A stretch of 64,000 nt of DNA from Kordiimonadaceae bacterium (lineage in GTDB: Bacteria > Pseudomonadota > Alphaproteobacteria > Sphingomonadales > Emcibacteraceae). Position 1 is the stretch's first letter, and the number at the start of each line of letters is the position of its first letter. The notes beneath the pieces were generated by a model that saw only the letters and a program-made list of their open reading frames with translations, ran no database searches and was not told where the DNA came from. The translations under genes were made by a program, and so were the position numbers. Shown piece after piece: positions 1 through 64,000 of this stretch. The stretch is from positions 120,929 through 184,928 of the forward strand of contig JAYODU010000003.1 of assembly GCA_038106445.1 (NCBI GenBank). Reading direction: 5' to 3'.

Positions 1-2
1 CA

Positions 3-1574
3 CCCGAATTTGAAGATACGCGACCTTTTGTTGCAATTGCTGAATATCTGGTTGGTATCGGGCTCTCGGCACCGCTAATCTATGCGAGTGATTTTGAACA
101 AGGGTTCTTGTTATTAGAAGACTTGGGTGATGATCTGTTCAAAACCGCACTTGAAAAAGATATTAAGCGTGAACAGGGGCTATATGATCAGGCGGTATTG
201 GAACTTGTTAAGCTAAACAATATTCCATATAAGAAAATACTCGATTATTCAGGGGGCAATTATAAGGTTCCAACTTATGATGTGCAAAGGCTGCTTTCTG
301 AAATTGATTTGTTTACGGATTGGTATTATCCGGCCCTTATGGGTAAACGCATGCCTATTGATAAACGTGAATTTTTCAGGGATTTATGGACATCTCTGCT
401 TCGCAAGCTTGGTACACCTGATGAATGTCTGGTTCTTCGGGACTACCATGCTGAAAATTTACTTGAGCTTGAAAATGGTCAAATCGGAATGATTGATTTT
501 CAGGATGCCGTTATCGGACATAGTGCCTATGATCTGGTATCTTTATTGCAGGACGCAAGAAGAGATGTGGACCCACGCATCGAAGAACTCATGATTACAA
601 AATATGCTAAAGCGTTAGGTCGTGACGAGCAGCAATTCCGGGAACAATATGCTATCCTTGGGGCGCAGCGGAATATGAAAATCATAGGCATATTTGCGAG
701 GCTTTCATTACGTGATGGTAAAAATAATTATATTGCCTACCTGCCGCGTATGTGGGGACTTTTGGAAAGATGCCTATTACATCCTGTTCTAAAGGACATT
801 AAAGAATGGGTGGATCGTGAATTGCCAATAAAAAGGCATGATCCGCTTGAAGTTCAAGGGTTATATCCGGATCATGCAATGATATTGGCGGCCGGGCTAG
901 GGCTTCGTATGCGGCCTATGACAGATAATCTGCCGAAACCGCTAATCAAAATTAACAACAAGGAAATGCTTGCTCATACGCTTGATGGGATCGTAGCAGC
1001 AGGTATTAAAACGACAGTTATCAATATGCATTTTTGTGCTGACCAGATTATGGATTTTGTAAAAAACCGAAAAGACTGGCGCCCGGAAATTAAACTTTCT
1101 GATGAACGTGATAACCTGCTGGATAGCGGGGGTGGTATAAAAAATGCACTGCCGCTTCTGGGAAATAATCCTTTCTATATATTAAATAGTGATATGATCT
1201 GGACTGAGCGGGGATTTCCCGCTTTATCGCGACTAGCGACAAGCTGGGATAACAGCATGGATATATTAATGCTGCTTGTCAGGAAAGATAAGGCATATGG
1301 CCATGATGGTCCGGGGGATTTCCATATGGATGAAAACGGAAGGCTTATCTTCCGTGGCGATGACCCTGTGAGCGATTTTTATTATAGCGGTATGCTTATA
1401 ATAAGGCCGGAATGTTTTGAAAATGTAGACGAAGATATATTTTCGCTTCGTAAATTATTCAGAAAAGCCGAGGGTGATGGTCGGCTTTTTGGTCTTGTGC
1501 ATGAAGGTGAATGGTATCATGTAGGCATACCGGATGCGGTAAACGAAACGGAAAGACTTCTGAAGGGAGAATAA
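3..1574 (+). CDS. AmgK-like MurNAc/GlcNAc anomeric kinase fused to MurU-like MurNAc-1-P uridylyltransferase (5' partial, continues upstream of window)
   Basis: The frame is open from base 3 (PEFEDTRPFVAIAEYL precedes the listed M at 108). The first half has APH/choline-kinase-fold motifs (LRDYHAENLL, MIDFQDA). The second half starts near 879 with the nucleotidyltransferase G-loop MILAAGLGLRMRPMT..KPL. There is no stop codon between the halves. It sits directly upstream of addB-addA-trxA. Confidence 0.75.
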   Translation, partial: PEFEDTRPFVAIAEYLVGIGLSAPLIYASDFEQGFLLLEDLGDDLFKTALEKDIKREQGLYDQAVLELVKLNNIPYKKILDYSGGNYKVPTYDVQRLLSEIDLFTDWYYPALMGKRMPIDKREFFRDLWTSLLRKLGTPDECLVLRDYHAENLLELENGQIGMIDFQDAVIGHSAYDLVSLLQDARRDVDPRIEELMITKYAKALGRDEQQFREQYAILGAQRNMKIIGIFARLSLRDGKNNYIAYLPRMWGLLERCLLHPVLKDIKEWVDRELPIKRHDPLEVQGLYPDHAMILAAGLGLRMRPMTDNLPKPLIKINNKEMLAHTLDGIVAAGIKTTVINMHFCADQIMDFVKNRKDWRPEIKLSDERDNLLDSGGGIKNALPLLGNNPFYILNSDMIWTERGFPALSRLATSWDNSMDILMLLVRKDKAYGHDGPGDFHMDENGRLIFRGDDPVSDFYYSGMLIIRPECFENVDEDIFSLRKLFRKAEGDGRLFGLVHEGEWYHVGIPDAVNETERLLKGE

Positions 1575-4546
1575 TGCCAAGACGTCTTGGAAAAGAACCC
1601 GAAATATATAATATCCCTGCCCATCAGTCCTTTGTTGATGTACTTGCAAAAGGCGTTATGGACCGGTTTGGCAGTGATCCGATAAGTTTGAGTAAGGTTC
1701 TTATTCTGCTACCCAACCGACGTGCTGTTCGTTCTCTAAGTGAAGCTTTTTTAAGATTGATGAATGGCAAAGCGGCAATTCTGCCCAATATGCAGCCAAT
1801 TGGTGATGTCGATGAAGACGGTCTTGTAATCGGTGGTGGTGGATTTTATGAGCATCTTGAAATTAGACCATCTACCCCTGTCTTTCTTCGGCGAGCAATT
1901 CTTATGGATATCATTGCGTCATGGTATCGCCGCAGGGGAGAAGATATTCCGGAAAGTGCAAACAGGGCACAACTGGCTTTGGCATTGGAACATCTGCTTG
2001 ATCAGATTCAAACCGAAGAACTAAGCATCAATGAACTGAAAAATATTGTTCCCGAGAAATACTCTGTTCACTGGCAACAGACATTGGAATTTTTGAAAAT
2101 ACTGACTGAACACTGGCCTCAAGTACTGAAATTGACCGGATATATGGATGCTGCTGAACGTCGAAATTTATTGATGACGATGCTTGGGAAAAATTGGCTT
2201 GATAATCCACCCCTTGATCCCATTATTGCGGCGGGTTCAACCGGTTCGATAAAGGCTACATCATCCTTGCTTGATGTTATTGCGAGACTGCCTAAAGGGA
2301 TAGTCGTGTTGCCTGGTATTGACAGAAATTTGGACGATGAAAGTTGGGAAGCTATTTCAAATGCGCACCCTCAGGCAATGATGAAAGCTTTGTTGAACCG
2401 AATGCGGGTTGATCGCTTGGATATAAAAAACTGGGATGGTAGCGACGAGCAGATTGATCACAATAAAACAATCCTGTTCAGAGAGATAATGCGACCCTCA
2501 GCAGCAACATACAAGTGGCGAGACCTGGATTGGAATACATCAGAATTATTGGAAAGTATTGAGCAGGTCGTTGCGCCGGGCATCCGTGAAGAAGCAGGTA
2601 TTATTGCATTTAAAATGAGGGAACAGCTTGAAAAGCCAGGCAAAACGGCTGCGTTGATAACGCCGGATCGTATGCTAGCCAGACAGGTCGCTAGTGAACT
2701 GGAAAGATGGCAAATCAAGGTAGATGATAGTGCGGGTACACCGCTTTTCAATACGCCAACCGGTACTTATCTGCGTTTAATTACGGAAATGGCGGGTGAA
2801 AGATTTGCACCGGTTCCTTTTCTATCTGCTTTAAAGCATCCGCTTATGGCGGCCGGATATAAGCCTGGAGAATTCAGATCCTTTGCAAGGAAACTTGAAC
2901 GTGATTATTTGCGAGGCCCGCGCCCGAAAGAGGGATTGACCGGTCTTTCCAGCCTTATTAAAAATAAAAGCAGTTTAAATAAAAAATTTGATGATTGGTG
3001 GGAGCGCTTATCAACCATACTAAAACCGTTTGAGCAGGTTATAACATCAGAATGCGCAAAATTTGAAGATTTGCTGGTAACACATATTGAGGTTGCCGAA
3101 GCGTTGGCACGAACAGACACAAAAGCAGGTGCTGAAAGATTATGGAGTGGGGATGATGGTGAAGCCGCAGCGGAGTTGGTGGCAGAATTAATCGAAGCAG
3201 CGCAAACTTTTAAAACAATGCCTGGCGGGGAATATCCAGCTTTGTTTAGTCAGCTTATGAGTGGCGTTACAGTTCGTGCAAAGTATGGCACGCATCCAAG
3301 GCTTTATATATGGGGGCCTTTGGAAGCCAGGCTCCAGCAGGCAGACCTTATGATTTTATCGGGCTTAAATGAAGGAAGCTGGCCGCCGGAGTATAAAGCA
3401 GACCCGTGGATGAGCAGACCTATGAGAAGGGATTTTGGACTTCCTGACCTGGATCAGAAAACTGGCTTAAGTGCGCATGACTTCGTTCAGGCAGCTTCGG
3501 CAGATAATGTCGTCATTACCCGATCCGAAAAAATGGATGGAACACCAACAGTCAAGTCACGTTGGCTTAGTCGGCTGCATGCTATTATCGGCGAAAACCA
3601 TCACGTAGAACATTCGGAGAAATGGTTGCGGTGGTATTCAAAGCTTGATCAGCCTGATCAGAGCTCAAAACCTGTTGATCCCCCATGTCCAAGACCGCCT
3701 GTTGAAGCAAGACCACGTGATCTTTCTGTAACACGAATTCAGCTATGGATGCAGGATCCATATAGCCTTTATGCAAGTAAGATACTCAAACTTAAAAAAC
3801 TTGATGATCTGGATCAGGATCCGACAGCGATTGAAAAGGGAGTTATGATCCATAGAATTCTTGAAGAATTTATGGCTTCCTATAAAGACGAATTGCCTGA
3901 TGATGCACTGGATAAGTTTATAAAAATAGGGAAACGCTATTTTGATACTGAAATTGATAAACCGTCGGTAACAGCATTTTGGTGGCCAAGATTTAAGCAG
4001 ATCGCTGAATGGTTTATCGCAGAAGAAATAAACAGACGTCAATATGCGACAACCATTGCTACAGAAACATTGGGGGAAATAAGTTTTGCCGCACCTGCAG
4101 GGCAATTTAAACTTTCGGCACGGGCGGATAGAATTGATGCTTTTAAAGATGGCGGGTATAGTGTTATTGATTATAAAACAGGCAACCCGCCGTCAGTTCG
4201 GGAGCTGAAATCGGGCTTTGCACCACAATTACCTCTTGAGGCAGCAATCGCAATCCGTAACGGATTTCATTCAATAAAATCGGACGAAATTCGTGAATTA
4301 TCATACTGGAAGTTGTCTGGAGGCGAGATTGCCGGACATAAGGCAGAGTTTCGGGTAGATTCACACTTAAAGTCAAGAAGGGTTGATGTTTCTGTTGAAG
4401 CACAAAAAGCATATGAGGGTCTGCTTAAACTGGTGGCAACTTTTGATTTGCCGGACACACCTTATTTAAATAAACCCAGACCACAATCAATTGGCTACGG
4501 TGAATATGACCACCTTGCCCGTACCAAGGAATGGGGGAACGGTTGA
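1574..4546 (+). CDS. addB: double-strand break repair protein AddB (alphaproteobacterial type)
   Basis: About 990 aa, directly upstream of the AddA helicase. C-terminal PD-(D/E)XK nuclease signature (ARADRIDAF..GGYSVIDYKTG). The start was chosen at ATG 1574, which overlaps the upstream TAA by 1 nt (ATAATG), rather than the track start at 1511. Confidence 0.85.
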   Translation: MPRRLGKEPEIYNIPAHQSFVDVLAKGVMDRFGSDPISLSKVLILLPNRRAVRSLSEAFLRLMNGKAAILPNMQPIGDVDEDGLVIGGGGFYEHLEIRPSTPVFLRRAILMDIIASWYRRRGEDIPESANRAQLALALEHLLDQIQTEELSINELKNIVPEKYSVHWQQTLEFLKILTEHWPQVLKLTGYMDAAERRNLLMTMLGKNWLDNPPLDPIIAAGSTGSIKATSSLLDVIARLPKGIVVLPGIDRNLDDESWEAISNAHPQAMMKALLNRMRVDRLDIKNWDGSDEQIDHNKTILFREIMRPSAATYKWRDLDWNTSELLESIEQVVAPGIREEAGIIAFKMREQLEKPGKTAALITPDRMLARQVASELERWQIKVDDSAGTPLFNTPTGTYLRLITEMAGERFAPVPFLSALKHPLMAAGYKPGEFRSFARKLERDYLRGPRPKEGLTGLSSLIKNKSSLNKKFDDWWERLSTILKPFEQVITSECAKFEDLLVTHIEVAEALARTDTKAGAERLWSGDDGEAAAELVAELIEAAQTFKTMPGGEYPALFSQLMSGVTVRAKYGTHPRLYIWGPLEARLQQADLMILSGLNEGSWPPEYKADPWMSRPMRRDFGLPDLDQKTGLSAHDFVQAASADNVVITRSEKMDGTPTVKSRWLSRLHAIIGENHHVEHSEKWLRWYSKLDQPDQSSKPVDPPCPRPPVEARPRDLSVTRIQLWMQDPYSLYASKILKLKKLDDLDQDPTAIEKGVMIHRILEEFMASYKDELPDDALDKFIKIGKRYFDTEIDKPSVTAFWWPRFKQIAEWFIAEEINRRQYATTIATETLGEISFAAPAGQFKLSARADRIDAFKDGGYSVIDYKTGNPPSVRELKSGFAPQLPLEAAIAIRNGFHSIKSDEIRELSYWKLSGGEIAGHKAEFRVDSHLKSRRVDVSVEAQKAYEGLLKLVATFDLPDTPYLNKPRPQSIGYGEYDHLARTKEWGNG

Positions 4547-7500
4547 TGGTACAGCAAACCTCTGAACAGTTACTTGCATCTGATCCCCAATATTCTGTGT
4601 GGGTTGGCGCATCTGCGGGTACAGGTAAGACATTTGTACTTACAAACCGTGTTTTACGTCTGATGCTGGCAGGGACACGACCAGATAAAATATTATGTCT
4701 GACCTATACTAATACCGCGGCGGCCGAGATGGCTATCCGTGTTAATAACCGACTGGCGAAATGGATATCTCTTGATGATAGCATTCTTTTTGATGAGCTT
4801 TGTGAACTGTTGGGCTGTGCACCAAATCAAGAACAGATAAGCTTATCCAAGCGGCTGTTCGCTGATGTTCTCGATGTGCCGGGTGGGCTTAAAATTCAAA
4901 CGATACATTCTTTTTGCCAATCATTACTTGGGCGCTTTCCAATAGAAGCGCATGTTTCTCCCGGCTTTGATTTGCTTGATGAAATCACGATCAATGAACA
5001 GCTCAGGCTGTCACGTGATGAACTGTTGTTGAATATTCATATGGGTGAAGACAATGATCTGAAAAATGCACTTACTAAAATTTCTCAGGTAATTGCAGAA
5101 ACTACATTTGTGCAATTGATGAAATCAATTATTGCTGAACGTGACAGTATAGACCATTTATTCGACATTAATAATAATTCAGTGAAAAAAGTAATTAGCT
5201 CACTTAAGTTGCTATTAGGACTATCTGTTGAGGATACACGCGACACTATATTGGATGCTGCCTGTAGTGATAAAAGTTTTAATATATCTGCTTTGAAAAA
5301 AGCGTCGCAGATTTTAAAAACAGGTAGGAAAACTGATGTTGATAGAGGGGAAATTATTGCTAACTGGATAAATCAAAAAAAATCCCGTAAAGAAAATTTC
5401 GAAAATTATAAGAAAGCATATTTAAGAAGTACAGATGGGGATTTCTTAAAAACCTATATGACCAAGGATCTTGCGCTCGCCAATGGGGCAGCACTTGAAA
5501 CGCTGATTAAAGAAGCAGAAAGAGTAAAATTTGTAACAGAAAGGCTAAAGGCGTTTGAGCTGTTTGAAAATACTACTGCAATATTAAGATTGGGTGATGC
5601 TTTACTAACTACTTATAAAAAAAGAAAAAAAATACATAATGTAATGGATTATGACGACCTGATAATGAAGGTACGTAATTTACTCAAGATTCCGGGAGGA
5701 GCGAGTTGGGTACTTTATAAACTGGATGAAGGTATCGATCATATCCTTATCGATGAAGCTCAGGACACTAACCCGTCGCAGTGGGAAGTCATACGCCATT
5801 TGGCGTTTGAATATTTTGCAGGGATAGGTACGCGTGATGAACAAATATTGTCCGAGCATCCAAGGACTATTTTTGCAGTTGGCGATGTTAAACAGTCAAT
5901 TTATTCTTTCCAGAAAGCCGATCCAAAACATTTTGTATCTAATGGCGATGTTTTTATGAAGCAGGCGCAAGATGCGGGCCTCCAGAACGCATCTGTGCCG
6001 ATGAATTTATCCTTCCGATCAACGTCAACTATCTTAAATGTTGTGGATCAAGTGTTTAAGAATGAGGAGGACCGAAAGGCAATTTCGTTTTCACTTGATG
6101 AAATACATCACGACACAAGCCGGGCCGGTGAAGCTGGTCTTGTGGAGATTTGGGAAACAATTAAACCCGTCGATGAAGAACCAGATGATGATTGGTCACC
6201 ACCTGTTATACAAACACCGGAAATTGACCCTAGAAGAATGGTAGCTGAACGCATAGCTGACCAGATTAAACAGTGGCTGGATAATGGTGAAAAGTTGAAA
6301 TCAAAGGACTGTGTTATCAAGGCCAGTGATATTTTAATTCTTGTTCAAAAGAGAAAAGAATTTGTGAATTATATGATCAGGGCGCTAAAAGCGCGCAATA
6401 TCCCTGTTGCAGGTCTTGATCGGATGGAACTTACTGACCAATTGGCTGTAATGGACCTTATCGCCGCCGCGAAATTTACACTGCTTCCTGAAGACGATCT
6501 GAATCTTGCTATCGTTCTTAGAAGCCCGCTCATCGGATTGGATGAAGATGATTTATTCGAGCTTGCTTATCACAGGGAAGACGGTGAGAAACTATGGGAT
6601 GCGATGTTAAGGCGCAAAAATGAAAAAAATAGCTTTAAACATGCCGCAGAAGCCTTAATTAACCTGACAACAATTGCGGATTTTCAACCACCATATGAAT
6701 TTTTTAATAGTATTCTTGGACCTATGGGTGGTCGAAAAAAAATAGTTGCCCGTCTTGGCGAGCAGGCAATAGATCCGATCGATGAATTTTTAATTCAGGC
6801 ACTTAATTTTGAAAAAAATAACGCATCATCAATGCAGGGCTTCTTACACTGGCTTGAAAGCGGTGAAATAAAGGTCAAACGAGACATGGATCAGGGTGGC
6901 GATATGGTACGCATAATGACTGTCCATGGAGCCAAGGGACTTCAGGCACCGATTGTGTTTCTAGCGGATACCTGCCAAACATCAGATATGCGTCAGGAAC
7001 AGTTACTCTGGTATGCTGATGAAGAGAAACGGGAAAAAGCACTGATATGGAGGCAGAAAAAAGAGAATCTTACCGGTATTGGCCTTGCTGCATATAAGGA
7101 CAGGGAAGCCAAAATTAAAAATGAAAGCAAAAGGCTTTTATATGTTGCGATGACACGAGCGGAAGATCGTCTTTATGTTACCGGTTTTGAAGATCGTGGC
7201 AGCAGAACTCTAAGTGATGATTGCTGGTATTCGATGATAAGAACTGCTGTATTGGGTATGGATGGCATTAAAGAAGTTGCCGAGGGTGAAGAAACCATAC
7301 TTAGGCTTGAACGCGGCGGAAATATTGTAAAACGTGATGAAGTAAAGAAGCATGAAAAAATAAAAAATATTATGCCCCTGCCAGCTTATGCATATTTACC
7401 ACCAGATCATGAACCAACCCCGACAAAACCGTTAACACCATCACGACCTGATGAAAAGGAAACAGTGACAAGTCCGCTTTACCGTAAACAATCGATGGAA

Positions 7501-8004
7501 CGTGAAAATAAAAAATATCATCGTGGTCGTCTAATCCATAAATTGCTGGAAATATTACCAGACATAAACGCAGAAAACAGAAAGATAGTGGCCGAGAAAT
7601 ATTTATCACAAAGTGCGCATGGTCTTTTGAAAAAAGACATTCAACAGATAAGCAAAGAAGTAATGGCTGTGTTTGAGGATGAAAGATTTGCGGCTTTATT
7701 TTCGGATGCGAGCCGCGCAGAAGTGCCCATTGTTGGGCAGGTTGGTAATTATACGATTAGTGGATTTGTGGATAGACTGGTTATTGAGGGTAATGAAATA
7801 TTAATCGTTGACTATAAAACCAATCGCCCACCACCAGAAACGGCAGATAAAACACCAAAGCTTTATTTGCGGCAGATGGCCGCATACAGAAAAATATTGA
7901 GCGATATTTATCCAGATCACACCATAAGATCAATGTTACTGTGGACGGATAATTGTTCGCTGATGGAAATTCCGGATCATTTACTGGATAAAATAGAATT
8001 TTAA
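4546..8004 (+). CDS. addA: double-strand break repair helicase-nuclease AddA (UvrD/Rep superfamily 1)
   Basis: Walker A GASAGTGKT near the N-terminus, DEAQDT helicase motif II, VHGAKGLQAP and YVAMTRA late helicase motifs, and a C-terminal nuclease motif (GFVDRLVI..ILIVDYKT). ATG 4546 overlaps the addB TGA by 1 nt (TGATG). Confidence 0.9.
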   Translation: MVQQTSEQLLASDPQYSVWVGASAGTGKTFVLTNRVLRLMLAGTRPDKILCLTYTNTAAAEMAIRVNNRLAKWISLDDSILFDELCELLGCAPNQEQISLSKRLFADVLDVPGGLKIQTIHSFCQSLLGRFPIEAHVSPGFDLLDEITINEQLRLSRDELLLNIHMGEDNDLKNALTKISQVIAETTFVQLMKSIIAERDSIDHLFDINNNSVKKVISSLKLLLGLSVEDTRDTILDAACSDKSFNISALKKASQILKTGRKTDVDRGEIIANWINQKKSRKENFENYKKAYLRSTDGDFLKTYMTKDLALANGAALETLIKEAERVKFVTERLKAFELFENTTAILRLGDALLTTYKKRKKIHNVMDYDDLIMKVRNLLKIPGGASWVLYKLDEGIDHILIDEAQDTNPSQWEVIRHLAFEYFAGIGTRDEQILSEHPRTIFAVGDVKQSIYSFQKADPKHFVSNGDVFMKQAQDAGLQNASVPMNLSFRSTSTILNVVDQVFKNEEDRKAISFSLDEIHHDTSRAGEAGLVEIWETIKPVDEEPDDDWSPPVIQTPEIDPRRMVAERIADQIKQWLDNGEKLKSKDCVIKASDILILVQKRKEFVNYMIRALKARNIPVAGLDRMELTDQLAVMDLIAAAKFTLLPEDDLNLAIVLRSPLIGLDEDDLFELAYHREDGEKLWDAMLRRKNEKNSFKHAAEALINLTTIADFQPPYEFFNSILGPMGGRKKIVARLGEQAIDPIDEFLIQALNFEKNNASSMQGFLHWLESGEIKVKRDMDQGGDMVRIMTVHGAKGLQAPIVFLADTCQTSDMRQEQLLWYADEEKREKALIWRQKKENLTGIGLAAYKDREAKIKNESKRLLYVAMTRAEDRLYVTGFEDRGSRTLSDDCWYSMIRTAVLGMDGIKEVAEGEETILRLERGGNIVKRDEVKKHEKIKNIMPLPAYAYLPPDHEPTPTKPLTPSRPDEKETVTSPLYRKQSMERENKKYHRGRLIHKLLEILPDINAENRKIVAEKYLSQSAHGLLKKDIQQISKEVMAVFEDERFAALFSDASRAEVPIVGQVGNYTISGFVDRLVIEGNEILIVDYKTNRPPPETADKTPKLYLRQMAAYRKILSDIYPDHTIRSMLLWTDNCSLMEIPDHLLDKIEF

Positions 8005-8083
8005 TGTATCTGCCTCTTGACGGTGGCCCTTTGGCTTCCTAAGTTCTGTAAGTAATTTAATAATTTTAATAAAGGAACGTCTT

Positions 8084-8401
8084 ATGAGCGTTATTGCTGT
8101 GACCGATGACAAATTTGAAAGTGAAGTATTAAAATCCGACAAGCCGGTGGTCGTGGATTTCTGGGCCGAATGGTGTGGCCCCTGTAAACAATTCGGCCCC
8201 GTATTTGAGGCTGTTTCTGATACTGTAGATGGCGTTACCTTTGCAAAAGTGAATATCGATGAAAACCCGGAAGCACCAACGCGATTTGGCATTAGAAGCA
8301 TTCCAACGATGTTAATGTTCAAAAACGGTGCAGTTGCCGCCATGAAAGTCGGTAATACAACACGCGGTGATTTTGAAAGCTGGATTAGCGAAAACGCATA
8401 A
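8084..8401 (+). CDS. trxA: thioredoxin
   Basis: 105 aa with the WCGPC active site (FWAEWCGPCKQ) and the typical thioredoxin length and layout. Confidence 0.95.
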   Translation: MSVIAVTDDKFESEVLKSDKPVVVDFWAEWCGPCKQFGPVFEAVSDTVDGVTFAKVNIDENPEAPTRFGIRSIPTMLMFKNGAVAAMKVGNTTRGDFESWISENA

Positions 8402-8423
8402 TTTAATGATTAAGCTGTTTCAA

Positions 8424-8452
8424 GGGCGTCTTTTTTAAAGACGCCCTATTTT
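8424..8452. terminator. rho-independent terminator between convergent trxA and aminotransferase AT1
   Basis: GGGCGTCTTT / AAAGACGCCC 10-bp stem with a 3-nt loop, followed by TATTTT on the plus strand. The U-tract on the minus strand is poor. Confidence 0.7.
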
Positions 8453-8456
8453 GTGC

Positions 8457-9581
8457 TTAGCTAAAGAATTCTTTTTCATAAACTTCGGTAAAGAAAACCA
8501 TGTCTTCGGGCCTTGCTGTGCTTATACGCATCCAGTCAAGCAGTGGTGGAAAAGGTCTGCCGATTGCAATGCCATGTTTGCGGATACGGTTATAAACTTC
8601 AACAACATCCATTCCTGTGTGGAAAAATGTAAAGTTAGCGTTTGATTTTATATGCCTCATGCCATGTTTATCGAAAAAATCATACAGAACCTGAAGTGCT
8701 TCAGCATTTTTACGAAGGACAAATTCCTGGTACTCTTTATCTTTATAACTTTCAATCGCACCCCACATGGCGGGACCATTAATGGAACCTGTCATCATGG
8801 TTCTGATTTTGGTAAGCATTTCAGGGGATCCAAATCCAAATCCAATTCTGATCCCGGCAAAAGCATGGATTTTCGATGCTGTTCTGGTAACGATCAAATT
8901 GGGATGATCGGGCACAAGCGGGATCATGGTCTGATAGTTTGGATCCACGACATATTCATAATAGGCTTCATCGACAAAAACATAGCATTTTTGCGACATT
9001 TCCTGAACAAAGGCTTTCAGTTTTTCACCGTGCATTACGGTCGGGATTGGATTGTTGGGGTTGCATAGATAAATAATCCTTACATCATCCGTATAGGCAT
9101 CATACATTGCATCCAGATCGATAGATAAGTCATCTGCAACCGGAACCCAGGTTTTTTCTATGCCGCGCCAATCGCTATATTCCATAAATGTATCATCATA
9201 GGTGGGTTGGGGGGCGAGTATTTTCCCGCCTTCAAGTGCGACCATTAATGCAAGCGTTTTTAAAATTTCACCAGACCCGCCAGCCACCATAACATTTTCA
9301 GTCGGAACCCCTTCCATACTGGCAATAAGTTCAGTTAGCGGACGTTGTCCGCCACCACCACCATATAGATGGCCATATTTATGAGCATTGTGCATGGCGT
9401 TACTGGCTTTTTTATTTACGCCATATGGATTTTCATTTGAACTCATGCGGATTGGATTTTCCGGCGTGGGTACATATCCTTCAATTGTAATGCTTTGTGC
9501 ATGGGCATTTGCGGCAAGGGCTGCGCCACCAATGAGTGCAGTACCGCCAATAAGCCATTCGCGTCTTGTTAAATTGGTCAT
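8457..9581 (-). CDS. Tat-signal HisC-like (class I/II) PLP aminotransferase, array copy AT1
   Basis: N-terminus MTNLTRREWLIGGTALIGGAALAANAHAQ (T-R-R-x-W-L, hydrophobic core, AHA-Q). Aminotransferase landmarks SSNENPYG, NPNNPIPT, DEAYYEYV, and the PLP-Lys context RTASKIHAFAGIRIG. Confidence 0.85.
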   Translation of the reverse strand: MTNLTRREWLIGGTALIGGAALAANAHAQSITIEGYVPTPENPIRMSSNENPYGVNKKASNAMHNAHKYGHLYGGGGGQRPLTELIASMEGVPTENVMVAGGSGEILKTLALMVALEGGKILAPQPTYDDTFMEYSDWRGIEKTWVPVADDLSIDLDAMYDAYTDDVRIIYLCNPNNPIPTVMHGEKLKAFVQEMSQKCYVFVDEAYYEYVVDPNYQTMIPLVPDHPNLIVTRTASKIHAFAGIRIGFGFGSPEMLTKIRTMMTGSINGPAMWGAIESYKDKEYQEFVLRKNAEALQVLYDFFDKHGMRHIKSNANFTFFHTGMDVVEVYNRIRKHGIAIGRPFPPLLDWMRISTARPEDMVFFTEVYEKEFFS

Positions 9582-9644
9582 ATTCTCTTCCCTCCAGGTT
9601 TTTCCCTAAAGAAGGATAGCAAATTAATTGAGTATGTAACACAA

Positions 9645-9682
9645 AATAAAAAAGGCGTCAGAACAAAGCAGTGCTGACGCCC
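9645..9682 (-). terminator. rho-independent terminator after AT2
   Basis: GGCGTCAG / CTGACGCC stem. Read on the minus strand it is followed by TTTTTTATTTT. Confidence 0.7.
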
Positions 9683-9705
9683 TATTGAATAATTTTAAAT
9701 AAGGA

Positions 9706-10827
9706 TTATGCGAATAATTCCTCATAAACTTTAGCGAAATATTCCATATCTTCCGGCTTACCCATGCTTACACGGCACCATGTCAAGAATGGGGGGAAGG
9801 TACGAGCGACAATTATGCCTTTATCCCTGAATATTTGCCGTACTTCATTGGCATCAATACCGGTTTCAAAGAAGACAAAATTGGAATTGGATTTGACATA
9901 ATTTACATTGTGCTTGTCAAAAAGCGCGTAGGTAATGGCAAGTGCTTCCTGATTTTTACGGCGGCAGAAATCCTGTGTTTCTGTATCTTTATAGCTCGCC
10001 GCTGCACCTGCAATCGCAAGCTGGTTTGTTGAGCCGGTCATGTAATCGCGTAATTTTCTGATCAAGGTTTCCGATGCATATGCAATACCAAGCCGCACAC
10101 CGGCAAAACCGTGGATTTTTGAAGCAGTACGAGCGACCATGATATTTTCGTTACTTGCGGCCAGTGGCACCATCGTTTCATAGTCAGGATTTTGCACATA
10201 CTCATGGTAGGCTTCATCAATAAATACCATGCATTTTTGTGACATTTCGAGACAGAATTCACGAAGCTTGTCTTTATGCATGATTGTGGGAAGCGGATTA
10301 TTCGGGTTAACCAGATATATAATACTTACATCATCCGTATAGGCTGCCTTTAATGCATCTAGGTCAATTGTCATTGTTTCATCAACAGGAACTCGGGTGA
10401 CAGGTACACCAAACCGTTCAGCAGAACGCGTCAGGTCATGATAGGTCGGATCAGCGGTAAGAACACGCCCGCCTTCAAAGGCGGTCATTAATCCCAATGT
10501 TTTAAGAATTTCGCCTGAGCCTGCGGAAAAGGTTATATTCTCCGGCGATACACCCTCCATATCAGCCAGAACTTGTGTCAGTTCCATACGGCGGCCCGCA
10601 CCATAATGATGCGCTGTATCAAACATATCAATAATGGCGTTTCGTGCCGCCCTTGAAACGCCGTAAGGGTTTTCGTTAGTGCCTAGCCTTAGTGGGTTTT
10701 CAGGTGTTGGTACAAAACCGGGCACGGCCATGTTTTGTGCATTTGCACGACTGTTGCCAAGAAGTGCAGCAAGTGCGAGAGTTGAGCCACCCTTAAGCCA
10801 ATCCCGCCTGGAAAGTTCGTTTGTCAT
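9706..10827 (-). CDS. Tat-signal HisC-like PLP aminotransferase, array copy AT2
   Basis: MTNELSRRDWLKGGSTLALAALLGNSRANAQ signal. Landmarks GTNENPYG, NPNNPLPT, DEAYHEYV, RTASKIHGFAGVRLG. Confidence 0.85.
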   Translation of the reverse strand: MTNELSRRDWLKGGSTLALAALLGNSRANAQNMAVPGFVPTPENPLRLGTNENPYGVSRAARNAIIDMFDTAHHYGAGRRMELTQVLADMEGVSPENITFSAGSGEILKTLGLMTAFEGGRVLTADPTYHDLTRSAERFGVPVTRVPVDETMTIDLDALKAAYTDDVSIIYLVNPNNPLPTIMHKDKLREFCLEMSQKCMVFIDEAYHEYVQNPDYETMVPLAASNENIMVARTASKIHGFAGVRLGIAYASETLIRKLRDYMTGSTNQLAIAGAAASYKDTETQDFCRRKNQEALAITYALFDKHNVNYVKSNSNFVFFETGIDANEVRQIFRDKGIIVARTFPPFLTWCRVSMGKPEDMEYFAKVYEELFA

Positions 10828-10918
10828 TTCAGTGATCCCTCATATTATGTGCAATGTTATGAAATAATGTAACTTAGGATATCAGTTTTTTATTAATTGT
10901 CACGCACAAGATTAGGGT

Positions 10919-10956
10919 AACAAAAAGAGCAATTCCCGATACGAAAATTGCTCTTT
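10919..10956 (-). terminator. rho-independent terminator after AT3
   Basis: AAAGAGCAATT / AATTGCTCTTT 11-bp stem with an 11-nt loop. The minus-strand read runs into TTTTTG. Confidence 0.6.
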
Positions 10957-10979
10957 AAAATTCAATATGTTACTTACGT

Positions 10980-12107
10980 TCAGCTTACAAATTCTTTTTC
11001 ATAAACTTCAGCAAAATACACCATATCTTCAGGTTTTCCCATGCTTACACGGCACCATGTGGTATAAGGCTGGAATTCACGTCCGACTAAAATACCGTGG
11101 TTTCTAAAACGTTCTCTGACCTCATTTACGTCAATGCCGGTTTCAAAGAATATGAAATTGGTGTTGGATTTTATGTATCTTACATTGTGTTTATCAAAAA
11201 GATTATAAACGATTTCCTTTGATTCACGATTTTTACGACGGACAAAATTCTGCGTTTCAGCATCAAGATAACTTGCCATTGCCGCCCTTAATGCAAGGCT
11301 GTTGCTTGAGCCGGTGATATATTCATTTATTTTATCAATCCACATCTCGGACCCGTATCCAATACCCAAACGCAGTCCTGCAAAACCATGGATTTTTGAA
11401 GCTGTTCTGGCGACAACGATATTTTCATAACTGGCGGTTAAAGGAACCATTGTTGCATAATCCGGGTTTTCAACAAATTCATGGTAAGCTTCATCAATAA
11501 ACACCAAACATTTCTGAGACATCTCAATACAAAATTCCCGCAGTTTGTTTTTTTCCATGATGGTCGGCAGCGGGTTGTTGGGATTTACAAGATAGATAAT
11601 GCTTACATCATCTGTATAGGCTTCTCTCATTGCATCAAGGTCTATTGTCATGCTGTTATCAACGGGTATATGTTTTATCGGCACATTACGGTTGATAGCG
11701 TACCGTGTAAGACCATGATAGGTCGGATCAGCTGTCAAAACTGAACCACCTTCTACCGCAGTTATCAGCCCTAATGTTTTTAAAATTTCGCCTGATCCTC
11801 CGGAGAAAGTGATATTTTTAGGATCAACCCCTTCAATTTCCGCAAGGATTTTGGCCAGCCCTGCTTCGCCTTCTCCTCTGCTGCTATAAAGATGGCTTTT
11901 ATCAAGCGTTTCCATGACGGCATTTTTTGCCAATAGTGATATCCCGTAAGGGTTTTCATTGGAACTAAGTCTTAGTGGATTTTCCGGGGTCGGCACAAAG
12001 CCAGGCACCGCCATATCCTGCGCATTGGCGCGACTGCCCATTAACATGGCAACTGCCAAAGCGGTGCCACCTTTCATCCAGTCGCGTCTGGTAATATCAG
12101 ATTTCAT
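10980..12107 (-). CDS. Tat-signal HisC-like PLP aminotransferase, array copy AT3
   Basis: MKSDITRRDWMKGGTALAVAMLMGSRANAQ signal. Landmarks SSNENPYG, NPNNPLPT, DEAYHEFV, RTASKIHGFAGLRLG. Closest paralog of AT2 (by eye about two thirds identical). Confidence 0.85.
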   Translation of the reverse strand: MKSDITRRDWMKGGTALAVAMLMGSRANAQDMAVPGFVPTPENPLRLSSNENPYGISLLAKNAVMETLDKSHLYSSRGEGEAGLAKILAEIEGVDPKNITFSGGSGEILKTLGLITAVEGGSVLTADPTYHGLTRYAINRNVPIKHIPVDNSMTIDLDAMREAYTDDVSIIYLVNPNNPLPTIMEKNKLREFCIEMSQKCLVFIDEAYHEFVENPDYATMVPLTASYENIVVARTASKIHGFAGLRLGIGYGSEMWIDKINEYITGSSNSLALRAAMASYLDAETQNFVRRKNRESKEIVYNLFDKHNVRYIKSNTNFIFFETGIDVNEVRERFRNHGILVGREFQPYTTWCRVSMGKPEDMVYFAEVYEKEFVS

Positions 12108-12190
12108 TTTTTGTCCCCTAATTTTTTATGACAATGTTTTGGAAGGTTATAGTGAACGGATTATAGCTGATTTGGCAGATATAAGCAAAT

Positions 12191-12219
12191 ATGACGCTTC
12201 AAAATTATAGAAGCGTCAT
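12191..12219 (-). terminator. hairpin after AT4 (possible terminator)
   Basis: ATGACGCTTC / GAAGCGTCAT 10-bp perfect stem with a 9-nt loop. The downstream U-tract on the minus strand is weak (ATTTGCTT). Confidence 0.4.
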
Positions 12220-12239
12220 TTAAATTGAATATTAGTTTT

Positions 12240-13364
12240 TTAACTTACAAATTCTTTTTCGTAAACTTCGGCGAAATAAGCCATATCTTCTGGCTTTGCC
12301 ATACTTACACGTGCCCAGTCAAGATAGGGCGGGAACGGGCGTCCGACATCAATCCCGTGTTTTAGAAAACGTTCCTTTACGTCGGCAAAATCAATTCCCG
12401 TATGGAAAAAAGTGAAGTTGGAATTTGATTTAAAGTGTCTGACATTATGTTTTTCAAACACTTCATAAGTAACAGCCAATGCTTCCTGATTTTTACGCTT
12501 TATAAAATCCATGAATTCATTGTCCTGGTATGCGGCTACCGCGCCGTATATGGCGGGTGTAGCTACCGTCCCGGTAATACGCCGGTTCATTTTTGCCAGT
12601 GTTGCCGGTGTGGAAAAAGCAAACCCGACACGAACACCGGCAAAGCCATGAATTTTTGATGCGGTGCGTGAAACAATAATATTATCATTTGTTGCAGCAA
12701 GTGAGACCATGGATTGGTAATTGGGATCTGTGACAAACTCGTGATAGGCTTCATCAACAAAAACAATGCATTTTTGTGACATTTCAAGGCAGAATTCCCG
12801 CAGTTTGTTTTTTTCAAGTATCGTCGGGATCGGGTTGTTTGGATTACAAAGATATATGAGTTTCACATCATCCGTATAAGCGGCACTTATGGCATCCAGA
12901 TTGGTTGTCATACTTTCCTGATCCACGTCAACCCATTTCAGTTCCGTGCCCACCCATTCACAATAACGCACAAGGTCATGATAGGTCGGGTTCGCAGCCA
13001 TAACCGTTCCTCCCTCAAGTGCAACGATAAGGGCAGCAACTTTTAAAACCTCTTTTGATCCGCCGGCGATAAAAATATTTTCCGGTGCAACACCATTCTG
13101 ATCCGCCATAATTTGCATAAGTTCGCGCCTTCCACCCCCACTATAAAGGTGCGATGTTTTAAAACCTTCAATCATCGCATTCTGCGCTGACCTTGGGACA
13201 CCGTATGGGTTTTCATTTGAACTCATACGGATCGGGTTTTCTCTTGTTGGTGTATAACCGTTTACAGTTACGCTTTGTGCATGTGCGGTCGTTGCGTATG
13301 CCAGTCCGGCCGCAGCAAGCGATGATGTCCCCTTAAGCCAGTCTCTTCTTGTTAATTCTCTCAT
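12240..13364 (-). CDS. Tat-signal HisC-like PLP aminotransferase, array copy AT4
   Basis: MRELTRRDWLKGTSSLAAAGLAYATTAHAQ signal. Landmarks SSNENPYG, NPNNPIPT, DEAYHEFV, RTASKIHGFAGVRVG. Confidence 0.85.
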   Translation of the reverse strand: MRELTRRDWLKGTSSLAAAGLAYATTAHAQSVTVNGYTPTRENPIRMSSNENPYGVPRSAQNAMIEGFKTSHLYSGGGRRELMQIMADQNGVAPENIFIAGGSKEVLKVAALIVALEGGTVMAANPTYHDLVRYCEWVGTELKWVDVDQESMTTNLDAISAAYTDDVKLIYLCNPNNPIPTILEKNKLREFCLEMSQKCIVFVDEAYHEFVTDPNYQSMVSLAATNDNIIVSRTASKIHGFAGVRVGFAFSTPATLAKMNRRITGTVATPAIYGAVAAYQDNEFMDFIKRKNQEALAVTYEVFEKHNVRHFKSNSNFTFFHTGIDFADVKERFLKHGIDVGRPFPPYLDWARVSMAKPEDMAYFAEVYEKEFVS

Positions 13365-13392
13365 TTATTGTCCCTTTTTATTTTTTCTTAAA

Positions 13393-14520
13393 TTATCCAA
13401 AATTTCGTTTATAAACTTTTACCATATATTCTGTTTCTTCCGGTTTGGCTGTGCTGATCCTTATCCAGTTGGGGAATGGATCATATTGCCGCCCGATCAG
13501 CACACCACTTTCAAGTAATTTGTCCCTGACTTCGTTGGCGTCTTTTCCGGCATCCGCATATACAAAGTTTGCATGGGCATTTACATAACGCATACCAAGC
13601 TCATCGAACATTTTATAAAGGATGGCGAGCGATTCATAATTTTTATCGACGACAAATTTCTGATATTCAGCATCCTGATAGCTGGTGATTGCGCCCATCA
13701 ATGATGGATATGTAGCGGTTCCTGATCTGAACATCATGAGCTTTGCCATTGTATCCGGGTGCGCAAAGGCAAAGCCGATACGAACATTGGCAAATGCATG
13801 TATTTTTGATGCTGTCCTCAGGATCACAATATTCGGATTATCTTTTACAAGATGAGCCATTGTTGAGAAACTGTCATCACGCACATATTCATAATATGCT
13901 TCATCAATCACAATCATCGCTTTTTTTGAAAATTCAAGACAAAATTGTTCCAGGGCATTTTTTTCAATAATACTTGGAATTGGATTGTTCGGGTTACAGA
14001 AATAAATGCATGTGGTCTTGTCAGTAACTGCTTTTCTCATAGCTTCAATATCAATCGACATATCATCCGCAACGGGAACTTCAATAACATTGCCGCCGAA
14101 GTTTTGTGCTGCACGCATAATACCGCCAAATGTAGGGTAAGGGGCGATCATATCACCACCCGTGATGCCGCATAAAGCACCGGTTGCAACAAGATATTCA
14201 CCGGATCCAGCACCGACAGCAATACATTCTTCCGGCAGATTTTCCATTTTCGCAATGACGCGGATGAGTTGCCGGCCCGTCGTGAAGTTATAAGTGTGGG
14301 CACGCTTGTATGCTTCGGTGATTACCCTCATTGCTTTGGGGTTAATACCGTAAGGATTTTCATTATTGGTCATCCGAATTGGATTTTCAGGTGTTACCGG
14401 ATCACCGAAAGCTGTGAAATCCGACATTTCCTGTGCTTTTGCCCTAGCTGATAACATCAGTCCCCCGGCAACAGCCCCAGTTCCGATTAGCCAGTCACGT
14501 CTTGTAAGTTCATTTTTCAT
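13393..14520 (-). CDS. Tat-signal HisC-like PLP aminotransferase, array copy AT5
   Basis: MKNELTRRDWLIGTGAVAGGLMLSARAKAQ signal. Landmarks NNENPYG, NPNNPIPS, DEAYYEYV, RTASKIHAFANVRIG. Only 28 bp separate it from AT4. Confidence 0.85.
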   Translation of the reverse strand: MKNELTRRDWLIGTGAVAGGLMLSARAKAQEMSDFTAFGDPVTPENPIRMTNNENPYGINPKAMRVITEAYKRAHTYNFTTGRQLIRVIAKMENLPEECIAVGAGSGEYLVATGALCGITGGDMIAPYPTFGGIMRAAQNFGGNVIEVPVADDMSIDIEAMRKAVTDKTTCIYFCNPNNPIPSIIEKNALEQFCLEFSKKAMIVIDEAYYEYVRDDSFSTMAHLVKDNPNIVILRTASKIHAFANVRIGFAFAHPDTMAKLMMFRSGTATYPSLMGAITSYQDAEYQKFVVDKNYESLAILYKMFDELGMRYVNAHANFVYADAGKDANEVRDKLLESGVLIGRQYDPFPNWIRISTAKPEETEYMVKVYKRNFG

Positions 14521-14537
14521 TTTAATCTTCCCTTTGT

Positions 14538-15677
14538 TCAGGCGAATTTTTCCCTGTATTTTTCGGCAAAATATGCCATTTCTTCCGGTTTCGTCAGGCT
14601 TAGTCGCACCCAGTTTGCATAAGGTTTAAACGGACGGCCGGTTAAAATATGATGTTTTTTCATAATTTCCTCAACTTCGGTTGATGGTCGGCCTGCGTTA
14701 AAAAATATGAAGTTTGCATTACTTTTTACATATTCAAGTTCCAAATCATCCAGCATTGCGGAAATAATTTGCTGGCATTCCTTGTTTTTTTGTCTCAGGA
14801 ATGTCTGATATTCAAGATCCTGATAGCTTTCAATGGCGCCGCGCACTGCGGGCAGGTTAAGCGTATTCGTAAACAATCCGAAACTTTTTTGTATAAAGTC
14901 AGGATGTGCGTAACACACGCCAATTCTCATCCCTGCAAATGCATGAATTTTTGAAGCTGTGCGTGTAACAACAATGTTCTTGTTTTCTTTTACAAGGCTG
15001 ATCATGCTTTCGTAATCAGGATTATCAACATATTCATAGTAAGCTTCATCAATTAATATTGTTGCTTTTTCAGACATTTCATTACAGAAGTCTTTAAGTG
15101 CGTTTTTCTCAATGATGCTTGGGATTGGGTTATTGGGATTGCAAAGATAAATAAGCTTTGTGTTATCGGTCATGGCTGCTCGCATCGCATCAAGGTTGAT
15201 ATGCATATCGTCGCCAACCGGCACTTCGATAAGCTTGGAACCCAGAGTTCTGCTGAATCTTGCTATGTCACCGTAAGTCGGTATCGGAAGAAGAATGTCG
15301 CCACCCTGAACGGCATTAAACACTGCTGCTTTTTCAAGAAACTCCGTCGATCCTGCACCCATCCCAACATAATCTTCTGAGATGTCTTCTAGCTTTGCCA
15401 TTAATGCCCTGAACTTGAATATATCTTCGAAGGCGTATTTATGCGAGTTGTCAGCTGCGGCCGCGATGGCTTTCCTAGCTTTTAATGACTGTCCATAAAC
15501 ATTTTCATTTAGGTGTGCGCGGATGGGATTTTCTGCCGTTGGGTTTATATTCGGTTCCATAAAGCTTTGCGCCGAAGCCTTTACTCCAGAAAGAAGTAAT
15601 CCTGTGGCTGCCGCTGTTGTTGTACCGGCAAGCCATTCACGACGAGTCATTTTTTGTGTCATTTTATTCACTTTCAT
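14538..15677 (-). CDS. Tat-signal HisC-like PLP aminotransferase, array copy AT6
   Basis: MKVNKMTQKMTRREWLAGTTTAAATGLLLSGVKASAQ signal; an alternative start is the ATG at 15662 (MTQKMTRREWL). Landmarks LNENVYG, NPNNPIPS, DEAYYEYV, RTASKIHAFAGMRIG. Only 17 bp separate it from AT5. Confidence 0.85.
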   Translation of the reverse strand: MKVNKMTQKMTRREWLAGTTTAAATGLLLSGVKASAQSFMEPNINPTAENPIRAHLNENVYGQSLKARKAIAAAADNSHKYAFEDIFKFRALMAKLEDISEDYVGMGAGSTEFLEKAAVFNAVQGGDILLPIPTYGDIARFSRTLGSKLIEVPVGDDMHINLDAMRAAMTDNTKLIYLCNPNNPIPSIIEKNALKDFCNEMSEKATILIDEAYYEYVDNPDYESMISLVKENKNIVVTRTASKIHAFAGMRIGVCYAHPDFIQKSFGLFTNTLNLPAVRGAIESYQDLEYQTFLRQKNKECQQIISAMLDDLELEYVKSNANFIFFNAGRPSTEVEEIMKKHHILTGRPFKPYANWVRLSLTKPEEMAYFAEKYREKFA

Positions 15678-15765
15678 ACGAAAAATATTTTGCGATAAAA
15701 TTATAATTGAAATATTGTAACATATATAATCACAATATAATCATGAAGTCCAATCAACAATGCAT

Positions 15766-15798
15766 AGAAAAAGGGCGCCAATCAACAGATTGACACCC
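15766..15798 (-). terminator. strand-specific rho-independent terminator after AT7
   Basis: On the minus-strand RNA, GGGUGUCAAUC pairs with GAUUGGCGCCC (two G-U wobbles) and is followed by UUUUUC. On the plus strand the same positions are C-A mismatches, so the hairpin is only good in the gene's own orientation. Confidence 0.6.
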
Positions 15799-15820
15799 TC
15801 AAAAGTAACTTTGGGGAAGC

Positions 15821-16939
15821 TTATCCAAAAACTTCGCGATATTTGTCGGCTACATATTGCATTTCTTCCGGTTTTACCGTGCTCATTCTGACCCAGTCCG
15901 TATATGGCTGAAATGTGCGTCCGCTCATGATTCCATGTTTTCTAAGTTCTTCTGCTACTTCACGCGCAGGTCGCCCTGCATGGAAAAAGGCAAAATTGCT
16001 GTTTGATTTTACATATCGCAAATTAAGGTCAGAAAACATTTTCTCTAATATATCCATGCTTTCACGGTTTTTTTGTTTCACGAAATTCATGAACTCAGTG
16101 TCCTGATAACTTTCCACTGCACCGGCAACCGCAACATTGCTAAGTGAAAGGCTGAACGGACTAGTTATTTTTTTCATTGTATCCGGATGGGCAAATGCAA
16201 AACCAATCCGTACACCTGCAAAACCGTGAATTTTTGATGCGGTACGGCAAATGATAATATTCTGGTGTTCGGTGACAAGATCCTTCATCGAGGCATAGTC
16301 AGGATTATCAACATATTCATAATATGCTTCATCGATTAATATGAGTGCCTTTTTGGACATTTCAATACAAAAGTCACGAAGTGCATTTTTTTCGATGATT
16401 GATGGGATAGGGTTGTTGGGGTTGCAAAGATATATCAGTTTGAAATCATCTGTCATGGCGGTGCGCATGGCTTCAAGATTAATATGCAAATCTTCGCCGA
16501 CAGGAACTGATACAATTTCCACGCCCAACATTTGTGCCGTGCCGATAACGCTATTATATGTAGGGGATGGTGCGAGTAACGAGCCCTGTGCTATGGCGCA
16601 TGCAAAGGCTGCGCGTTCAAGAAAAGGGGTAGACCCGGTGCCAACAGCAATATGATCGGCGGGTAGATTTTCCATTTTTGAAATCACATTTTTCAGTGCC
16701 ATTTGAGTGCCGAATTCATAAAGGTGTGCTGTTTCAGCAGCTTCAAGCATAACTTTTTTTGCTTTCAGGGAGTGCCCATAAACATTTTCATTAAACCCTG
16801 CGCGGATCGGATTATCTATTGTCGGGTTCAGATTAGGTTGTGGCACTGTCTGTGCATTAGCCATGCTTTGTGCAATCATCGTGCCGGCAACTGCAGCGCC
16901 GCCAACGAGCCATTCACGACGTGTTATTTCAGTAGACAT
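15821..16939 (-). CDS. Tat-signal HisC-like PLP aminotransferase, array copy AT7
   Basis: MSTEITRREWLVGGAAVAGTMIAQSMANAQ signal. Landmarks FNENVYG, NPNNPIPS, DEAYYEYV, RTASKIHGFAGVRIG. GGAGG Shine-Dalgarno upstream. Confidence 0.85.
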   Translation of the reverse strand: MSTEITRREWLVGGAAVAGTMIAQSMANAQTVPQPNLNPTIDNPIRAGFNENVYGHSLKAKKVMLEAAETAHLYEFGTQMALKNVISKMENLPADHIAVGTGSTPFLERAAFACAIAQGSLLAPSPTYNSVIGTAQMLGVEIVSVPVGEDLHINLEAMRTAMTDDFKLIYLCNPNNPIPSIIEKNALRDFCIEMSKKALILIDEAYYEYVDNPDYASMKDLVTEHQNIIICRTASKIHGFAGVRIGFAFAHPDTMKKITSPFSLSLSNVAVAGAVESYQDTEFMNFVKQKNRESMDILEKMFSDLNLRYVKSNSNFAFFHAGRPAREVAEELRKHGIMSGRTFQPYTDWVRMSTVKPEEMQYVADKYREVFG

Positions 16940-17097
16940 TTTTCCTCCTTACAGGGTTTAATCTTGGGTCATTTGTGTGTTACGTTACGGAGTTTAAAAC
17001 ATGCAAGGAAAAATACAAATTAATTATATTTTTTACTTTATAATAATTCTAAAATGTATTATAAGTAATTAAATTAAATTATTAAAGGATGTAAATT

Positions 17098-17616
17098 ATG
17101 ACAAAAGTTCCAAATGTTATTTTCAAAACCCGTGTGCGTAATGATGCACTTGGCGGGCCAAACCCTTTTGAATGGAAGGATTTGAGCACGGATGAAATTT
17201 TTAAAGGCAAAAAAGTAGTTGTGTTTTCGCTTCCGGGTGCTTTTACACCAACCTGTTCAACAAGCCACCTGCCACGGTATGAGGAACTTTATGAAGAATT
17301 TAAAGCACAAGGTGTTGATAGCATCGTATGTGTTTCCGTAAATGATGCATTTGTGATGTATCAATGGGGCTTAAGCCAGAAAGCCAAGAATGTATTTCTG
17401 CTTCCTGATGGAAATGGTCAATTCAGTCGCAAGATGGGAATGCTTGTTGATAAATCAAATCTTGGTTTCGGGATGCGTAGCTGGCGTTATTCGATGTTGG
17501 TGGATGACGGTGAGATCGTAAAGCTGTTTTCAGAGCCAGGATATGAGGACAATTGTCCGACCGACCCGTTTGAGGTTTCAGACGCAGATACTATGCTAAA
17601 TTACCTCAAGTCATAA
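17098..17616 (+). CDS. peroxiredoxin, Prx5-like (AhpC/TSA family)
   Basis: 172 aa with [10 protein letters not shown], the peroxidatic-Cys motif typical of the Prx5/PrxD subfamily. Confidence 0.85.
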
Positions 17617-17637
17617 AACATTGATGAATAAAATTAA

Positions 17638-17664
17638 GGCCGGTTCAAAACCGGCCTTTTTATT
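17638..17664. terminator. bidirectional rho-independent terminator (peroxiredoxin / OMP pseudogene)
   Basis: GGCCGGTT / AACCGGCC stem followed by TTTTTATTTT on the plus strand. The minus-strand read is followed by TTAATTTTA. Confidence 0.8.
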
Positions 17665-18327
17665 TTAGAACCTGGAAATCAGGGATACCTGAAATCTGTC
17701 ACGCCTGAAATTATTTTCAAATATAACTGCTTCGATAGTGTTAGGCACCACAGTCGTATCGACAAATTCCTGCATCATTTCATGACTGAAAGTAGAACGG
17801 TTATATTCACCGCGTAAGGATAGCATATCTGAAATATACGATTATAAACCGCCACCAAAATGAAGACCTGTATCTGAATTACGGTTTAATAGCCCACCCA
17901 ATGTCCGGGTTGTTGTCAATTGCGAAAACCCAAGTCTGGCAAATATAATTATATCTTCGTCCAGCCAAAATCCCGGTAGTACAGATCCACCAAATTCATT
18001 TGTGGTTTTGTAATTTTCAAATGCCGTTAATTGGTTTTCCAGAAAACTATATCCATGGCGCCCTTCAACCCCTACAGTGAAGTTTCCTTGAGAAACCCTA
18101 AAACCAACAAAGATACCGGCACCAGGTCCTTCGTCATTGTAAATAGACTTGTCATCTGTTGGAAGAATGTCGGAACTATTGGTAATTACGTAATTGTCAA
18201 ATCGTGTAATGTCATATGCGCCATCAACGCCGATATAGAAACCGTCATGTTGGCTGTTCTGGGCATATGCAGACTGACCTATAAATGCAACGGATAGTAA
18301 AACTGCTGTAATGAGTATTTTTTTCAT
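17665..18327 (-). pseudogene. small outer-membrane beta-barrel protein (OmpA-like/OmpW-like porin family) interrupted by one in-frame TAA
   Basis: The track ORF 17842-18327 has a Sec signal (MKKILITAVLLSVAFIGQSAYAQ) and alternating beta-strand patterns. The stop is at 17842-17844. The same frame continues for 58 more codons (SYISDMLSLRGEYNRSTF...RFQVSLISRF) and ends in the C-terminal aromatic F typical of OMPs, right at the terminator. Confidence 0.7.
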
Positions 18328-18405
18328 AATGATTCCTCTTTTTGCAGCTATTTTAATTTGATCATATTGACAAATTGTTAAAGCTTCAAAATATGAAGAA
18401 TGCTA

Positions 18406-19524
18406 CTATTTATTATAAGTTACCCGGTAAACACGTCCTGCTTCGTCATCGGCAATCAGCAAACTACCGTCTTTAAGCTCAAGAACATCACTTGGCCGAC
18501 CCCAGGATTCGTTATTTTGAAGAAAGCCGGTGATAAAAGGTTCGTAACTTGTGGCTTTGCCATTTTCAAGGGTAACAAGTGTCAGCATATGCCCGGTGTG
18601 GCCCGCTTCTACCGTCCTGTTCCAGGAACCGTGTTCAGCAATGATCACGCTGTTTTTAAATTTTTCAGGAAACATATCCCCCTTATAAAATGCCATACCT
18701 ATTGCCCCGGCGTGTGGTGCAAGATTTTGGGCCGGGGCAACATAATCATCAGGGTTTTTACCTCTTCCATATTCCGGGTCAGGTGTATCGCCCTGATGAA
18801 TATATGGATAACCAAAATGCATTCCCGGGCCCGTGGCACGGTTAAGTTCATCGGCGGGCATTTCATCACCCATAGCGTCCCGCCCGTTATCGGTAAACCA
18901 AAGATCTCCAGTAATGGGATCCCAATCAAAGCCAACCGTATTGCGAATACCGGAAGCATAAAGTTTGAAGCCGGCAGCGGGATTGTTTACATCCATCGTA
19001 TGAATTGAAGCATAAATCGGTGCCGGTTCACAAATATTGCACGGTGCACCAATGGGAATATACAGAAGGCCATCAGGGCCAAATTCAATAAATTTCCATC
19101 CGTGATGGGTGTCCGTCGGAAGATCAGCGGTTACGATCTCGGGGTTTGGGGAGTCTCTGAATGTATTATCAATGTCGGAAATTTTATAAATTCTGTTAAT
19201 CGCACCGATATAAAGGTCACCATTATGATAGGTAAGGCCGCTTGGTGTATTAAGACCGCCCGTAATGGCAACAACATCGTCGGCTTTGCCGTCCTGATTG
19301 TCATCCGTAATTGCAAATATGCGGCCACCAGCGCGGTTGCGCGTCCCTACATAAACCGTGCCATTGTCACTAAGCGACATTTGCCGTGCATTTGGTACCC
19401 TGGCATAAACTTCAATAGAAAAGCCATCCGGTAATACCAGCTTATCAAGTTCCTGACTTTGAACAGCTGTACCTGTCATTGCAATGATTGGTAAAATTAA
19501 TGCTGCGAGCATTTTGTTTTTCAT
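18406..19524 (-). CDS. PQQ-dependent sugar (sorbosone/aldose) dehydrogenase family protein, secreted
   Basis: Sec signal. Beta-propeller GSDH-family motifs recognised by eye (THHGWKFIEFGPDGLLY, NTVGFDWDP.TGDLWFTDNGRD, GFPY, GRPSDV...DGSLLIADD). Confidence 0.7.
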   Translation of the reverse strand: MKNKMLAALILPIIAMTGTAVQSQELDKLVLPDGFSIEVYARVPNARQMSLSDNGTVYVGTRNRAGGRIFAITDDNQDGKADDVVAITGGLNTPSGLTYHNGDLYIGAINRIYKISDIDNTFRDSPNPEIVTADLPTDTHHGWKFIEFGPDGLLYIPIGAPCNICEPAPIYASIHTMDVNNPAAGFKLYASGIRNTVGFDWDPITGDLWFTDNGRDAMGDEMPADELNRATGPGMHFGYPYIHQGDTPDPEYGRGKNPDDYVAPAQNLAPHAGAIGMAFYKGDMFPEKFKNSVIIAEHGSWNRTVEAGHTGHMLTLVTLENGKATSYEPFITGFLQNNESWGRPSDVLELKDGSLLIADDEAGRVYRVTYNK

Positions 19525-19562
19525 TATCAGACTCCCTAATTTTTCAGGAGTGTATCATAATG

Positions 19563-20438
19563 TTAGTTGTTAACAAAATAGCTTATTGAATATCCCTGCA
19601 AATAAAGCAGTGCTGTAAGGTCCGCATGCGTAATAGAGACATCTGCTGCTTTTGCGGTTGCGGGGAAGGGGTGATAACCAACGCCAAGGCCTGCGCCTTC
19701 AAGCATGGGGATATCGTTAGCACCATCGCCGACAGCAATTATTTCAAACTGTTCACGGTTATCACGTTTTTGGTATTCCCGTAATGTATTTATTTTGGTA
19801 TCAGAATCCACAATAGGCTCTCCCACCATGCCGGTCAGTTCGCCATTTTCATGAAGCAGTATGTTGGCACGATTAACCTGAAAACCGGTGAGTTCCGATA
19901 CGCGTTCGGTAAAATAGGTAAAGCCGCCGGAAACCAGAACGGTATTTGCACCGTTCGCGTTCATGGTTCTTACCAGTTCCACTGCACCGGGTGTAAGGGC
20001 CACACGTTCCTGAAACACTGTTTCAAGATCGCTAACTTTTAAACCTTTTAAAAGACCAACCCTTTCACGCAATGCGCCTTTAAAATCAATTTCACCACGC
20101 ATGGCTGCTTCGGTTATATGTGAAACCTTGTCTTTGATACCCAAAAAATCGGCCAGTTCATCAATACATTCGACCTGAATTATTGTGCTGTCCATATCAG
20201 CGACAAGAAGCATTTTACGCCTTGTGATTGGATCCTGGATGGCAAAATCAAAATTTTCCGATTTTAGTTCCTGTAAGTATTCGCCATCCGGGGCATTATC
20301 AAAAAATATATCAAGAGCAATATTTTTATTTAACCAGTTTGAATAGGTAGCCTTGAACCGTTTTTCGTATTTTTCTTTTATTGCTTCTGTAACCGCGGCG
20401 TCTGCAGTATTCGATATAAGGGTAAGCACTTTTGCCAT
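19563..20438 (-). CDS. serB: phosphoserine phosphatase
   Basis: HAD motif I (VADMDSTII), motif III/IV (VGDGANDIPM), and an N-terminal ACT-like region. Divergent from miaA. Confidence 0.85.
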   Translation of the reverse strand: MAKVLTLISNTADAAVTEAIKEKYEKRFKATYSNWLNKNIALDIFFDNAPDGEYLQELKSENFDFAIQDPITRRKMLLVADMDSTIIQVECIDELADFLGIKDKVSHITEAAMRGEIDFKGALRERVGLLKGLKVSDLETVFQERVALTPGAVELVRTMNANGANTVLVSGGFTYFTERVSELTGFQVNRANILLHENGELTGMVGEPIVDSDTKINTLREYQKRDNREQFEIIAVGDGANDIPMLEGAGLGVGYHPFPATAKAADVSITHADLTALLYLQGYSISYFVNN

Positions 20439-20510
20439 TGATTATACCTGTAGTATTTGAATTGTCGCTGGTATATCTACAATATAGGACGTGAATAGGG
20501 AACCGCTATT

Positions 20511-21398
20511 TTGCAAAAGAAAAGGATAATTATACTAGGTGGGGCAACAGCAATTGGTAAATCCTCACTTGCGCTTAAATGGGCACGTGATGTTGACGGT
20601 GAAATTATCAATGCTGACAGTATGCAGATTTACCGTGAACTTAATATGATTACGGCCTGCCCGACCATTGACGATATGGCAGAAATTCCGCATCATTTAT
20701 ACCGCTATTTAAAAGGTGACGATCCGTGTTCAGCCGAAAAGTGGCGGGACATGGCGCAGAACATAATAGATGAAATTTGGAAGCGCGGGAAAGTACCAAT
20801 TGTTGTCGGGGGAACAGGGTTATACTTAAAAGCACTGGTTTACGGATTATCAAAAGTTCCGATCATTGATGAAAGCATCAGAAAAGAAATCCGTGATGAT
20901 GTGAATGAAAATGGCCCGGAGCGGGCCCATGCAAAACTTGCAGCACTTGACGTAGAAATGGCAAACCGACTTGCGCCGGGTGACAGCCAGCGTATTGCCC
21001 GCGCACTTGAAGTTATCCGTTCAACAAGTAAAAGTCTGCTCTATTGGCAGTCAAAGCCAGCAGAGGGAGGGTTGATTGATATGGGGGCGGATTTGGAACT
21101 CAATATCCTTAATCGAAATCGTCAGGAACTTTACCGGCGTTGTGATGAGCGGTTTAAGCGGATGATAGAGCAGGGTGATGTGATAAATGAGATAAGAGAA
21201 CTTATGAGCTATCAATATGACATATCCCTGCCTGTCATGAAGTCACTTGGTGTACCGCAAATCATTGATTATATCGAAGCAAAAATAACAAAAGAGGAGG
21301 CCATTACCCTTAGTCAAACTGCTACACGTCAGTTTGCCAAAAGACAAATGACATGGTTTCGAAACCAGTTTTCAGACTGGAATATTATTAATTTGTAA
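20511..21398 (+). CDS. miaA: tRNA dimethylallyltransferase
   Basis: P-loop GGATAIGKSSLAL with a typical IPP-transferase body (DSMQIYR, GGTGLY). TTG start taken from the ORF track. Confidence 0.85.
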   Translation: MQKKRIIILGGATAIGKSSLALKWARDVDGEIINADSMQIYRELNMITACPTIDDMAEIPHHLYRYLKGDDPCSAEKWRDMAQNIIDEIWKRGKVPIVVGGTGLYLKALVYGLSKVPIIDESIRKEIRDDVNENGPERAHAKLAALDVEMANRLAPGDSQRIARALEVIRSTSKSLLYWQSKPAEGGLIDMGADLELNILNRNRQELYRRCDERFKRMIEQGDVINEIRELMSYQYDISLPVMKSLGVPQIIDYIEAKITKEEAITLSQTATRQFAKRQMTWFRNQFSDWNIINL

Positions 21399-21449
21399 TT
21401 TTATTAATAATAAGTTCATATTTTTGTAATTATATTTCAATATAATCCG

Positions 21450-21478
21450 TTGACTTAGCAATTTTATGTCGTTAAGTT
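21450..21478 (+). promoter_or_regulatory. candidate sigma70-type promoter for ilvIH
   Basis: TTGACT (21450-21455), 17 nt spacer, TAAGTT (21473-21478), about 120 nt upstream of the ilvI ATG. Pattern match only. Confidence 0.3.
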
Positions 21479-21600
21479 GGGATATTTTTTGATTAATGAA
21501 GTTTGCATGTTTTTATTTGTTATTAGGGACGTATGGCTTTATAACCCTAGCGTTAAGCCAATAACTTAAAAACGCGCATAATAAAGGAAAGGTCGACATT

Positions 21601-23355
21601 ATGTCTTCGAAGGCGTTATCAGGAGCTCAGATCATCGTTAAATCCCTTGAGGATTTGGGTGTGGATGTCATTTTTGGATATCCCGGTGGTGCTGTGCTGC
21701 CTATTTATGACGAGCTTCATGAACATTCGAAGATCACGCATGTGCTTGTTCGTCACGAGCAGGCGGCCGTTCATGCGGCCGAAGGATATGCCCGTTCGAC
21801 CGGAAAGCCGGGTTGCGTGCTGGTAACATCGGGTCCCGGTGCGACAAATGCAATTACCGGGCTTGCCGATGCAATGCTGGACAGTATTCCTGTTGTTTGC
21901 CTTACCGGTCAGGTTCCGGTTCAATTGATAGGCACAGATGCCTTTCAGGAAGCGGATACTGTTGGTATATCCCGTCACTGCACAAAACATAATTATCTGA
22001 TCCGTCAAACGGATGATGTTTCCCGCATAATACATGAAGCTTTTCATGTAGCAACGACGGGACGCCCAGGCCCTGTTGTGGTTGATATTCCGAAAGATGT
22101 TCAAATCAAGACCAGTGAGCAAATGCACTATGGACCAATAGAGCATCGCAGTTATCGTCCGGCATATTATGGTGATGAAGCGGCAATAAAAAAAGCGGTT
22201 AAACTTCTGTCTACTGCGAAGCGGCCAATTTTTTACACCGGTGGCGGCATTATTAATTCGGGTCCGAAGGCATCGGATTTGCTCAGGAAGCTTGTTCGAC
22301 TGACAGGAGCACCTATTACCAGCACATTGATGGGGCTTGGTGCTTATCCCGCGTCGGACAAACAATGGCTAGGAATGCTGGGAATGCACGGCACCTATGA
22401 AGCAAACCACGCAATGCATGACTGTGATGTGATGGTGTGTATTGGCGCGCGTTTTGATGATCGGATAACTGGGCGGATTAATGCATTTTCACCAAAATCA
22501 AAGAAAATCCATATCGATATTGATCGTTCATCAATTAACAAAATCGTTCATGTTGATGCACCGGTGGTTGGTGATGCTGCGGCCGTTCTTGATGTATTCA
22601 TCAAACTTTGGAAAAAAGGCAAGCATAAATTTGACCAAGGTGAACTGGATAAATGGTGGGCGAAAATCAATGAAGACCGCCGGCGAAATTGTTTGGCTTA
22701 TTCTAAACGTGATGATGTGATTATGCCACAATATGCCTGTGAAAGACTTCAGGAACTTACCAATGGAAAAGACGTCTATTTCACAACTGAAGTAGGACAG
22801 CATCAGATGTGGGCTGCTCAGTTCCTGAAACTTGAAGAACCAAACCGCTGGATGACTTCAGGGGGCCTTGGAACGATGGGATATGGTTTTCCGGCGGCGA
22901 TCGGTGTTCAGATGGGTCATCCAAAGGCACTTGTGATTGATGTTGCGGGTGAAGCATCCATACAAATGAATATTCAGGAATTATCGACTGCCATGCAATA
23001 TGGCCTGCCGGTGAAGATATTTATATTGAATAATGAATATATGGGAATGGTACGTCAGTGGCAGGATCTTAACCATGATGGCCGTTATTCAAACAGTTAT
23101 ACAGCATCACTGCCTGATTTTGTGAAACTCGCTGAAAGCTATGGTGTGACAGGTATAAGGGTTGATCATCCACGTGATCTTGATGATGCAATCATCCGGA
23201 TGATTGAAACAGAAGGGCCAGTGATTGTTGATTGCCGAGTTGAAAAACTTGCCAATTGTTTCCCCATGATCCCATCCGGTGCAGCGCACAATGAAATGAT
23301 ACTGCCGGATGAAGATGAAATAATGGAATTCGAAGGAGGGGCCGCACTGGTTTAA
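21601..23355 (+). CDS. ilvI: acetolactate synthase (acetohydroxyacid synthase) large subunit
   Basis: 584 aa with ThDP-enzyme motifs (GYPGGAVLPIYD, GGLGTMGYGFPAAIG, NNEYMGMVRQWQ). Followed by the small subunit. Confidence 0.95.
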   Translation: MSSKALSGAQIIVKSLEDLGVDVIFGYPGGAVLPIYDELHEHSKITHVLVRHEQAAVHAAEGYARSTGKPGCVLVTSGPGATNAITGLADAMLDSIPVVCLTGQVPVQLIGTDAFQEADTVGISRHCTKHNYLIRQTDDVSRIIHEAFHVATTGRPGPVVVDIPKDVQIKTSEQMHYGPIEHRSYRPAYYGDEAAIKKAVKLLSTAKRPIFYTGGGIINSGPKASDLLRKLVRLTGAPITSTLMGLGAYPASDKQWLGMLGMHGTYEANHAMHDCDVMVCIGARFDDRITGRINAFSPKSKKIHIDIDRSSINKIVHVDAPVVGDAAAVLDVFIKLWKKGKHKFDQGELDKWWAKINEDRRRNCLAYSKRDDVIMPQYACERLQELTNGKDVYFTTEVGQHQMWAAQFLKLEEPNRWMTSGGLGTMGYGFPAAIGVQMGHPKALVIDVAGEASIQMNIQELSTAMQYGLPVKIFILNNEYMGMVRQWQDLNHDGRYSNSYTASLPDFVKLAESYGVTGIRVDHPRDLDDAIIRMIETEGPVIVDCRVEKLANCFPMIPSGAAHNEMILPDEDEIMEFEGGAALV

Positions 23356-23376
23356 TAAACCGGTGTGAGAATAGCG

Positions 23377-23889
23377 ATGTTAGATACACCTCATCAGGAA
23401 AGACATACTTTTTCAATTATTGTAGATAACGAAGCGGGTGTCCTTGCACGTGTTATCGGACTGTTTTCCGGTCGTGGTTATAATATTGAACATTTGACCG
23501 TGGCACCCGTCGATCTGGAAGGAAACGAAAGCCGTATCACAGTTGTAACCATAGGCACGCGCAGGATTATTGAACAGATTAAGGCGCAGCTTGACCGGTT
23601 GGTGCCAATTCACAAGGTTGGTGACCTTACGGATGATGGACCATCGGTTGAACGTGAGCTTGCACTTGTAAAAGTTGCCGGTGACAGTCAGCAACGTTTG
23701 GAAGCACTTCGTGTTGCCGAAGCATTTCGTGCGCGTCGTGTAGACAGCACAGCAAATAGTTTCATTTTTGAAGTGACCGGTAAATCTGAAAAAATTAAAG
23801 CATTTATTGAGCTTATGAGTGGGCTTGGCCTTGTGGAAGTTGTCCGAACCGGTGTTGCGGCCCTTCACCGCGGAAAAAAGATATTATAA
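23377..23889 (+). CDS. ilvH: acetolactate synthase small (regulatory) subunit
   Basis: ACT domain start RHTFSIIVDNEAGVLARVIGLFSGRGYNIEHLTV. About 170 aa, which is the IlvH-size form. The start is uncertain: ATG 23377 or GTG 23365. Confidence 0.9.
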   Translation: MLDTPHQERHTFSIIVDNEAGVLARVIGLFSGRGYNIEHLTVAPVDLEGNESRITVVTIGTRRIIEQIKAQLDRLVPIHKVGDLTDDGPSVERELALVKVAGDSQQRLEALRVAEAFRARRVDSTANSFIFEVTGKSEKIKAFIELMSGLGLVEVVRTGVAALHRGKKIL

Positions 23890-23896
23890 AGAATAA

Positions 23897-24934
<1,038 letters not shown>

Positions 24935-24960
24935 ATTCCGCAGTATAATTAATCCGAAAA

Positions 24961-24991
24961 GCTCCCGTTCATCCAAACGGGGGCTTTTTAT
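24961..24991 (+). terminator. rho-independent terminator after ilvC
   Basis: GCTCCCGTT / AACGGGGGC stem (one G-U pair) followed by TTTTTATATTT. Confidence 0.75.
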
Positions 24992-25178
24992 ATTTCTGAG
25001 CCATCGATATTTCATAAATAGTTAATCGATGAGTCCCAAACCACACAAATTTCAGTCAAAAAAACATCAACTAATCATCATTTATCCTTAAGAACACTGC
25101 CACAAATCAGTTCCATAGTCCCGCTGCTAAATGGAGTAAGTACCGGTTCCCGGCAGTTACATTTTTTAAGGAAATAAA

Positions 25179-25520
25179 ATGAAAAATACACCTGAGGAAA
25201 GAGCCGGAAATAAAAATTTCCTGCCTAAAATATTATGTACAACATCAATTGTTGCACTTTCTGTCTCAACAAATGCCCTGGCAGAGGAAGCAGAGGAAGA
25301 ACAACAGACCGAAATAACAATGGCGGCTGCTGGTGCCGGGTAGGACAGTGCAAATGCCTATGATGACGCAGAAGTTCTTGTCGTTGTCGGAAAGCCGGTT
25401 ACATATGCAAATAACGCAACAGATAACGTAATGCTTGAGCAGGAAGTGCCCGGCGCAAGTGTGCTTTCAGTGATTGATAACCTGCCGGGAGTAAATATTG
25501 GCGAAGGTGGCTATAGGTGC
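25179..25520 (+). pseudogene. N-terminal remnant of a TonB-dependent receptor (signal peptide plus start of plug) with an in-frame TAG, truncated
   Basis: My own translation gives MKNTPEERAGNKNFLPKILCTTSIVALSVSTNALAEE...AAAGAG, then TAG (25341-25343), then DSANAYDDAEVLVVVGKPVTYANNATDNVMLEQEVPGASVLSVIDNLPGVNIGEGGY. The VVVGK...ID.LPGVN pattern is the beginning of a TBDR plug domain. The remaining roughly 600 aa are absent. Confidence 0.55.
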
Positions 25521-25674
25521 ATCTTTCACCTGTCGCAAAAGAAAAGTTCCTCATAATCTGCCTGAGCTGGTCACCTTTTATGGTTTCCGGTAAAACCTGC
25601 AAATTTTTTGGTTCTGCAAATGGATTTTGCGCCTGTGCTGTAAAAAGCGGTAGAATCATTACAGTTAAAAACAA
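25507..25674 (-). pseudogene. possible N-terminal remnant of a small secreted c-type cytochrome-like protein
   Basis: The first 56 aa of track ORF 25399-25674 are MFLTVMILPLFTAQAQNPFAEPKNLQVLPETIKGDQLRQIMRNFSFATGERCTYSH. This resembles signal peptide plus NL.VLP...M..F...G..C..CH proteins, but with a degenerate CxxSH. Beyond about 25507 the ORF is just the antisense of the TBDR remnant. Confidence 0.3.
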
Positions 25675-25747
25675 AAAATACTTAATAATTTATATTATAG
25701 TTTCCCTCTATTTTGGTAATTTGAAAAAAACTATATCAGTGAAAATT

Positions 25748-25770
25748 CGCGCTAGCAACTCACGAGCGCG
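25748..25770 (-). terminator. weak hairpin after hslO
   Basis: CGCGCT / AGCGCG 6-bp GC stem with an 11-nt loop, followed on the minus strand by AATTTTC. Confidence 0.3.
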
Positions 25771-25779
25771 TGATCATAA

Positions 25780-26694
25780 TTAATGCATTAATTTCGAGAG
25801 TTCAAATTTATGTATTTTTGTACAGAAATCACAAGTAACGTTGATGGTGCCTTCCTCCGCTATATCCTGTAACTCTTCAAGATCAAGACTTGCAAGTGCT
25901 GTTCTTATTTTATCTTCGGAACAGCGACAGCCCGCCGCTACATCAACATGTTCAAATATCCGAACCCCGGTTTCATGGTAAAGCCGGATCAGCAGGTTCT
26001 GAAGGCTTAAATTCTGATCCAGAAGCTCTTCTTCATTAAGGCTTCCCAGCAGTATGGAGGCTGTGTTCCAATGATCATCTGTTTCACTTTCATCGCGGCC
26101 ATGTTCGCTTACGGCGGATCTTGCATAATGCTGGATCATGATAGCACCAGCCTGCCATTTGCCGTTTTCATCCTTGTTACAGGCTAGCATAATTTTTGTT
26201 GGAAGCTGTTCCGAGCTTCTGAAATATTCTTCAGCCGCTGATGTTATATTGTCGCCTTCAAGCTTCACGATGCCCTGATAGCGTTCCATAAATTTTCCCT
26301 GGTCGATTGTAATCCCCAGGTAGCCATTTTCACCGAACATTTCTTCAAGGTTATCGCCGGCTGTAATTCCATCTTCGTATGATGCATAACCCCTGATATT
26401 TCCGATGGCATTTTCGGCATTTTTATAATAATCGCTCACTAGAACACGAACGGGGCCTTCCCCTTTCATTTGGGTGGTCAAAATACCTTCATATTTCATC
26501 AATGAACCGATAAGCGCTGTAAATGCCAGTGTTTCCCCAAGCATTTTACTGACCGTATCAGGATAGTTATGTTTTGAAAGAATATCATTTACCGATCGGC
26601 CAAGACGGACAATGCGTCCTTTTATATCCTGTCCCTCAATTTGGAATGGCAGACATTGATCCACCAGGAGTGGGAAACTATTTTCATTATCCAT
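25780..26694 (-). CDS. hslO: redox-regulated chaperone Hsp33
   Basis: 304 aa with the C-terminal zinc centre CRCSEDK ... CDFCTK (CxC...CxxC), typical of Hsp33. Directly downstream of argF. Confidence 0.85.
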   Translation of the reverse strand: MDNENSFPLLVDQCLPFQIEGQDIKGRIVRLGRSVNDILSKHNYPDTVSKMLGETLAFTALIGSLMKYEGILTTQMKGEGPVRVLVSDYYKNAENAIGNIRGYASYEDGITAGDNLEEMFGENGYLGITIDQGKFMERYQGIVKLEGDNITSAAEEYFRSSEQLPTKIMLACNKDENGKWQAGAIMIQHYARSAVSEHGRDESETDDHWNTASILLGSLNEEELLDQNLSLQNLLIRLYHETGVRIFEHVDVAAGCRCSEDKIRTALASLDLEELQDIAEEGTINVTCDFCTKIHKFELSKLMH

Positions 26695-26696
26695 TA

Positions 26697-27650
26697 TTAC
26701 TTACCGAAGCACCACATCAAAATCGCTTTTTGAATATGTAACCTATTCTCTGCTTCGTCCCAAATAACTGATTGTGGCCCGTCAATAACATCCGCTGTAA
26801 CTTCTTCGCCCCGGTGCGCGGGAAGACAGTGCATGAATATTGCATTATCATTGGCTTTTGACATTAAATTTTGATCAACCTGATAAGGTGCCAGAACCTT
26901 TAGTCTTTCTTCTGCATTATCGTCACCCATGGAAATAAAGGTGTCTGTGATAACACAGTCAGCATCAAGGGCGGCTTTTGCCGGGTCTTCCGTGACAGTA
27001 ACCTTGCCGCCATTATTTTTCGCCCAGCCCACAACCTGTTCAAGCGGGGCATATTCCTTCGGGCAGGCAAGTGTAAGTTCACAATCTAATAGCACCGCCG
27101 CGTGAATCCATGATACCGCAACATTATTTCCGTCCCCGGACCAGGCAATTTTCTTGCCAGCAATAGAACCGCGATGTTCTTCAAATGTCAGGATGTCGGC
27201 CATAATCTGACACGGATGGGAAAAATCGGTTAATGCATTTATAATTGGGACAGTCGAGGTTTCAGCCATTTCAAGCATATCTTCATGGCTGTTGGCCCTT
27301 AACATAATGGCATCAACGAACCCCGACAGAACCTTTGCGGTATCGGAAACAGTCTCGCCGCGTCCTAGCTGCATATCATTATTTTGTAGTACCACACATT
27401 TACCGCCAAGCTGGTGCATGGCCATTTCAAATGAAACACGCGTACGGGTACTTGGTTTTTCAAAAATCATTGCCAGCGCCTGATTTTTCAGGGGCGCATC
27501 CGCATGGACAAAACCGTTGCTTTGGCTTTGTTCAGCCGCGGCTTTTTTTAATGCTTTTGCTTTTTCAATTATTTCAAGTGCATCCTGTTTGCTGATGGAT
27601 GAAATATCGATAAAATGCCTATGATTTGGTTTTAAATTGTAATTGGTCAT
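26697..27650 (-). CDS. argF: ornithine carbamoyltransferase
   Basis: Carbamoyl-phosphate site STRTRVSFE, HPCQ, and the ornithine site HCLPAHRGEE. Confidence 0.95.
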   Translation of the reverse strand: MTNYNLKPNHRHFIDISSISKQDALEIIEKAKALKKAAAEQSQSNGFVHADAPLKNQALAMIFEKPSTRTRVSFEMAMHQLGGKCVVLQNNDMQLGRGETVSDTAKVLSGFVDAIMLRANSHEDMLEMAETSTVPIINALTDFSHPCQIMADILTFEEHRGSIAGKKIAWSGDGNNVAVSWIHAAVLLDCELTLACPKEYAPLEQVVGWAKNNGGKVTVTEDPAKAALDADCVITDTFISMGDDNAEERLKVLAPYQVDQNLMSKANDNAIFMHCLPAHRGEEVTADVIDGPQSVIWDEAENRLHIQKAILMWCFGK

Positions 27651-27661
27651 AGCGTGATCAC

Positions 27662-28870
27662 CTAAAGTGATTTATTCTTTCTCAAAATGTCCTGACAGGT
27701 TTTTTCAAGTAATGCGACTGCATCATTCATATCTGTCTCGTTGATATTCAGAGGAGGAAGAATACGAACCGTATTTTCACCGCCAACAACTAATAAAAGT
27801 TTGTTTTCAAGCGCCGCCAATACAAATTCTCTGGGTTTAACTTTTATTTTTAATCCCATCATCAGACCAAGCCCCCGTACCATCTCAATAACTTCAGGAT
27901 ATTTTTTCCTAAGCTTCATTAGTCCGATACGCAGCTTATCAGACATGTTTTGCACATTTGTTAAAATATCTTCCAGCTCAATGACATCAAGCACGGCATT
28001 GCCCATCGCCATCGCAAGTGGATTGCCTCCATATGTGGATCCATGTGTTCCGGCTGTCATATGTTTTGCAACATTCGCAGTAGCAAGGCAGGCCCCAAGT
28101 GGAAAGCCACCACCTATACCTTTGGCGATTGGCATAATATCCGGTGTTACAACCGCATATTCATGGCAAAATAATTTACCGGTACGTCCCATTCCGCACT
28201 GTATTTCATCATAAATAAGTAGCAAACCATGTTTGTCCGCCAGATTTCTAAGTGTTTGCAGATTTTCTGCCAATACGGGCCTTATGCCGCCTTCGCCCTG
28301 AATAGGTTCAATCATGATGGCGGCAGTTTGATCGGAAATATGGTTTTCAACCTTATTCATGTCATCATAAAATTTAATTACATCAAAGCCATCTACCTTT
28401 GGTCCGAAACCCTTGGTCAATTTTTCAGAACCGCCGGCTGCAATTGTTGCCAGCGTTCGTCCATGAAAGCTGCCTTCAAATGTTATAATGCGATACCGGT
28501 CAGGGTTTCCCGTTGCATTATGATAACGTTTCGCCATTTTGATGGCGCATTCAACGGCTTCTGCGCCTGAATTGGTAAAAAATACACTATCGGCAAAGGT
28601 AAGCTCGCACAGGCGGGTCGCCAGTTTTTCCTGTCCCGGAATATGGTATATATTTGATGTATGCCATAATTTTCCGGCCTGATCACATAGGGCCTCAACC
28701 AGTTTCGGATGACAATGCCCAAGACAGTTGACCGCAATACCGCTTCCAAAATCGAGGTATTCCGTATCATTCGCGTCATATACTTTTGACCCGCTACCAC
28801 GAACAAAACCAGCGTCCAGACGGGCATAGGTGGGTAAAATTGACGATATATTATTTTGTTTTATAGTCAT
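27662..28870 (-). CDS. argD: acetylornithine aminotransferase (class III)
   Basis: 402 aa with class III aminotransferase motifs (FTNSGAEAVE, DEIQCGMGRTGK, GGNPLA). In an operon with argF. Confidence 0.9.
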   Translation of the reverse strand: MTIKQNNISSILPTYARLDAGFVRGSGSKVYDANDTEYLDFGSGIAVNCLGHCHPKLVEALCDQAGKLWHTSNIYHIPGQEKLATRLCELTFADSVFFTNSGAEAVECAIKMAKRYHNATGNPDRYRIITFEGSFHGRTLATIAAGGSEKLTKGFGPKVDGFDVIKFYDDMNKVENHISDQTAAIMIEPIQGEGGIRPVLAENLQTLRNLADKHGLLLIYDEIQCGMGRTGKLFCHEYAVVTPDIMPIAKGIGGGFPLGACLATANVAKHMTAGTHGSTYGGNPLAMAMGNAVLDVIELEDILTNVQNMSDKLRIGLMKLRKKYPEVIEMVRGLGLMMGLKIKVKPREFVLAALENKLLLVVGGENTVRILPPLNINETDMNDAVALLEKTCQDILRKNKSL

Positions 28871-28952
28871 AAAATCGCATATTCTTTTGTTTAAAAATGG
28901 TTTTTTAGACCTATTTACGGTAAATAAGCAAGTAAAAAATGCATAAAACGCA

Positions 28953-29768
28953 TCATGCGCGCAGTTTATAGCCGCTTTTGAACATTTTATAACACGCGAT
29001 CCATAATATAATATTTAATATTAAGATAAAGATAACGCCAACTATAGGGTCAGCCTCTGACCGGCCGGTAAAACCATAGCGAAAACCATCAATCAGATAA
29101 AAGAAAGGGTTGATCTGACTGATCTGGTACCAGACACCGCTTAACCGTTCGATGGAATAAAATGTACCCGATAAAAAAGAAAGCGGCATGATAACAAAAT
29201 TATTAATCGCGGATGTCTGGTCAAAGCGCTGCCCCCAAATGCCGGTCATGGTTCCAAGCAGTGAAAGCATAAGTGACCCTGAAATGCTGAAATATAAAAT
29301 CGCCCAGATGTGAACCAATTTCACGTCAGTCATAAAAGTCATTGCCAGCAACACAAAAACACCAACCATTATGCCGCGTGTTACCCCGCCAAGGGCATAG
29401 CCAAGCGTTATTTCCTTCGCGCCGATTGGCGCCAGAAGAATATCAACGATATTCCCTTGCATTTTTGAACCTATGATCGATGACGATGTATTGGCAAAAC
29501 TATTCTGCAGGACAGACATAATGATAAGCCCCGGTGCCAGAAAAACTGCATAAGGAATTTCACCGATGTAGCGGTCTGTTCCGCCAAGGGCAAGTGTGAA
29601 TATCATCATAAACATCAGCGTGGTGACGACCGGTGCGCCAACGGTTTGTCCGAAAACCTTCAAATATCGTCTGACTTCTTTTTCATAAAGCGTGCAAAAT
29701 CCTGACCAGTTAAATGATCCCAGTCTTTTTGAGCCAAATTCGCTTATTGTTTTTTGATTTTCCGACAT
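28953..29768 (-). CDS. ABC-2 type transporter permease (YadH/NodJ-like), no adjacent ATPase gene
   Basis: 271 aa with six predicted hydrophobic spans and the typical ABC-2 permease N-terminus (LYEKEVRRYLKVFGQTVGAPVVTTLMFM). Confidence 0.75.
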   Translation of the reverse strand: MSENQKTISEFGSKRLGSFNWSGFCTLYEKEVRRYLKVFGQTVGAPVVTTLMFMMIFTLALGGTDRYIGEIPYAVFLAPGLIIMSVLQNSFANTSSSIIGSKMQGNIVDILLAPIGAKEITLGYALGGVTRGIMVGVFVLLAMTFMTDVKLVHIWAILYFSISGSLMLSLLGTMTGIWGQRFDQTSAINNFVIMPLSFLSGTFYSIERLSGVWYQISQINPFFYLIDGFRYGFTGRSEADPIVGVIFILILNIILWIACYKMFKSGYKLRA

Positions 29769-29938
29769 GCTCCCAATCTCTTACTTTAAACGTTTACCTT
29801 ATATTCCAAAAGCGGCCTGTTTCGCAATCTGATCTTGACCTTTTTTATTCTGTCGAATAAATAGCAGCAAAATTTATGGCATTGAATGCAAATTATGTTA
29901 TATATGCCACTTGAGTAAATTTAATATAAGGACTTATT

Positions 29939-30397
29939 ATGGCTTGGACAGATGATCGCGTTGAAAAACTCCGTGAACTTTGGGACAAAGGGCTAAGTGC
30001 GAGCCAAATTGCCAAGGAACTCGCGGAAGGGGTAACCCGTAACGCCGTCATCGGTAAGGCGCATCGCATGGGACTTGCGTCCCGTCCGTCACCGGTGAAA
30101 GCCGATCCGGCCAAGCGTGCCGCCACAACATCAAAAAAGAAAGTCGCCGCCAAAAAAGAACCGACGAAGGTATCCACACCGGCCACTGGTAAGGTCACCA
30201 TTCTGGATCTGACCGAAAGCATGTGCAAATGGCCAATCGGTCATCCGGGTGAGGCAAAATTTCATTTCTGCGGCAAACCGTCACAGCCGACATTTCCTTA
30301 TTGCGCCGCGCATTGCATTGAAGCGTATCAGGTACAGCAACCACGCCGTTCACGTCGCAATACCCGTCGCCGCATTATGGCAACACCGGTTAAATAA
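29939..30397 (+). CDS. gcrA: GcrA cell-cycle regulator
   Basis: MAWTDDRVEKLRELWDKGLSASQIAKELAEGVTRNAVIGKAHRMGL, plus the conserved C-terminal CKWPIG.P....F.FCG motif. This family is specific to Alphaproteobacteria. Confidence 0.9.
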   Translation: MAWTDDRVEKLRELWDKGLSASQIAKELAEGVTRNAVIGKAHRMGLASRPSPVKADPAKRAATTSKKKVAAKKEPTKVSTPATGKVTILDLTESMCKWPIGHPGEAKFHFCGKPSQPTFPYCAAHCIEAYQVQQPRRSRRNTRRRIMATPVK

Positions 30398-30491
30398 AAC
30401 CCTCAAAATTTTCAATTAAGTTTACAAAACGGCCCTGATCGTATTAAGGTCGTTTCGTTATATATTGGGGTAAGATGAAAAGGGAGAGACA

Positions 30492-32231
30492 ATGACAAAA
30501 TTCTATAAGCTTATGTTGATCACAGTTCATGTGATCATATTTACAATTATGCCTGCGCGGGCGCAGGATGACTATACACCGCCAGACTACAGCTCACGTG
30601 ACGGGTTTGTGCCGATTGTCGGCAAAAATGGCATGGTCAGTGTCAGGGAAAGTATAGCCGCCGAAGTTGGCGCAGAAATACTTGAACAGGGCGGTAATGC
30701 CGTTGATTCAGCAGCGGCAATCGGTTTTGCGCTTGCGGTGACATATCCGTCTGCCGGTAATATCGGTGGCGGTGGCTTCATGGTCGTTCATATTGCCGAA
30801 ACAAATGAAACCATTACGATTGATTACCGTGAAATGTCAGCGGGCAGTGCACGTCATGACCTTTATGTGGTTGATGACAAGGTTGATAACCGTCTTGCCA
30901 AATACAGCCGTCAATCATCCGGCGTGCCCGGAACCGTCATGGGTATGGCCCTTGCCATTGAAAAATATGGCACAATGACCCTGCAGCAGGTCATGGCACC
31001 TGCCTATAAGCTCGCGAGCAAAGGTTTCCCGGTTTATACCAACCTTGAAGTGACCCTTGCCCGCAGTAAAGAGCGTCTGGGCGCTGATCCGGCGGCATCA
31101 AAGGTATTCTATAAAGCGGATGGCAGCAATTACCGGGCCGGTGAAATACTGGTGCAGGAAGACCTTGCATGGTCCTTGAAGCAGATCATGGATAATGGTG
31201 TTGATGCATTTTATAAAGGCGAAGTTGCAAAACGGATAACAGACGATATGGCGGCAAATGATGGTCTGCTGACTATGGAAGATTTCGCCGCCTATAAGGT
31301 TTATGAGCGGGCGCCCGTTTGGGGAACTTATAAAGGCTATAAAATAGCGACAATGCCGCCGCCGTCATCCGGAGGAATGCATATGATTCAGATGATGAAT
31401 ATGCTCGAAAATGATGATCTTAAATCAATGGGGCATAACAGCGCGGCAACACTTCATCTTTATATCGAAAGTATGCGTCAGGCTTATGCGGACAGGAGCC
31501 TTTATGCGGGTGATCCGGCATTTTTTGATATTCCGGTTGATAAAATCATAGATAAGGATTACGCAGCCGAAATTCGTGCCCGTATTCCGATGGACCGTGC
31601 CCGTGACAGTTCCGAAGTGGCACCGACCAAAAACCTTGCCTATGAAAGTCCGGAAACAACCCATTATTCGGTCATGGATAAATGGGGTAACGCTGTCAGC
31701 AATACCTATACGCTGAATTTCGGTTTTGGTAATGGTATCATGGCGGCTAACACAGGTATCCTGCTTAATAACGAACTTGATGACTTTGATCATGAGCCAT
31801 ACAAGCCCGATGCAAACGGGAATATCAGTGGCAAAGCCAATGCCCAGGAACCACATAAACGCCCGCGTTCTTCCATGACACCGACTATTCTGTTCAAGGA
31901 TGACAAGCCATTTTTGATCACCGGCTCGCCGGGCGGTGGTACCATTATCAATACGGTTTTTCAGACGGTCATGAATGTGGTTGAATTTGATATGAATGTG
32001 GCGGCAGCATCAAGCAAGCCACGGATTAATCACCAATGGATGCCCGATATGACAACCATTGAAAATGGTGTCAGCCAGGATACGCTGAATATACTGGAAA
32101 GCATGGGTCATAAATTCAATGCCAGCGGGCGCACACTTGGCAGCACGAACAGTATTATCTGGCGTGATGGCTGGTTTTATGGTGCCCATGATCCGCGTAA
32201 TATGAATGCGGCGACCATCGGGATTAACTGA
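30492..32231 (+). CDS. ggt: gamma-glutamyltransferase, secreted, paralog GGT1
   Basis: Sec signal ending PARAQ. GNIGGGGFMV. Autoprocessing/catalytic Thr context SPETTHYSVMDKWGNAVSNTYTLN. TGSPGG near the C-terminus. Confidence 0.9.
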   Translation: MTKFYKLMLITVHVIIFTIMPARAQDDYTPPDYSSRDGFVPIVGKNGMVSVRESIAAEVGAEILEQGGNAVDSAAAIGFALAVTYPSAGNIGGGGFMVVHIAETNETITIDYREMSAGSARHDLYVVDDKVDNRLAKYSRQSSGVPGTVMGMALAIEKYGTMTLQQVMAPAYKLASKGFPVYTNLEVTLARSKERLGADPAASKVFYKADGSNYRAGEILVQEDLAWSLKQIMDNGVDAFYKGEVAKRITDDMAANDGLLTMEDFAAYKVYERAPVWGTYKGYKIATMPPPSSGGMHMIQMMNMLENDDLKSMGHNSAATLHLYIESMRQAYADRSLYAGDPAFFDIPVDKIIDKDYAAEIRARIPMDRARDSSEVAPTKNLAYESPETTHYSVMDKWGNAVSNTYTLNFGFGNGIMAANTGILLNNELDDFDHEPYKPDANGNISGKANAQEPHKRPRSSMTPTILFKDDKPFLITGSPGGGTIINTVFQTVMNVVEFDMNVAAASSKPRINHQWMPDMTTIENGVSQDTLNILESMGHKFNASGRTLGSTNSIIWRDGWFYGAHDPRNMNAATIGIN

Positions 32232-32250
32232 CGAACATTGAAATAGTATA

Positions 32251-32280
32251 AAAAAGGCGGGATTATTCCCGCCTTTTTTG
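32251..32280 (+). terminator. rho-independent terminator after GGT1
   Basis: AAAAAGGCGGGA / TCCCGCCTTTTT stem followed by a T-run. Confidence 0.8.
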
Positions 32281-32329
32281 TTGCCAATATTTGATTGGTA
32301 TGGCTAACTTCACAGTGGAGGGTTTAACA

Positions 32330-34078
32330 ATGGGAAAATATTTTCTTGCCATCATCATTTTTGTTTTTTCTGCGCAGTTCATAAATGCACAGGATAAAAA
32401 ACTGCCGGATTTCAATGCAATAGACGGGTTTGTGCCGGTCATTGGGGAAAAGGGCATGGTTTCAAGCCGTCATTATCTGGCTACCGAAGTGGGGGCGAAT
32501 ATCCTGAAACAGGGTGGTAATGCGGTGGACGCAGCGGCGGCTATTGCATTTGCGCTTGCGGTCGTGCATCCGGAAGCAGGGAATATCGGCGGTGGTGGTT
32601 TTATGGTCATCCATATTGCGGACAAGCATAAAACCACGACTATTGATTACCGGGAATATGCCGGGGAAAATGCGACACATGACCTTTATGTGGTGGACGG
32701 TAGAATTGACCCGTTTCTGTCATTTCAAAGCCGCAAATCGGTTGGTGTGCCGGGGACGGTTGCGGGTATGGCAATGGCCCTTGAAAAATATGGTACCATG
32801 TCCCTTGCGGATGTGATCAAACCGGCTTACGCACTGGCAAGTGAAGGATTTATCGTTGGTCGCCATCTTGAACGCACGCTCGAAACACACCGGGAAAAAT
32901 TAATAGCTGCGCCGGAAACACGGGAAATTTTCTTTAAGGCGGACGGTGGGTCATACCGGTTTGGCGATGTGCTTGTTCAAAGCGATCTCGCCGGATCGTT
33001 AAAAGCCATTATGGAACAGGGCCCCGATGCATTTTATAAAGGGGAAATTGCCGAAAAAATGATCGCGGATCAACGCAAATATGATGGCATCCTGACCATG
33101 GATGATTTTGCATCCTACAAATCCATAGAGCGGGAACCGGTAACCGGAAGCTATAAGGGTTATGAAATTGCCGCCATGCCGCCACCATCATCCGGCGGGG
33201 TTCATGTGGTTCAGATGCTGAATATGCTCGCAAATGATGATATTCGTGCCAAGGGTCATAACAGCGCAGAAACACTTCATTTATATATCGAAGCCATGCG
33301 GCAGGCTTATGCAGACAGAAGCCTTTATACCGGGGATCCTGCCTTTTTTGATGTGCCGGTTGCGAAATTAACCGACGCGGAATATGCTCGTGAAACACGG
33401 GCGAAAATACCATTGGACCATGCCCGCAGATCGGCTGATCTGGCGCCGACAGAAGGATTAAACAGCAGGGAAAGCACGCAAACCACCCATTTTTCAGTAA
33501 TGGATGCGTGGGGCAACGCGGTCAGCAATACATATACGGTCAATTATGGTTTTTATGAAGGCATGCTGGCGGGCGGAACGGGCATTGTGCTGAATAATGA
33601 ACTGGATGATTTTGATCACCTGCCATATGAGCCCGATGTGAACGGTAATATCAGCGGGGAGGCAAATGCCCAGGAACCGCGAAAAAGACCCCGTTCATCG
33701 ATGACCCCAACAATTGTGTTAAAAGACGGGGTGCCGTTTCTGTTAACCGGAAGCCCGGGAAGCTCAACGATCATCAATACCGTATTTCAAACCATTATGA
33801 ATGTGATTGAGTTTGAAATGAATATTGCGGCGGCGTCAAGCAAGCCACGGATACACCATCAATGGATGCCGGATATCGTCGAAGTCGAAAGCAGCCTGAA
33901 TATCGATACTATCAATATCCTTAAACATATGGGACATAATATTGTTTACCGCGCGGACAGTAACACATACGGGTTTATGACACTTGGTGAAACAGCAAGC
34001 ATTGTTTATAAGGATGGTTATTATTACGGGGCGCATGATCCGCGTAATATGGATGCGGGTACAATAGGGCTTAATTAA
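32330..34078 (+). CDS. ggt: gamma-glutamyltransferase, secreted, paralog GGT2
   Basis: The start was chosen at ATG 32330 (MGKYFLAIIIFVFSAQFINAQ), 8 nt after GGAGG. GNIGGGGFMV. Catalytic Thr context STQTTHFSVMDAWGNAVSNTYTVN. Confidence 0.9.
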   Translation: MGKYFLAIIIFVFSAQFINAQDKKLPDFNAIDGFVPVIGEKGMVSSRHYLATEVGANILKQGGNAVDAAAAIAFALAVVHPEAGNIGGGGFMVIHIADKHKTTTIDYREYAGENATHDLYVVDGRIDPFLSFQSRKSVGVPGTVAGMAMALEKYGTMSLADVIKPAYALASEGFIVGRHLERTLETHREKLIAAPETREIFFKADGGSYRFGDVLVQSDLAGSLKAIMEQGPDAFYKGEIAEKMIADQRKYDGILTMDDFASYKSIEREPVTGSYKGYEIAAMPPPSSGGVHVVQMLNMLANDDIRAKGHNSAETLHLYIEAMRQAYADRSLYTGDPAFFDVPVAKLTDAEYARETRAKIPLDHARRSADLAPTEGLNSRESTQTTHFSVMDAWGNAVSNTYTVNYGFYEGMLAGGTGIVLNNELDDFDHLPYEPDVNGNISGEANAQEPRKRPRSSMTPTIVLKDGVPFLLTGSPGSSTIINTVFQTIMNVIEFEMNIAAASSKPRIHHQWMPDIVEVESSLNIDTINILKHMGHNIVYRADSNTYGFMTLGETASIVYKDGYYYGAHDPRNMDAGTIGLN

Positions 34079-34224
34079 AATTTATATCATATATTTTATG
34101 GCTAAAGCTATTATTTTTCATATTTTTTATAGTAATAATGAAAGATAATAATAAATATTGTTGACTAATAGATATTTATAAAGAAAAATATTTTTATGTA
34201 ATTGTAATGCTCAGAGTGTATATC

Positions 34225-34917
34225 ATGAAATATGTCAAATCATTTATCTTAGGGGTATTGGTGCTATATATTAGCACGAGCCATGCATTTGCGAATTATT
34301 CCAATGGTGTTATTGCCATGATGATCGGTCAGTCCGATTATGCCGTTTCGGAATTCAAGAAAGCAGCAGCCGAAGGACACGTAGAAGCAACCTATTCATT
34401 AGGCTATATGTATGAGAATGCTGTCGGCATCGCGAAAGATTATTGTGAAGCATTGAAATGGTATAAAATGGCTGCCGCAATGGGAGATGCAAAATCCCAA
34501 TATATTTTGGGAAATATGTATAACCGCGGTCGCGGTGTAGAAAAAAATGATGCTATTGCTGTCAGTTGGTATAAATTGGCAGCGGAACAGGATTATGCAT
34601 GGGCACAATATTTCCTGGGTCTTAAACTGGAGCGGGGTGAGGGAATAGAAAAAAACCTCAATCAGTCATCGGTCTGGTATGCCCGGGCAGCAGAAAAAGA
34701 GCATGCCGGGGCACAATATAATCTTGCGCAAATGTATTATCAAGGTCATGGTGTGGATCAGAATTATATTGAGGCTTATAAATGGGCGAGTTTGGCAGAT
34801 GCCTATGCCCACAGTGAAGCGGAGGCATTAATGAAACGCCTTGAAGAAAAATTGGATAATGAGGCGATTATGACAAACAGGACTATAATTAAAAAATGGA
34901 TTAGACAGCACCGCTAA
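34225..34917 (+). CDS. secreted Sel1-like repeat (SLR/TPR-family) protein
   Basis: Signal MKYVKSFILGVLVLYISTSHAFA. At least four repeats of the A..LG.MY..G.GV.K....A..WY..AA pattern. The start was chosen at ATG 34225 rather than 34207. Confidence 0.8.
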   Translation: MKYVKSFILGVLVLYISTSHAFANYSNGVIAMMIGQSDYAVSEFKKAAAEGHVEATYSLGYMYENAVGIAKDYCEALKWYKMAAAMGDAKSQYILGNMYNRGRGVEKNDAIAVSWYKLAAEQDYAWAQYFLGLKLERGEGIEKNLNQSSVWYARAAEKEHAGAQYNLAQMYYQGHGVDQNYIEAYKWASLADAYAHSEAEALMKRLEEKLDNEAIMTNRTIIKKWIRQHR

Positions 34918-34985
34918 TCTATGATTTGTATTGTACTCAGAACTAGCGGCATTCCCGCACTTTAAGTCAAAGGAAAAGAAAGACA

Positions 34986-36734
34986 ATGAAATTGAAAGTT
35001 TTTATTTTAATAGCCAGTATTATCAGTTTTTGTGTAAGTCCGGCTATGGCGCAGATGGGAAGTGGCGGTACAGCGAATACACCGCGACTTAACACAACAG
35101 ACCGTTATGTACCGGTCATTGCACGTGGTGGTATGGTTGCTTCCCGTGAAAAAATGGCCTCGCAGGTTGGTGCCGATATTCTTGCAAAAGGCGGCAATGC
35201 CGTTGATGCGGCGGTTGCTGTTGGTTTTGCACTTGCTGTAACATATCCGCAGGCTGGTAATATTGGTGGTGGCGGTTTTATGGTCATACACCTTGCGGAA
35301 GAAAATAAATCTATTGCGATTGATTACCGTGAAATGGCCCCTTCTGCTGCGCACCGTGATATGTTTCTGAATGAAGACGGTAGTGTTGATGATGTCCGCT
35401 CAAAATATGGCCCGCTAGCTTCCGGGGTTCCCGGTACCGTTGCGGGACTTGCTCATGCACTTGAAAATTACGGCACCATGAGCCTTAAAGACGTGATCCA
35501 GCCAGCATATGACCTCGCGTACAATGGTTTTCCGGTTTATAATTACCTGCAATCTTCACTTAATGGCCGTAAAGAACGCCTGATGGAAAATGAGGCGGCC
35601 GCGAAGGTATTTTATAAAGCAGACGGTTCATCATATGGGTACGGTGAAATCCTTAAGCAGGAAGACCTTGCCTGGTCCTTAAAACAGATTATGGACGGTG
35701 GCAAGGACGCTTTTTATAAAGGTGAAATCGCCCGACGTATCGTTGCTGATCAGCAATCACATGGTGGCCTGATCACCATGGATGATATGGCCGGTTACGT
35801 GGCCAAGGAACGCGAAGCGATTGTTGGTACCTATAAAGATTATAAGGTTGTTACCATGCCGCCACCATCATCCGGCGGTGTTCATCTGGTACAGATGATG
35901 AATATGCTTGAAAATGACAACCTTAAGGAAAAAGGGCATAATAGTGCTGCAACACTGCATCTTTATATCGAAAGTATGCGCCAGGCTTATGCGGACCGTA
36001 GCAAATATCTGGGTGATCCTGACTTTTTCAATGTGCCGGTGGCTGAACTTACATCGAAAGAATATGCAAAAATTGTTCGTGACCTGATCCCGGCGGATAA
36101 ATCACGCCGTTCAACCGACGTGGCACCGGCAATCGGGCTGCTTCCGGAAAGTCCGGATACAACACATTTTTCCGTGATGGATAAAGACGGCAATGCGGTT
36201 TCAAATACCTATACTCTGAATTTCAGCTATGGCAGTCACATGATGGCGGCCGGTACCGGTATTATGATGAATGATGAAATGGATGATTTTTCCGTTAAGC
36301 CGGGAACACCAAATGGTTACGGCCTTATTGGCGGCGAAGCCAACAGTGTACAGCCGAAAAAACGCCCGCTTTCATCCATGACACCAACAATAGTACTTAA
36401 GGATGGCAAGCCATTTTTCGTAACCGGTAGTCCCGGCGGCAGCACCATCATCACAGCTGTGATGCAATCGGTGCTGAACGTGGTTGAATTTGATATGAAT
36501 GCCATGCATCAGCTTGCGGCACCGCGTATGCATCATCAATGGCTTCCGGATGCTGTGATGCTTGAAGAAGGTATAAGCCAGGATACAAAAAATATCCTTG
36601 TGAATATGGGCCATATCATTGCCCCACCGCAATTTACGATCGGATCGCTTAGCTCCATCATGCTGAAAGACGGTATCTTTTACGGTGCCGCCGACATCCG
36701 CAGCATGGATGCCGCCGCGATTGGTGTTGAATAA
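34986..36734 (+). CDS. ggt: gamma-glutamyltransferase, secreted, paralog GGT3
   Basis: Signal ending SPAMAQ. GNIGGGGFMV. Catalytic Thr context SPDTTHFSVMDKDGNAVSNTYTLN. TGSPGG. Confidence 0.9.
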   Translation: MKLKVFILIASIISFCVSPAMAQMGSGGTANTPRLNTTDRYVPVIARGGMVASREKMASQVGADILAKGGNAVDAAVAVGFALAVTYPQAGNIGGGGFMVIHLAEENKSIAIDYREMAPSAAHRDMFLNEDGSVDDVRSKYGPLASGVPGTVAGLAHALENYGTMSLKDVIQPAYDLAYNGFPVYNYLQSSLNGRKERLMENEAAAKVFYKADGSSYGYGEILKQEDLAWSLKQIMDGGKDAFYKGEIARRIVADQQSHGGLITMDDMAGYVAKEREAIVGTYKDYKVVTMPPPSSGGVHLVQMMNMLENDNLKEKGHNSAATLHLYIESMRQAYADRSKYLGDPDFFNVPVAELTSKEYAKIVRDLIPADKSRRSTDVAPAIGLLPESPDTTHFSVMDKDGNAVSNTYTLNFSYGSHMMAAGTGIMMNDEMDDFSVKPGTPNGYGLIGGEANSVQPKKRPLSSMTPTIVLKDGKPFFVTGSPGGSTIITAVMQSVLNVVEFDMNAMHQLAAPRMHHQWLPDAVMLEEGISQDTKNILVNMGHIIAPPQFTIGSLSSIMLKDGIFYGAADIRSMDAAAIGVE

Positions 36735-36757
36735 GACTTATATGATATAAATTATTA

Positions 36758-36785
36758 AAGGCGGTCTTAATGACCGCCTTTTCTT
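36758..36785 (+). terminator. rho-independent terminator after GGT3
   Basis: AAAGGCGGTC / GACCGCCTTT stem followed by TCTT. Confidence 0.7.
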
Positions 36786-36982
36786 ACTTTCAATTTAATC
36801 GATGATATCTAAATTTTCGGGCGGTAGCAGGCTTAAAATTCCCAATGATGAGAACATTAGGTAGATGTCATTTTTCCTGAGTCTCATTTTTACAGATTTC
36901 TGTGAGGATAGTGATTTCAGCTTATCCTCAAGTGCTGATGCAACGCTGATATCAATAGATGATATCTCTTCAAAATCTAAAA

Positions 36983-37645
36983 TTATATATTGATGATTAT
37001 TTTTTGTTCCGGCTGGTTTACCAGACTGAACCGCAGAAACGCGCTTAATTTGGTCAGCATGCCATTGGCTTCCCTGGTTTGTTTATCTAGTACAAGCGTT
37101 GAAATGGCATTAAGTGTGTTAAACAAAAAATGCGGGTTGATCTGGTATCTTAACATCTGCAGTTGCGATTTATGGGCTTCCGCGACAGCTTGCAGGTACA
37201 TTTCTTTTTGTTCCAGAAGCAGAAAATGATAATTGGCAATGAAATAGGCACCCGTCCAGATCATAAGCACAAAAACATCATAAAGTGCCCGCCCGGCCAG
37301 AAATTCATAAATCTGAACATCAATGAAAAAAGTCTGAAGAACAATCCATGTGTCGATTGCACTCAGAATAAGGGCAGCTATGACAATACAGGTGATCACC
37401 GAAAGTATTAAGGTGGAGGCCGGAATATCACTGTTTCTGAGTTTACGGTATATAAGCCGCATCAGAACCGTAATGATAAAACCGCTGACAACCGATGTTG
37501 CAACGGTTATCTGAAAAATAAAATCCTCGCCATCCGCATATAAATTAAGAGCGCGGGCAGCCCCAAATGCAAGCCAGCCCGCGATCTGTAATTTCCAAAA
37601 AATGCTCTCTTTCTGCTTTAACTGTTTTTCAATAAAGTTCGCCAA
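36983..37645 (-). pseudogene. LytS/YehU-type sensor histidine kinase truncated after the phospho-acceptor domain (no HATPase domain)
   Basis: 220 aa with five or six N-terminal hydrophobic spans, then the His_kinase (PF06580-type) signature LQMLRYQINPHFLFNTLNAISTLV. The ORF stops about 45 aa later. No ATP-binding (N, G1, G2 box) region appears in any frame of the remaining 190 bp. Confidence 0.55.
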
Positions 37646-37653
37646 AGGCTTCC

Positions 37654-38514
37654 TTAACTTACATTTGATATGATATGTACGTCCTGTTGCGGATATGGGA
37701 AGTTAAGATCATTTTTATCGAAGTGTTGCTTAATGGCCTTGGTTAGATCCCAGCGCACACCCCAGTAATCACCGCTAATTACCCAAACACGTATTCCTAT
37801 ATCTACTGAACTGGCACCAAGTTCGTTGACAAATATCTGGGAACCCGGCTCTTTTAGGGCACGGTTCTCATCCGCAATAATTTTTTTCAGCTCCGCCATG
37901 GCATGATCAATATCATCATCATAGCTTATGCCTACGACCAAATCGACACGGCGTGTTTCATTTGCTGAAAAGTTTTTAATTGATGCGCCCCAAACCTGGC
38001 TATTGGGGATAATGATTTTGATGTTATCGCCGGTTGCCATTTCCGTAACAAAGAGGCCAAGTGCTTTTACAGTTCCGGCATGGCCGGCCACATCAACAAA
38101 TTCACCGATCTTGAATGGACGAAATATAAGTAGCATGACACCCGCTGCAACATTGCTTAGTGTGCCCTGCAATGCAAGACCAATGGCAAGTGATGCGGCA
38201 CCAAGTATTGCTATCAGACTGGCTGTTTCAACACCAAAGCGGTCAAGCACTGCAAGAATTGTAAATATGATGACAATGTAACGCGCAAGGCTTGCAAAGA
38301 ATGCTCTCAGGGTATCATCAATTCTGTCGCTTTTACCACAAGCTTTTAATATCATTTTACTGACCCACCCAGCAGCCATAAAACCGATGATAAGGATGAG
38401 TGTTGCGAATACGATGTTAAGACCATATTGAGTCGCAAGCTCGACGATCATATCCGTATATTGTTGCACATTTTCTTCCATTTTGATCTCTTTTATATTT
38501 CTATTTTTTGTCAA
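37654..38514 (-). CDS. small-conductance mechanosensitive channel (MscS family)
   Basis: TM3-like region LAILGAASLAIGLALQGTLSNVAAGVMLLIFRPFKIGEFV, followed by a beta-domain. An alternative start is the ATG at 38481. Confidence 0.85.
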   Translation of the reverse strand: MTKNRNIKEIKMEENVQQYTDMIVELATQYGLNIVFATLILIIGFMAAGWVSKMILKACGKSDRIDDTLRAFFASLARYIVIIFTILAVLDRFGVETASLIAILGAASLAIGLALQGTLSNVAAGVMLLIFRPFKIGEFVDVAGHAGTVKALGLFVTEMATGDNIKIIIPNSQVWGASIKNFSANETRRVDLVVGISYDDDIDHAMAELKKIIADENRALKEPGSQIFVNELGASSVDIGIRVWVISGDYWGVRWDLTKAIKQHFDKNDLNFPYPQQDVHIISNVS

Positions 38515-38592
38515 TTGAAAATAGGCTGATTGTCGGAACTGCGCAATAAAAAATTAACCATTCTGGCCAAATGCCGCCGCAATATAGCCACA

Positions 38593-38803
38593 ATGGAAAA
38601 AGGATCTTGGCTGTTTTTTTAGGACAGTAGAGGATGATGAGGCATATGTCCTGAAAATTGCACGTGAAGAAAAATCATTTCCTGAAATCTGTGAAATATT
38701 GTTTGAACAATATGGCGAGCATGCATCTCATCGTGCGGCCGAATTGTTCCGGGGATGGGTTATGGAAGGGTTGGTTGCCGGCCTTGAATATGCTGATCTT
38801 TAG
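38593..38803 (+). pseudogene. small ORF (about 69 codons) split by a frameshift in a T7 run; function unknown
   Basis: ATG 38593 gives MEKGSWLFF, then TAG. After the T7 run (38614-38620) the +1 frame is open for 61 codons without any start codon (RTVEDDEAYVLKIAREEKSFPEICEILFEQYGEHASHRAAELFRGWVMEGLVAGLEYADL) and ends at TAG 38801-38803. Confidence 0.3.
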
Positions 38804-39237
38804 CTAAGCTCATCAAGCGCCTGCTGCAATGCGTCAAATGGGAGTGTAACACAGGTTTTCCGGCTTCTATGTTCGCGTACAACATTGAATATATCAAGAT
38901 CCTGCCATTTATTTTCCGACCAGTCATTATGATCGGGACCATCTAATTGTGTTATGGCACTATTTATTTTTTGCCGAAGGATTTCCAGTTTTTGTCTATT
39001 AAGGCCTTGAAAATGTTCGCCTAATACGGATGCACTTGCCTGACACAAAGCACATGCCTTTGCTTCATGGGAGAAATCGATAAGGATACCATCCTCAAGT
39101 TTTACGTAAACTTTGATCCGGTCACCACACATTGGATTATGAACCATGACACTATGGTCAGCATTTGCGAGAATGCCATGTCCCGTCGCATTTGCGGCAT
39201 GCCTTAAAATCGTTTTCTGATACAGCTTATCAATCAT
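38800..39237 (-). CDS. NifU-N/IscU/SufU-like Fe-S cluster assembly scaffold protein
   Basis: 145 aa with NPMCGD, a second Cys in EAKACALCQAS, and the typical SufU/IscU-like spacing. Confidence 0.7.
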   Translation of the reverse strand: MIDKLYQKTILRHAANATGHGILANADHSVMVHNPMCGDRIKVYVKLEDGILIDFSHEAKACALCQASASVLGEHFQGLNRQKLEILRQKINSAITQLDGPDHNDWSENKWQDLDIFNVVREHRSRKTCVTLPFDALQQALDELS

Positions 39238-39510
39238 GTCATACGACTAGTATATTCTGCGCTTCATGTCCAGCTTTGCACTACTATCTGTATTGCCGGA
39301 TCACAGAAAACGGACTAACGTGAACCGATTTTCATTGCATTTCCTGCTGATGATGGTAAATTTCTTCAAAATTTAGGGGTAAGAAAAGGGATAACAAAAC
39401 ATAACTGAGCGCAATCAAAATTTCAGGTTTCATCACCTGTCCGGACGTTCTAACACTTTGAAGTTTCTAAATTTTTCACAATAACATTTTTAATAAAAAA
39501 GAGTTTTTAA

Positions 39511-40854
39511 ATGGAAGAATTAATCTTTGACAACAAGATGTTGGTTGCGGCGGTAATACTCACTGTAACCTTCATTGGTATTTTTACCGAGCATGTCCAT
39601 GGATTTCACCGTGCAAAATTCGCCATGGCGGGTGCTGGTGCAATTCTACTGTTCGGTAAGGAAATGGGATTTTACAGCGTTGAAGCAGCATATGAAGCTG
39701 TAGACTGGAACGTTATTTTCCTTCTGGGCTGTATGATGACCATTGTGGCCATTATGATTCCGACAGGTGGTTTTCAGAATATGGCAGTATCCCTGGCCCG
39801 TTACAGTAAAGGCCGATTATATATGATGCTTGTGCTTATTGGTACTGCTGTTACCGTACTAAGTTTACTGCTTGATAACGTGACAACTGTGGTTATATTT
39901 GGCCCATTGATCATTATGATAGCAAGAACGTTGAACGTTTCGCCTGTGCCTTATCTGTTAGCAGCGGCCCTTCTTTCAGACACCGGTGGTGTTGCAACGC
40001 TTGTTGGTGACCCACCAAACCTTATGATTGGATCAGCGGCCGGTATTTCATTTAATACATTCCTTTCCCATATGGGACCCCCTGTACTTGTGGCCTGGCT
40101 TGCAGTGCTTGTTGCTCTAAAATACCTGTTTAAGGAAGAGCTAGCAGAAGAACCCAAAGACTGGCGCGATATTGAGCAAATTCCAATAACCAATAGCCGT
40201 GTGTGGTATTCTGCACTAGGAATTCTTGGTCTTATGACTATTCTGTTTATGATTCACGGGACCATTCATTGGGAACCATGGGAAGTATCAGCATTTGGTC
40301 TGACACTTCTGTTCTTTATCAGCCGTAAAATTGAAGTGGATGAGACACTTGAAACTGTAGAAATGTCACTACTGCTGTTCTTCGTTTCACTCTTTATTTT
40401 GATTGGTGGCGTCGAACACAGTCATTTCCTGGAATATGTGGGTGTTCAAATATTACCAATAGTTCAACAGGATCTTGTACTGGCGGCAATTATTCTGATG
40501 TGGGTTGCAGCTATATTGTCTGCTGCTATTGATAACATTCCGTTTACCGCGGCGATGATTCCAATTATTCTGGGTCTTGAAACCCAGGGTATAAACGTAT
40601 CACCACTTTGGTGGTCGCTTGCGATTGGTGTTGGTATGGGTGGTAACGGTACTCATATCGGTTCGACGGCTAATGTTTATATCGTAACAATTTCAGAACG
40701 TCTTGCTCGTGAGACTGGAAATCCGAAAATGGCGATCTCTCCAGGTCTGTGGATGAGAAAAGGACTTCCTGTCATGCTTCTGACACTTGTCCTGTCCAGC
40801 ATTATGATGGTCGCGTTCTTTGACTGGTTTACAGCGCCTGTAAGCGGCGTCTGA
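39511..40854 (+). CDS. ArsB/NhaD (CitMHS-like) superfamily anion/ion permease
   Basis: 447 aa polytopic membrane protein. Motifs recognised by eye: LLLDNVTTVVIF, LLSDTGGVATLVGDPPNLMIG, IDNIPFTAAMIPI. Confidence 0.65.
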   Translation: MEELIFDNKMLVAAVILTVTFIGIFTEHVHGFHRAKFAMAGAGAILLFGKEMGFYSVEAAYEAVDWNVIFLLGCMMTIVAIMIPTGGFQNMAVSLARYSKGRLYMMLVLIGTAVTVLSLLLDNVTTVVIFGPLIIMIARTLNVSPVPYLLAAALLSDTGGVATLVGDPPNLMIGSAAGISFNTFLSHMGPPVLVAWLAVLVALKYLFKEELAEEPKDWRDIEQIPITNSRVWYSALGILGLMTILFMIHGTIHWEPWEVSAFGLTLLFFISRKIEVDETLETVEMSLLLFFVSLFILIGGVEHSHFLEYVGVQILPIVQQDLVLAAIILMWVAAILSAAIDNIPFTAAMIPIILGLETQGINVSPLWWSLAIGVGMGGNGTHIGSTANVYIVTISERLARETGNPKMAISPGLWMRKGLPVMLLTLVLSSIMMVAFFDWFTAPVSGV

Positions 40855-40878
40855 TCAGGACGATTTAAGATTATTAAG

Positions 40879-40907
40879 ATCCGGCCCATGTGGCCGGATT
40901 TTTTTTG
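40879..40907 (+). terminator. rho-independent terminator after the ArsB/NhaD permease
   Basis: ATCCGGCC / GGCCGGAT stem followed by TTTTTTTT. Confidence 0.8.
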
Positions 40908-41024
40908 ATTTGTTAGTATTTAATCTCCTTTGCTTCATAAATTATCCGGCCTCAATCAAAAAAAAACATTAAACCCTATACGGGCGTGAGGATTCACGAT
41001 AGTCTAATGTCTTAAAAATAATAA

Positions 41025-41039
41025 TGTCATTAAATGACA
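41025..41039. promoter_or_regulatory. perfect 7-1-7 palindrome upstream of the AGCS transporter (candidate operator)
   Basis: TGTCATT A AATGACA, 33 nt upstream of the ATG at 41072. TAATGTC also occurs 17 nt further upstream (41005-41011). Confidence 0.25.
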
Positions 41040-41071
41040 AAATATAGAAATGACGAAAAAAGAGGGATTAC

Positions 41072-42736
41072 ATGTTAGAAGTAAATAATTTTTTGGTGTC
41101 AATAGATAGTTTTATAGGCAGTGCACCGTGGTTTCCATTTTATCTGTTAGGTATTGGTTTATTCTTTACAATTTACCTTAAGGCGCCGCAAATAAGATTT
41201 TTCAGGCATGCCTGGAGTGTTCTTTTTGGTAAGGACAAGGAATTTGAAGAACATAAGGCGCAAGGTGAAACATCCCACTTTCAGGCGATGTCAATGGCAC
41301 TTTCAGGTACTATCGGTACAGGTAACATTGGCGGTGTAGGTCTTGCTATCTATCTTGGGGGACCAGCGGCTATTTTCTGGATGCTGATGACTGCATTTAT
41401 GGGTATGACTACAAAGTTTGTTGAAGTATCACTTTCACATAAATACAGAATTACGACAGAAGATGGAACTGTTGCTGGTGGACCGATGTTCGTCATGGAT
41501 CGTGGCCTTGGCTGGAAGCCGCTTGCGATGATTTTTGCTGCTGCAGTAGCGCTTAGTTCTTTCGGATCAGGCAGTATGCCGCAGGTAAATAATATTGCAC
41601 AGGCAATGCGTGAAACATTTGGAATTGATGCCTGGATGACGGGCATGGTAGCGTCAGTGCTTCTGGGTTTTGTTATTATCGGCGGTGTTAAAAGGATTGC
41701 AAATTTTGCGGCGCGCGTAGTGCCGACGATGGCCGCATTATATTTTATCGGTGCATTATGTGTAATTATTACAAACATTGAAAATATTGTTCCCTCATTC
41801 ATATCAATTTTTTCGGATGCATTCAGCGGCAGTGCGGCCGTAGGAGGGTTCCTTGGCGCTACCTTTGCATTTGCCTTTAATCGTGGGGTTAACAGGGGGC
41901 TTTTTTCAAATGAGGCGGGGCAGGGTTCCTCTGCTATCGCGCATGCTTCTGCGGTTACTGAAGAACCTGTCTCAGAAGGTGTGGTGTCCCTGTTGGAGCC
42001 ATTCATTGATACAATCATGATTTGTACACTTACCGGACTTGTTATTCTATCATCCGGCGTATGGACAGAAAAACACGACAATACTTTCCAGGTGTCTGAT
42101 TTCAGCATCATTGAAGGTAGCTATACTGATACAAATGAGGAAGACAGAACTGCATTATTTGGTCATTTTAATGCTCTTGAAAACTCCATGATTGGGGAAT
42201 ATTCAGGTGAAATCACTGTTTTAAACGGCAAGATGACCAATACAGATGTAACAATTATTAATGCACGTTCTATTGCAGAAGACGTCATGTTTACTATGGA
42301 TGGGCAGCCAATAACAGGCCCGCTGCAAATCAGAGATGGTGATTTAGTTGAGACTAATATTGTAGTCTCCGGTAAATCGCTTATCCATTCAGCAGCACTT
42401 ACCAGCGTCGCATTTACGAAAAGTTTTCTTGGTAATAGTGGGCAGTATATAGTCGCTATATCGCTGGCGCTATTTGCTTTTTCTACGGCGGTTGCCTGGT
42501 CCTACTACGGGGACCGTGCCATAACATATTTATTTGGCCAAAAGGGTGTTATGCCGTACAGGATCGTTTATGTTATTGGCTTTTTCGTTGCTTCTATTGC
42601 TGATACAACCGTAATTTGGACATTCGCGGCCATCACGGTCGCTTTCATGACGATACCGAATGTGATTTGTATGTTTGTTATGCGTAAAGAAGTAAAAAGC
42701 ATGGTAAATGACTACGCGCAAAAAATAGGTAAATAA
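41072..42736 (+). CDS. alanine/glycine:cation symporter (AGCS family) with an extra hydrophilic insertion
   Basis: AGCS signature [29 protein letters not shown], and [13 protein letters not shown]. 554 aa, with residues 332-438 hydrophilic. Confidence 0.85.
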
Positions 42737-42759
42737 AATTTTCTATAAGCTATAGGTAT

Positions 42760-42790
42760 AAGGGCAGGTCTAATTCCTGCCCTTTATGTT
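42760..42790 (+). terminator. rho-independent terminator after the AGCS transporter
   Basis: AAGGGCAGG / CCTGCCCTT stem followed by TATGTTT. Confidence 0.7.
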
Positions 42791-43094
42791 TAAATGAAGC
42801 ATACTTTTACCGTGTACTAAATTTAACTATTTATTAATAAATTGACTTCTACTATTGTTGGAGTAATAGTAATATTTTGATTTTAAGGTTGTTTTTTAAT
42901 AAACTTTTATATGGAAACGGGTGTGATTAATCTAAGTTCGCCTGTTGACGATGAAATTGGGAATTACTGCTGATATATTGGGCAAGCTTTACTTAAAATA
43001 TTGAATAAAACCGATTGTATAGAATCGGAGGACTGAATTAGAGTAAAGCTAAAGTATTGGTTTAGTATTTATTAAGAATGGGAAGTTCGAGAAG

Positions 43095-43706
43095 ATGAGT
43101 AGTAGCGCGATTAAAGGTTTGACTACTGACGATAATAAAGAATTAAAAAGTGGTTCTGCGAATGTTTCTGAAGATAAAAGCTCTACTTCAGTATCCGAAC
43201 ATTTTGATGAAATTTCCGGTTCTATTAAGTGGTTTGATGATGTTAAAGGCTACGGCTTCATAGAAGCTGAAGACGATGCAAACAAAAGTAAAGGGGATAT
43301 TCTGGTACATTTTTCAATTCTGAAAGAACATGAAAGAGGATCGCTGCCCGAAGGTACCAAAGTAACCTGTCTTTCTGCAAACCGCCCAAAGGGCCGTCAG
43401 GCTGTTAAAATTCTTACCTATGATCTTAGTACAGCTGTTGAGAAAGCTGAACCCGAACATAAATTTGTTGTCGATGATGAAAAATATTCTGACGAAGATT
43501 ATGTAGAAGTCGTTGTTAAATGGTTTAACAAAGTACGGGGTTACGGATTTGTAAATCGTGGTGATGGTGGACAGGATATATTTGTTCATATGGAAGTTCT
43601 GCGTCACTATGAAATGGACCAGCTTGTTCCAGGGCAGGAACTATCAGTTGTGATTGAGGATGGCGAACGTGGCCTTATGGTCAGTGCAATTAAAAAAGAC
43701 TCCTAA
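43095..43706 (+). CDS. cold-shock domain protein with two CSDs
   Basis: Two copies of the CSD RNP1-like motif (IKWFDDVKGYGFI and VKWFNKVRGYGFV), each followed by FVH/VHF. A Ser-rich N-terminal tail makes the exact start uncertain. Confidence 0.85.
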   Translation: MSSSAIKGLTTDDNKELKSGSANVSEDKSSTSVSEHFDEISGSIKWFDDVKGYGFIEAEDDANKSKGDILVHFSILKEHERGSLPEGTKVTCLSANRPKGRQAVKILTYDLSTAVEKAEPEHKFVVDDEKYSDEDYVEVVVKWFNKVRGYGFVNRGDGGQDIFVHMEVLRHYEMDQLVPGQELSVVIEDGERGLMVSAIKKDS

Positions 43707-43834
43707 CAATCCGCCTTGCATCTTTTTATTCGCTAAATAGTCTGTAAATTCGCAAATTTTGCTAAAAATAGCCTTTATATTGCCTTTCTTTGATGTAAAA
43801 GTAACATAAAATATAAGTCCTGAGAGGAAAGAGT

Positions 43835-44347
43835 ATGAATTTCAGCGGTTTTGCGAATGGTGCGCGATTACATTTTGTTCGTATACATATCTACATGTTT
43901 CTTGGTCTGGTGTTTTCGTTGGTTCTTGCTACTTCATTGGCAAATGCACAGGCAATATTTCCAAAAGACGAACTATCAATAAAAACATCTGACGCTAAAT
44001 ATGATTTTTATATTGAGTTGGCGGTTGATGACAGTCATCGCCAGTATGGATTGATGTTCAGGACGGAATTGCCGGAAATGAATGGCATGCTCTTTATATA
44101 TGATGAAGAAAGAGATCTTGCAATGTGGATGAAAAATACTTTTATTCCACTTGATATTCTTTTTGCTGATGAGGATGGTATTATTATCAATATTGCAAAA
44201 TCCACGCAGCCGCGCTCATTGGACAGAATTTCTTCAAAAGGCAGAGCTAAAGCAGTTCTTGAGTTAAATGGTGGTCTTACGGATAAGCTGGGTATTATGG
44301 TCGGCGACGTGATCATACATGAGACTTTTGAAAATACTGAAAAATAG
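43835..44347 (+). CDS. DUF192 (COG1430) family protein, secreted
   Basis: Signal-like N-terminus, then RQYGLMFRTELPEMNGMLFIY....AMWMKNTFIPLDILF, typical of DUF192. Confidence 0.75.
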   Translation: MNFSGFANGARLHFVRIHIYMFLGLVFSLVLATSLANAQAIFPKDELSIKTSDAKYDFYIELAVDDSHRQYGLMFRTELPEMNGMLFIYDEERDLAMWMKNTFIPLDILFADEDGIIINIAKSTQPRSLDRISSKGRAKAVLELNGGLTDKLGIMVGDVIIHETFENTEK

Positions 44348-44436
44348 CTACTTTTACTAAAATAACTCTTGCGCGATATTCCGTGATCGCGTATTAACCC
44401 AACCACTATTTGTTTTTACAAATTGCCTTATCCGGT

Positions 44437-44513
44437 CGGGGAGTGGCGCAGTCTGGTAGCGCACCTGTTTTGGGTACAGGGGGTCGCAAGTTCGAATCTT
44501 GTCTCCCCGACCA
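44437..44513 (+). tRNA. tRNA-Pro (anticodon UGG)
   Basis: The cloverleaf folds by hand. Acceptor CGGGGAG/CTCCCCG, D-arm GCGC/GCGC, anticodon arm CCTGT-TTTGGGT-ACAGG, T-arm GCAAG-TTCGAAT-CTTGT, discriminator A, encoded CCA. 77 nt. Confidence 0.95.
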
Positions 44514-44526
44514 TCTTTCAAAAATA

Positions 44527-45103
44527 TCAGATAATTGATTTATAGAGCTCGTATTGCCTAACGGCGACATCCGACCATCTGTACTGGCTAACAGTTTCAG
44601 ATACCGTGGTTCGGTCAAAGTCAAGTTCGTCGAGGTTTTCCAAAGCATCCATCAATTCATATTCATCACAGTTTGATACCAAGCCGGTCCCTGGCGATGA
44701 AAACTTCGTTTTTGGCTTTATCGTGTATTGCATAGGCAAACATACCACGAATGCGTTCAACGCTTTTTGGCCCCCAGGCGTGATAAGCTTGAAGGATCAC
44801 CTCTGTATCGCTGCTTGTGCTGATATGATATCCAATGGATTTCAGTTCTTCCCTTAATTCCAGAAAATTATAGATTTCGCCGTTATATGTAATGGATACA
44901 CGGTCGTCTGCTGTGATCATTGGCTGATGACCGCCAGCAAGGTCAATAATAGATAGTCTTCGATGACCAAAAGCAACACCACCTGAGAAATAATCACCCG
45001 AGCCATCAGGCCCACGATGCTCAATTATATTGGTCATTTCTGTCAGCAGGTCTTTTGATGGTGTAATGCCTGCTAGATTAATAATTCCTGCGATACCGCA
45101 CAT
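44527..45103 (-). pseudogene. chimeric remnant: N-terminal 145 aa of glutamine-dependent asparagine synthetase (AsnB-like) joined out of frame to the last ~45 codons of a glycosyltransferase-like gene
   Basis: MCGIAGII...HRGPDGSG..FGHRRLSIIDL.GGHQPM...YNGEIYN...ARDRLGIK is the Ntn GATase domain of AsnB and stops at 44666, whereas full AsnB is about 600 aa. The overlapping frame ends ...[43 protein letters not shown] at 44527, which looks like the C-terminus of a GT4 glycosyltransferase. Confidence 0.6.
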
Positions 45104-45207
45104 TTTAAATATTGCCCCGGATATAAGTCATTATATTTGCGTTCATAGTAAAGAATATATTAAGTTAGGAAAAGATATTATGAGATCATGATTAAGGAAT
45201 AATTACT

Positions 45208-46275
45208 TTGCCCGATATTAGTGTTACTCAGTCTAAAATCCCTCTTTCCATTGAATGGAAAGGTAGGGAATTATTTCTACTGGATCAAACATTACTCCCT
45301 CATGAACAGGTGATGGAAAAGCAGGAAACTGTGGAGCAGGTCTGGCATTCCATTAAAATATTAAAAGTACGTGGTGCCCCTGCTATTGGAATAGCGGCAG
45401 CATATGGCCTTTGTGTGGCGGTTAAGGACTATATTAAATACCCTCTAGATCAGTTTAAAATTCTGGTGTCTGACAAGGCTGCCTATCTGGATACGGCACG
45501 TCCAACTGCTGTCAATTTAAGCTGGGCTCTGCAGCGTATGTTAAAACTGCTTAATCGTGATCTTCAAAGTGGTGAAGACTTATATGATGCATTAGTTCAT
45601 GAAGCGGAAACAATTCATGAAGAGGATAAAGCCATTTGCAAGGGTATTGGAAAACAGGGGGCTGAGCTGATCAAGGATGGCATGGGGATAATGACACATT
45701 GTAATGCCGGGGCACTCGCAACGTCCATTCTGGGCACGGCGACGTCACTTATGTATGTTGCGCACAATCAGAATAAAAAATTTAAAGTTTTTGCCAACGA
45801 AACAAGACCACTTTTTCAGGGAGCCCGGCTGACAGCATGGGAACTTGGGAGGGCAGGTATAGATGTTACATTAATTACAGATAATATGGCAGCTCATATG
45901 ATGGCAACGGGACATATTGATCTGGTCGTCGTCGGGACGGATCGGGTCGTTGCAAATGGTGATGTCGCAAATAAAATTGGGACACTTGGTGTTGCTATTT
46001 TAGCAAAACATTATGGTATCCCGTTTTACGTCGCCTGTCCGTCTTCAACGATTGATATGAATATCAGGAATGGTAATGATATTCCGATTGAGGAAAGAGA
46101 CGGTGCTGAAATAACAACAATTATGGGGCAGAAAATTGCAGAAGAGGGCACGGCAACAAGAAGCCCGGCTTTTGATATAACACCGCATGAAATGGTCAGC
46201 GGTATCATTACGGAAAGAAAAATTATCCGTGCGCCATATAATCAAGGGTTAAGAGAATTTTTTAAGGGAAAATAA
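45208..46275 (+). CDS. mtnA: S-methyl-5-thioribose-1-phosphate isomerase
   Basis: eIF-2B alpha/beta/delta-family motifs VRGAPAIGIAAAYG, NETRPLFQGARLTAWEL, GTDRVVANGDVANKIGT. TTG start taken from the track. Confidence 0.85.
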   Translation: MPDISVTQSKIPLSIEWKGRELFLLDQTLLPHEQVMEKQETVEQVWHSIKILKVRGAPAIGIAAAYGLCVAVKDYIKYPLDQFKILVSDKAAYLDTARPTAVNLSWALQRMLKLLNRDLQSGEDLYDALVHEAETIHEEDKAICKGIGKQGAELIKDGMGIMTHCNAGALATSILGTATSLMYVAHNQNKKFKVFANETRPLFQGARLTAWELGRAGIDVTLITDNMAAHMMATGHIDLVVVGTDRVVANGDVANKIGTLGVAILAKHYGIPFYVACPSSTIDMNIRNGNDIPIEERDGAEITTIMGQKIAEEGTATRSPAFDITPHEMVSGIITERKIIRAPYNQGLREFFKGK

Positions 46276-46276
46276 C

Positions 46277-47875
46277 ATGAAAAAAATTACGCTGTTTATA
46301 CTTTGCATTTTATTTGTGACCTCATGTGGGGAGCAGTTACAACAGAAAGAAAGCAAACAGAAAAATGATATTCATAATTTTGAACTGGATGAAATTACAG
46401 TAGCTGACCTCAATAAAGCGTATGATAATGGGACATATACTGCAAGGGCGGTTACCGAACTTTATATCGCGCGCATTGATGCACTGAATAAAAAAGGACC
46501 CCATCTGAATGCCGTAATTGCCATAAATCCTGATGCTCTTGAAATTGCAGATGCACTTGATGCCGAAAGGGCATCAAGCGGCCCACGAAGCCAGTTACAC
46601 GGTATACCTGTTCTTTTAAAAGATAATATAGATACCATGGATAATATGCCCACTACGGCCGGTTCGATAGCACTTATTGAAAATTATGCGGCCTCTGATG
46701 CGCCGATGGTTGCTAGCCTGCGTGCGGCAGGTGCCATTATTCTAGGCAAAACAAACTTAAGCGAGTGGGCGAATTTCAGATCAACAAACAGTTCTAGCGG
46801 ATGGAGCGGGGTTGGTGGGCAAACACGTAATCCTTATTTGCTTACGGCAAATACATGTGGTTCAAGTTCAGGTTCTGGTGCTGCGGCGGCAGCGAACATG
46901 GCGACATTGACGATTGGTACCGAAACGGACGGTTCCGTTGTCTGCCCGTCTGCTTATAACGGTATTGTGGGTATTAAGCCCACAGTCGGGTTGGTTAGTC
47001 GTACAGGTATTATCCCCATTGCAGAAACACAGGATACAGCGGGGCCGATGACCCGCACAGTTGCTGATGCAGCATATCTTCTTACAGCGATGGTGAGCCA
47101 GAATGCTGATGATCCCAGAACAATGGAACAACCCGCGACTAAAATCAATTATGGTCAACATTTAAAATCGGACGGCCTTTCAGGAAAAAGAATTGGCGTC
47201 ATCAGATCTCCATTCAGAATGCATGCAAAGCTAGCACCAATATTTGATAAAAGCATTGAAGTAATAAAAAATGGTGGTGCCATTATTATTGATAATCTTG
47301 AATTTGATGATAGTGATGCTATCGGTGATGCAGAATATGAAGTGCTATTATATGAATTCAAATATTATCTGAATGCCTACCTTGAAAAGACACCAGAAGC
47401 AGTGAAAAGCAGGACATTAGAAGATTTAATTGCTTTTAATAGTGTCAATGAGGGGCGCGAAATGCCCTATTTCAATCAGGAAATATTTATAAGTGCGAAT
47501 GAGAAGGGATCATTAAATGATGAAGCCTATATCAAAGCACTCAATGATAGTAATATTGCGATGCAACGGGCAATAAATAAGTTGATGGATGAACATGATC
47601 TTGATCTGCTCGTTATGCCATCAAGAAATCCGGCCAATAGCCAGGACGTAATCAATGGTGATCATCCCAGTGGTGGGGGGACATCGTCTTATGCTGCGGT
47701 TAGCGGTTATCCGTCCATTACAGTTCCTATGGGATATATTCATGGACTTCCCGTTTCATTGTCATTTACGGGTCGTGCTTATTCAGAAGCCATAATGATT
47801 GAGGCAGCTTATGCATATGAGCAGGCAAGCAAAGCGCGGCAAAAACCGAAATTTTTAGACTATATATATGAATAA
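46277..47875 (+). CDS. amidase-signature (AS) family amidase, lipoprotein
   Basis: Lipobox LFVTSC. AS signature GSSSGSGAAAAANMATLTIGTETDGSVVCPS (Ser-cisSer-Lys family), and GIPVLLKDNID. Confidence 0.85.
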   Translation: MKKITLFILCILFVTSCGEQLQQKESKQKNDIHNFELDEITVADLNKAYDNGTYTARAVTELYIARIDALNKKGPHLNAVIAINPDALEIADALDAERASSGPRSQLHGIPVLLKDNIDTMDNMPTTAGSIALIENYAASDAPMVASLRAAGAIILGKTNLSEWANFRSTNSSSGWSGVGGQTRNPYLLTANTCGSSSGSGAAAAANMATLTIGTETDGSVVCPSAYNGIVGIKPTVGLVSRTGIIPIAETQDTAGPMTRTVADAAYLLTAMVSQNADDPRTMEQPATKINYGQHLKSDGLSGKRIGVIRSPFRMHAKLAPIFDKSIEVIKNGGAIIIDNLEFDDSDAIGDAEYEVLLYEFKYYLNAYLEKTPEAVKSRTLEDLIAFNSVNEGREMPYFNQEIFISANEKGSLNDEAYIKALNDSNIAMQRAINKLMDEHDLDLLVMPSRNPANSQDVINGDHPSGGGTSSYAAVSGYPSITVPMGYIHGLPVSLSFTGRAYSEAIMIEAAYAYEQASKARQKPKFLDYIYE

Positions 47876-47974
47876 TATTTAATGAAATTATTTTGGAGGT
47901 GACGGTTAATAATATGAGAAATTATTATTTTTAACCATCAAGATAATCAATGGACTGAGCAAAATTTTTGCTGC

Positions 47975-48691
47975 CTAGCTGGTAAATTCCACCTTCGCTT
48001 CGCTGCTGTAATCACCCTTTGGTCGGACCATTTCAATCGGTGCGCCTTCAACTATATAATAGATCAGTTCCGCAATATTAGTTAGGTGGTCACCGGCTCT
48101 TTCGATATTTTTTGCTACAAATAAAAGATGCGTTGCTGGTGTGATATATTCAGGATTTTCCATCATATATGTCAGTAATTCACGGAATAGGCTTTCGTAT
48201 AAATTGTCTACCACAATGTCCCTGGTCCAAACTGAGATTGCCTTATCAGAAGCCTTGTTTATATATGCTTCGATAACATCCTTATTCATGATATTAATAA
48301 TTTCAATCATTTGTGATACGACGGATACATTTACTTTAAAATTCTTAGTTTCGTTTAAGAAAACGACACGCTTGGACATATTTTTTGCGTAATCACCAAT
48401 CCTTTCCAGCGCATTACTGATTTTAATAGCCGATATAATTTCACGTAAATCATCAGCAAGTGGGGAGCGTATGGCGATCATCTCAATTGCAGATTTTTCA
48501 ATGTCTCGCTCTAATTGATCAACATGAGAGTCGGTTTCACGGACCAATTGTGCCAATTTCAAATCATTAGTTATGAGTGCCTTTTCTGCTTCCCGGAATT
48601 GTTTTTCGACAAGCTCCGCCATTTCAACAATTTTATTTCTAAGTTGTGATAAATCGTCATCAAAAGAGCTTACGATATGTGAATGTGGCAT
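47975..48691 (-). CDS. phoU: phosphate signalling complex protein PhoU
   Basis: 238 aa with a two-repeat helical protein carrying E(R/K)IGD motifs (LERIGDYAKN, IERAGDHLTN). Last gene of the pst operon. Confidence 0.9.
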   Translation of the reverse strand: MPHSHIVSSFDDDLSQLRNKIVEMAELVEKQFREAEKALITNDLKLAQLVRETDSHVDQLERDIEKSAIEMIAIRSPLADDLREIISAIKISNALERIGDYAKNMSKRVVFLNETKNFKVNVSVVSQMIEIINIMNKDVIEAYINKASDKAISVWTRDIVVDNLYESLFRELLTYMMENPEYITPATHLLFVAKNIERAGDHLTNIAELIYYIVEGAPIEMVRPKGDYSSEAKVEFTS

Positions 48692-48707
48692 TTGGCAATC
48701 CTGTTAG

Positions 48708-49526
48708 TTAACCGTACCGGCCGGTAATGTAGTCCTTGGTTTTTTCATGGGTTGGGTTAGTGAATATTGTCGCCGTATCACCAACTTCCATCAGCTTACC
48801 AAGATGAAAAAAAGCTGTTCTTTGTGAAATTCTCGCTGCTTGTTGCATGGAATGCGTAACAATAACAATTGCGTAACGATTTTTCAAATCTTCAATTAGT
48901 TCTTCTATAATAGCTGTTGCTATCGGATCAAGCGCAGAACATGGCTCATCCATCAAAATTACTTCCGGCTCAATCGCAATCGTCCGGGCAATACATAAAC
49001 GCTGTTGCTGACCACCGGAAAGGGATGTTCCTGACGCATCGAGACGGTCATGCACTTCGTTCCATAGTCCCGCTTTTTTAAGGCTTGAGAGGACAATTTC
49101 ATCTAATTCACTTTTGTTATTTGCTATACCGTGTATGCGTGGACCATAGGCAATGTTGTCATAAATTGATTTCGGGAACGGATTAGGTTTTTGAAATACC
49201 ATGCCGATCCGTGCACGAAGTTGTACAACATCAATTTTTTTATCGTTGATATTCTGGTTATCAAGAAAAATGTTACCTTCGACCCGGCAGGTATCGATGG
49301 TATCATTCATTCTGTTTAAGCACCTTAAGAATGTTGATTTACCGCAACCGGAAGGGCCAATCAGGGCAGTAACCTCGTTCGGGTTAATATTCAGATCAAT
49401 ATCTTTTAATGCATGATTTTCACCGTAATAGACATTGACCTTTCTCGCTTTTATTTTCGGTTCCGGCAGGCCAACAGAAGTTGTATTCCCTTCGTTCACG
49501 TTGAGTATGTTCATCTTATTCACCAT
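48708..49526 (-). CDS. pstB: phosphate ABC transporter ATP-binding protein
   Basis: Walker [10 protein letters not shown], signature LSGGQQQRL, Walker B ILMDEP, and the PstB-typical C-terminus YITGRYG. Confidence 0.95.
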
Positions 49527-50848
49527 TTTTTTTCAAACTTCTGTCTTAACCAAATGGCCAGGCCATTCATTAGAATCAAAAATGCCAGCAGGATCATAAT
49601 GGCTGCCGATGTTTTTTCCAAAAACCCCCGTTCAGGGCTGTCTGCCCATAAATATACCTGAACCGGTAGTGCGGTTGCTGCTTCAGTAATGCCGGCAGGC
49701 GTATCTACTATAAAAGCTACCATGCCGATCATTAAAAGTGGAGCGGTTTCACCAAGAGCCTGTGCCATACCGATGATTGATCCTGTCAAAATGCCAGGCA
49801 TGCTGAGCGGCAGTACATGATGAAAAACGGTTTGCATATGTGATGCACCAAGCCCTATTGCTGCTTCTTTGATTGACGGGGGGACGGCCTTGATAGCGGC
49901 TCTTGCTGTAATAATAATAGTGGGAAGTGTCATTAATGCGAGCGTTAACCCGCCGACCAATGGAGCCGACCTCGGGAGGTTCATGAAATTTATAAAAATA
50001 GCCAATCCCAAAAGACCAAATATAATTGATGGCACAGCGGCTAGATTATTAATATTGATTTCGATAATATCAGTAAGTCTGTTTTTTGGGGCAAATTCTT
50101 CAAGATAAATGGCCGACCCTACACCAATCGGAAACGAAATCATAAAGGTTACGAGCAATGTTAAAAATGATCCGACAGTGGCACTCGATATTCCGGCTAG
50201 CTCAGGTTCACGACTATCGCCAGATGTGAAAAATGCCCAATTGAAATTTTGAGTAACCAGTCCTTCAGATAAAAATTGATCCACCCATATGATTTGCTGG
50301 TCGCTTATTTTGCGATCTGATTCTGCTACTTTCCTGGAGATATTTCCTTTTAGTAGCATATCAACATCACTTCCGGCTTTTAGCGAAATTGGAACCGTCG
50401 TGCCAACAATTGTAAGATCTTCAAGGATTGCTTCACGAATGTCCGTTTGTGCACCAACGCTGAATAATCTTAGAAGTGCAAAAACATCAGCACGGCGGGT
50501 AACCTCAGGAAATTTTTCCTGTAACGAACTTACCAACATCCTGTTTATGTTGATAGAAGCGATATGTGTTTCAAGCTCTTCCTGAGATAAGTTATCAACA
50601 TCACCAACAATATTTTCATCAATGTGTATATCCAGTGTAATATGGGTTTCAGTAAATCCACTTATGCCTGTTGAAAAAATGCTAATGAGTACAACGAGCA
50701 GTGTGGCGATTGCCGTTCCCAGACTCAGGATGGCGACACTTTTAAAGATTTTTTCTTTAATGTATCTTTTTTTCAGGCGTGCGGCCTGTTTTTCTGAATT
50801 CCAGTCCACTCTTGATACAGGCTGATTGTGTTGTGAAGTATCAGTCAT
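49520..50848 (-). CDS. pstA: phosphate ABC transporter permease PstA (long form)
   Basis: C-terminal permease core with [15 protein letters not shown] and the EAA-like loop. The start was chosen at ATG 50848 (MTDTSQ), preceded by AGGGAA and overlapping the pstC stop, rather than 50890. Confidence 0.85.
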
Positions 50849-52211
50849 ATTGTTCCCTATATTTCCTGACGATGAACAACGCCAAAGCATTTAATGCAAG
50901 TGTTGTGACAAACAAGGCCAGACCAAGTGCAAAGGCAGATAGTGTTTTAGCACTGGCGAATTCCTGGTCACCAGTAAGAAGCGCAACAATTTGTACGGTA
51001 ACAGTAGTCACCGCTTCCAGAGGATTTACGGTTAAATTTGCTGCCATTCCTGCGGCCATTACCACAATCATTGTTTCACCAATAGCGCGTGACGTTGCAA
51101 GAAGCAATGCACCAACAATACCGGGAAGAGCAGACGGTAAAATTACTTTTAATACGGTTTCTGTTTGTGTGGCACCCAAACCCATTGAACCTTCTCTTAA
51201 ATTCTGAGGAACAACGCTGATAACATCGTCTGAGAGGGATGATATCAGCGGAATTATCATTACGCCCATAACAATCCCGGCCGCAAGCGCACTTTCAGAC
51301 GCAATCTCAAGCCCCAAAAGTTCGCCAGTGTCCCTAATAAACGGGGCAACAACAAGGGCGGCGATAAAACCGTAGACAACTGTGGGGATGCCAGCAAGAA
51401 TTTCTAGGAGCGGTTTTGCAATTTTACGGATTTTTTTATTGGCAAATTCAGCCATATATATCGCAGAAAGCAATCCAATGGGCCCGGCAATAAACATTGC
51501 AATTGCTGTTATAAGCATTGTTCCCATAAAGAGTGGCACGGCACCGAATGCACCAGAACTTCCGACCTGATCGATACGGATTGCTGTTTGTGGACTCCAT
51601 TGAATGCCAAAAACAAATTCCGTAATGGATACCTGATCAAAGAAAAGGATGCTTTCAAATAACAGGGAAAATACGATCCCGATCGTTGTAATAATTGCAA
51701 TGATCGAGAAAATCATAAGCAATGTTTTGATTATTGTTTCAATGTTGTTGCGTGAATTAAACTCTGGTTTCATTTTGCGTAATGTCAAATAACCCATGAG
51801 TGTACTTGCCGCTAAAGCGCCCAGGAAAAACGCCCAGGCGACCCGTTCCGAAATACTGGTATAGTACTGATAATGGATGGCTAGCGTCGGATCATTTGGA
51901 TTGCTAGTTTCATAGGACTTTACACTATTCAGTAAATTGCTTAATTCGAAAGGTGCAAGGCCGGATGTTTTTTCGCCAAGATTATTGATAAGCATATTAT
52001 CAATCAGGTAACCTTCACTAATCGCCCAGATGGAAAGTATGATGAAGCCTGGTATAAAACTGTTAATTCCGGCAGCCCATCCATAATGGCTTGGTAATGA
52101 ATATAATTGTTTAATATTTCCATTAACAAGCATCAGCGATTTTTTTTTGCCAACATAATAAAATGAAGTTAGCAGCAAAAGTAATGTGACAAAAAGTAGT
52201 GTTACACTCAT
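50841..52211 (-). CDS. pstC: phosphate ABC transporter permease PstC (long form)
   Basis: Permease core LREGSMGLGATQTETVLKVILP... and operon position between pstS and pstA. Confidence 0.85.
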   Translation of the reverse strand: MSVTLLFVTLLLLLTSFYYVGKKKSLMLVNGNIKQLYSLPSHYGWAAGINSFIPGFIILSIWAISEGYLIDNMLINNLGEKTSGLAPFELSNLLNSVKSYETSNPNDPTLAIHYQYYTSISERVAWAFFLGALAASTLMGYLTLRKMKPEFNSRNNIETIIKTLLMIFSIIAIITTIGIVFSLLFESILFFDQVSITEFVFGIQWSPQTAIRIDQVGSSGAFGAVPLFMGTMLITAIAMFIAGPIGLLSAIYMAEFANKKIRKIAKPLLEILAGIPTVVYGFIAALVVAPFIRDTGELLGLEIASESALAAGIVMGVMIIPLISSLSDDVISVVPQNLREGSMGLGATQTETVLKVILPSALPGIVGALLLATSRAIGETMIVVMAAGMAANLTVNPLEAVTTVTVQIVALLTGDQEFASAKTLSAFALGLALFVTTLALNALALFIVRKYREQYD

Positions 52212-52272
52212 TGAATGTGGGCTCTTGATATTTTTGGAATCACTACCCTAATCTATAGAGTAATTAAAATAG

Positions 52273-52298
52273 AAAGGCCAGTCTGAGGACTGGCCTTT
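52273..52298 (-). terminator. intra-operon hairpin between pstS and pstC (partial terminator/attenuator)
   Basis: AAAGGCCAGTC / GACTGGCCTTT 11-bp perfect stem with a 4-nt loop. On the minus strand it is followed by CTATTTTAATT. Confidence 0.6.
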
Positions 52299-52319
52299 AG
52301 TAAAAGTTTCATTAAACCG

Positions 52320-53357
52320 TCATTTTTGTAAAGCAACCAAATTTTGAGCCGTATTCTGAACTTGTGCGAGCTCTGTATTTGGTAATGGGATAAGACCTTT
52401 TTCAGCAAGATACCCAAAGTCACCCATTGCTTTATCGCTGAGGAATTCATTGAGATATTCTTTTAGCCCAGGTACGGCACCAATATGTGCTTTTTTGACA
52501 TAAAAATAAAGTGAGCGGGATACCTTGTATTCCTGATCTGCGATATTTTCGAAAGTCGGGTATGATCCTTCAACCATATTTCCCTGAATGACGTCCGTAT
52601 TTTCCTCCAGGAAACTATACCCAAATACACCGTACGCGTTTGGGTTAGCCTGTAGTTTTCCTACAATCAGATTATCGTTTTCACCTGATTCAACATAAAC
52701 ACCATCTTCACGAATTGTATGACAAAGCGCCATATAACGATCACCGTCTTCCTCTTCAATTGCAACGATTTCCGGATAGGCCTGACAACCACCTTCAAGC
52801 GCAAGCTCAGCAAATGCGTCACGTGTTCCTGATGTTGGAGGAGGGCCCAGAACTTCAATTTTTCTATTTGGAAGGTTTGGATTAACTTCGTTCCATCTGG
52901 TGTACGGGTTTGCTACAATCTCGCCGTTTACAACAACTTCTTTTGCAAGCGCTGTCCAGATGTCCTTAAGGCTAAATTCTACAGGTGCTGATTCTTTGGA
53001 ATTGGCCATTACAATGCCGTCATAGCCAATTTTAACTTCGATAATTTCTTTGACACCATTTTGTGCACATAGTTCAATTTCAGAACTTTTTATGGCGCGC
53101 GATGCATTTGTTATATCCGGATGGTTTTCACCAACGCCTGCGCAGAATAATTTTAGGCCGCCACCTGATCCTGTACTTTCAACTACAGGTGTTTTGAAGG
53201 CTGTGGACCTGCCAAATTCTTCTGCAACAGCAGTTGAAAAAGGGAATACGGTTGATGAACCAACAATCCGGATCTGGTCGCGCGCTTCGGCGACGCCTGC
53301 CATTGAAATACTGATCATACCAGCCACTAACAGTGTGCGGTCTAGTTTATTGAACAT
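52320..53357 (-). CDS. pstS: phosphate ABC transporter substrate-binding protein PstS
   Basis: Signal peptide, then IRIVGSSTVFPF and ...TGSGGG..., typical of the PstS family. GGAG Shine-Dalgarno. Heads the pstSCAB-phoU operon. Confidence 0.85.
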   Translation of the reverse strand: MFNKLDRTLLVAGMISISMAGVAEARDQIRIVGSSTVFPFSTAVAEEFGRSTAFKTPVVESTGSGGGLKLFCAGVGENHPDITNASRAIKSSEIELCAQNGVKEIIEVKIGYDGIVMANSKESAPVEFSLKDIWTALAKEVVVNGEIVANPYTRWNEVNPNLPNRKIEVLGPPPTSGTRDAFAELALEGGCQAYPEIVAIEEEDGDRYMALCHTIREDGVYVESGENDNLIVGKLQANPNAYGVFGYSFLEENTDVIQGNMVEGSYPTFENIADQEYKVSRSLYFYVKKAHIGAVPGLKEYLNEFLSDKAMGDFGYLAEKGLIPLPNTELAQVQNTAQNLVALQK

Positions 53358-53455
53358 TTTGTTTTCTCCATAAAAATTTCTAAAATGAACTGTTAAAATT
53401 AAAAAGAATCATTCTTTTTCATATGTGAAAATTAGCCTTTTTACGTTGCGGTAAT

Positions 53456-53484
53456 GTGACAGAAATATGAAGCTTTTGTTACAA
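53456..53484 (-). promoter_or_regulatory. candidate Pho box upstream of pstS
   Basis: The minus-strand read is TTGTAAC aaaa GCTTCAT attt CTGTCAC: three 7-mers at 11-bp spacing resembling the PhoB consensus CTGTCAT-N4-CTGTCAT, about 100 nt upstream of the pstS ATG. Confidence 0.5.
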
Positions 53485-53511
53485 TGATCTATAAGCTATT
53501 GAGAATAAAAG

Positions 53512-53541
53512 AAAAAGGCGGAAATAAAATTCCGCCTTTTT
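53512..53541 (-). terminator. rho-independent terminator after the porin gene
   Basis: GGCGGAA / TTCCGCC stem flanked by A-run and T-run. The minus-strand read ends in TTTTTCTTTT. Confidence 0.7.
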
Positions 53542-53575
53542 GTTAAAATATATTTAGAATATCGTTTGGTACGGC

Positions 53576-54769
53576 TTACCAGTCAACCTGGAACCTGAGG
53601 CCGAATGTGTCGATGTTCTCACCGTCATTTGAACCGCCTTCAACATCTGACCGTGAGTAGTTTGCCATCACACGGGAATAGTTATTAAGAAGCCAGTTCA
53701 GACCAACGATGTAAGATGTTTGCTTGCCACCAATGACACCAACTGATGTATCAGTCAAATCAATAACATCATAGCGTGCGGCAATCTGGAAGGCACCTGA
53801 ACCACCGCCAAATACCGGGTTGTTGACTTTAATGCGGTCAAATGCACCACCCTTATATCCACGACTTTCGCCTGTCAGGATATAGCTGATATCAATATAG
53901 CCACCGTTAAATTTGGCATCCATTGCACCATTAATCCCATTGGCACTCATCCATCCCCATTCTGCCTGTGCAGAAAGTGGACCCATTACGCCGGCTAATT
54001 CTACGCCAAAGAAAGTATCTGAATCTGAAGGAAAATTAGCAGTATCCACATATCTTCCTGCAAGGTGATGATGTGGGCGTTGGCGATATCTGATTGTCAG
54101 ATCACCATCGTCATTTTCGCGGTGAAATGCTGATGCACCTATATGTATGAAGCCGTCATTATTGCCATTTCCGATCTGTGGCGCAAATGTTGCACGTGCA
54201 GCATAGGTGCGGCCCTGAATTGTGCCACCACCACCATTTGCGTTGCCCTGAAACACGCCAGCTTTGAATGTTACGTTATTCTGATCATAGTTTGCTGCTA
54301 TACCGATCTGACGGCTAAAGCTGAAGGCATCTGTAAAACTGCCGCGCTCAAGAAATGTTGTAAAACGGCTGGATGTCTGTTCTTCAAGCGAGGTTGGAGT
54401 TTTAAACTGACCAGCGACAATAGAAACCGGTTCTAATGCAAGCTCCATAGTTGCATCAGTGATGTTGACCTCATTGCCGGCGAAATCAACTTCAAATTTA
54501 TATTCCACATCCTTCATTACGACACCTTCAACGCCAAGTCGTGCGGCACGGAATTCGGTTGCGTCAACAGCTTTACCTGCGTTGTCAGAAACTGTTCCCC
54601 AGTCGGTGAATAAACGACCACGAAGTTTTATTGAAAAGTTACCATCTGCACTTGAGATTTCAGGCGCTCCCTTCCAGGTTACGTTGAAATCCTGAGCGTT
54701 AGCAATTGATGTTGTTGCGAACAAGGTCGTAGCACCTATTGTCGCTACGATATATTTGGATACAGGCAT
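53576..54769 (-). CDS. phosphate-selective porin O/P family outer membrane protein
   Basis: Signal ending ANAQ. N-terminal W.G...I.S.DG.FS.KLRGR...D pattern of OprO/OprP-type porins. C-terminal FGLRFQVDW. Located immediately upstream of the pst operon with its own Pho-box-like array. Confidence 0.7.
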   Translation of the reverse strand: MPVSKYIVATIGATTLFATTSIANAQDFNVTWKGAPEISSADGNFSIKLRGRLFTDWGTVSDNAGKAVDATEFRAARLGVEGVVMKDVEYKFEVDFAGNEVNITDATMELALEPVSIVAGQFKTPTSLEEQTSSRFTTFLERGSFTDAFSFSRQIGIAANYDQNNVTFKAGVFQGNANGGGGTIQGRTYAARATFAPQIGNGNNDGFIHIGASAFHRENDDGDLTIRYRQRPHHHLAGRYVDTANFPSDSDTFFGVELAGVMGPLSAQAEWGWMSANGINGAMDAKFNGGYIDISYILTGESRGYKGGAFDRIKVNNPVFGGGSGAFQIAARYDVIDLTDTSVGVIGGKQTSYIVGLNWLLNNYSRVMANYSRSDVEGGSNDGENIDTFGLRFQVDW

Positions 54770-54848
54770 TAATTTTCCTTAAATATTAATGTTTTGAGAA
54801 ATAAGAACTCTATTTGTTATAGAATTATTATGCTTTTATGTGTGTTAT

Positions 54849-54888
54849 ATTACAAAAATATTACATATTAATTATAATTTTATGACAG
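54849..54888 (-). promoter_or_regulatory. candidate tandem Pho boxes upstream of the porin gene
   Basis: The minus-strand read is CTGTCAT aaaa TTATAAT taat ATGTAAT attt TTGTAAT: four 7-mers in strict 11-bp register, 80-120 nt upstream of the porin ATG (54769). Confidence 0.5.
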
Positions 54889-55017
54889 TCTGGAAGGTCA
54901 TAAGATATTTAACATTTCCCGTGTTTTGGCAAGTATAATTTACATGCTTGCGAACTTATGGATATTGATCCAGAATAAGGGAAAAGTCAAAATATCAATT
55001 GAGCAACAGGACTTTAA

Positions 55018-55425
55018 ATGGCTACTAAAAAACCCGCAAAAAATATTGAAAACAACCCGCGTGTGAAAGCAGTTTTTGATGACATAAGGAAAACCAGAAA
55101 TTCCGAATTTATCAATAACATGTGGCATTATATTGCGTTTGATGAAGATCTTCTTGAACGTACATGGGGGGATGTGAAAAGGGTAATGGCGGAAGAAAGT
55201 GCACTAGATGCACTGACCAAAGAAATGATTTATATCGCTGTTTCAATTGCCAACAGCTGCACTTATTGTGTTCATTCACATACAGCCGCTGCCCGTGCAA
55301 AGGGAATGACCGATAAGCAGCATGCGGAGCTTATAAAAATAGTATCCCTTGCGGCGCGTACCAACCATATTGCCAACGCCCTGCAAATCCCGACGGATGA
55401 TGTTTTTGATGCTGATAAAAGCTAG
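55018..55425 (+). CDS. carboxymuconolactone decarboxylase (AhpD-like) family protein
   Basis: 135 aa with the CxxC-H core motif (NSCTYCVHSH) of the AhpD/CMD fold. Confidence 0.7.
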   Translation: MATKKPAKNIENNPRVKAVFDDIRKTRNSEFINNMWHYIAFDEDLLERTWGDVKRVMAEESALDALTKEMIYIAVSIANSCTYCVHSHTAAARAKGMTDKQHAELIKIVSLAARTNHIANALQIPTDDVFDADKS

Positions 55426-55542
55426 CTTGCGGGTTTTTTGTGAAAAACTCACGCTTAAGCTATATGTATAAACAATGGTGTGAAACTTATGGATGAACAA
55501 TATAAGTCAGCTAACATATTGAAATATTTATAATTATTTGGT

Positions 55543-55956
55543 GTGTTTTATATCTTCGTGTCTCTGATCGCGAGCTTTATACTTCAATATTTTGAGATAG
55601 AAAGAAATTTTGGGATAGGGAATGGTATTCTGGGAGCTTCTGCAATGGTAGTATCCAATAAGTTTGTTTCTGATGAAAATCAGGTACCTGCCGGAAGTGA
55701 AAAACATATGCTTATTTGGGGCTCAATTGCCATCAGTATTGTATCTTCAATAGCTGGCTTGATTTTAATTGCAGCAATTGAAAATATTCCGATTAGTGAA
55801 ATATTCGGTATTTTTACGAAAGTGCCACTTTTGTTTTTAGTTATTGGGATGGTGGTAATAACGGGAGCATATTGGTTAATTCTGTTTTTTTGTTATGGAA
55901 GCGGTGCCAAGGCAATTGCCAAATCCCGCAATATTGGATCTGAGAATTCTAATTAA
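55543..55956 (+). CDS. hypothetical membrane protein
   Basis: 137 aa with four hydrophobic spans and no recognisable motif. GTG start from the track. Coding status rests only on ORF length and hydrophobicity pattern. Confidence 0.4.
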   Translation: MFYIFVSLIASFILQYFEIERNFGIGNGILGASAMVVSNKFVSDENQVPAGSEKHMLIWGSIAISIVSSIAGLILIAAIENIPISEIFGIFTKVPLLFLVIGMVVITGAYWLILFFCYGSGAKAIAKSRNIGSENSN

Positions 55957-57355
55957 TTACTTCCAAACCTTTTAATCCTAATCGAAGAAGAGCCTCTTCA
56001 ATTGCTAAAAGCGGTATGGTTGCGGGTGCTTTGCTGGGATCATCTCCAACCCCGGTAATAAAAGTTATTATACCGTCCTTTGATATGGGGTCAAACCAGA
56101 ATTGTCCCTGTAAACCATAAGCTGATCCAAGATGGCCGTAAAAAATATTGCTGTCTTCACTAAGTCCCCAGTCTTTCAGATCAACAATATGCGTGGATAG
56201 GCCATATGCCGTCATCATTCCCGTCGCGGAAGGATCGTCTGGTGCGCTTTCACCACCCGTATGACCATTTTGTGTAAGTGAGTTATACTCCCATACTGTT
56301 TTTAACATTTCGTCTATTGATGATTGCGATATAATCTGCGTGTCGCCGTATTTGCCGCCATCAAGCAGCATTAGCATTATAGTCGCAAGATCACGTGATG
56401 ATGCACGCAAGCCCCCCTGCGGTGAAAATAGAGAAGGGTTTTTACCAGGTTTATATTGGTCAAGTGGTGAAAGATCCGGGATAGTACCGCGCCTATAACT
56501 TTCACTTTCATAATAGCAGAGAATAGGATCACCATCGACCTGTTCAATCCAAGGACCATTTGGATCCCAGGTAATGCCACCATCACCACGGCGATAAAGT
56601 GTTGCTACCGATGAAAAGCCATTTTCATAAAGGGTACATACACTGAAACTTGAATTTAAACCCATGGGATTAAATAGTGTTTCTTTGACAAATAAATCCA
56701 TACGCTTGCCGGCAACATTTTCTGCGATTCCTGAAAGAATACCAAAATTCAGGTTGGAATATGTGAAATAATCACCCGGCCCCTGATTTTTCCCTGAGGC
56801 AAAATGATTGCCATTGTCATAATGCGCAGCACTTCGTTCGGCATCACCGCCTTCAATAAAAAAGTCTTTAAAATCTTCACCAAGTCCCATGAAATAATAT
56901 GCACCATCACGTATTGAAGATGTATGGGAAAGAATATGTCTGCTTGTGATTTGCCGGTCCGGAAAATTTGGGTTTCTTAAAGTAAAACCAAGATAGTCTG
57001 AAATATCGGCATCAAGATCTACTTTTCCGTCTTCAACCAATGTCATGAAGGCAATTGTTAAGACTAACTTTGAAATGGATGCCACACGGACTTTATGATC
57101 ATTGGTAAGAATTACATTTTCGCCACTACCTCGTCTTGCCATTCCTTCTGCATGTTCAAATACGACTGCTCCATTTTTAATCAGCACCATTTGCAAGCCC
57201 GAAATTTCTGTTGGCTTTTTTTCTTCATTATAGGCAAGTTGATATAATGCCTGTTTCAAATCAAAATCACGCTGTTCAGTTTCATTTGACCCTTGTTGAC
57301 TGCAGGATGATGTGAGTATTATTAAAATGGTAGCGATGGTTAATTTTCTAATCAC
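55949..57355 (-). CDS. beta-lactamase-fold serine hydrolase (class C / DD-peptidase / aminopeptidase-like), lipoprotein
   Basis: Lipobox LTSSCS, SxxK (ASISKL), YxN (YSN). Confidence 0.75.
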   Translation of the reverse strand: MIRKLTIATILIILTSSCSQQGSNETEQRDFDLKQALYQLAYNEEKKPTEISGLQMVLIKNGAVVFEHAEGMARRGSGENVILTNDHKVRVASISKLVLTIAFMTLVEDGKVDLDADISDYLGFTLRNPNFPDRQITSRHILSHTSSIRDGAYYFMGLGEDFKDFFIEGGDAERSAAHYDNGNHFASGKNQGPGDYFTYSNLNFGILSGIAENVAGKRMDLFVKETLFNPMGLNSSFSVCTLYENGFSSVATLYRRGDGGITWDPNGPWIEQVDGDPILCYYESESYRRGTIPDLSPLDQYKPGKNPSLFSPQGGLRASSRDLATIMLMLLDGGKYGDTQIISQSSIDEMLKTVWEYNSLTQNGHTGGESAPDDPSATGMMTAYGLSTHIVDLKDWGLSEDSNIFYGHLGSAYGLQGQFWFDPISKDGIITFITGVGDDPSKAPATIPLLAIEEALLRLGLKGLEVIN

Positions 57356-57361
57356 GGTAAT

Positions 57362-57820
57362 TCATTTCGAACTGTCAATTTGGTAAATCAGGCTGGTTAA
57401 AGTAGTCATATACTTCTTCGGTAACTTAAGTTTTTCACAAATGTCATAAAGGGTGCGGGCATAATCGGTACTTTCCGGCGGATAAATTTTATAATCACCA
57501 GGCAGAATATATGTCTTTGCAGAAATTTTTCGGCCTAATTTGTCTTCGCATGTAACATCAATGGCAACGTAGTCTTTTACGGACGGTTCCGAATATAATT
57601 GATCCAGCTCCTGTTGTTCAAGTTCGATCAATGTGCCCCATGTTTCTTGACCATTGCAGGATATCATTGATGCCCTTTGGCCCAAAATAAATTTATAATT
57701 GGGCAGCTTTGCAACAACTGGATCGGAAGGGGATAGCCCTTTATCCTTTAAAAGTGCCGGATCCATAAACCATCCATAAAAAAAGCTTTTGTCTTGGTCA
57801 AATGTTTCTCCCTTAGCCAA
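57362..57820 (-). CDS. gamma-glutamylcyclotransferase-like (AIG2/GGCT fold) protein
   Basis: N-terminal FFYGWFMDPALL, resembling the YGSLM motif of the GGCT/AIG2 family. About 150 aa with the expected hydrophobic beta-barrel pattern. Motif-level call only. Confidence 0.5.
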   Translation of the reverse strand: MAKGETFDQDKSFFYGWFMDPALLKDKGLSPSDPVVAKLPNYKFILGQRASMISCNGQETWGTLIELEQQELDQLYSEPSVKDYVAIDVTCEDKLGRKISAKTYILPGDYKIYPPESTDYARTLYDICEKLKLPKKYMTTLTSLIYQIDSSK

Positions 57821-57849
57821 ATATTATAATGAAAATAATTTTTACTTGA

Positions 57850-58149
57850 TACCGATTTTTATTTTCATCAATTGCCAAAACCCAGATGCAGGCACTGCAA
57901 ATGACTTTCTTTTTGTTGCTGCCACAAATCCTTCTTTCCGGATTTTTATTTCCGTTTCTGGGGATGCCCAGATGGGCGCAGTATATTGGTGAAGCCCTTC
58001 CCGCGACCCATTTCATGCGTCTTATGCGCGGGATTATGCTTAAAGGGGCGGATGCAGGGGATCTTTATGCTTCATTCTGGCCACTATGGGTTATTATTTT
58101 TGTGGTAGGTATTGTCGCCATGTTCCGATACGAACGTACGCTTGATTAA
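57850..58149 (+). pseudogene. C-terminal fragment (about 95 codons) of an ABC-2 permease (YbhR/YhhJ-like)
   Basis: The frame is open from 57850 and reads SSIAKTQMQALQMTFFLLLPQILLSGFLFPFLGMPRWAQYIGEALPATHFMRLMRGIMLKGA..., the last two or three helices of an ABC-2 permease. The roughly 270 N-terminal residues and the partner ATPase are absent. Confidence 0.6.
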
Positions 58150-58169
58150 TTGGTCGCTTTTTAAAATCA

Positions 58170-59234
58170 GTGAGTTATAAAGAAATAAATTCACGAAGCG
58201 AGATATCAATGCAAATTTCAAATATGCAAAAAGAAATTAACGAGATTCCGGAAGCTTTGGAAAGGCTGATTGAAAAAACTGAACCGGATATCGTTGATGC
58301 AGCTAATGAAATTCGTGCCATTAATCCCGGATTGGTTACGACGGTGGCAAGGGGATCATCTGATCACGCCAGTTTATACCTGAAATATGCTATTGAATGT
58401 TTTGCTGGCATTCCTGTTGCGTCCCTTGGCCCATCAGTAACATCAATATATAAAAAACAGCTTTCACTGCCGCGAAGTGTGAATATTGCCATTTCACAAT
58501 CAGGGCAAAGTCCCGATATCGTTGAAACTGCAAGCATGGCGAAAAAGGGTGGGGCATTTAATATCGCAATTACAAATAATGTTTCTTCTCCCCTGGCAAA
58601 GGAATGCAAGTATGTGTTCAATATTAATGCCGGTGAAGAAAAAAGTGTTGCCGCGACCAAAACATTTGTGACATCAATATTTGCCGGGCTTTTGTTATTA
58701 GCACACTGGAAACAGGATGCTGAACTTCTGCGTAGCCTTAAAGGATTTCCATTACTTGCCAACCGTGCCCTTGAATGTGATTGGTCACCGCTCTTAGTGC
58801 ATTGTGAAAAACTGTCATCACTTTATGTTCTGGGTAGGGGGCCTGCCATGGCCATCGCGCTTGAGGCAGCCTTAAAGTTTAAGGAAACATGCCAAATTCA
58901 TGCTGAAGCCTTTAGCTCAGCCGAAGTTATGCACGGGCCAAAATCGATCATTGGTGATGATTTTACGGTACTTGCGCTCGCTGCGCGGGACGTATCGGAA
59001 AAGTCAATAATTGATGTAGCAAATCAATTATCAACACAGGGTGCAAAAATTTATGCCACGACAGATCAGAAGATAAAGGCTGAAAAATTACCCTTTACTG
59101 CATCCGGATATTCACTTACAGATCCACTTTTGCTTATTATAAGTTATTATAAATTTGTTGAACAATTAGCCAGAATTAAAGGATTAAACCCGGATAACCC
59201 GCCAAATTTAAAGAAAGTGACAGAAACCGTATAA
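58170..59234 (+). CDS. SIS-domain sugar-phosphate isomerase/deaminase (GlmS C-terminal-like, NagB-II-like)
   Basis: Two SIS domains (ARGSSDHAS...ISQSGQSPD..., GRGP....ALEAALKFKE). C-terminus NPPNLKKVTETV resembles the GlmS tail. The start is uncertain: GTG 58170, ATG 58209 or ATG 58224. Confidence 0.7.
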   Translation: MSYKEINSRSEISMQISNMQKEINEIPEALERLIEKTEPDIVDAANEIRAINPGLVTTVARGSSDHASLYLKYAIECFAGIPVASLGPSVTSIYKKQLSLPRSVNIAISQSGQSPDIVETASMAKKGGAFNIAITNNVSSPLAKECKYVFNINAGEEKSVAATKTFVTSIFAGLLLLAHWKQDAELLRSLKGFPLLANRALECDWSPLLVHCEKLSSLYVLGRGPAMAIALEAALKFKETCQIHAEAFSSAEVMHGPKSIIGDDFTVLALAARDVSEKSIIDVANQLSTQGAKIYATTDQKIKAEKLPFTASGYSLTDPLLLIISYYKFVEQLARIKGLNPDNPPNLKKVTETV

Positions 59235-59280
59235 GGCTTTACACTGCACTTAAAATAAAATTTGGGGAAGGAAAATTACG

Positions 59281-60792
59281 ATGGGATCCATATTAAAAAA
59301 TATTGTTATAATTTTTGTCATTCTTTTATCGGCTGCAATCGCTGCTGCGCAGGAAAGTGAAAGCCGTGACAGAGAAGTTCAGAACATGCCTATTCCTGAT
59401 AACCCTGCCAAATTTGTCACAGAACATCAGATGCGCATCAACGGTGAAAATGTATCCTATACCGCGACAGCGCAGGAAACGCTGATGTACGACGAAAAAA
59501 CCGATGAAGTTACCGGCGTCATGTGGAATGTGTCCTATGTTCGTACCGATAACGGCGCCGGTGAAAATCGTCCAGTGATGTTTATTTTTAATGGTGGTCC
59601 GGGGTCTTCTTCTGTGTGGCTTCATATGGGTGTGTTCGGCCCGAAAAGGGTGATACTTGATGATGATGCAACCGATGACGGGGCAGCACCATTTGATCTT
59701 CGTGATAACCCGTTGAGTCTTCTTGATTTGGCAGATATGGTTATAATTGATCCTATCGGGGTTGGATATTCACGCACATTGGGTAAATCTGATGGAAAAG
59801 ATGTCTGGGGTGTGGAAGAAGATGCAAAATCCGTCGGGAATTTTATCTATCGCTGGCTTACGGAAAATAACCGCTGGCAATCACCAAAATATCTGGCTGG
59901 TGAAAGTTACGGTACAACACGTGCAGCCGCGCTGATTGGTGAACTTGAAGGCGGGTGGACGGATGTTGCCTTTAATGGTGTCATTTTAATTTCGTCAATT
60001 CTGGATTTTAATCTGGAAGATACACGGCATTCCCATATCTTTGGATATTTAAGCTATCTGCCGACAATGGCGGCAACAAGCTGGTATCATAATCTTGTGC
60101 CGAACCGTCCGGATAATATTGAGAATTTCTTAAAAGAAGTACGCACCTTTACCATTGATGAATATGCGCCGGCACTTCTTAAAGGGGCCTCACTTCCCGC
60201 CGGGGAAAGACAACGGATAATCGATAAACTTCATGAATTTACGGGGCTTTCAAAAGAATATCTGGATTTAAATGACCTTAGGGTTACAGCAGCGCTTTAT
60301 CGTAGTGAAGTAATGCGGAGCGAGCGTAAAGCTGTTGGCCGTCTTGACGGACGCTTTATCATCAATGAACGCGAAGGCAACAACCGCACTTATTCTTATG
60401 ATCCATCATCCGCAGGGATTGATGCGGCCTATACGGCCGGGCTAATGCATTATATGCGTAATGATCTTGGTGTGACCGGAATTCACCGCGAATATAATAT
60501 CCTTGGCGGTATTGGTCGCTGGAACTGGCCGGAAGGACGAAATGGCACCAATGTTGCGCCACTTCTTGCCCAGGGGCAGGCAGAAAACAAAGATTTGCGT
60601 ATCTATGTTACCAATGGATATTACGATATGGCAACCCCGTTTCATGGTACGGAAATGACATTCAACCAGTATGGTTTTGATATGTCACGGGTGCAAATGA
60701 GTTATTTTGAAGTGGGTCATATGATTTACATCCACGGACCGTCGTTAGAAAAAATGACCAGCGAAATGCGTGAATTTGTAAAAAACAACTAG
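59281..60792 (+). CDS. peptidase S10 family serine carboxypeptidase, secreted
   Basis: Signal ending AAAQ. NGGPGSSS. Catalytic Ser context YLAGESYGT. His near the C-terminus (VGHMIY). Confidence 0.8.
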   Translation: MGSILKNIVIIFVILLSAAIAAAQESESRDREVQNMPIPDNPAKFVTEHQMRINGENVSYTATAQETLMYDEKTDEVTGVMWNVSYVRTDNGAGENRPVMFIFNGGPGSSSVWLHMGVFGPKRVILDDDATDDGAAPFDLRDNPLSLLDLADMVIIDPIGVGYSRTLGKSDGKDVWGVEEDAKSVGNFIYRWLTENNRWQSPKYLAGESYGTTRAAALIGELEGGWTDVAFNGVILISSILDFNLEDTRHSHIFGYLSYLPTMAATSWYHNLVPNRPDNIENFLKEVRTFTIDEYAPALLKGASLPAGERQRIIDKLHEFTGLSKEYLDLNDLRVTAALYRSEVMRSERKAVGRLDGRFIINEREGNNRTYSYDPSSAGIDAAYTAGLMHYMRNDLGVTGIHREYNILGGIGRWNWPEGRNGTNVAPLLAQGQAENKDLRIYVTNGYYDMATPFHGTEMTFNQYGFDMSRVQMSYFEVGHMIYIHGPSLEKMTSEMREFVKNN

Positions 60793-60810
60793 CAAAATTA
60801 AGGGGGTAAC

Positions 60811-61464
60811 GTGGAAAACACAAGAAGAATGCTATTAGTGGGTATAGTTATGCCCATATTTTACTTTATCGTATTATACGGGTTTGCACTGATTAATCCG
60901 GACTATAAAAGCTTTACACAATTTCCCAGCGAAATTGGTGCAATAGGCGCACCTTATCGATATGGGAATATATTTAATATTTGTGTTATCATAACCGGCA
61001 TGATGGGTGTAGTTGCAGGTGTGGGGCTATATCGCGGGATGATTGATTTAAGGCTTTCTGCTTTATTTGCGGTTATTTCTGCGCTTACATTGATTATGCC
61101 ATCAATAAATATGATCATGTCGGGTGTATTTCCCTTACCACATGATTATCATTCATTGCTGGAAGTCATTTTCCCTGTATTTTTTGCATCACTGATGGCT
61201 GGACTGATCGCAAAGAAATTGGAGAAATCAAAAGCCGTTATATGGCTTCTTTATTTATGTTTTCCTGTCAATATAGTCATATTCGCCGGTGTGCCGGGAC
61301 TAGGGGAATATTTGCCACTGAGCATGGTTGGTTTTTGGGCAAGTGTATGGGTCACTATAATCATGGTAATATCCGGATATTTGTGCTGGCTGGTTCTTGA
61401 AAAAATAAAAAATTCAATTAAATTTGACCCTTCATCAATGACTGATAAAGTCACTAACAATTAA
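60811..61464 (+). CDS. hypothetical polytopic membrane protein
   Basis: 217 aa with six hydrophobic spans and a GTG start. No motif that I can name with confidence. Confidence 0.45.
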   Translation: MENTRRMLLVGIVMPIFYFIVLYGFALINPDYKSFTQFPSEIGAIGAPYRYGNIFNICVIITGMMGVVAGVGLYRGMIDLRLSALFAVISALTLIMPSINMIMSGVFPLPHDYHSLLEVIFPVFFASLMAGLIAKKLEKSKAVIWLLYLCFPVNIVIFAGVPGLGEYLPLSMVGFWASVWVTIIMVISGYLCWLVLEKIKNSIKFDPSSMTDKVTNN

Positions 61465-61473
61465 AGGTTTGCT

Positions 61474-62142
61474 ATGATTGATCTCTATACTGCAAGAACA
61501 CCGAATGGCTTTAAAATAACAGTCATGCTCGAAGAATTGGGGCTTGATTATACCGTTCATCACCTAAAACTTATGGAAAATGAACAAAAGGAACCATGGT
61601 TTTTGAAAATTAATCCGAATGGCAGAATCCCAGCTATTGTTGATCGGGGAAATGATGACTTTGCAGTGTTTGAAAGCGGAGCCATCATGATTTATCTTGC
61701 GGAAAAAACAGGAAAGCTGATGCCTTCGGATGAAAAAGGACGTAGCCGCGTCATGCAATGGCTTATGTTTCAAATGGGAGGGATCGGCCCGATGATGGGG
61801 CAGGCCAATGTTTTTTACCGTTATTTTCCGGAAAAATATCAACCCGCTATCGACCGTTACCAAAATGAAAGCAGGCGTCTGTTTGAAGTTCTGGACGGTC
61901 ATCTGGCTCATCATGAATGGCTTGCGGATGATTATTCTATTGCAGATATCGCCAATTGGTGCTGGGTGAGGGGCCATGAATGGGGTGGTATATCGGTTGA
62001 TGGGCTTGATCATTTGCAGCGCTGGATGATTGATATGGCGGCGCGCCCTGCCTGCGCCAAAGGGGTTAACATTCCGCCAGAAGAAATAAAGCTAGACAAT
62101 GACAAGCGTGCCAAAGAAATATTCAAGATGGTTCAAAAATAG
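61474..62142 (+). CDS. glutathione S-transferase family protein (YfcG/YghU-like Nu class)
   Basis: N-terminal thioredoxin-like domain [17 protein letters not shown]......[23 protein letters not shown] and [12 protein letters not shown]. Confidence 0.8.
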
Positions 62143-62155
62143 AGGTAAGCAAAAA

Positions 62156-63238
62156 ATGCGTATCGTAATTATGGCTTTTTTATTTAACCTGTGTTGTACC
62201 TATGCCGTTGCGCAGGTCACGATACCTTCGGACCAGGACCTTCAAGAACTGGATAATAAAATCGAAGCCTATATGGCGGAAAATAATATTCCAGGTGGTC
62301 TTATCGCTGTGGCAAGCAAGGGTGAAATACTTGCGCTTCGCACATATGGGAAATCAAATGTGGAACTGGATGTGGATGTCGCGCCGGACCATGTTTTTGA
62401 AATTGGTTCTATCAGCAAACAGTTTGTCGTTGCGGCCGCCATGATGCAGGTTGAGGAAGGAAAGCTTGATCTGAATGATCCGATCCATAAATATCTTCCG
62501 AACCTTCCCAGTGACTGGACCGGAATAACCGTAAAGCAGCTTTTTAACCACACATCCGGCATTCCCGATTACGAGGAAATTTATACATATGATATTTACC
62601 GCCTGCGAGTAACACCGGAAGACGTGATCAAGATTGCAAATGGCCGTCCCATGGATTTTGCACCTGGACAGGGCTGGTATTATTCCAATACGGGGCATTA
62701 TCTGGCTAGTATGATTGTTGAACGTGTTGATGGTATGCCGATCGGCAAGGTTTTAAAGAAAAGGATATTTGATCCATTGGGAATGACACAAACACGTTTT
62801 GCTGACCCGGAAGCGATTATCAAAGGCCGTGTCGAAGGATACTGGGTCAATAAAAGCGGGGAACTGATTAACCGTAATGCGACCGAAACGTCATCAACAC
62901 TTGGTGCAGGTGGGCTTTTATCATCAGCGGCTGATCTTGCTAAATGGGATGCTGCACTTTATGGAAACGCGCTTTTAAGCGAAGCATCAAAGAAAACAAT
63001 GTGGGAAAGCACTATTCTGCCTAATGGGACAAATACCTATTATGCTCTTGGATGGGATGTGGAGCCGGATCGTGGAATGGAAAACACCAGCCACGGCGGT
63101 CAAGTTGCCGGATTTGTTGCCTATTTCGCGCGCTATGTGGAAAAGGAGGTATCCTTCATAGTCTTCATGAACCGGTACCGCGTCAGCAGCCGCACCGTGA
63201 AAGACATGATGCTTGATACCTTTATGCCTGATAGTTGA
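62156..63238 (+). CDS. beta-lactamase-fold serine hydrolase, secreted
   Basis: The start was chosen at ATG 62156 (MRIVIMAFLFNLCCTYAVAQ signal). SxxK (GSISKQF), YxN (YYSNTG), HGG near the C-terminus. Confidence 0.75.
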   Translation: MRIVIMAFLFNLCCTYAVAQVTIPSDQDLQELDNKIEAYMAENNIPGGLIAVASKGEILALRTYGKSNVELDVDVAPDHVFEIGSISKQFVVAAAMMQVEEGKLDLNDPIHKYLPNLPSDWTGITVKQLFNHTSGIPDYEEIYTYDIYRLRVTPEDVIKIANGRPMDFAPGQGWYYSNTGHYLASMIVERVDGMPIGKVLKKRIFDPLGMTQTRFADPEAIIKGRVEGYWVNKSGELINRNATETSSTLGAGGLLSSAADLAKWDAALYGNALLSEASKKTMWESTILPNGTNTYYALGWDVEPDRGMENTSHGGQVAGFVAYFARYVEKEVSFIVFMNRYRVSSRTVKDMMLDTFMPDS

Positions 63239-63241
63239 TCT

Positions 63242-63730
63242 TTACTCTATGATCATTTCTGCATTAGGAAGCCAGGCGAAGATTTCGATATCATACCCTT
63301 CTGTATCATAAAAATGAACGGATCTGACCGGGGTACGTGTACCGTCACTTGGCGGGGCATATATATTCACATTATGGGATTTTAAATATTCGTACCATCT
63401 GTCCACATCTTTTGTGTAAGGAACAATGAAACTAAAGCCCATATCTTTGTTGTTCAGTTCAACATCGGGTGCAGCTGCATGATCCATAAGACCAATGGCG
63501 GCACCTGAGGTTACCTGAAATACGCGGGTAATATCACGGTGATATGATTTTTTAAGCCCCAAGATATTTACATAAAAATCTTCGGCCGCTTCCACGTCAC
63601 TATAAAAGGCGAAAGTGATCAGGCCAGACAGAGGGATATCAGTAGAAGTCTGTTGTAAAGCTGTCGGTGGCTCTTGTGCAAGAGTAGAAAATGGAACAAT
63701 AAATAAGAGGACTGCCATAATATGTTTCAT
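63242..63730 (-). CDS. VOC (glyoxalase/bleomycin-resistance/dioxygenase) family protein, secreted
   Basis: Signal ending TLAQ. Paired beta-alpha-beta-beta-beta pattern (FYVNILGLK..., VHFYDTEGYDIEIF). Confidence 0.6.
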   Translation of the reverse strand: MKHIMAVLLFIVPFSTLAQEPPTALQQTSTDIPLSGLITFAFYSDVEAAEDFYVNILGLKKSYHRDITRVFQVTSGAAIGLMDHAAAPDVELNNKDMGFSFIVPYTKDVDRWYEYLKSHNVNIYAPPSDGTRTPVRSVHFYDTEGYDIEIFAWLPNAEMIIE

Positions 63731-63742
63731 TTTATTACCCCT

Positions 63743-64000
63743 TTATTCATCGTTTTTCGCGTAAACGACCTTTTTATATTCCTGCCACCCAAACCAGATC
63801 ATGGTTGCTCCAATCGGCACCACAATCCCGGCTGCGATGGCCAGTGAATAGCGGATCATTTCCGTGTTTTCATTAAACAGATATGTTGTCAATGTTCCCG
63901 GTATCACGGGCCCAAGTCCGGTTGCAACAATGCCGATGAATACAAAATAAAGCGCTGTAAACTGGCCGCGCATCTGATTGGGCACAGACATTCTGATCAT
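63743..64000 (-). CDS. MFS-type transporter, C-terminal part (gene continues beyond the right edge of the window)
   Basis: The frame is open to the window end. The last helices carry the MFS-like loop VPNQMRGQFTALYF. Confidence 0.55.
   Translation of the reverse strand: MIRMSVPNQMRGQFTALYFVFIGIVATGLGPVIPGTLTTYLFNENTEMIRYSLAIAAGIVVPIGATMIWFGWQEYKKVVYAKNDE

Follow-up and report, generated by a model that had tools for sequence, protein, structure and literature searches.

Pseudomonas aeruginosa encodes PA2531, which we take to be its orthologue of PtaA from fluorescent pseudomonads. A reporter assay confirmed experimentally that this aminotransferase carries a working Tat signal (PMC6085387). 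The Tat pathway exports PtaA already folded and holding its PLP (PMC6206403); in the periplasm its target is a free alpha-amino/alpha-carboxyl group (PMC6206403, PMC6085387). A second PLP enzyme, PvdN, is also Tat-exported with its cofactor and active in the periplasm (PMC6206403, PMC6085387). The structure 3LY1, a "putative histidinol-phosphate aminotransferase" of Pectobacterium atrosepticum solved by structural genomics, carries no assigned function, and its subfamily, PRK09105, is uncharacterised. In the DNA considered here, a 64-kb stretch (the window) from a marine alphaproteobacterium, a type of vitamin B6 (PLP) enzyme that is normally intracellular occurs as seven long-diverged, adjacent copies with predicted signals for folded export.

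Gene array, family placement and candidate chemistry

The seven minus-strand ORFs of 372-379 aa named in the sequence-only reading matched the ORF list exactly (Table 1). They aligned with one another end to end, at 44-57% protein identity to the first copy. The landmarks that reading had listed, NEN(P/V)YG, NPNNP(I/L)P(T/S), DEAY(Y/H)E(Y/F)V and RTASKIH(A/G)FA, were invariant in all seven, and every ORF began with (S/T)RR(D/E)W(L/M), an uncharged stretch and A-x-A-Q. A G-rich Shine-Dalgarno box lay 6-10 nt 5' of the ATG in six of the seven genes, indicating that the signal peptides are genuine coding sequence; copy 2 had no clear box and several possible Met starts. An independent assembly (L003) carried the same array, and a further five MAGs and a cultured genome had diverged versions. 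This recurrence places the seven-gene array far above chance.

Table 1. Features of the array (positions in the window; the arrow marks predicted signal cleavage)
Feature	Position	Strand	Remarks
Copy 1 (orthogroup G1)	15821..16939	-	372 aa; first transcribed; own transcription unit
Copy 1 predicted Tat signal	aa 1-29, nt 16853-16939	-	MSTEITRREWLVGGAAVAGTMIAQSMANA↓Q
Intrinsic-terminator-like hairpin	15766..15800	-	13-bp stem and T-run; 3' of copy 1
14-nt element	15708..15721	-	GTTACAATATTTCA; conserved; directly 3' of a -10-like box, 5' of the copy 2-3-4 operon
Copy 2 (G2)	14538..15677	-	379 aa; opens a tight three-gene operon
Copy 2 predicted signal			RR = aa 12-13; predicted cleavage ASA36↓Q
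Copy 3 (G3)	13393..14520	-	375 aa; signal MKNELTRRDWLIGTGAVAGGLMLSARAKA↓Q, c-region with basic residues
Copy 4 (G4)	12240..13364	-	374 aa; closes the three-gene operon; TIGR01409 17.3 bits, passed
Hairpin	12185..12221	-	Weaker T-run; 3' of copy 4, end of the three-gene operon
Copy 5 (G5)	10980..12107	-	375 aa; TIGR01409 20.2 bits, passed
Terminator-like hairpin	10919..10956	-	With TTTTTGTT; 3' of copy 5
Promoter-like GTGACA-N16-TATCCT	10876..10903	-	TG extension; for copy 6; conserved across MAGs
14-nt element, second occurrence	10860..10873	-	GTTACATTATTTCA = GTTAC-N8-ATAAC; 5' of copy 6
Copy 6 (G6)	9706..10827	-	373 aa; TIGR01409 18.8 bits, passed
Terminator-like hairpin	9643..9683	-	With TTTTTTATTTT; 3' of copy 6
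Promoter-like GTTACA-N16-TATCCT	9613..9640	-	For copy 7; GTGACA-N16-TATCCT in related MAGs
Copy 7 (G7)	8457..9581	-	374 aa; last transcribed; signal MTNLTRREWLIGGTALIGGAALAANAHA↓Q
Bidirectional hairpin	8423..8447	.	Between the end of copy 7 and convergent trxA

All seven proteins matched PF00155 over their full length (E about 4e-35 to 3e-45), and their best NCBIfam matches were PRK09105, hisC and PtaA, which bears out the proposed class I/II assignment and places them in the HisC subfamily. PRK09105 (NF006580) was the best or second-best profile at 196-230 bits, against a subfamily cut-off of 444. Scores were 188-217 bits for hisC (TIGR01141; cut-off 276.55), 167-205 for the PtaA equivalog (NF051461; cut-off 500) and 124-140 for CobD (TIGR01140; cut-off 290). 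Because all seven fell below the PtaA, PRK09105 and hisC cut-offs, orthology-based transfer of function is ruled out; their public annotation is histidinol-phosphate aminotransferase. Residues Y55, N157, D184, Y187, T211, S213, K214 (the Schiff-base lysine), R222 and R335, in E. coli HisC numbering, were kept in 7/7, so the worry that the catalytic Lys and Asp might be misaligned was not borne out. In the AF2 model of copy 1 (pLDDT 89.6), residues 1-29 scored below 50 and were detached from the fold. The best structural match of this model was 3LY1 (TM 0.86/0.92, rmsd 1.7 A), with HisC structures next; 3LY1 was also the best sequence match (178 bits). Judged by sequence, the array proteins are HisC-subfamily fold-type I PLP enzymes of the same broad clade as PtaA.

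We consider it fairly probable that the array encodes a battery of periplasmic transaminases that Tat exports with PLP in place and whose substrates have diverged. Each protein would be made in the cytoplasm, bind PLP at the conserved Lys and fold as an obligate homodimer, its active site completed by a Tyr of the partner subunit. Being folded and cofactor-loaded, it would leave by Tat through its twin-arginine signal, which signal peptidase I would cut at A-x-A↓Q. Ping-pong transamination in the periplasm would then turn compounds with alpha-amino and alpha-carboxyl groups into 2-oxo acids, and a periplasmic 2-oxo acid would accept the amino group, returning PMP to PLP. Pocket-lining residues that differ between copies, together with at least five separate transcription units, suggest that the copies serve different amino compounds under different conditions. 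We infer that the chemistry is transamination and not another PLP reaction, that substrates have diverged among the paralogues, and that the role is nutritional or one of amino-group handling.

Exported PLP enzymes of this kind might instead catalyse beta/gamma-elimination, decarboxylation or net deamination, which we regard as unlikely here. An enamine or imine would then yield a 2-oxo acid and ammonium, spontaneously or via a Rid protein, and net deamination requires no periplasmic amino acceptor. The HisC fold also hosts the decarboxylase CobD and the cyclodehydratase GntC, and copy 1 matched Alliinase_C weakly (33 bits). Exported RidA/YjgF genes lay within 600 bp of a single-copy RR-signal homologue in at least four other lineages: gammaproteobacterial MAGs including Pseudohongiella (L011, L015, L017, L018), a Pseudomonadales MAG (L025), an unclassified MAG (L021) and Bryobacteraceae (L074, with a 3-nt overlap with the aminotransferase gene). 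None occurred at cytoplasmic HisC loci. These neighbours could indicate elimination or deamination, not plain transamination. However, the Emcibacteraceae arrays had no Rid gene in or beside them, and Rid proteins can also simply protect transaminases from 2-aminoacrylate. All HisC transamination residues were kept in the array, including both substrate arginines or close equivalents, and the top profile matches were transaminases, with CobD far below its cut-off. Moreover, PtaA, the one relative that has been characterised, is reported to act as an ordinary transaminase (PMC6206403).

The array is flanked by addAB-trxA on one side and a peroxiredoxin/OMP/ilv-miaA block on the other, housekeeping genes that were syntenic in all relatives. 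No NRPS, PKS, siderophore-export or TonB-receptor genes were present within the window, and no biosynthetic cluster was found around the array. This setting argues against the array tailoring one periplasmic secondary metabolite, such as a siderophore, with the copies acting on variants or successive intermediates. The sole characterised relative, PtaA, is indeed a tailoring enzyme (pyoverdine), and a review notes PtaA homologues in species without pyoverdine, suggesting other periplasmic biosynthetic pathways (PMC6206403). Nevertheless, the low scores against the PtaA equivalog and five separate transcription units also speak against a single pathway, and we hold this reading to be improbable.

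The window also encodes three Sec-signal GGTs, an amidase, an S10 carboxypeptidase and a Na:alanine symporter; the host is rich in other periplasmic enzymes acting on amino compounds. In Pseudemcibacter, an extra G1-type copy was found 3' of a Sec-signal FAA-hydrolase-family gene, adjoining a DctP-type ORF. The FAA-hydrolase family acts on 2-oxo acids.

N-terminal signals

Of 116 close homologues, 115 retained the motif (S/T)RR(D/E/Q)W(L/I/M) and the remaining one had KR, so the possible objection that orthologues lack RR does not hold. R8 and Q30, the Q of the A-x-A↓Q cleavage site, were invariant among 58 aligned sequences. For comparison we used the 14 ordinary Sec signals in the window, none of which contained RR. 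The array signals were longer (29-37 aa versus 17-26 aa), and their long, weakly hydrophobic h-regions, rich in Gly, Ala and Thr, had a lower peak hydrophobicity (1.4-2.0 versus 1.8-3.6, p = 0.0007). A c-region basic residue was present in 4/7. On most copies the PtaA and PRK09105 profiles aligned from profile position 1-3 (PRK09105 from position 2-3, PtaA from position 1-4 on six of the seven proteins), indicating that both profiles include the signal.

The sequence-only reading had described canonical Tat signal peptides. This stood as regards RR, length, low hydrophobicity and A-x-A↓Q, but the match to standard profiles was incomplete: copies 4, 5 and 6 reached the TIGR01409 cut-off (16.7 bits), four missed it, and none reached that of PF10518. 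RR+2 was W, off the F of the SRRxFLK consensus, and the Lys after Leu was missing from four signals. The host's tatABC genes are located outside the window. The missed threshold, the public annotation and hisC scores moderately under the cut-off would fit N-terminal extensions that are not working signals, on cytoplasmic or membrane-tethered HisC or aromatic aminotransferase paralogues of ordinary amino-acid metabolism. We think this very improbable, since RR and A-x-A↓Q are near-invariant despite saturated synonymous sites, and the signals are Tat-type in length, hydrophobicity and c-region charge. In addition, a different, shorter segment stands in place of the N-terminal arm of cytoplasmic HisC, the AF2 model leaves the N-terminus detached at low confidence, and the signal of a homologue directs Tat export of a reporter (PMC6085387). 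The evidence supports N-termini that act as Tat, not Sec, signals, and the array proteins would be exported as PLP-loaded dimers.

Divergence and transcription units

The RR-signal HisC-like family formed a large clade without a name, in which RR and an uncharged stretch were found in 118 of 133 full-length representatives of 50%-identity clusters. Outside Emcibacteraceae/Kordiimonadaceae such genes were single-copy or paired; within them, they formed syntenic arrays of 4-8 genes. The cultured Pseudemcibacter aquimaris carries a four-gene version, which offers experimental access. It had been claimed that precedents were few and single-copy and that no multi-gene battery was known. Our literature search likewise found no description of a multi-gene battery of exported transaminases, but RR-signal HisC-like proteins proved common. 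As they form a large clade, the novelty lies in the expansion, not in the export.

The paralogues fell into orthogroups with bootstrap values of 96-100 (100 each for G1 and G2), copy 5 (G5) being a lineage-specific duplicate of the G6 clade. With dN of 0.05-0.22, saturated synonymous sites and omega <0.1 where computable, the array paralogues are under strong purifying selection. Nucleotide identity between paralogues was 52-68% and the longest common exact run was at most 23 nt, which indicates no gene conversion in the array. A positional orthologue of each copy was present in genera with saturated synonymous sites. Alignments revealed group-specific residues at the HisC equivalents of N35, D85 and Y113, and an N-terminal-arm position that varied by group, G(Y/F)xPT versus N(I/L)NPT. 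On this sequence evidence, the seven copies are functional, anciently diverged paralogues.

Terminators after copies 1, 4, 5, 6 and 7 delimit at least five separately terminated units; spacers within the copy 2-3-4 operon were 17 nt (2/3) and 28 nt (3/4). In L005, L006, L008 and L084, a hairpin and T-run of different sequence occupied the corresponding position after copy 1. Unit architecture, promoters and the 14-nt element, a candidate operator, were conserved across related MAGs. Although the genes are tandem, co-oriented and equal in length with identical catalytic motifs, there is scarcely any chance that they are redundant copies amplifying the dosage of one activity without functional diversification, given the low protein and DNA identity, the lack of conversion tracts, the positional orthologues, the group-specific residues at pocket-proximal positions, and the separate promoters and terminators per unit.

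Comparison with known systems

As a putative battery of periplasmic transaminases, the array suggests that the space between the inner and outer membranes hosts amino-group chemistry that has been little explored. HisC (TIGR01141; E. coli 1FG3/1GEX) shares its fold and its residues for catalysis and PLP binding with the array proteins, but it is cytoplasmic and has no signal, and the array lies outside any his operon. Where HisC has the arm PYxPGKP..., the array proteins have G(Y/F)xPT or NxNPT, a shorter segment joined to the signal. CobD (L-threonine-O-3-phosphate decarboxylase) also has a HisC-like fold and was among the profile and structure matches, but it is cytoplasmic, belongs to a cobalamin context and matched only far below its cut-off. 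PvdN resembles the proposed array enzymes in its export and site of action, whereas it belongs to another PLP subfamily and carries out a different conversion (glutamate to succinamide); the top profile matches of the array proteins included no PvdN model. PRK09105/3LY1 shares the motifs SKIHA(F/M)AG and GRxFPP...W.R(I/V)S with the array, and an RR signal is present in a relative (L039) from a different species of Enterobacterales. However, 3LY1 is only ~30% identical and reads NPNNPTG at the site of the array motif NPNNP(I/L)P(T/S). PtaA and the array proteins are alike in being HisC-like PLP enzymes of fold type I that begin with a twin-arginine signal. PtaA is single-copy and pyoverdine-linked, with RRSFV in its signal, whereas the array, in its marine alphaproteobacterial host, lacks siderophore genes, has RRxWL and comprises seven paralogues (4-8 in relatives).

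Array genes, catalytic residues and family placement

The seven tandem aminotransferase genes, numbered here as copies 1-7 in transcription order, were present in the mechanical ORF list exactly where the sequence-only reading had placed them, and all of the motifs it quoted were found. The encoded proteins (372-379 aa, n = 7) aligned over their full length, as claimed, with 44-57% identity to the first copy and a mean column identity of 62%. PF00155 matched all seven end to end (122-156 bits, E 4e-35 to 3e-45; gathering score 19.7 bits). A G-rich Shine-Dalgarno box was located 6-10 nt before the signal-peptide ATG in six of the seven copies; the copy at 14538 was without a clear one.

Coordinates of the features discussed in the text; L-numbers denote homologous loci of other genomes or MAGs
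Feature	Locus	Coordinates	Strand	Basis or remark
Copy 1	window	15821-16939	minus	ORF list, PF00155
Copy 2	window	14538-15677	minus	ORF list, PF00155
Copy 3	window	13393-14520	minus	ORF list, PF00155
Copy 4	window	12240-13364	minus	ORF list, PF00155
Copy 5	window	10980-12107	minus	ORF list, PF00155
Copy 6	window	9706-10827	minus	ORF list, PF00155
Copy 7	window	8457-9581	minus	ORF list, PF00155
Antisense/overlapping small ORFs	window	8652-9068, 16341-16655, 16703-17023, 18400-19008	plus	ORF list
Overlapping small ORF	window	7981-8343	minus	ORF list
14-nt element GTTACAWTATTTCA	window	15708-15721	minus	pattern search
14-nt element GTTACAWTATTTCA	window	10860-10873	minus	pattern search
14-nt element	L005	3852-3865, 8702-8715		pattern search
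14-nt element	L006	3985-3998, 8715-8728		pattern search
14-nt element	L008	8716-8729		pattern search
Gamma-glutamyltranspeptidases (three)	window	30492-32231, 32291-34078, 34986-36734	plus	PF01019, E 1e-162 to 1e-170
Sel1-repeat protein	window	34207-34917		between 2nd and 3rd gamma-glutamyltranspeptidase
GSDH/DUF7133 gene	window	18406-19524	minus	Sec signal
GSDH homologue	L021	7525-9123	plus	closest outgroup
Phosphate uptake locus	window	47975-54769	minus	
RidA/YjgF-family	L011	11138-11734	minus	RR-containing N-terminus
RidA/YjgF-family	L015	11040-11642	plus	RR-containing N-terminus
RidA/YjgF-family	L017	11164-12021	minus	start codon ambiguous
RidA/YjgF-family	L018	11160-11813	minus	RR-containing N-terminus
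RidA/YjgF-family	L021	9247-9711	plus	lipoprotein-like N-terminus
RidA/YjgF-family	L025	3511-3957	minus	lipoprotein-like N-terminus
RidA/YjgF-family	L074	2978-4195	plus	Sec-like N-terminus
FAA-hydrolase-family gene	P. aquimaris (L001)	8931-9998	plus	
Aminotransferase, dispersed	P. aquimaris (L001)	10001-11119	plus	
DctP-type ORF	P. aquimaris (L001)	11150-12229	plus	
NHL-repeat protein	L040	3872-4978		signal peptide

When the seven copies were aligned with E. coli HisC, all had invariant equivalents of K214 (Schiff base), D184 (pyridine N), and N157 and Y187 (O3'), and likewise of Y55 (from the partner subunit), T211, S213, and R222. The misalignment of the catalytic Lys or Asp that had been envisaged as an objection was not seen. 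The substrate-arginine R335 equivalent was likewise invariant, and a GR motif supplied a second invariant Arg two columns off R322. The array proteins are almost certainly functional PLP enzymes, and from their sequences the chemistry is likely to be transamination rather than another PLP reaction. Several ORFs of 100-200 aa run antisense to or overlap the aminotransferases, the GSDH gene, and trxA; these are low-complexity and Cys/His-rich, have no family support, and are most likely spurious.

The proposed HisC-like character held for the fold and residues; at the equivalog level hisC membership was rejected, TIGR01141 scoring 188-217 bits against a cut-off of 276.55. Membership was also rejected for the equivalog of PtaA, the periplasmic transaminase of fluorescent pseudomonads (NF051461; 167-205 bits, cut-off 500), for the uncharacterised PRK09105 subfamily (NF006580; 196-230 bits, cut-off 444), and for CobD (TIGR01140; 124-140 bits, cut-off 290.55). 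Because all curated cut-offs were missed, the array proteins belong to none of these named families; they have the HisC fold and resemble PtaA and PRK09105 in kind. Eight relatives from other phyla that carry the predicted twin-arginine (RR) signal were also below the hisC, PtaA, and PRK09105 cut-offs (218-275 bits for PRK09105), and the RR-signal HisC-like clade as a whole is unnamed. For most copies, the PRK09105 and PtaA profiles began to align at profile position 1-3, indicating that these profiles cover the signal region. The nearest solved structure was 3LY1, a Pectobacterium protein with no assigned function (178 bits by sequence). An AlphaFold model of copy 1 (pLDDT 89.6, pTM 0.85) agreed with it at TM 0.86/0.92 and an rmsd of 1.7 Å, with residues 1-29 forming a detached low-confidence helix.

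Predicted twin-arginine export

The twin-arginine signal with cleavage between A-x-A and Gln, proposed for all seven proteins by the sequence-only reading, was well supported. (S/T)RR(D/E)W(L/M) was present at every N-terminus, R8 and the Gln after A-x-A were invariant across 58 sequences, and length and hydrophobicity were Tat-like. Loss of RR among orthologues, which had been raised as a possible objection, was not observed: (S/T)RR(D/E/Q)W(L/I/M) occurred in 115 of 116 full-length close homologues, the lone exception being KR. The signal persists while synonymous sites between orthologues are saturated.

As an internal control, we examined 14 window proteins with Sec or lipoprotein signals, none of which contained RR. 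Their signals measured 17-26 aa, compared with 29-37 aa for the aminotransferases, and the peak 10-residue Kyte-Doolittle mean of the h-region was 1.8-3.6 for Sec signals versus 1.4-2.0 for the aminotransferases (Mann-Whitney p = 0.0007). The aminotransferase signals were rich in Gly, Ala, Ser, and Thr, with K or R in the c-region of 4/7. TIGR01409 matched copies 4, 6, and 5 (17.3, 18.8, and 20.2 bits; cut-off 16.7) and not the other four, which have no Lys after Leu; PF10518 gave 15-17 bits for all copies (cut-off 22.7).

Enzymes of the HisC type are obligate dimers, each active site being completed by a Tyr of the other subunit. The array proteins conserve this Tyr, which supplies a mechanistic rationale for exporting them already folded. 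The P. aeruginosa aminotransferase PA2531 is presumably the PtaA orthologue of that species. Its signal has been Tat-validated with an AmiA reporter (PMC6085387), and PtaA itself passes through Tat carrying its PLP, according to a review (PMC6206403). Taken with the signal comparison, these precedents make a periplasmic location through Tat very likely.

Array history, regulation and divergence

A JGI metagenome contig and an independent Logan assembly were identical to the window across the array; the gene content of the window, GcrA and AddAB included, was consistent with an alphaproteobacterium. Close homologues were found in the cultured Pseudemcibacter aquimaris, whose complete genome is GCA_020748165.1, and in MAGs that carry an Emcibacteraceae or Kordiimonadaceae label. 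To survey copy number, one genome per GTDB species was scanned, followed by an ORF and HMM pass. Among the relatives, L005 carried eight tandem RR-signal copies, L006 and L008 seven each, and P. aquimaris four plus one dispersed, while the incomplete contigs of L004 and L007 held at least five and at least three, respectively. The array site was constant, between an addB-addA-trxA block and an OMP/GSDH/HAD/miaA/ilv block. Outside Emcibacteraceae, the homologue was single-copy (Pseudohongiella, Woeseiaceae, Pseudomonadales, Marinomonas, Rhodothermales, Gemmatimonadota, Acidobacteriota, Aminicenantes, Bacteroidota, and Enterobacterales) or, in some Acidobacteriota, paired. Tandem pairs at L050, L052, and L056, of the Gemmatimonadota/Acidobacteriota set, indicate that small arrays also exist beyond alphaproteobacteria.

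In a neighbour-joining tree, the paralogues clustered by position and not by genome, with bootstraps of 96-100 for the individual orthogroups; the expansion as a whole was monophyletic with a support of 98. The four-gene array of P. aquimaris consists of orthologues of copies 1-4 (71-76% identity). Copy 5 was a lineage-specific duplicate within the copy-6 clade, L006 and L008 carried one group absent from the window, and L005 had an additional copy-2-like gene; judged from these sequences, the array has a history of gene birth and death. Orthologue pairs showed dN of 0.05-0.22 and pS of 0.70-0.81, and omega was <0.1 wherever computable, a value to be read as an upper bound because dS had reached saturation in every comparison made, a set that did not include the closer MAG L004. 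Paralogues shared 52-68% nucleotide identity. Recent amplification or concerted evolution was ruled out by the orthogroup bootstraps and by a longest exact common run of ≤23 nt. Together with the low dN at saturated synonymous sites, these results mark all seven as old genes that have been maintained individually.

A hairpin followed by a T-run was found after copies 1, 5, 6, and 7, and a weaker one after copy 4, whereas copies 2, 3, and 4 were separated by spacers of only 17 and 28 nt, each with a Shine-Dalgarno box. The resulting layout, [1] [2-3-(x)-4] [5] [6] [7], was common to L005, L006, L008, and P. aquimaris, with terminators in the same places and of differing sequence. In all MAGs, a promoter-like GTGACA/GTTACA-N16-TATCCT preceded both copy 6 and copy 7. 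The 64-kb window has the 14-nt element GTTACAWTATTTCA at just two sites, one ahead of the copy-2 operon and one ahead of copy 6; at each, a -10-like box abuts the element on its 5' side. These boxes belong to two of the five transcription units. A one-position-relaxed pattern, GTTACAWTATTKCA, matched L005 and L006 at both of these positions and L008 at one, and nothing elsewhere among the 85 loci searched. Across these sites the element reads GTTACAWTATT(T/G)CA, and it is missing from 80 other loci; this candidate operator probably answers to a shared regulator. The only RNA element found by Rfam in the window was a tRNA-Pro.

The orthogroup-specific positions included the equivalents of HisC N35, D85, Y113, Q77, T226, A306, and I336, as judged from the alignment and the E. 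coli structures. The N35 equivalent sits two residues ahead of NEN, and HisC D85 adjoins the PLP phosphate and the substrate. The segment replacing the HisC N-terminal arm, whose Tyr (Y20) touches the substrate in E. coli structures, was N(I/L)NPT in copies 1-2, GDPVT in copy 3, and G(Y/F)(V/T)PT in copies 4-7. On these sequence differences, we lean towards the paralogues having different substrates.

Neighbours, possible role and known systems

No biosynthetic cluster was found within the 64-kb window. About 13 kb from the array, three paralogous gamma-glutamyltranspeptidases with Sec-type signals form a second expansion of a periplasmic amino-compound enzyme. As PtaA acts on a gamma-glutamyl amide, a functional link between this trio and the array is conceivable. 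The window also encodes a lipoprotein amidase, an S10 carboxypeptidase, two beta-lactamase-family proteins, and a Na:alanine symporter. Separately, it contains a complete high-affinity phosphate uptake set (porin O/P, PstS, PstC, PstA, PstB, and PhoU), in which the PstC and PstA frames are unusually long (456 aa each) and have N-terminal DUF3708 and DUF3333 domains.

When the ORFs lying up to 6 kb from the aminotransferase gene in 56 RR-signal loci were clustered all against all, no universally conserved functional neighbour emerged; partners were lineage-specific (RidA, NHL-repeat protein, Zn_peptidase_2, and FAA hydrolase). A RidA/YjgF-family gene with an apparent export signal was located ≤600 bp from the single-copy RR-signal homologue in at least four lineages, and none was present at cytoplasmic HisC loci or in Emcibacteraceae arrays. 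The literature searched contained no description of an exported Rid protein beside an exported PLP enzyme. In P. aquimaris, the dispersed copy-1-type aminotransferase begins 2 bases downstream of an FAA-hydrolase-family gene with a Sec signal; this family acts on 2-oxo and beta-diketo acids and is unusual outside the cytoplasm. Next comes a DctP-type (TRAP solute-binding) frame, absent from the gene calls, that appears to be split into two ORFs, of which only the first matches DctP. Such gene associations are in keeping with amino and oxo acids being interconverted in the periplasm and do not pin down the substrates.

Other neighbours were recorded in their own right. A soluble PQQ-type sugar dehydrogenase-like gene (GSDH/DUF7133), 1.5 kb from the array, was syntenic in L006, L008, and P. 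aquimaris. In L021 the order was GSDH-like, RidA, aminotransferase; this proximity may be accidental or may preserve an older linkage. In Gemmatimonadota and Acidobacteriota (L040, L050, L052, and L056), a beta-propeller protein of the NHL-repeat type, bearing a signal peptide, was encoded a median of ~70 bp from the RR-signal aminotransferase. In Woeseiaceae and MED-G80 (L013, L016, L019, and L020), the single-copy aminotransferase stood tail to tail with a Zn_peptidase_2 gene (PF04298; Pfam-checked in L016 only). By N-terminus reading, L019 and L020 also have, 1-3 kb off, a 384-388-aa ORF resembling a Cys/Met-metabolism PLP enzyme and a 415-421-aa sulfite-dehydrogenase-like RR-signal protein; directly after the latter lies a small ORF that bears a signal and may encode its cytochrome c partner. 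The peroxiredoxin and thioredoxin flanks, considered as an oxidative-stress clue, were judged to be housekeeping synteny because they lie on the opposite strand to the array and peroxiredoxin is not adjacent in Pseudemcibacter.

In the mechanism we propose, the dimer would fold and load PLP in the cytoplasm, cross to the periplasm via Tat, and lose its signal at A-x-A before Gln. Ping-pong transamination would then take place in the periplasm, with PLP regenerated by a periplasmic oxo acid and each paralogue taking its own amino donor. Whether the role is to acquire or handle organic nitrogen rather than to tailor one metabolite seems evenly poised. A more specific proposal, which puts the array at the centre of periplasmic machinery for harvesting or exchanging amino groups, is speculative and on balance unlikely. 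On that proposal, transaminases of differing donor specificity would strip amino groups from many dissolved or peptide-derived amino compounds whose import is impossible or unnecessary, pass them to a shuttle of one or two oxo acids (pyruvate or 2-oxoglutarate, for instance), and leave alanine or glutamate to be imported by a few transporters; the Na:alanine symporter and the three periplasmic gamma-glutamyltranspeptidases are encoded nearby, within the window. Heterodimers of paralogues might broaden the substrate range further, since the active site spans both subunits. If true, periplasmic transamination would be a general, overlooked organic-nitrogen route of marine heterotrophs, with single-copy versions in Pseudohongiella, Woeseiaceae, Gemmatimonadota, Acidobacteriota, and Bacteroidota.

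That one lineage keeps 4-8 diverged, separately regulated copies under strong selection moves periplasmic transamination from a siderophore-tailoring curiosity towards a probable general activity, and for marine microbiology it suggests an unrecognised step in dissolved organic nitrogen processing. To our knowledge, PtaA is the sole characterised enzyme behind this activity. The amino acceptor and the recycling of PMP to PLP outside the cytoplasm are its basic logistic questions, and PtaA homologues in species making no pyoverdine were already noted in 2018 (PMC6206403). With its array orthologous to copies 1-4, P. aquimaris is tractable for identifying substrates and acceptor, and because it is cultured, the questions of acceptor, PLP recycling, and substrates become approachable.

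A Tat-exported periplasmic HisC-like transaminase was thus known beforehand as a kind of enzyme, in PtaA. The claim that no multi-gene battery of exported transaminases had been described agrees with the literature searched on periplasmic aminotransferases, Emcibacteraceae, HisC/twin-arginine, and exported RidA. The array had also been called unusual against a few single-copy precedents; this stands for the multi-copy arrangement but not for the rarity of RR-signal HisC-like proteins. RR followed by at least 12 uncharged residues was present in 118 of the 133 full-length 50%-identity cluster representatives closest to the array profile, and most of the other 15 had RR, KR, or RK variants. Such proteins span many phyla and are routinely mis-annotated as histidinol-phosphate aminotransferase. 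The new elements are a conserved array of 4-8 genes that has orthogroups and a regulatory architecture of its own, a setting among housekeeping instead of siderophore genes, evidence for a large unnamed RR-signal HisC-like clade, and the recurrent pairing with predicted exported Rid proteins.

No pyoverdine or NRPS genes were found in the 64-kb window. PtaA belongs to pyoverdine-making hosts, where it converts the Glu side chain of pyoverdine, whereas the array host is an Emcibacteraceae/Kordiimonadaceae alphaproteobacterium. HisC is cytoplasmic, has a PYxPGKP N-terminal arm, and is often encoded in a his operon; the array proteins, in contrast, carry an RR signal and a shortened arm, and their neighbours are trxA/addAB and peroxiredoxin instead of his genes.
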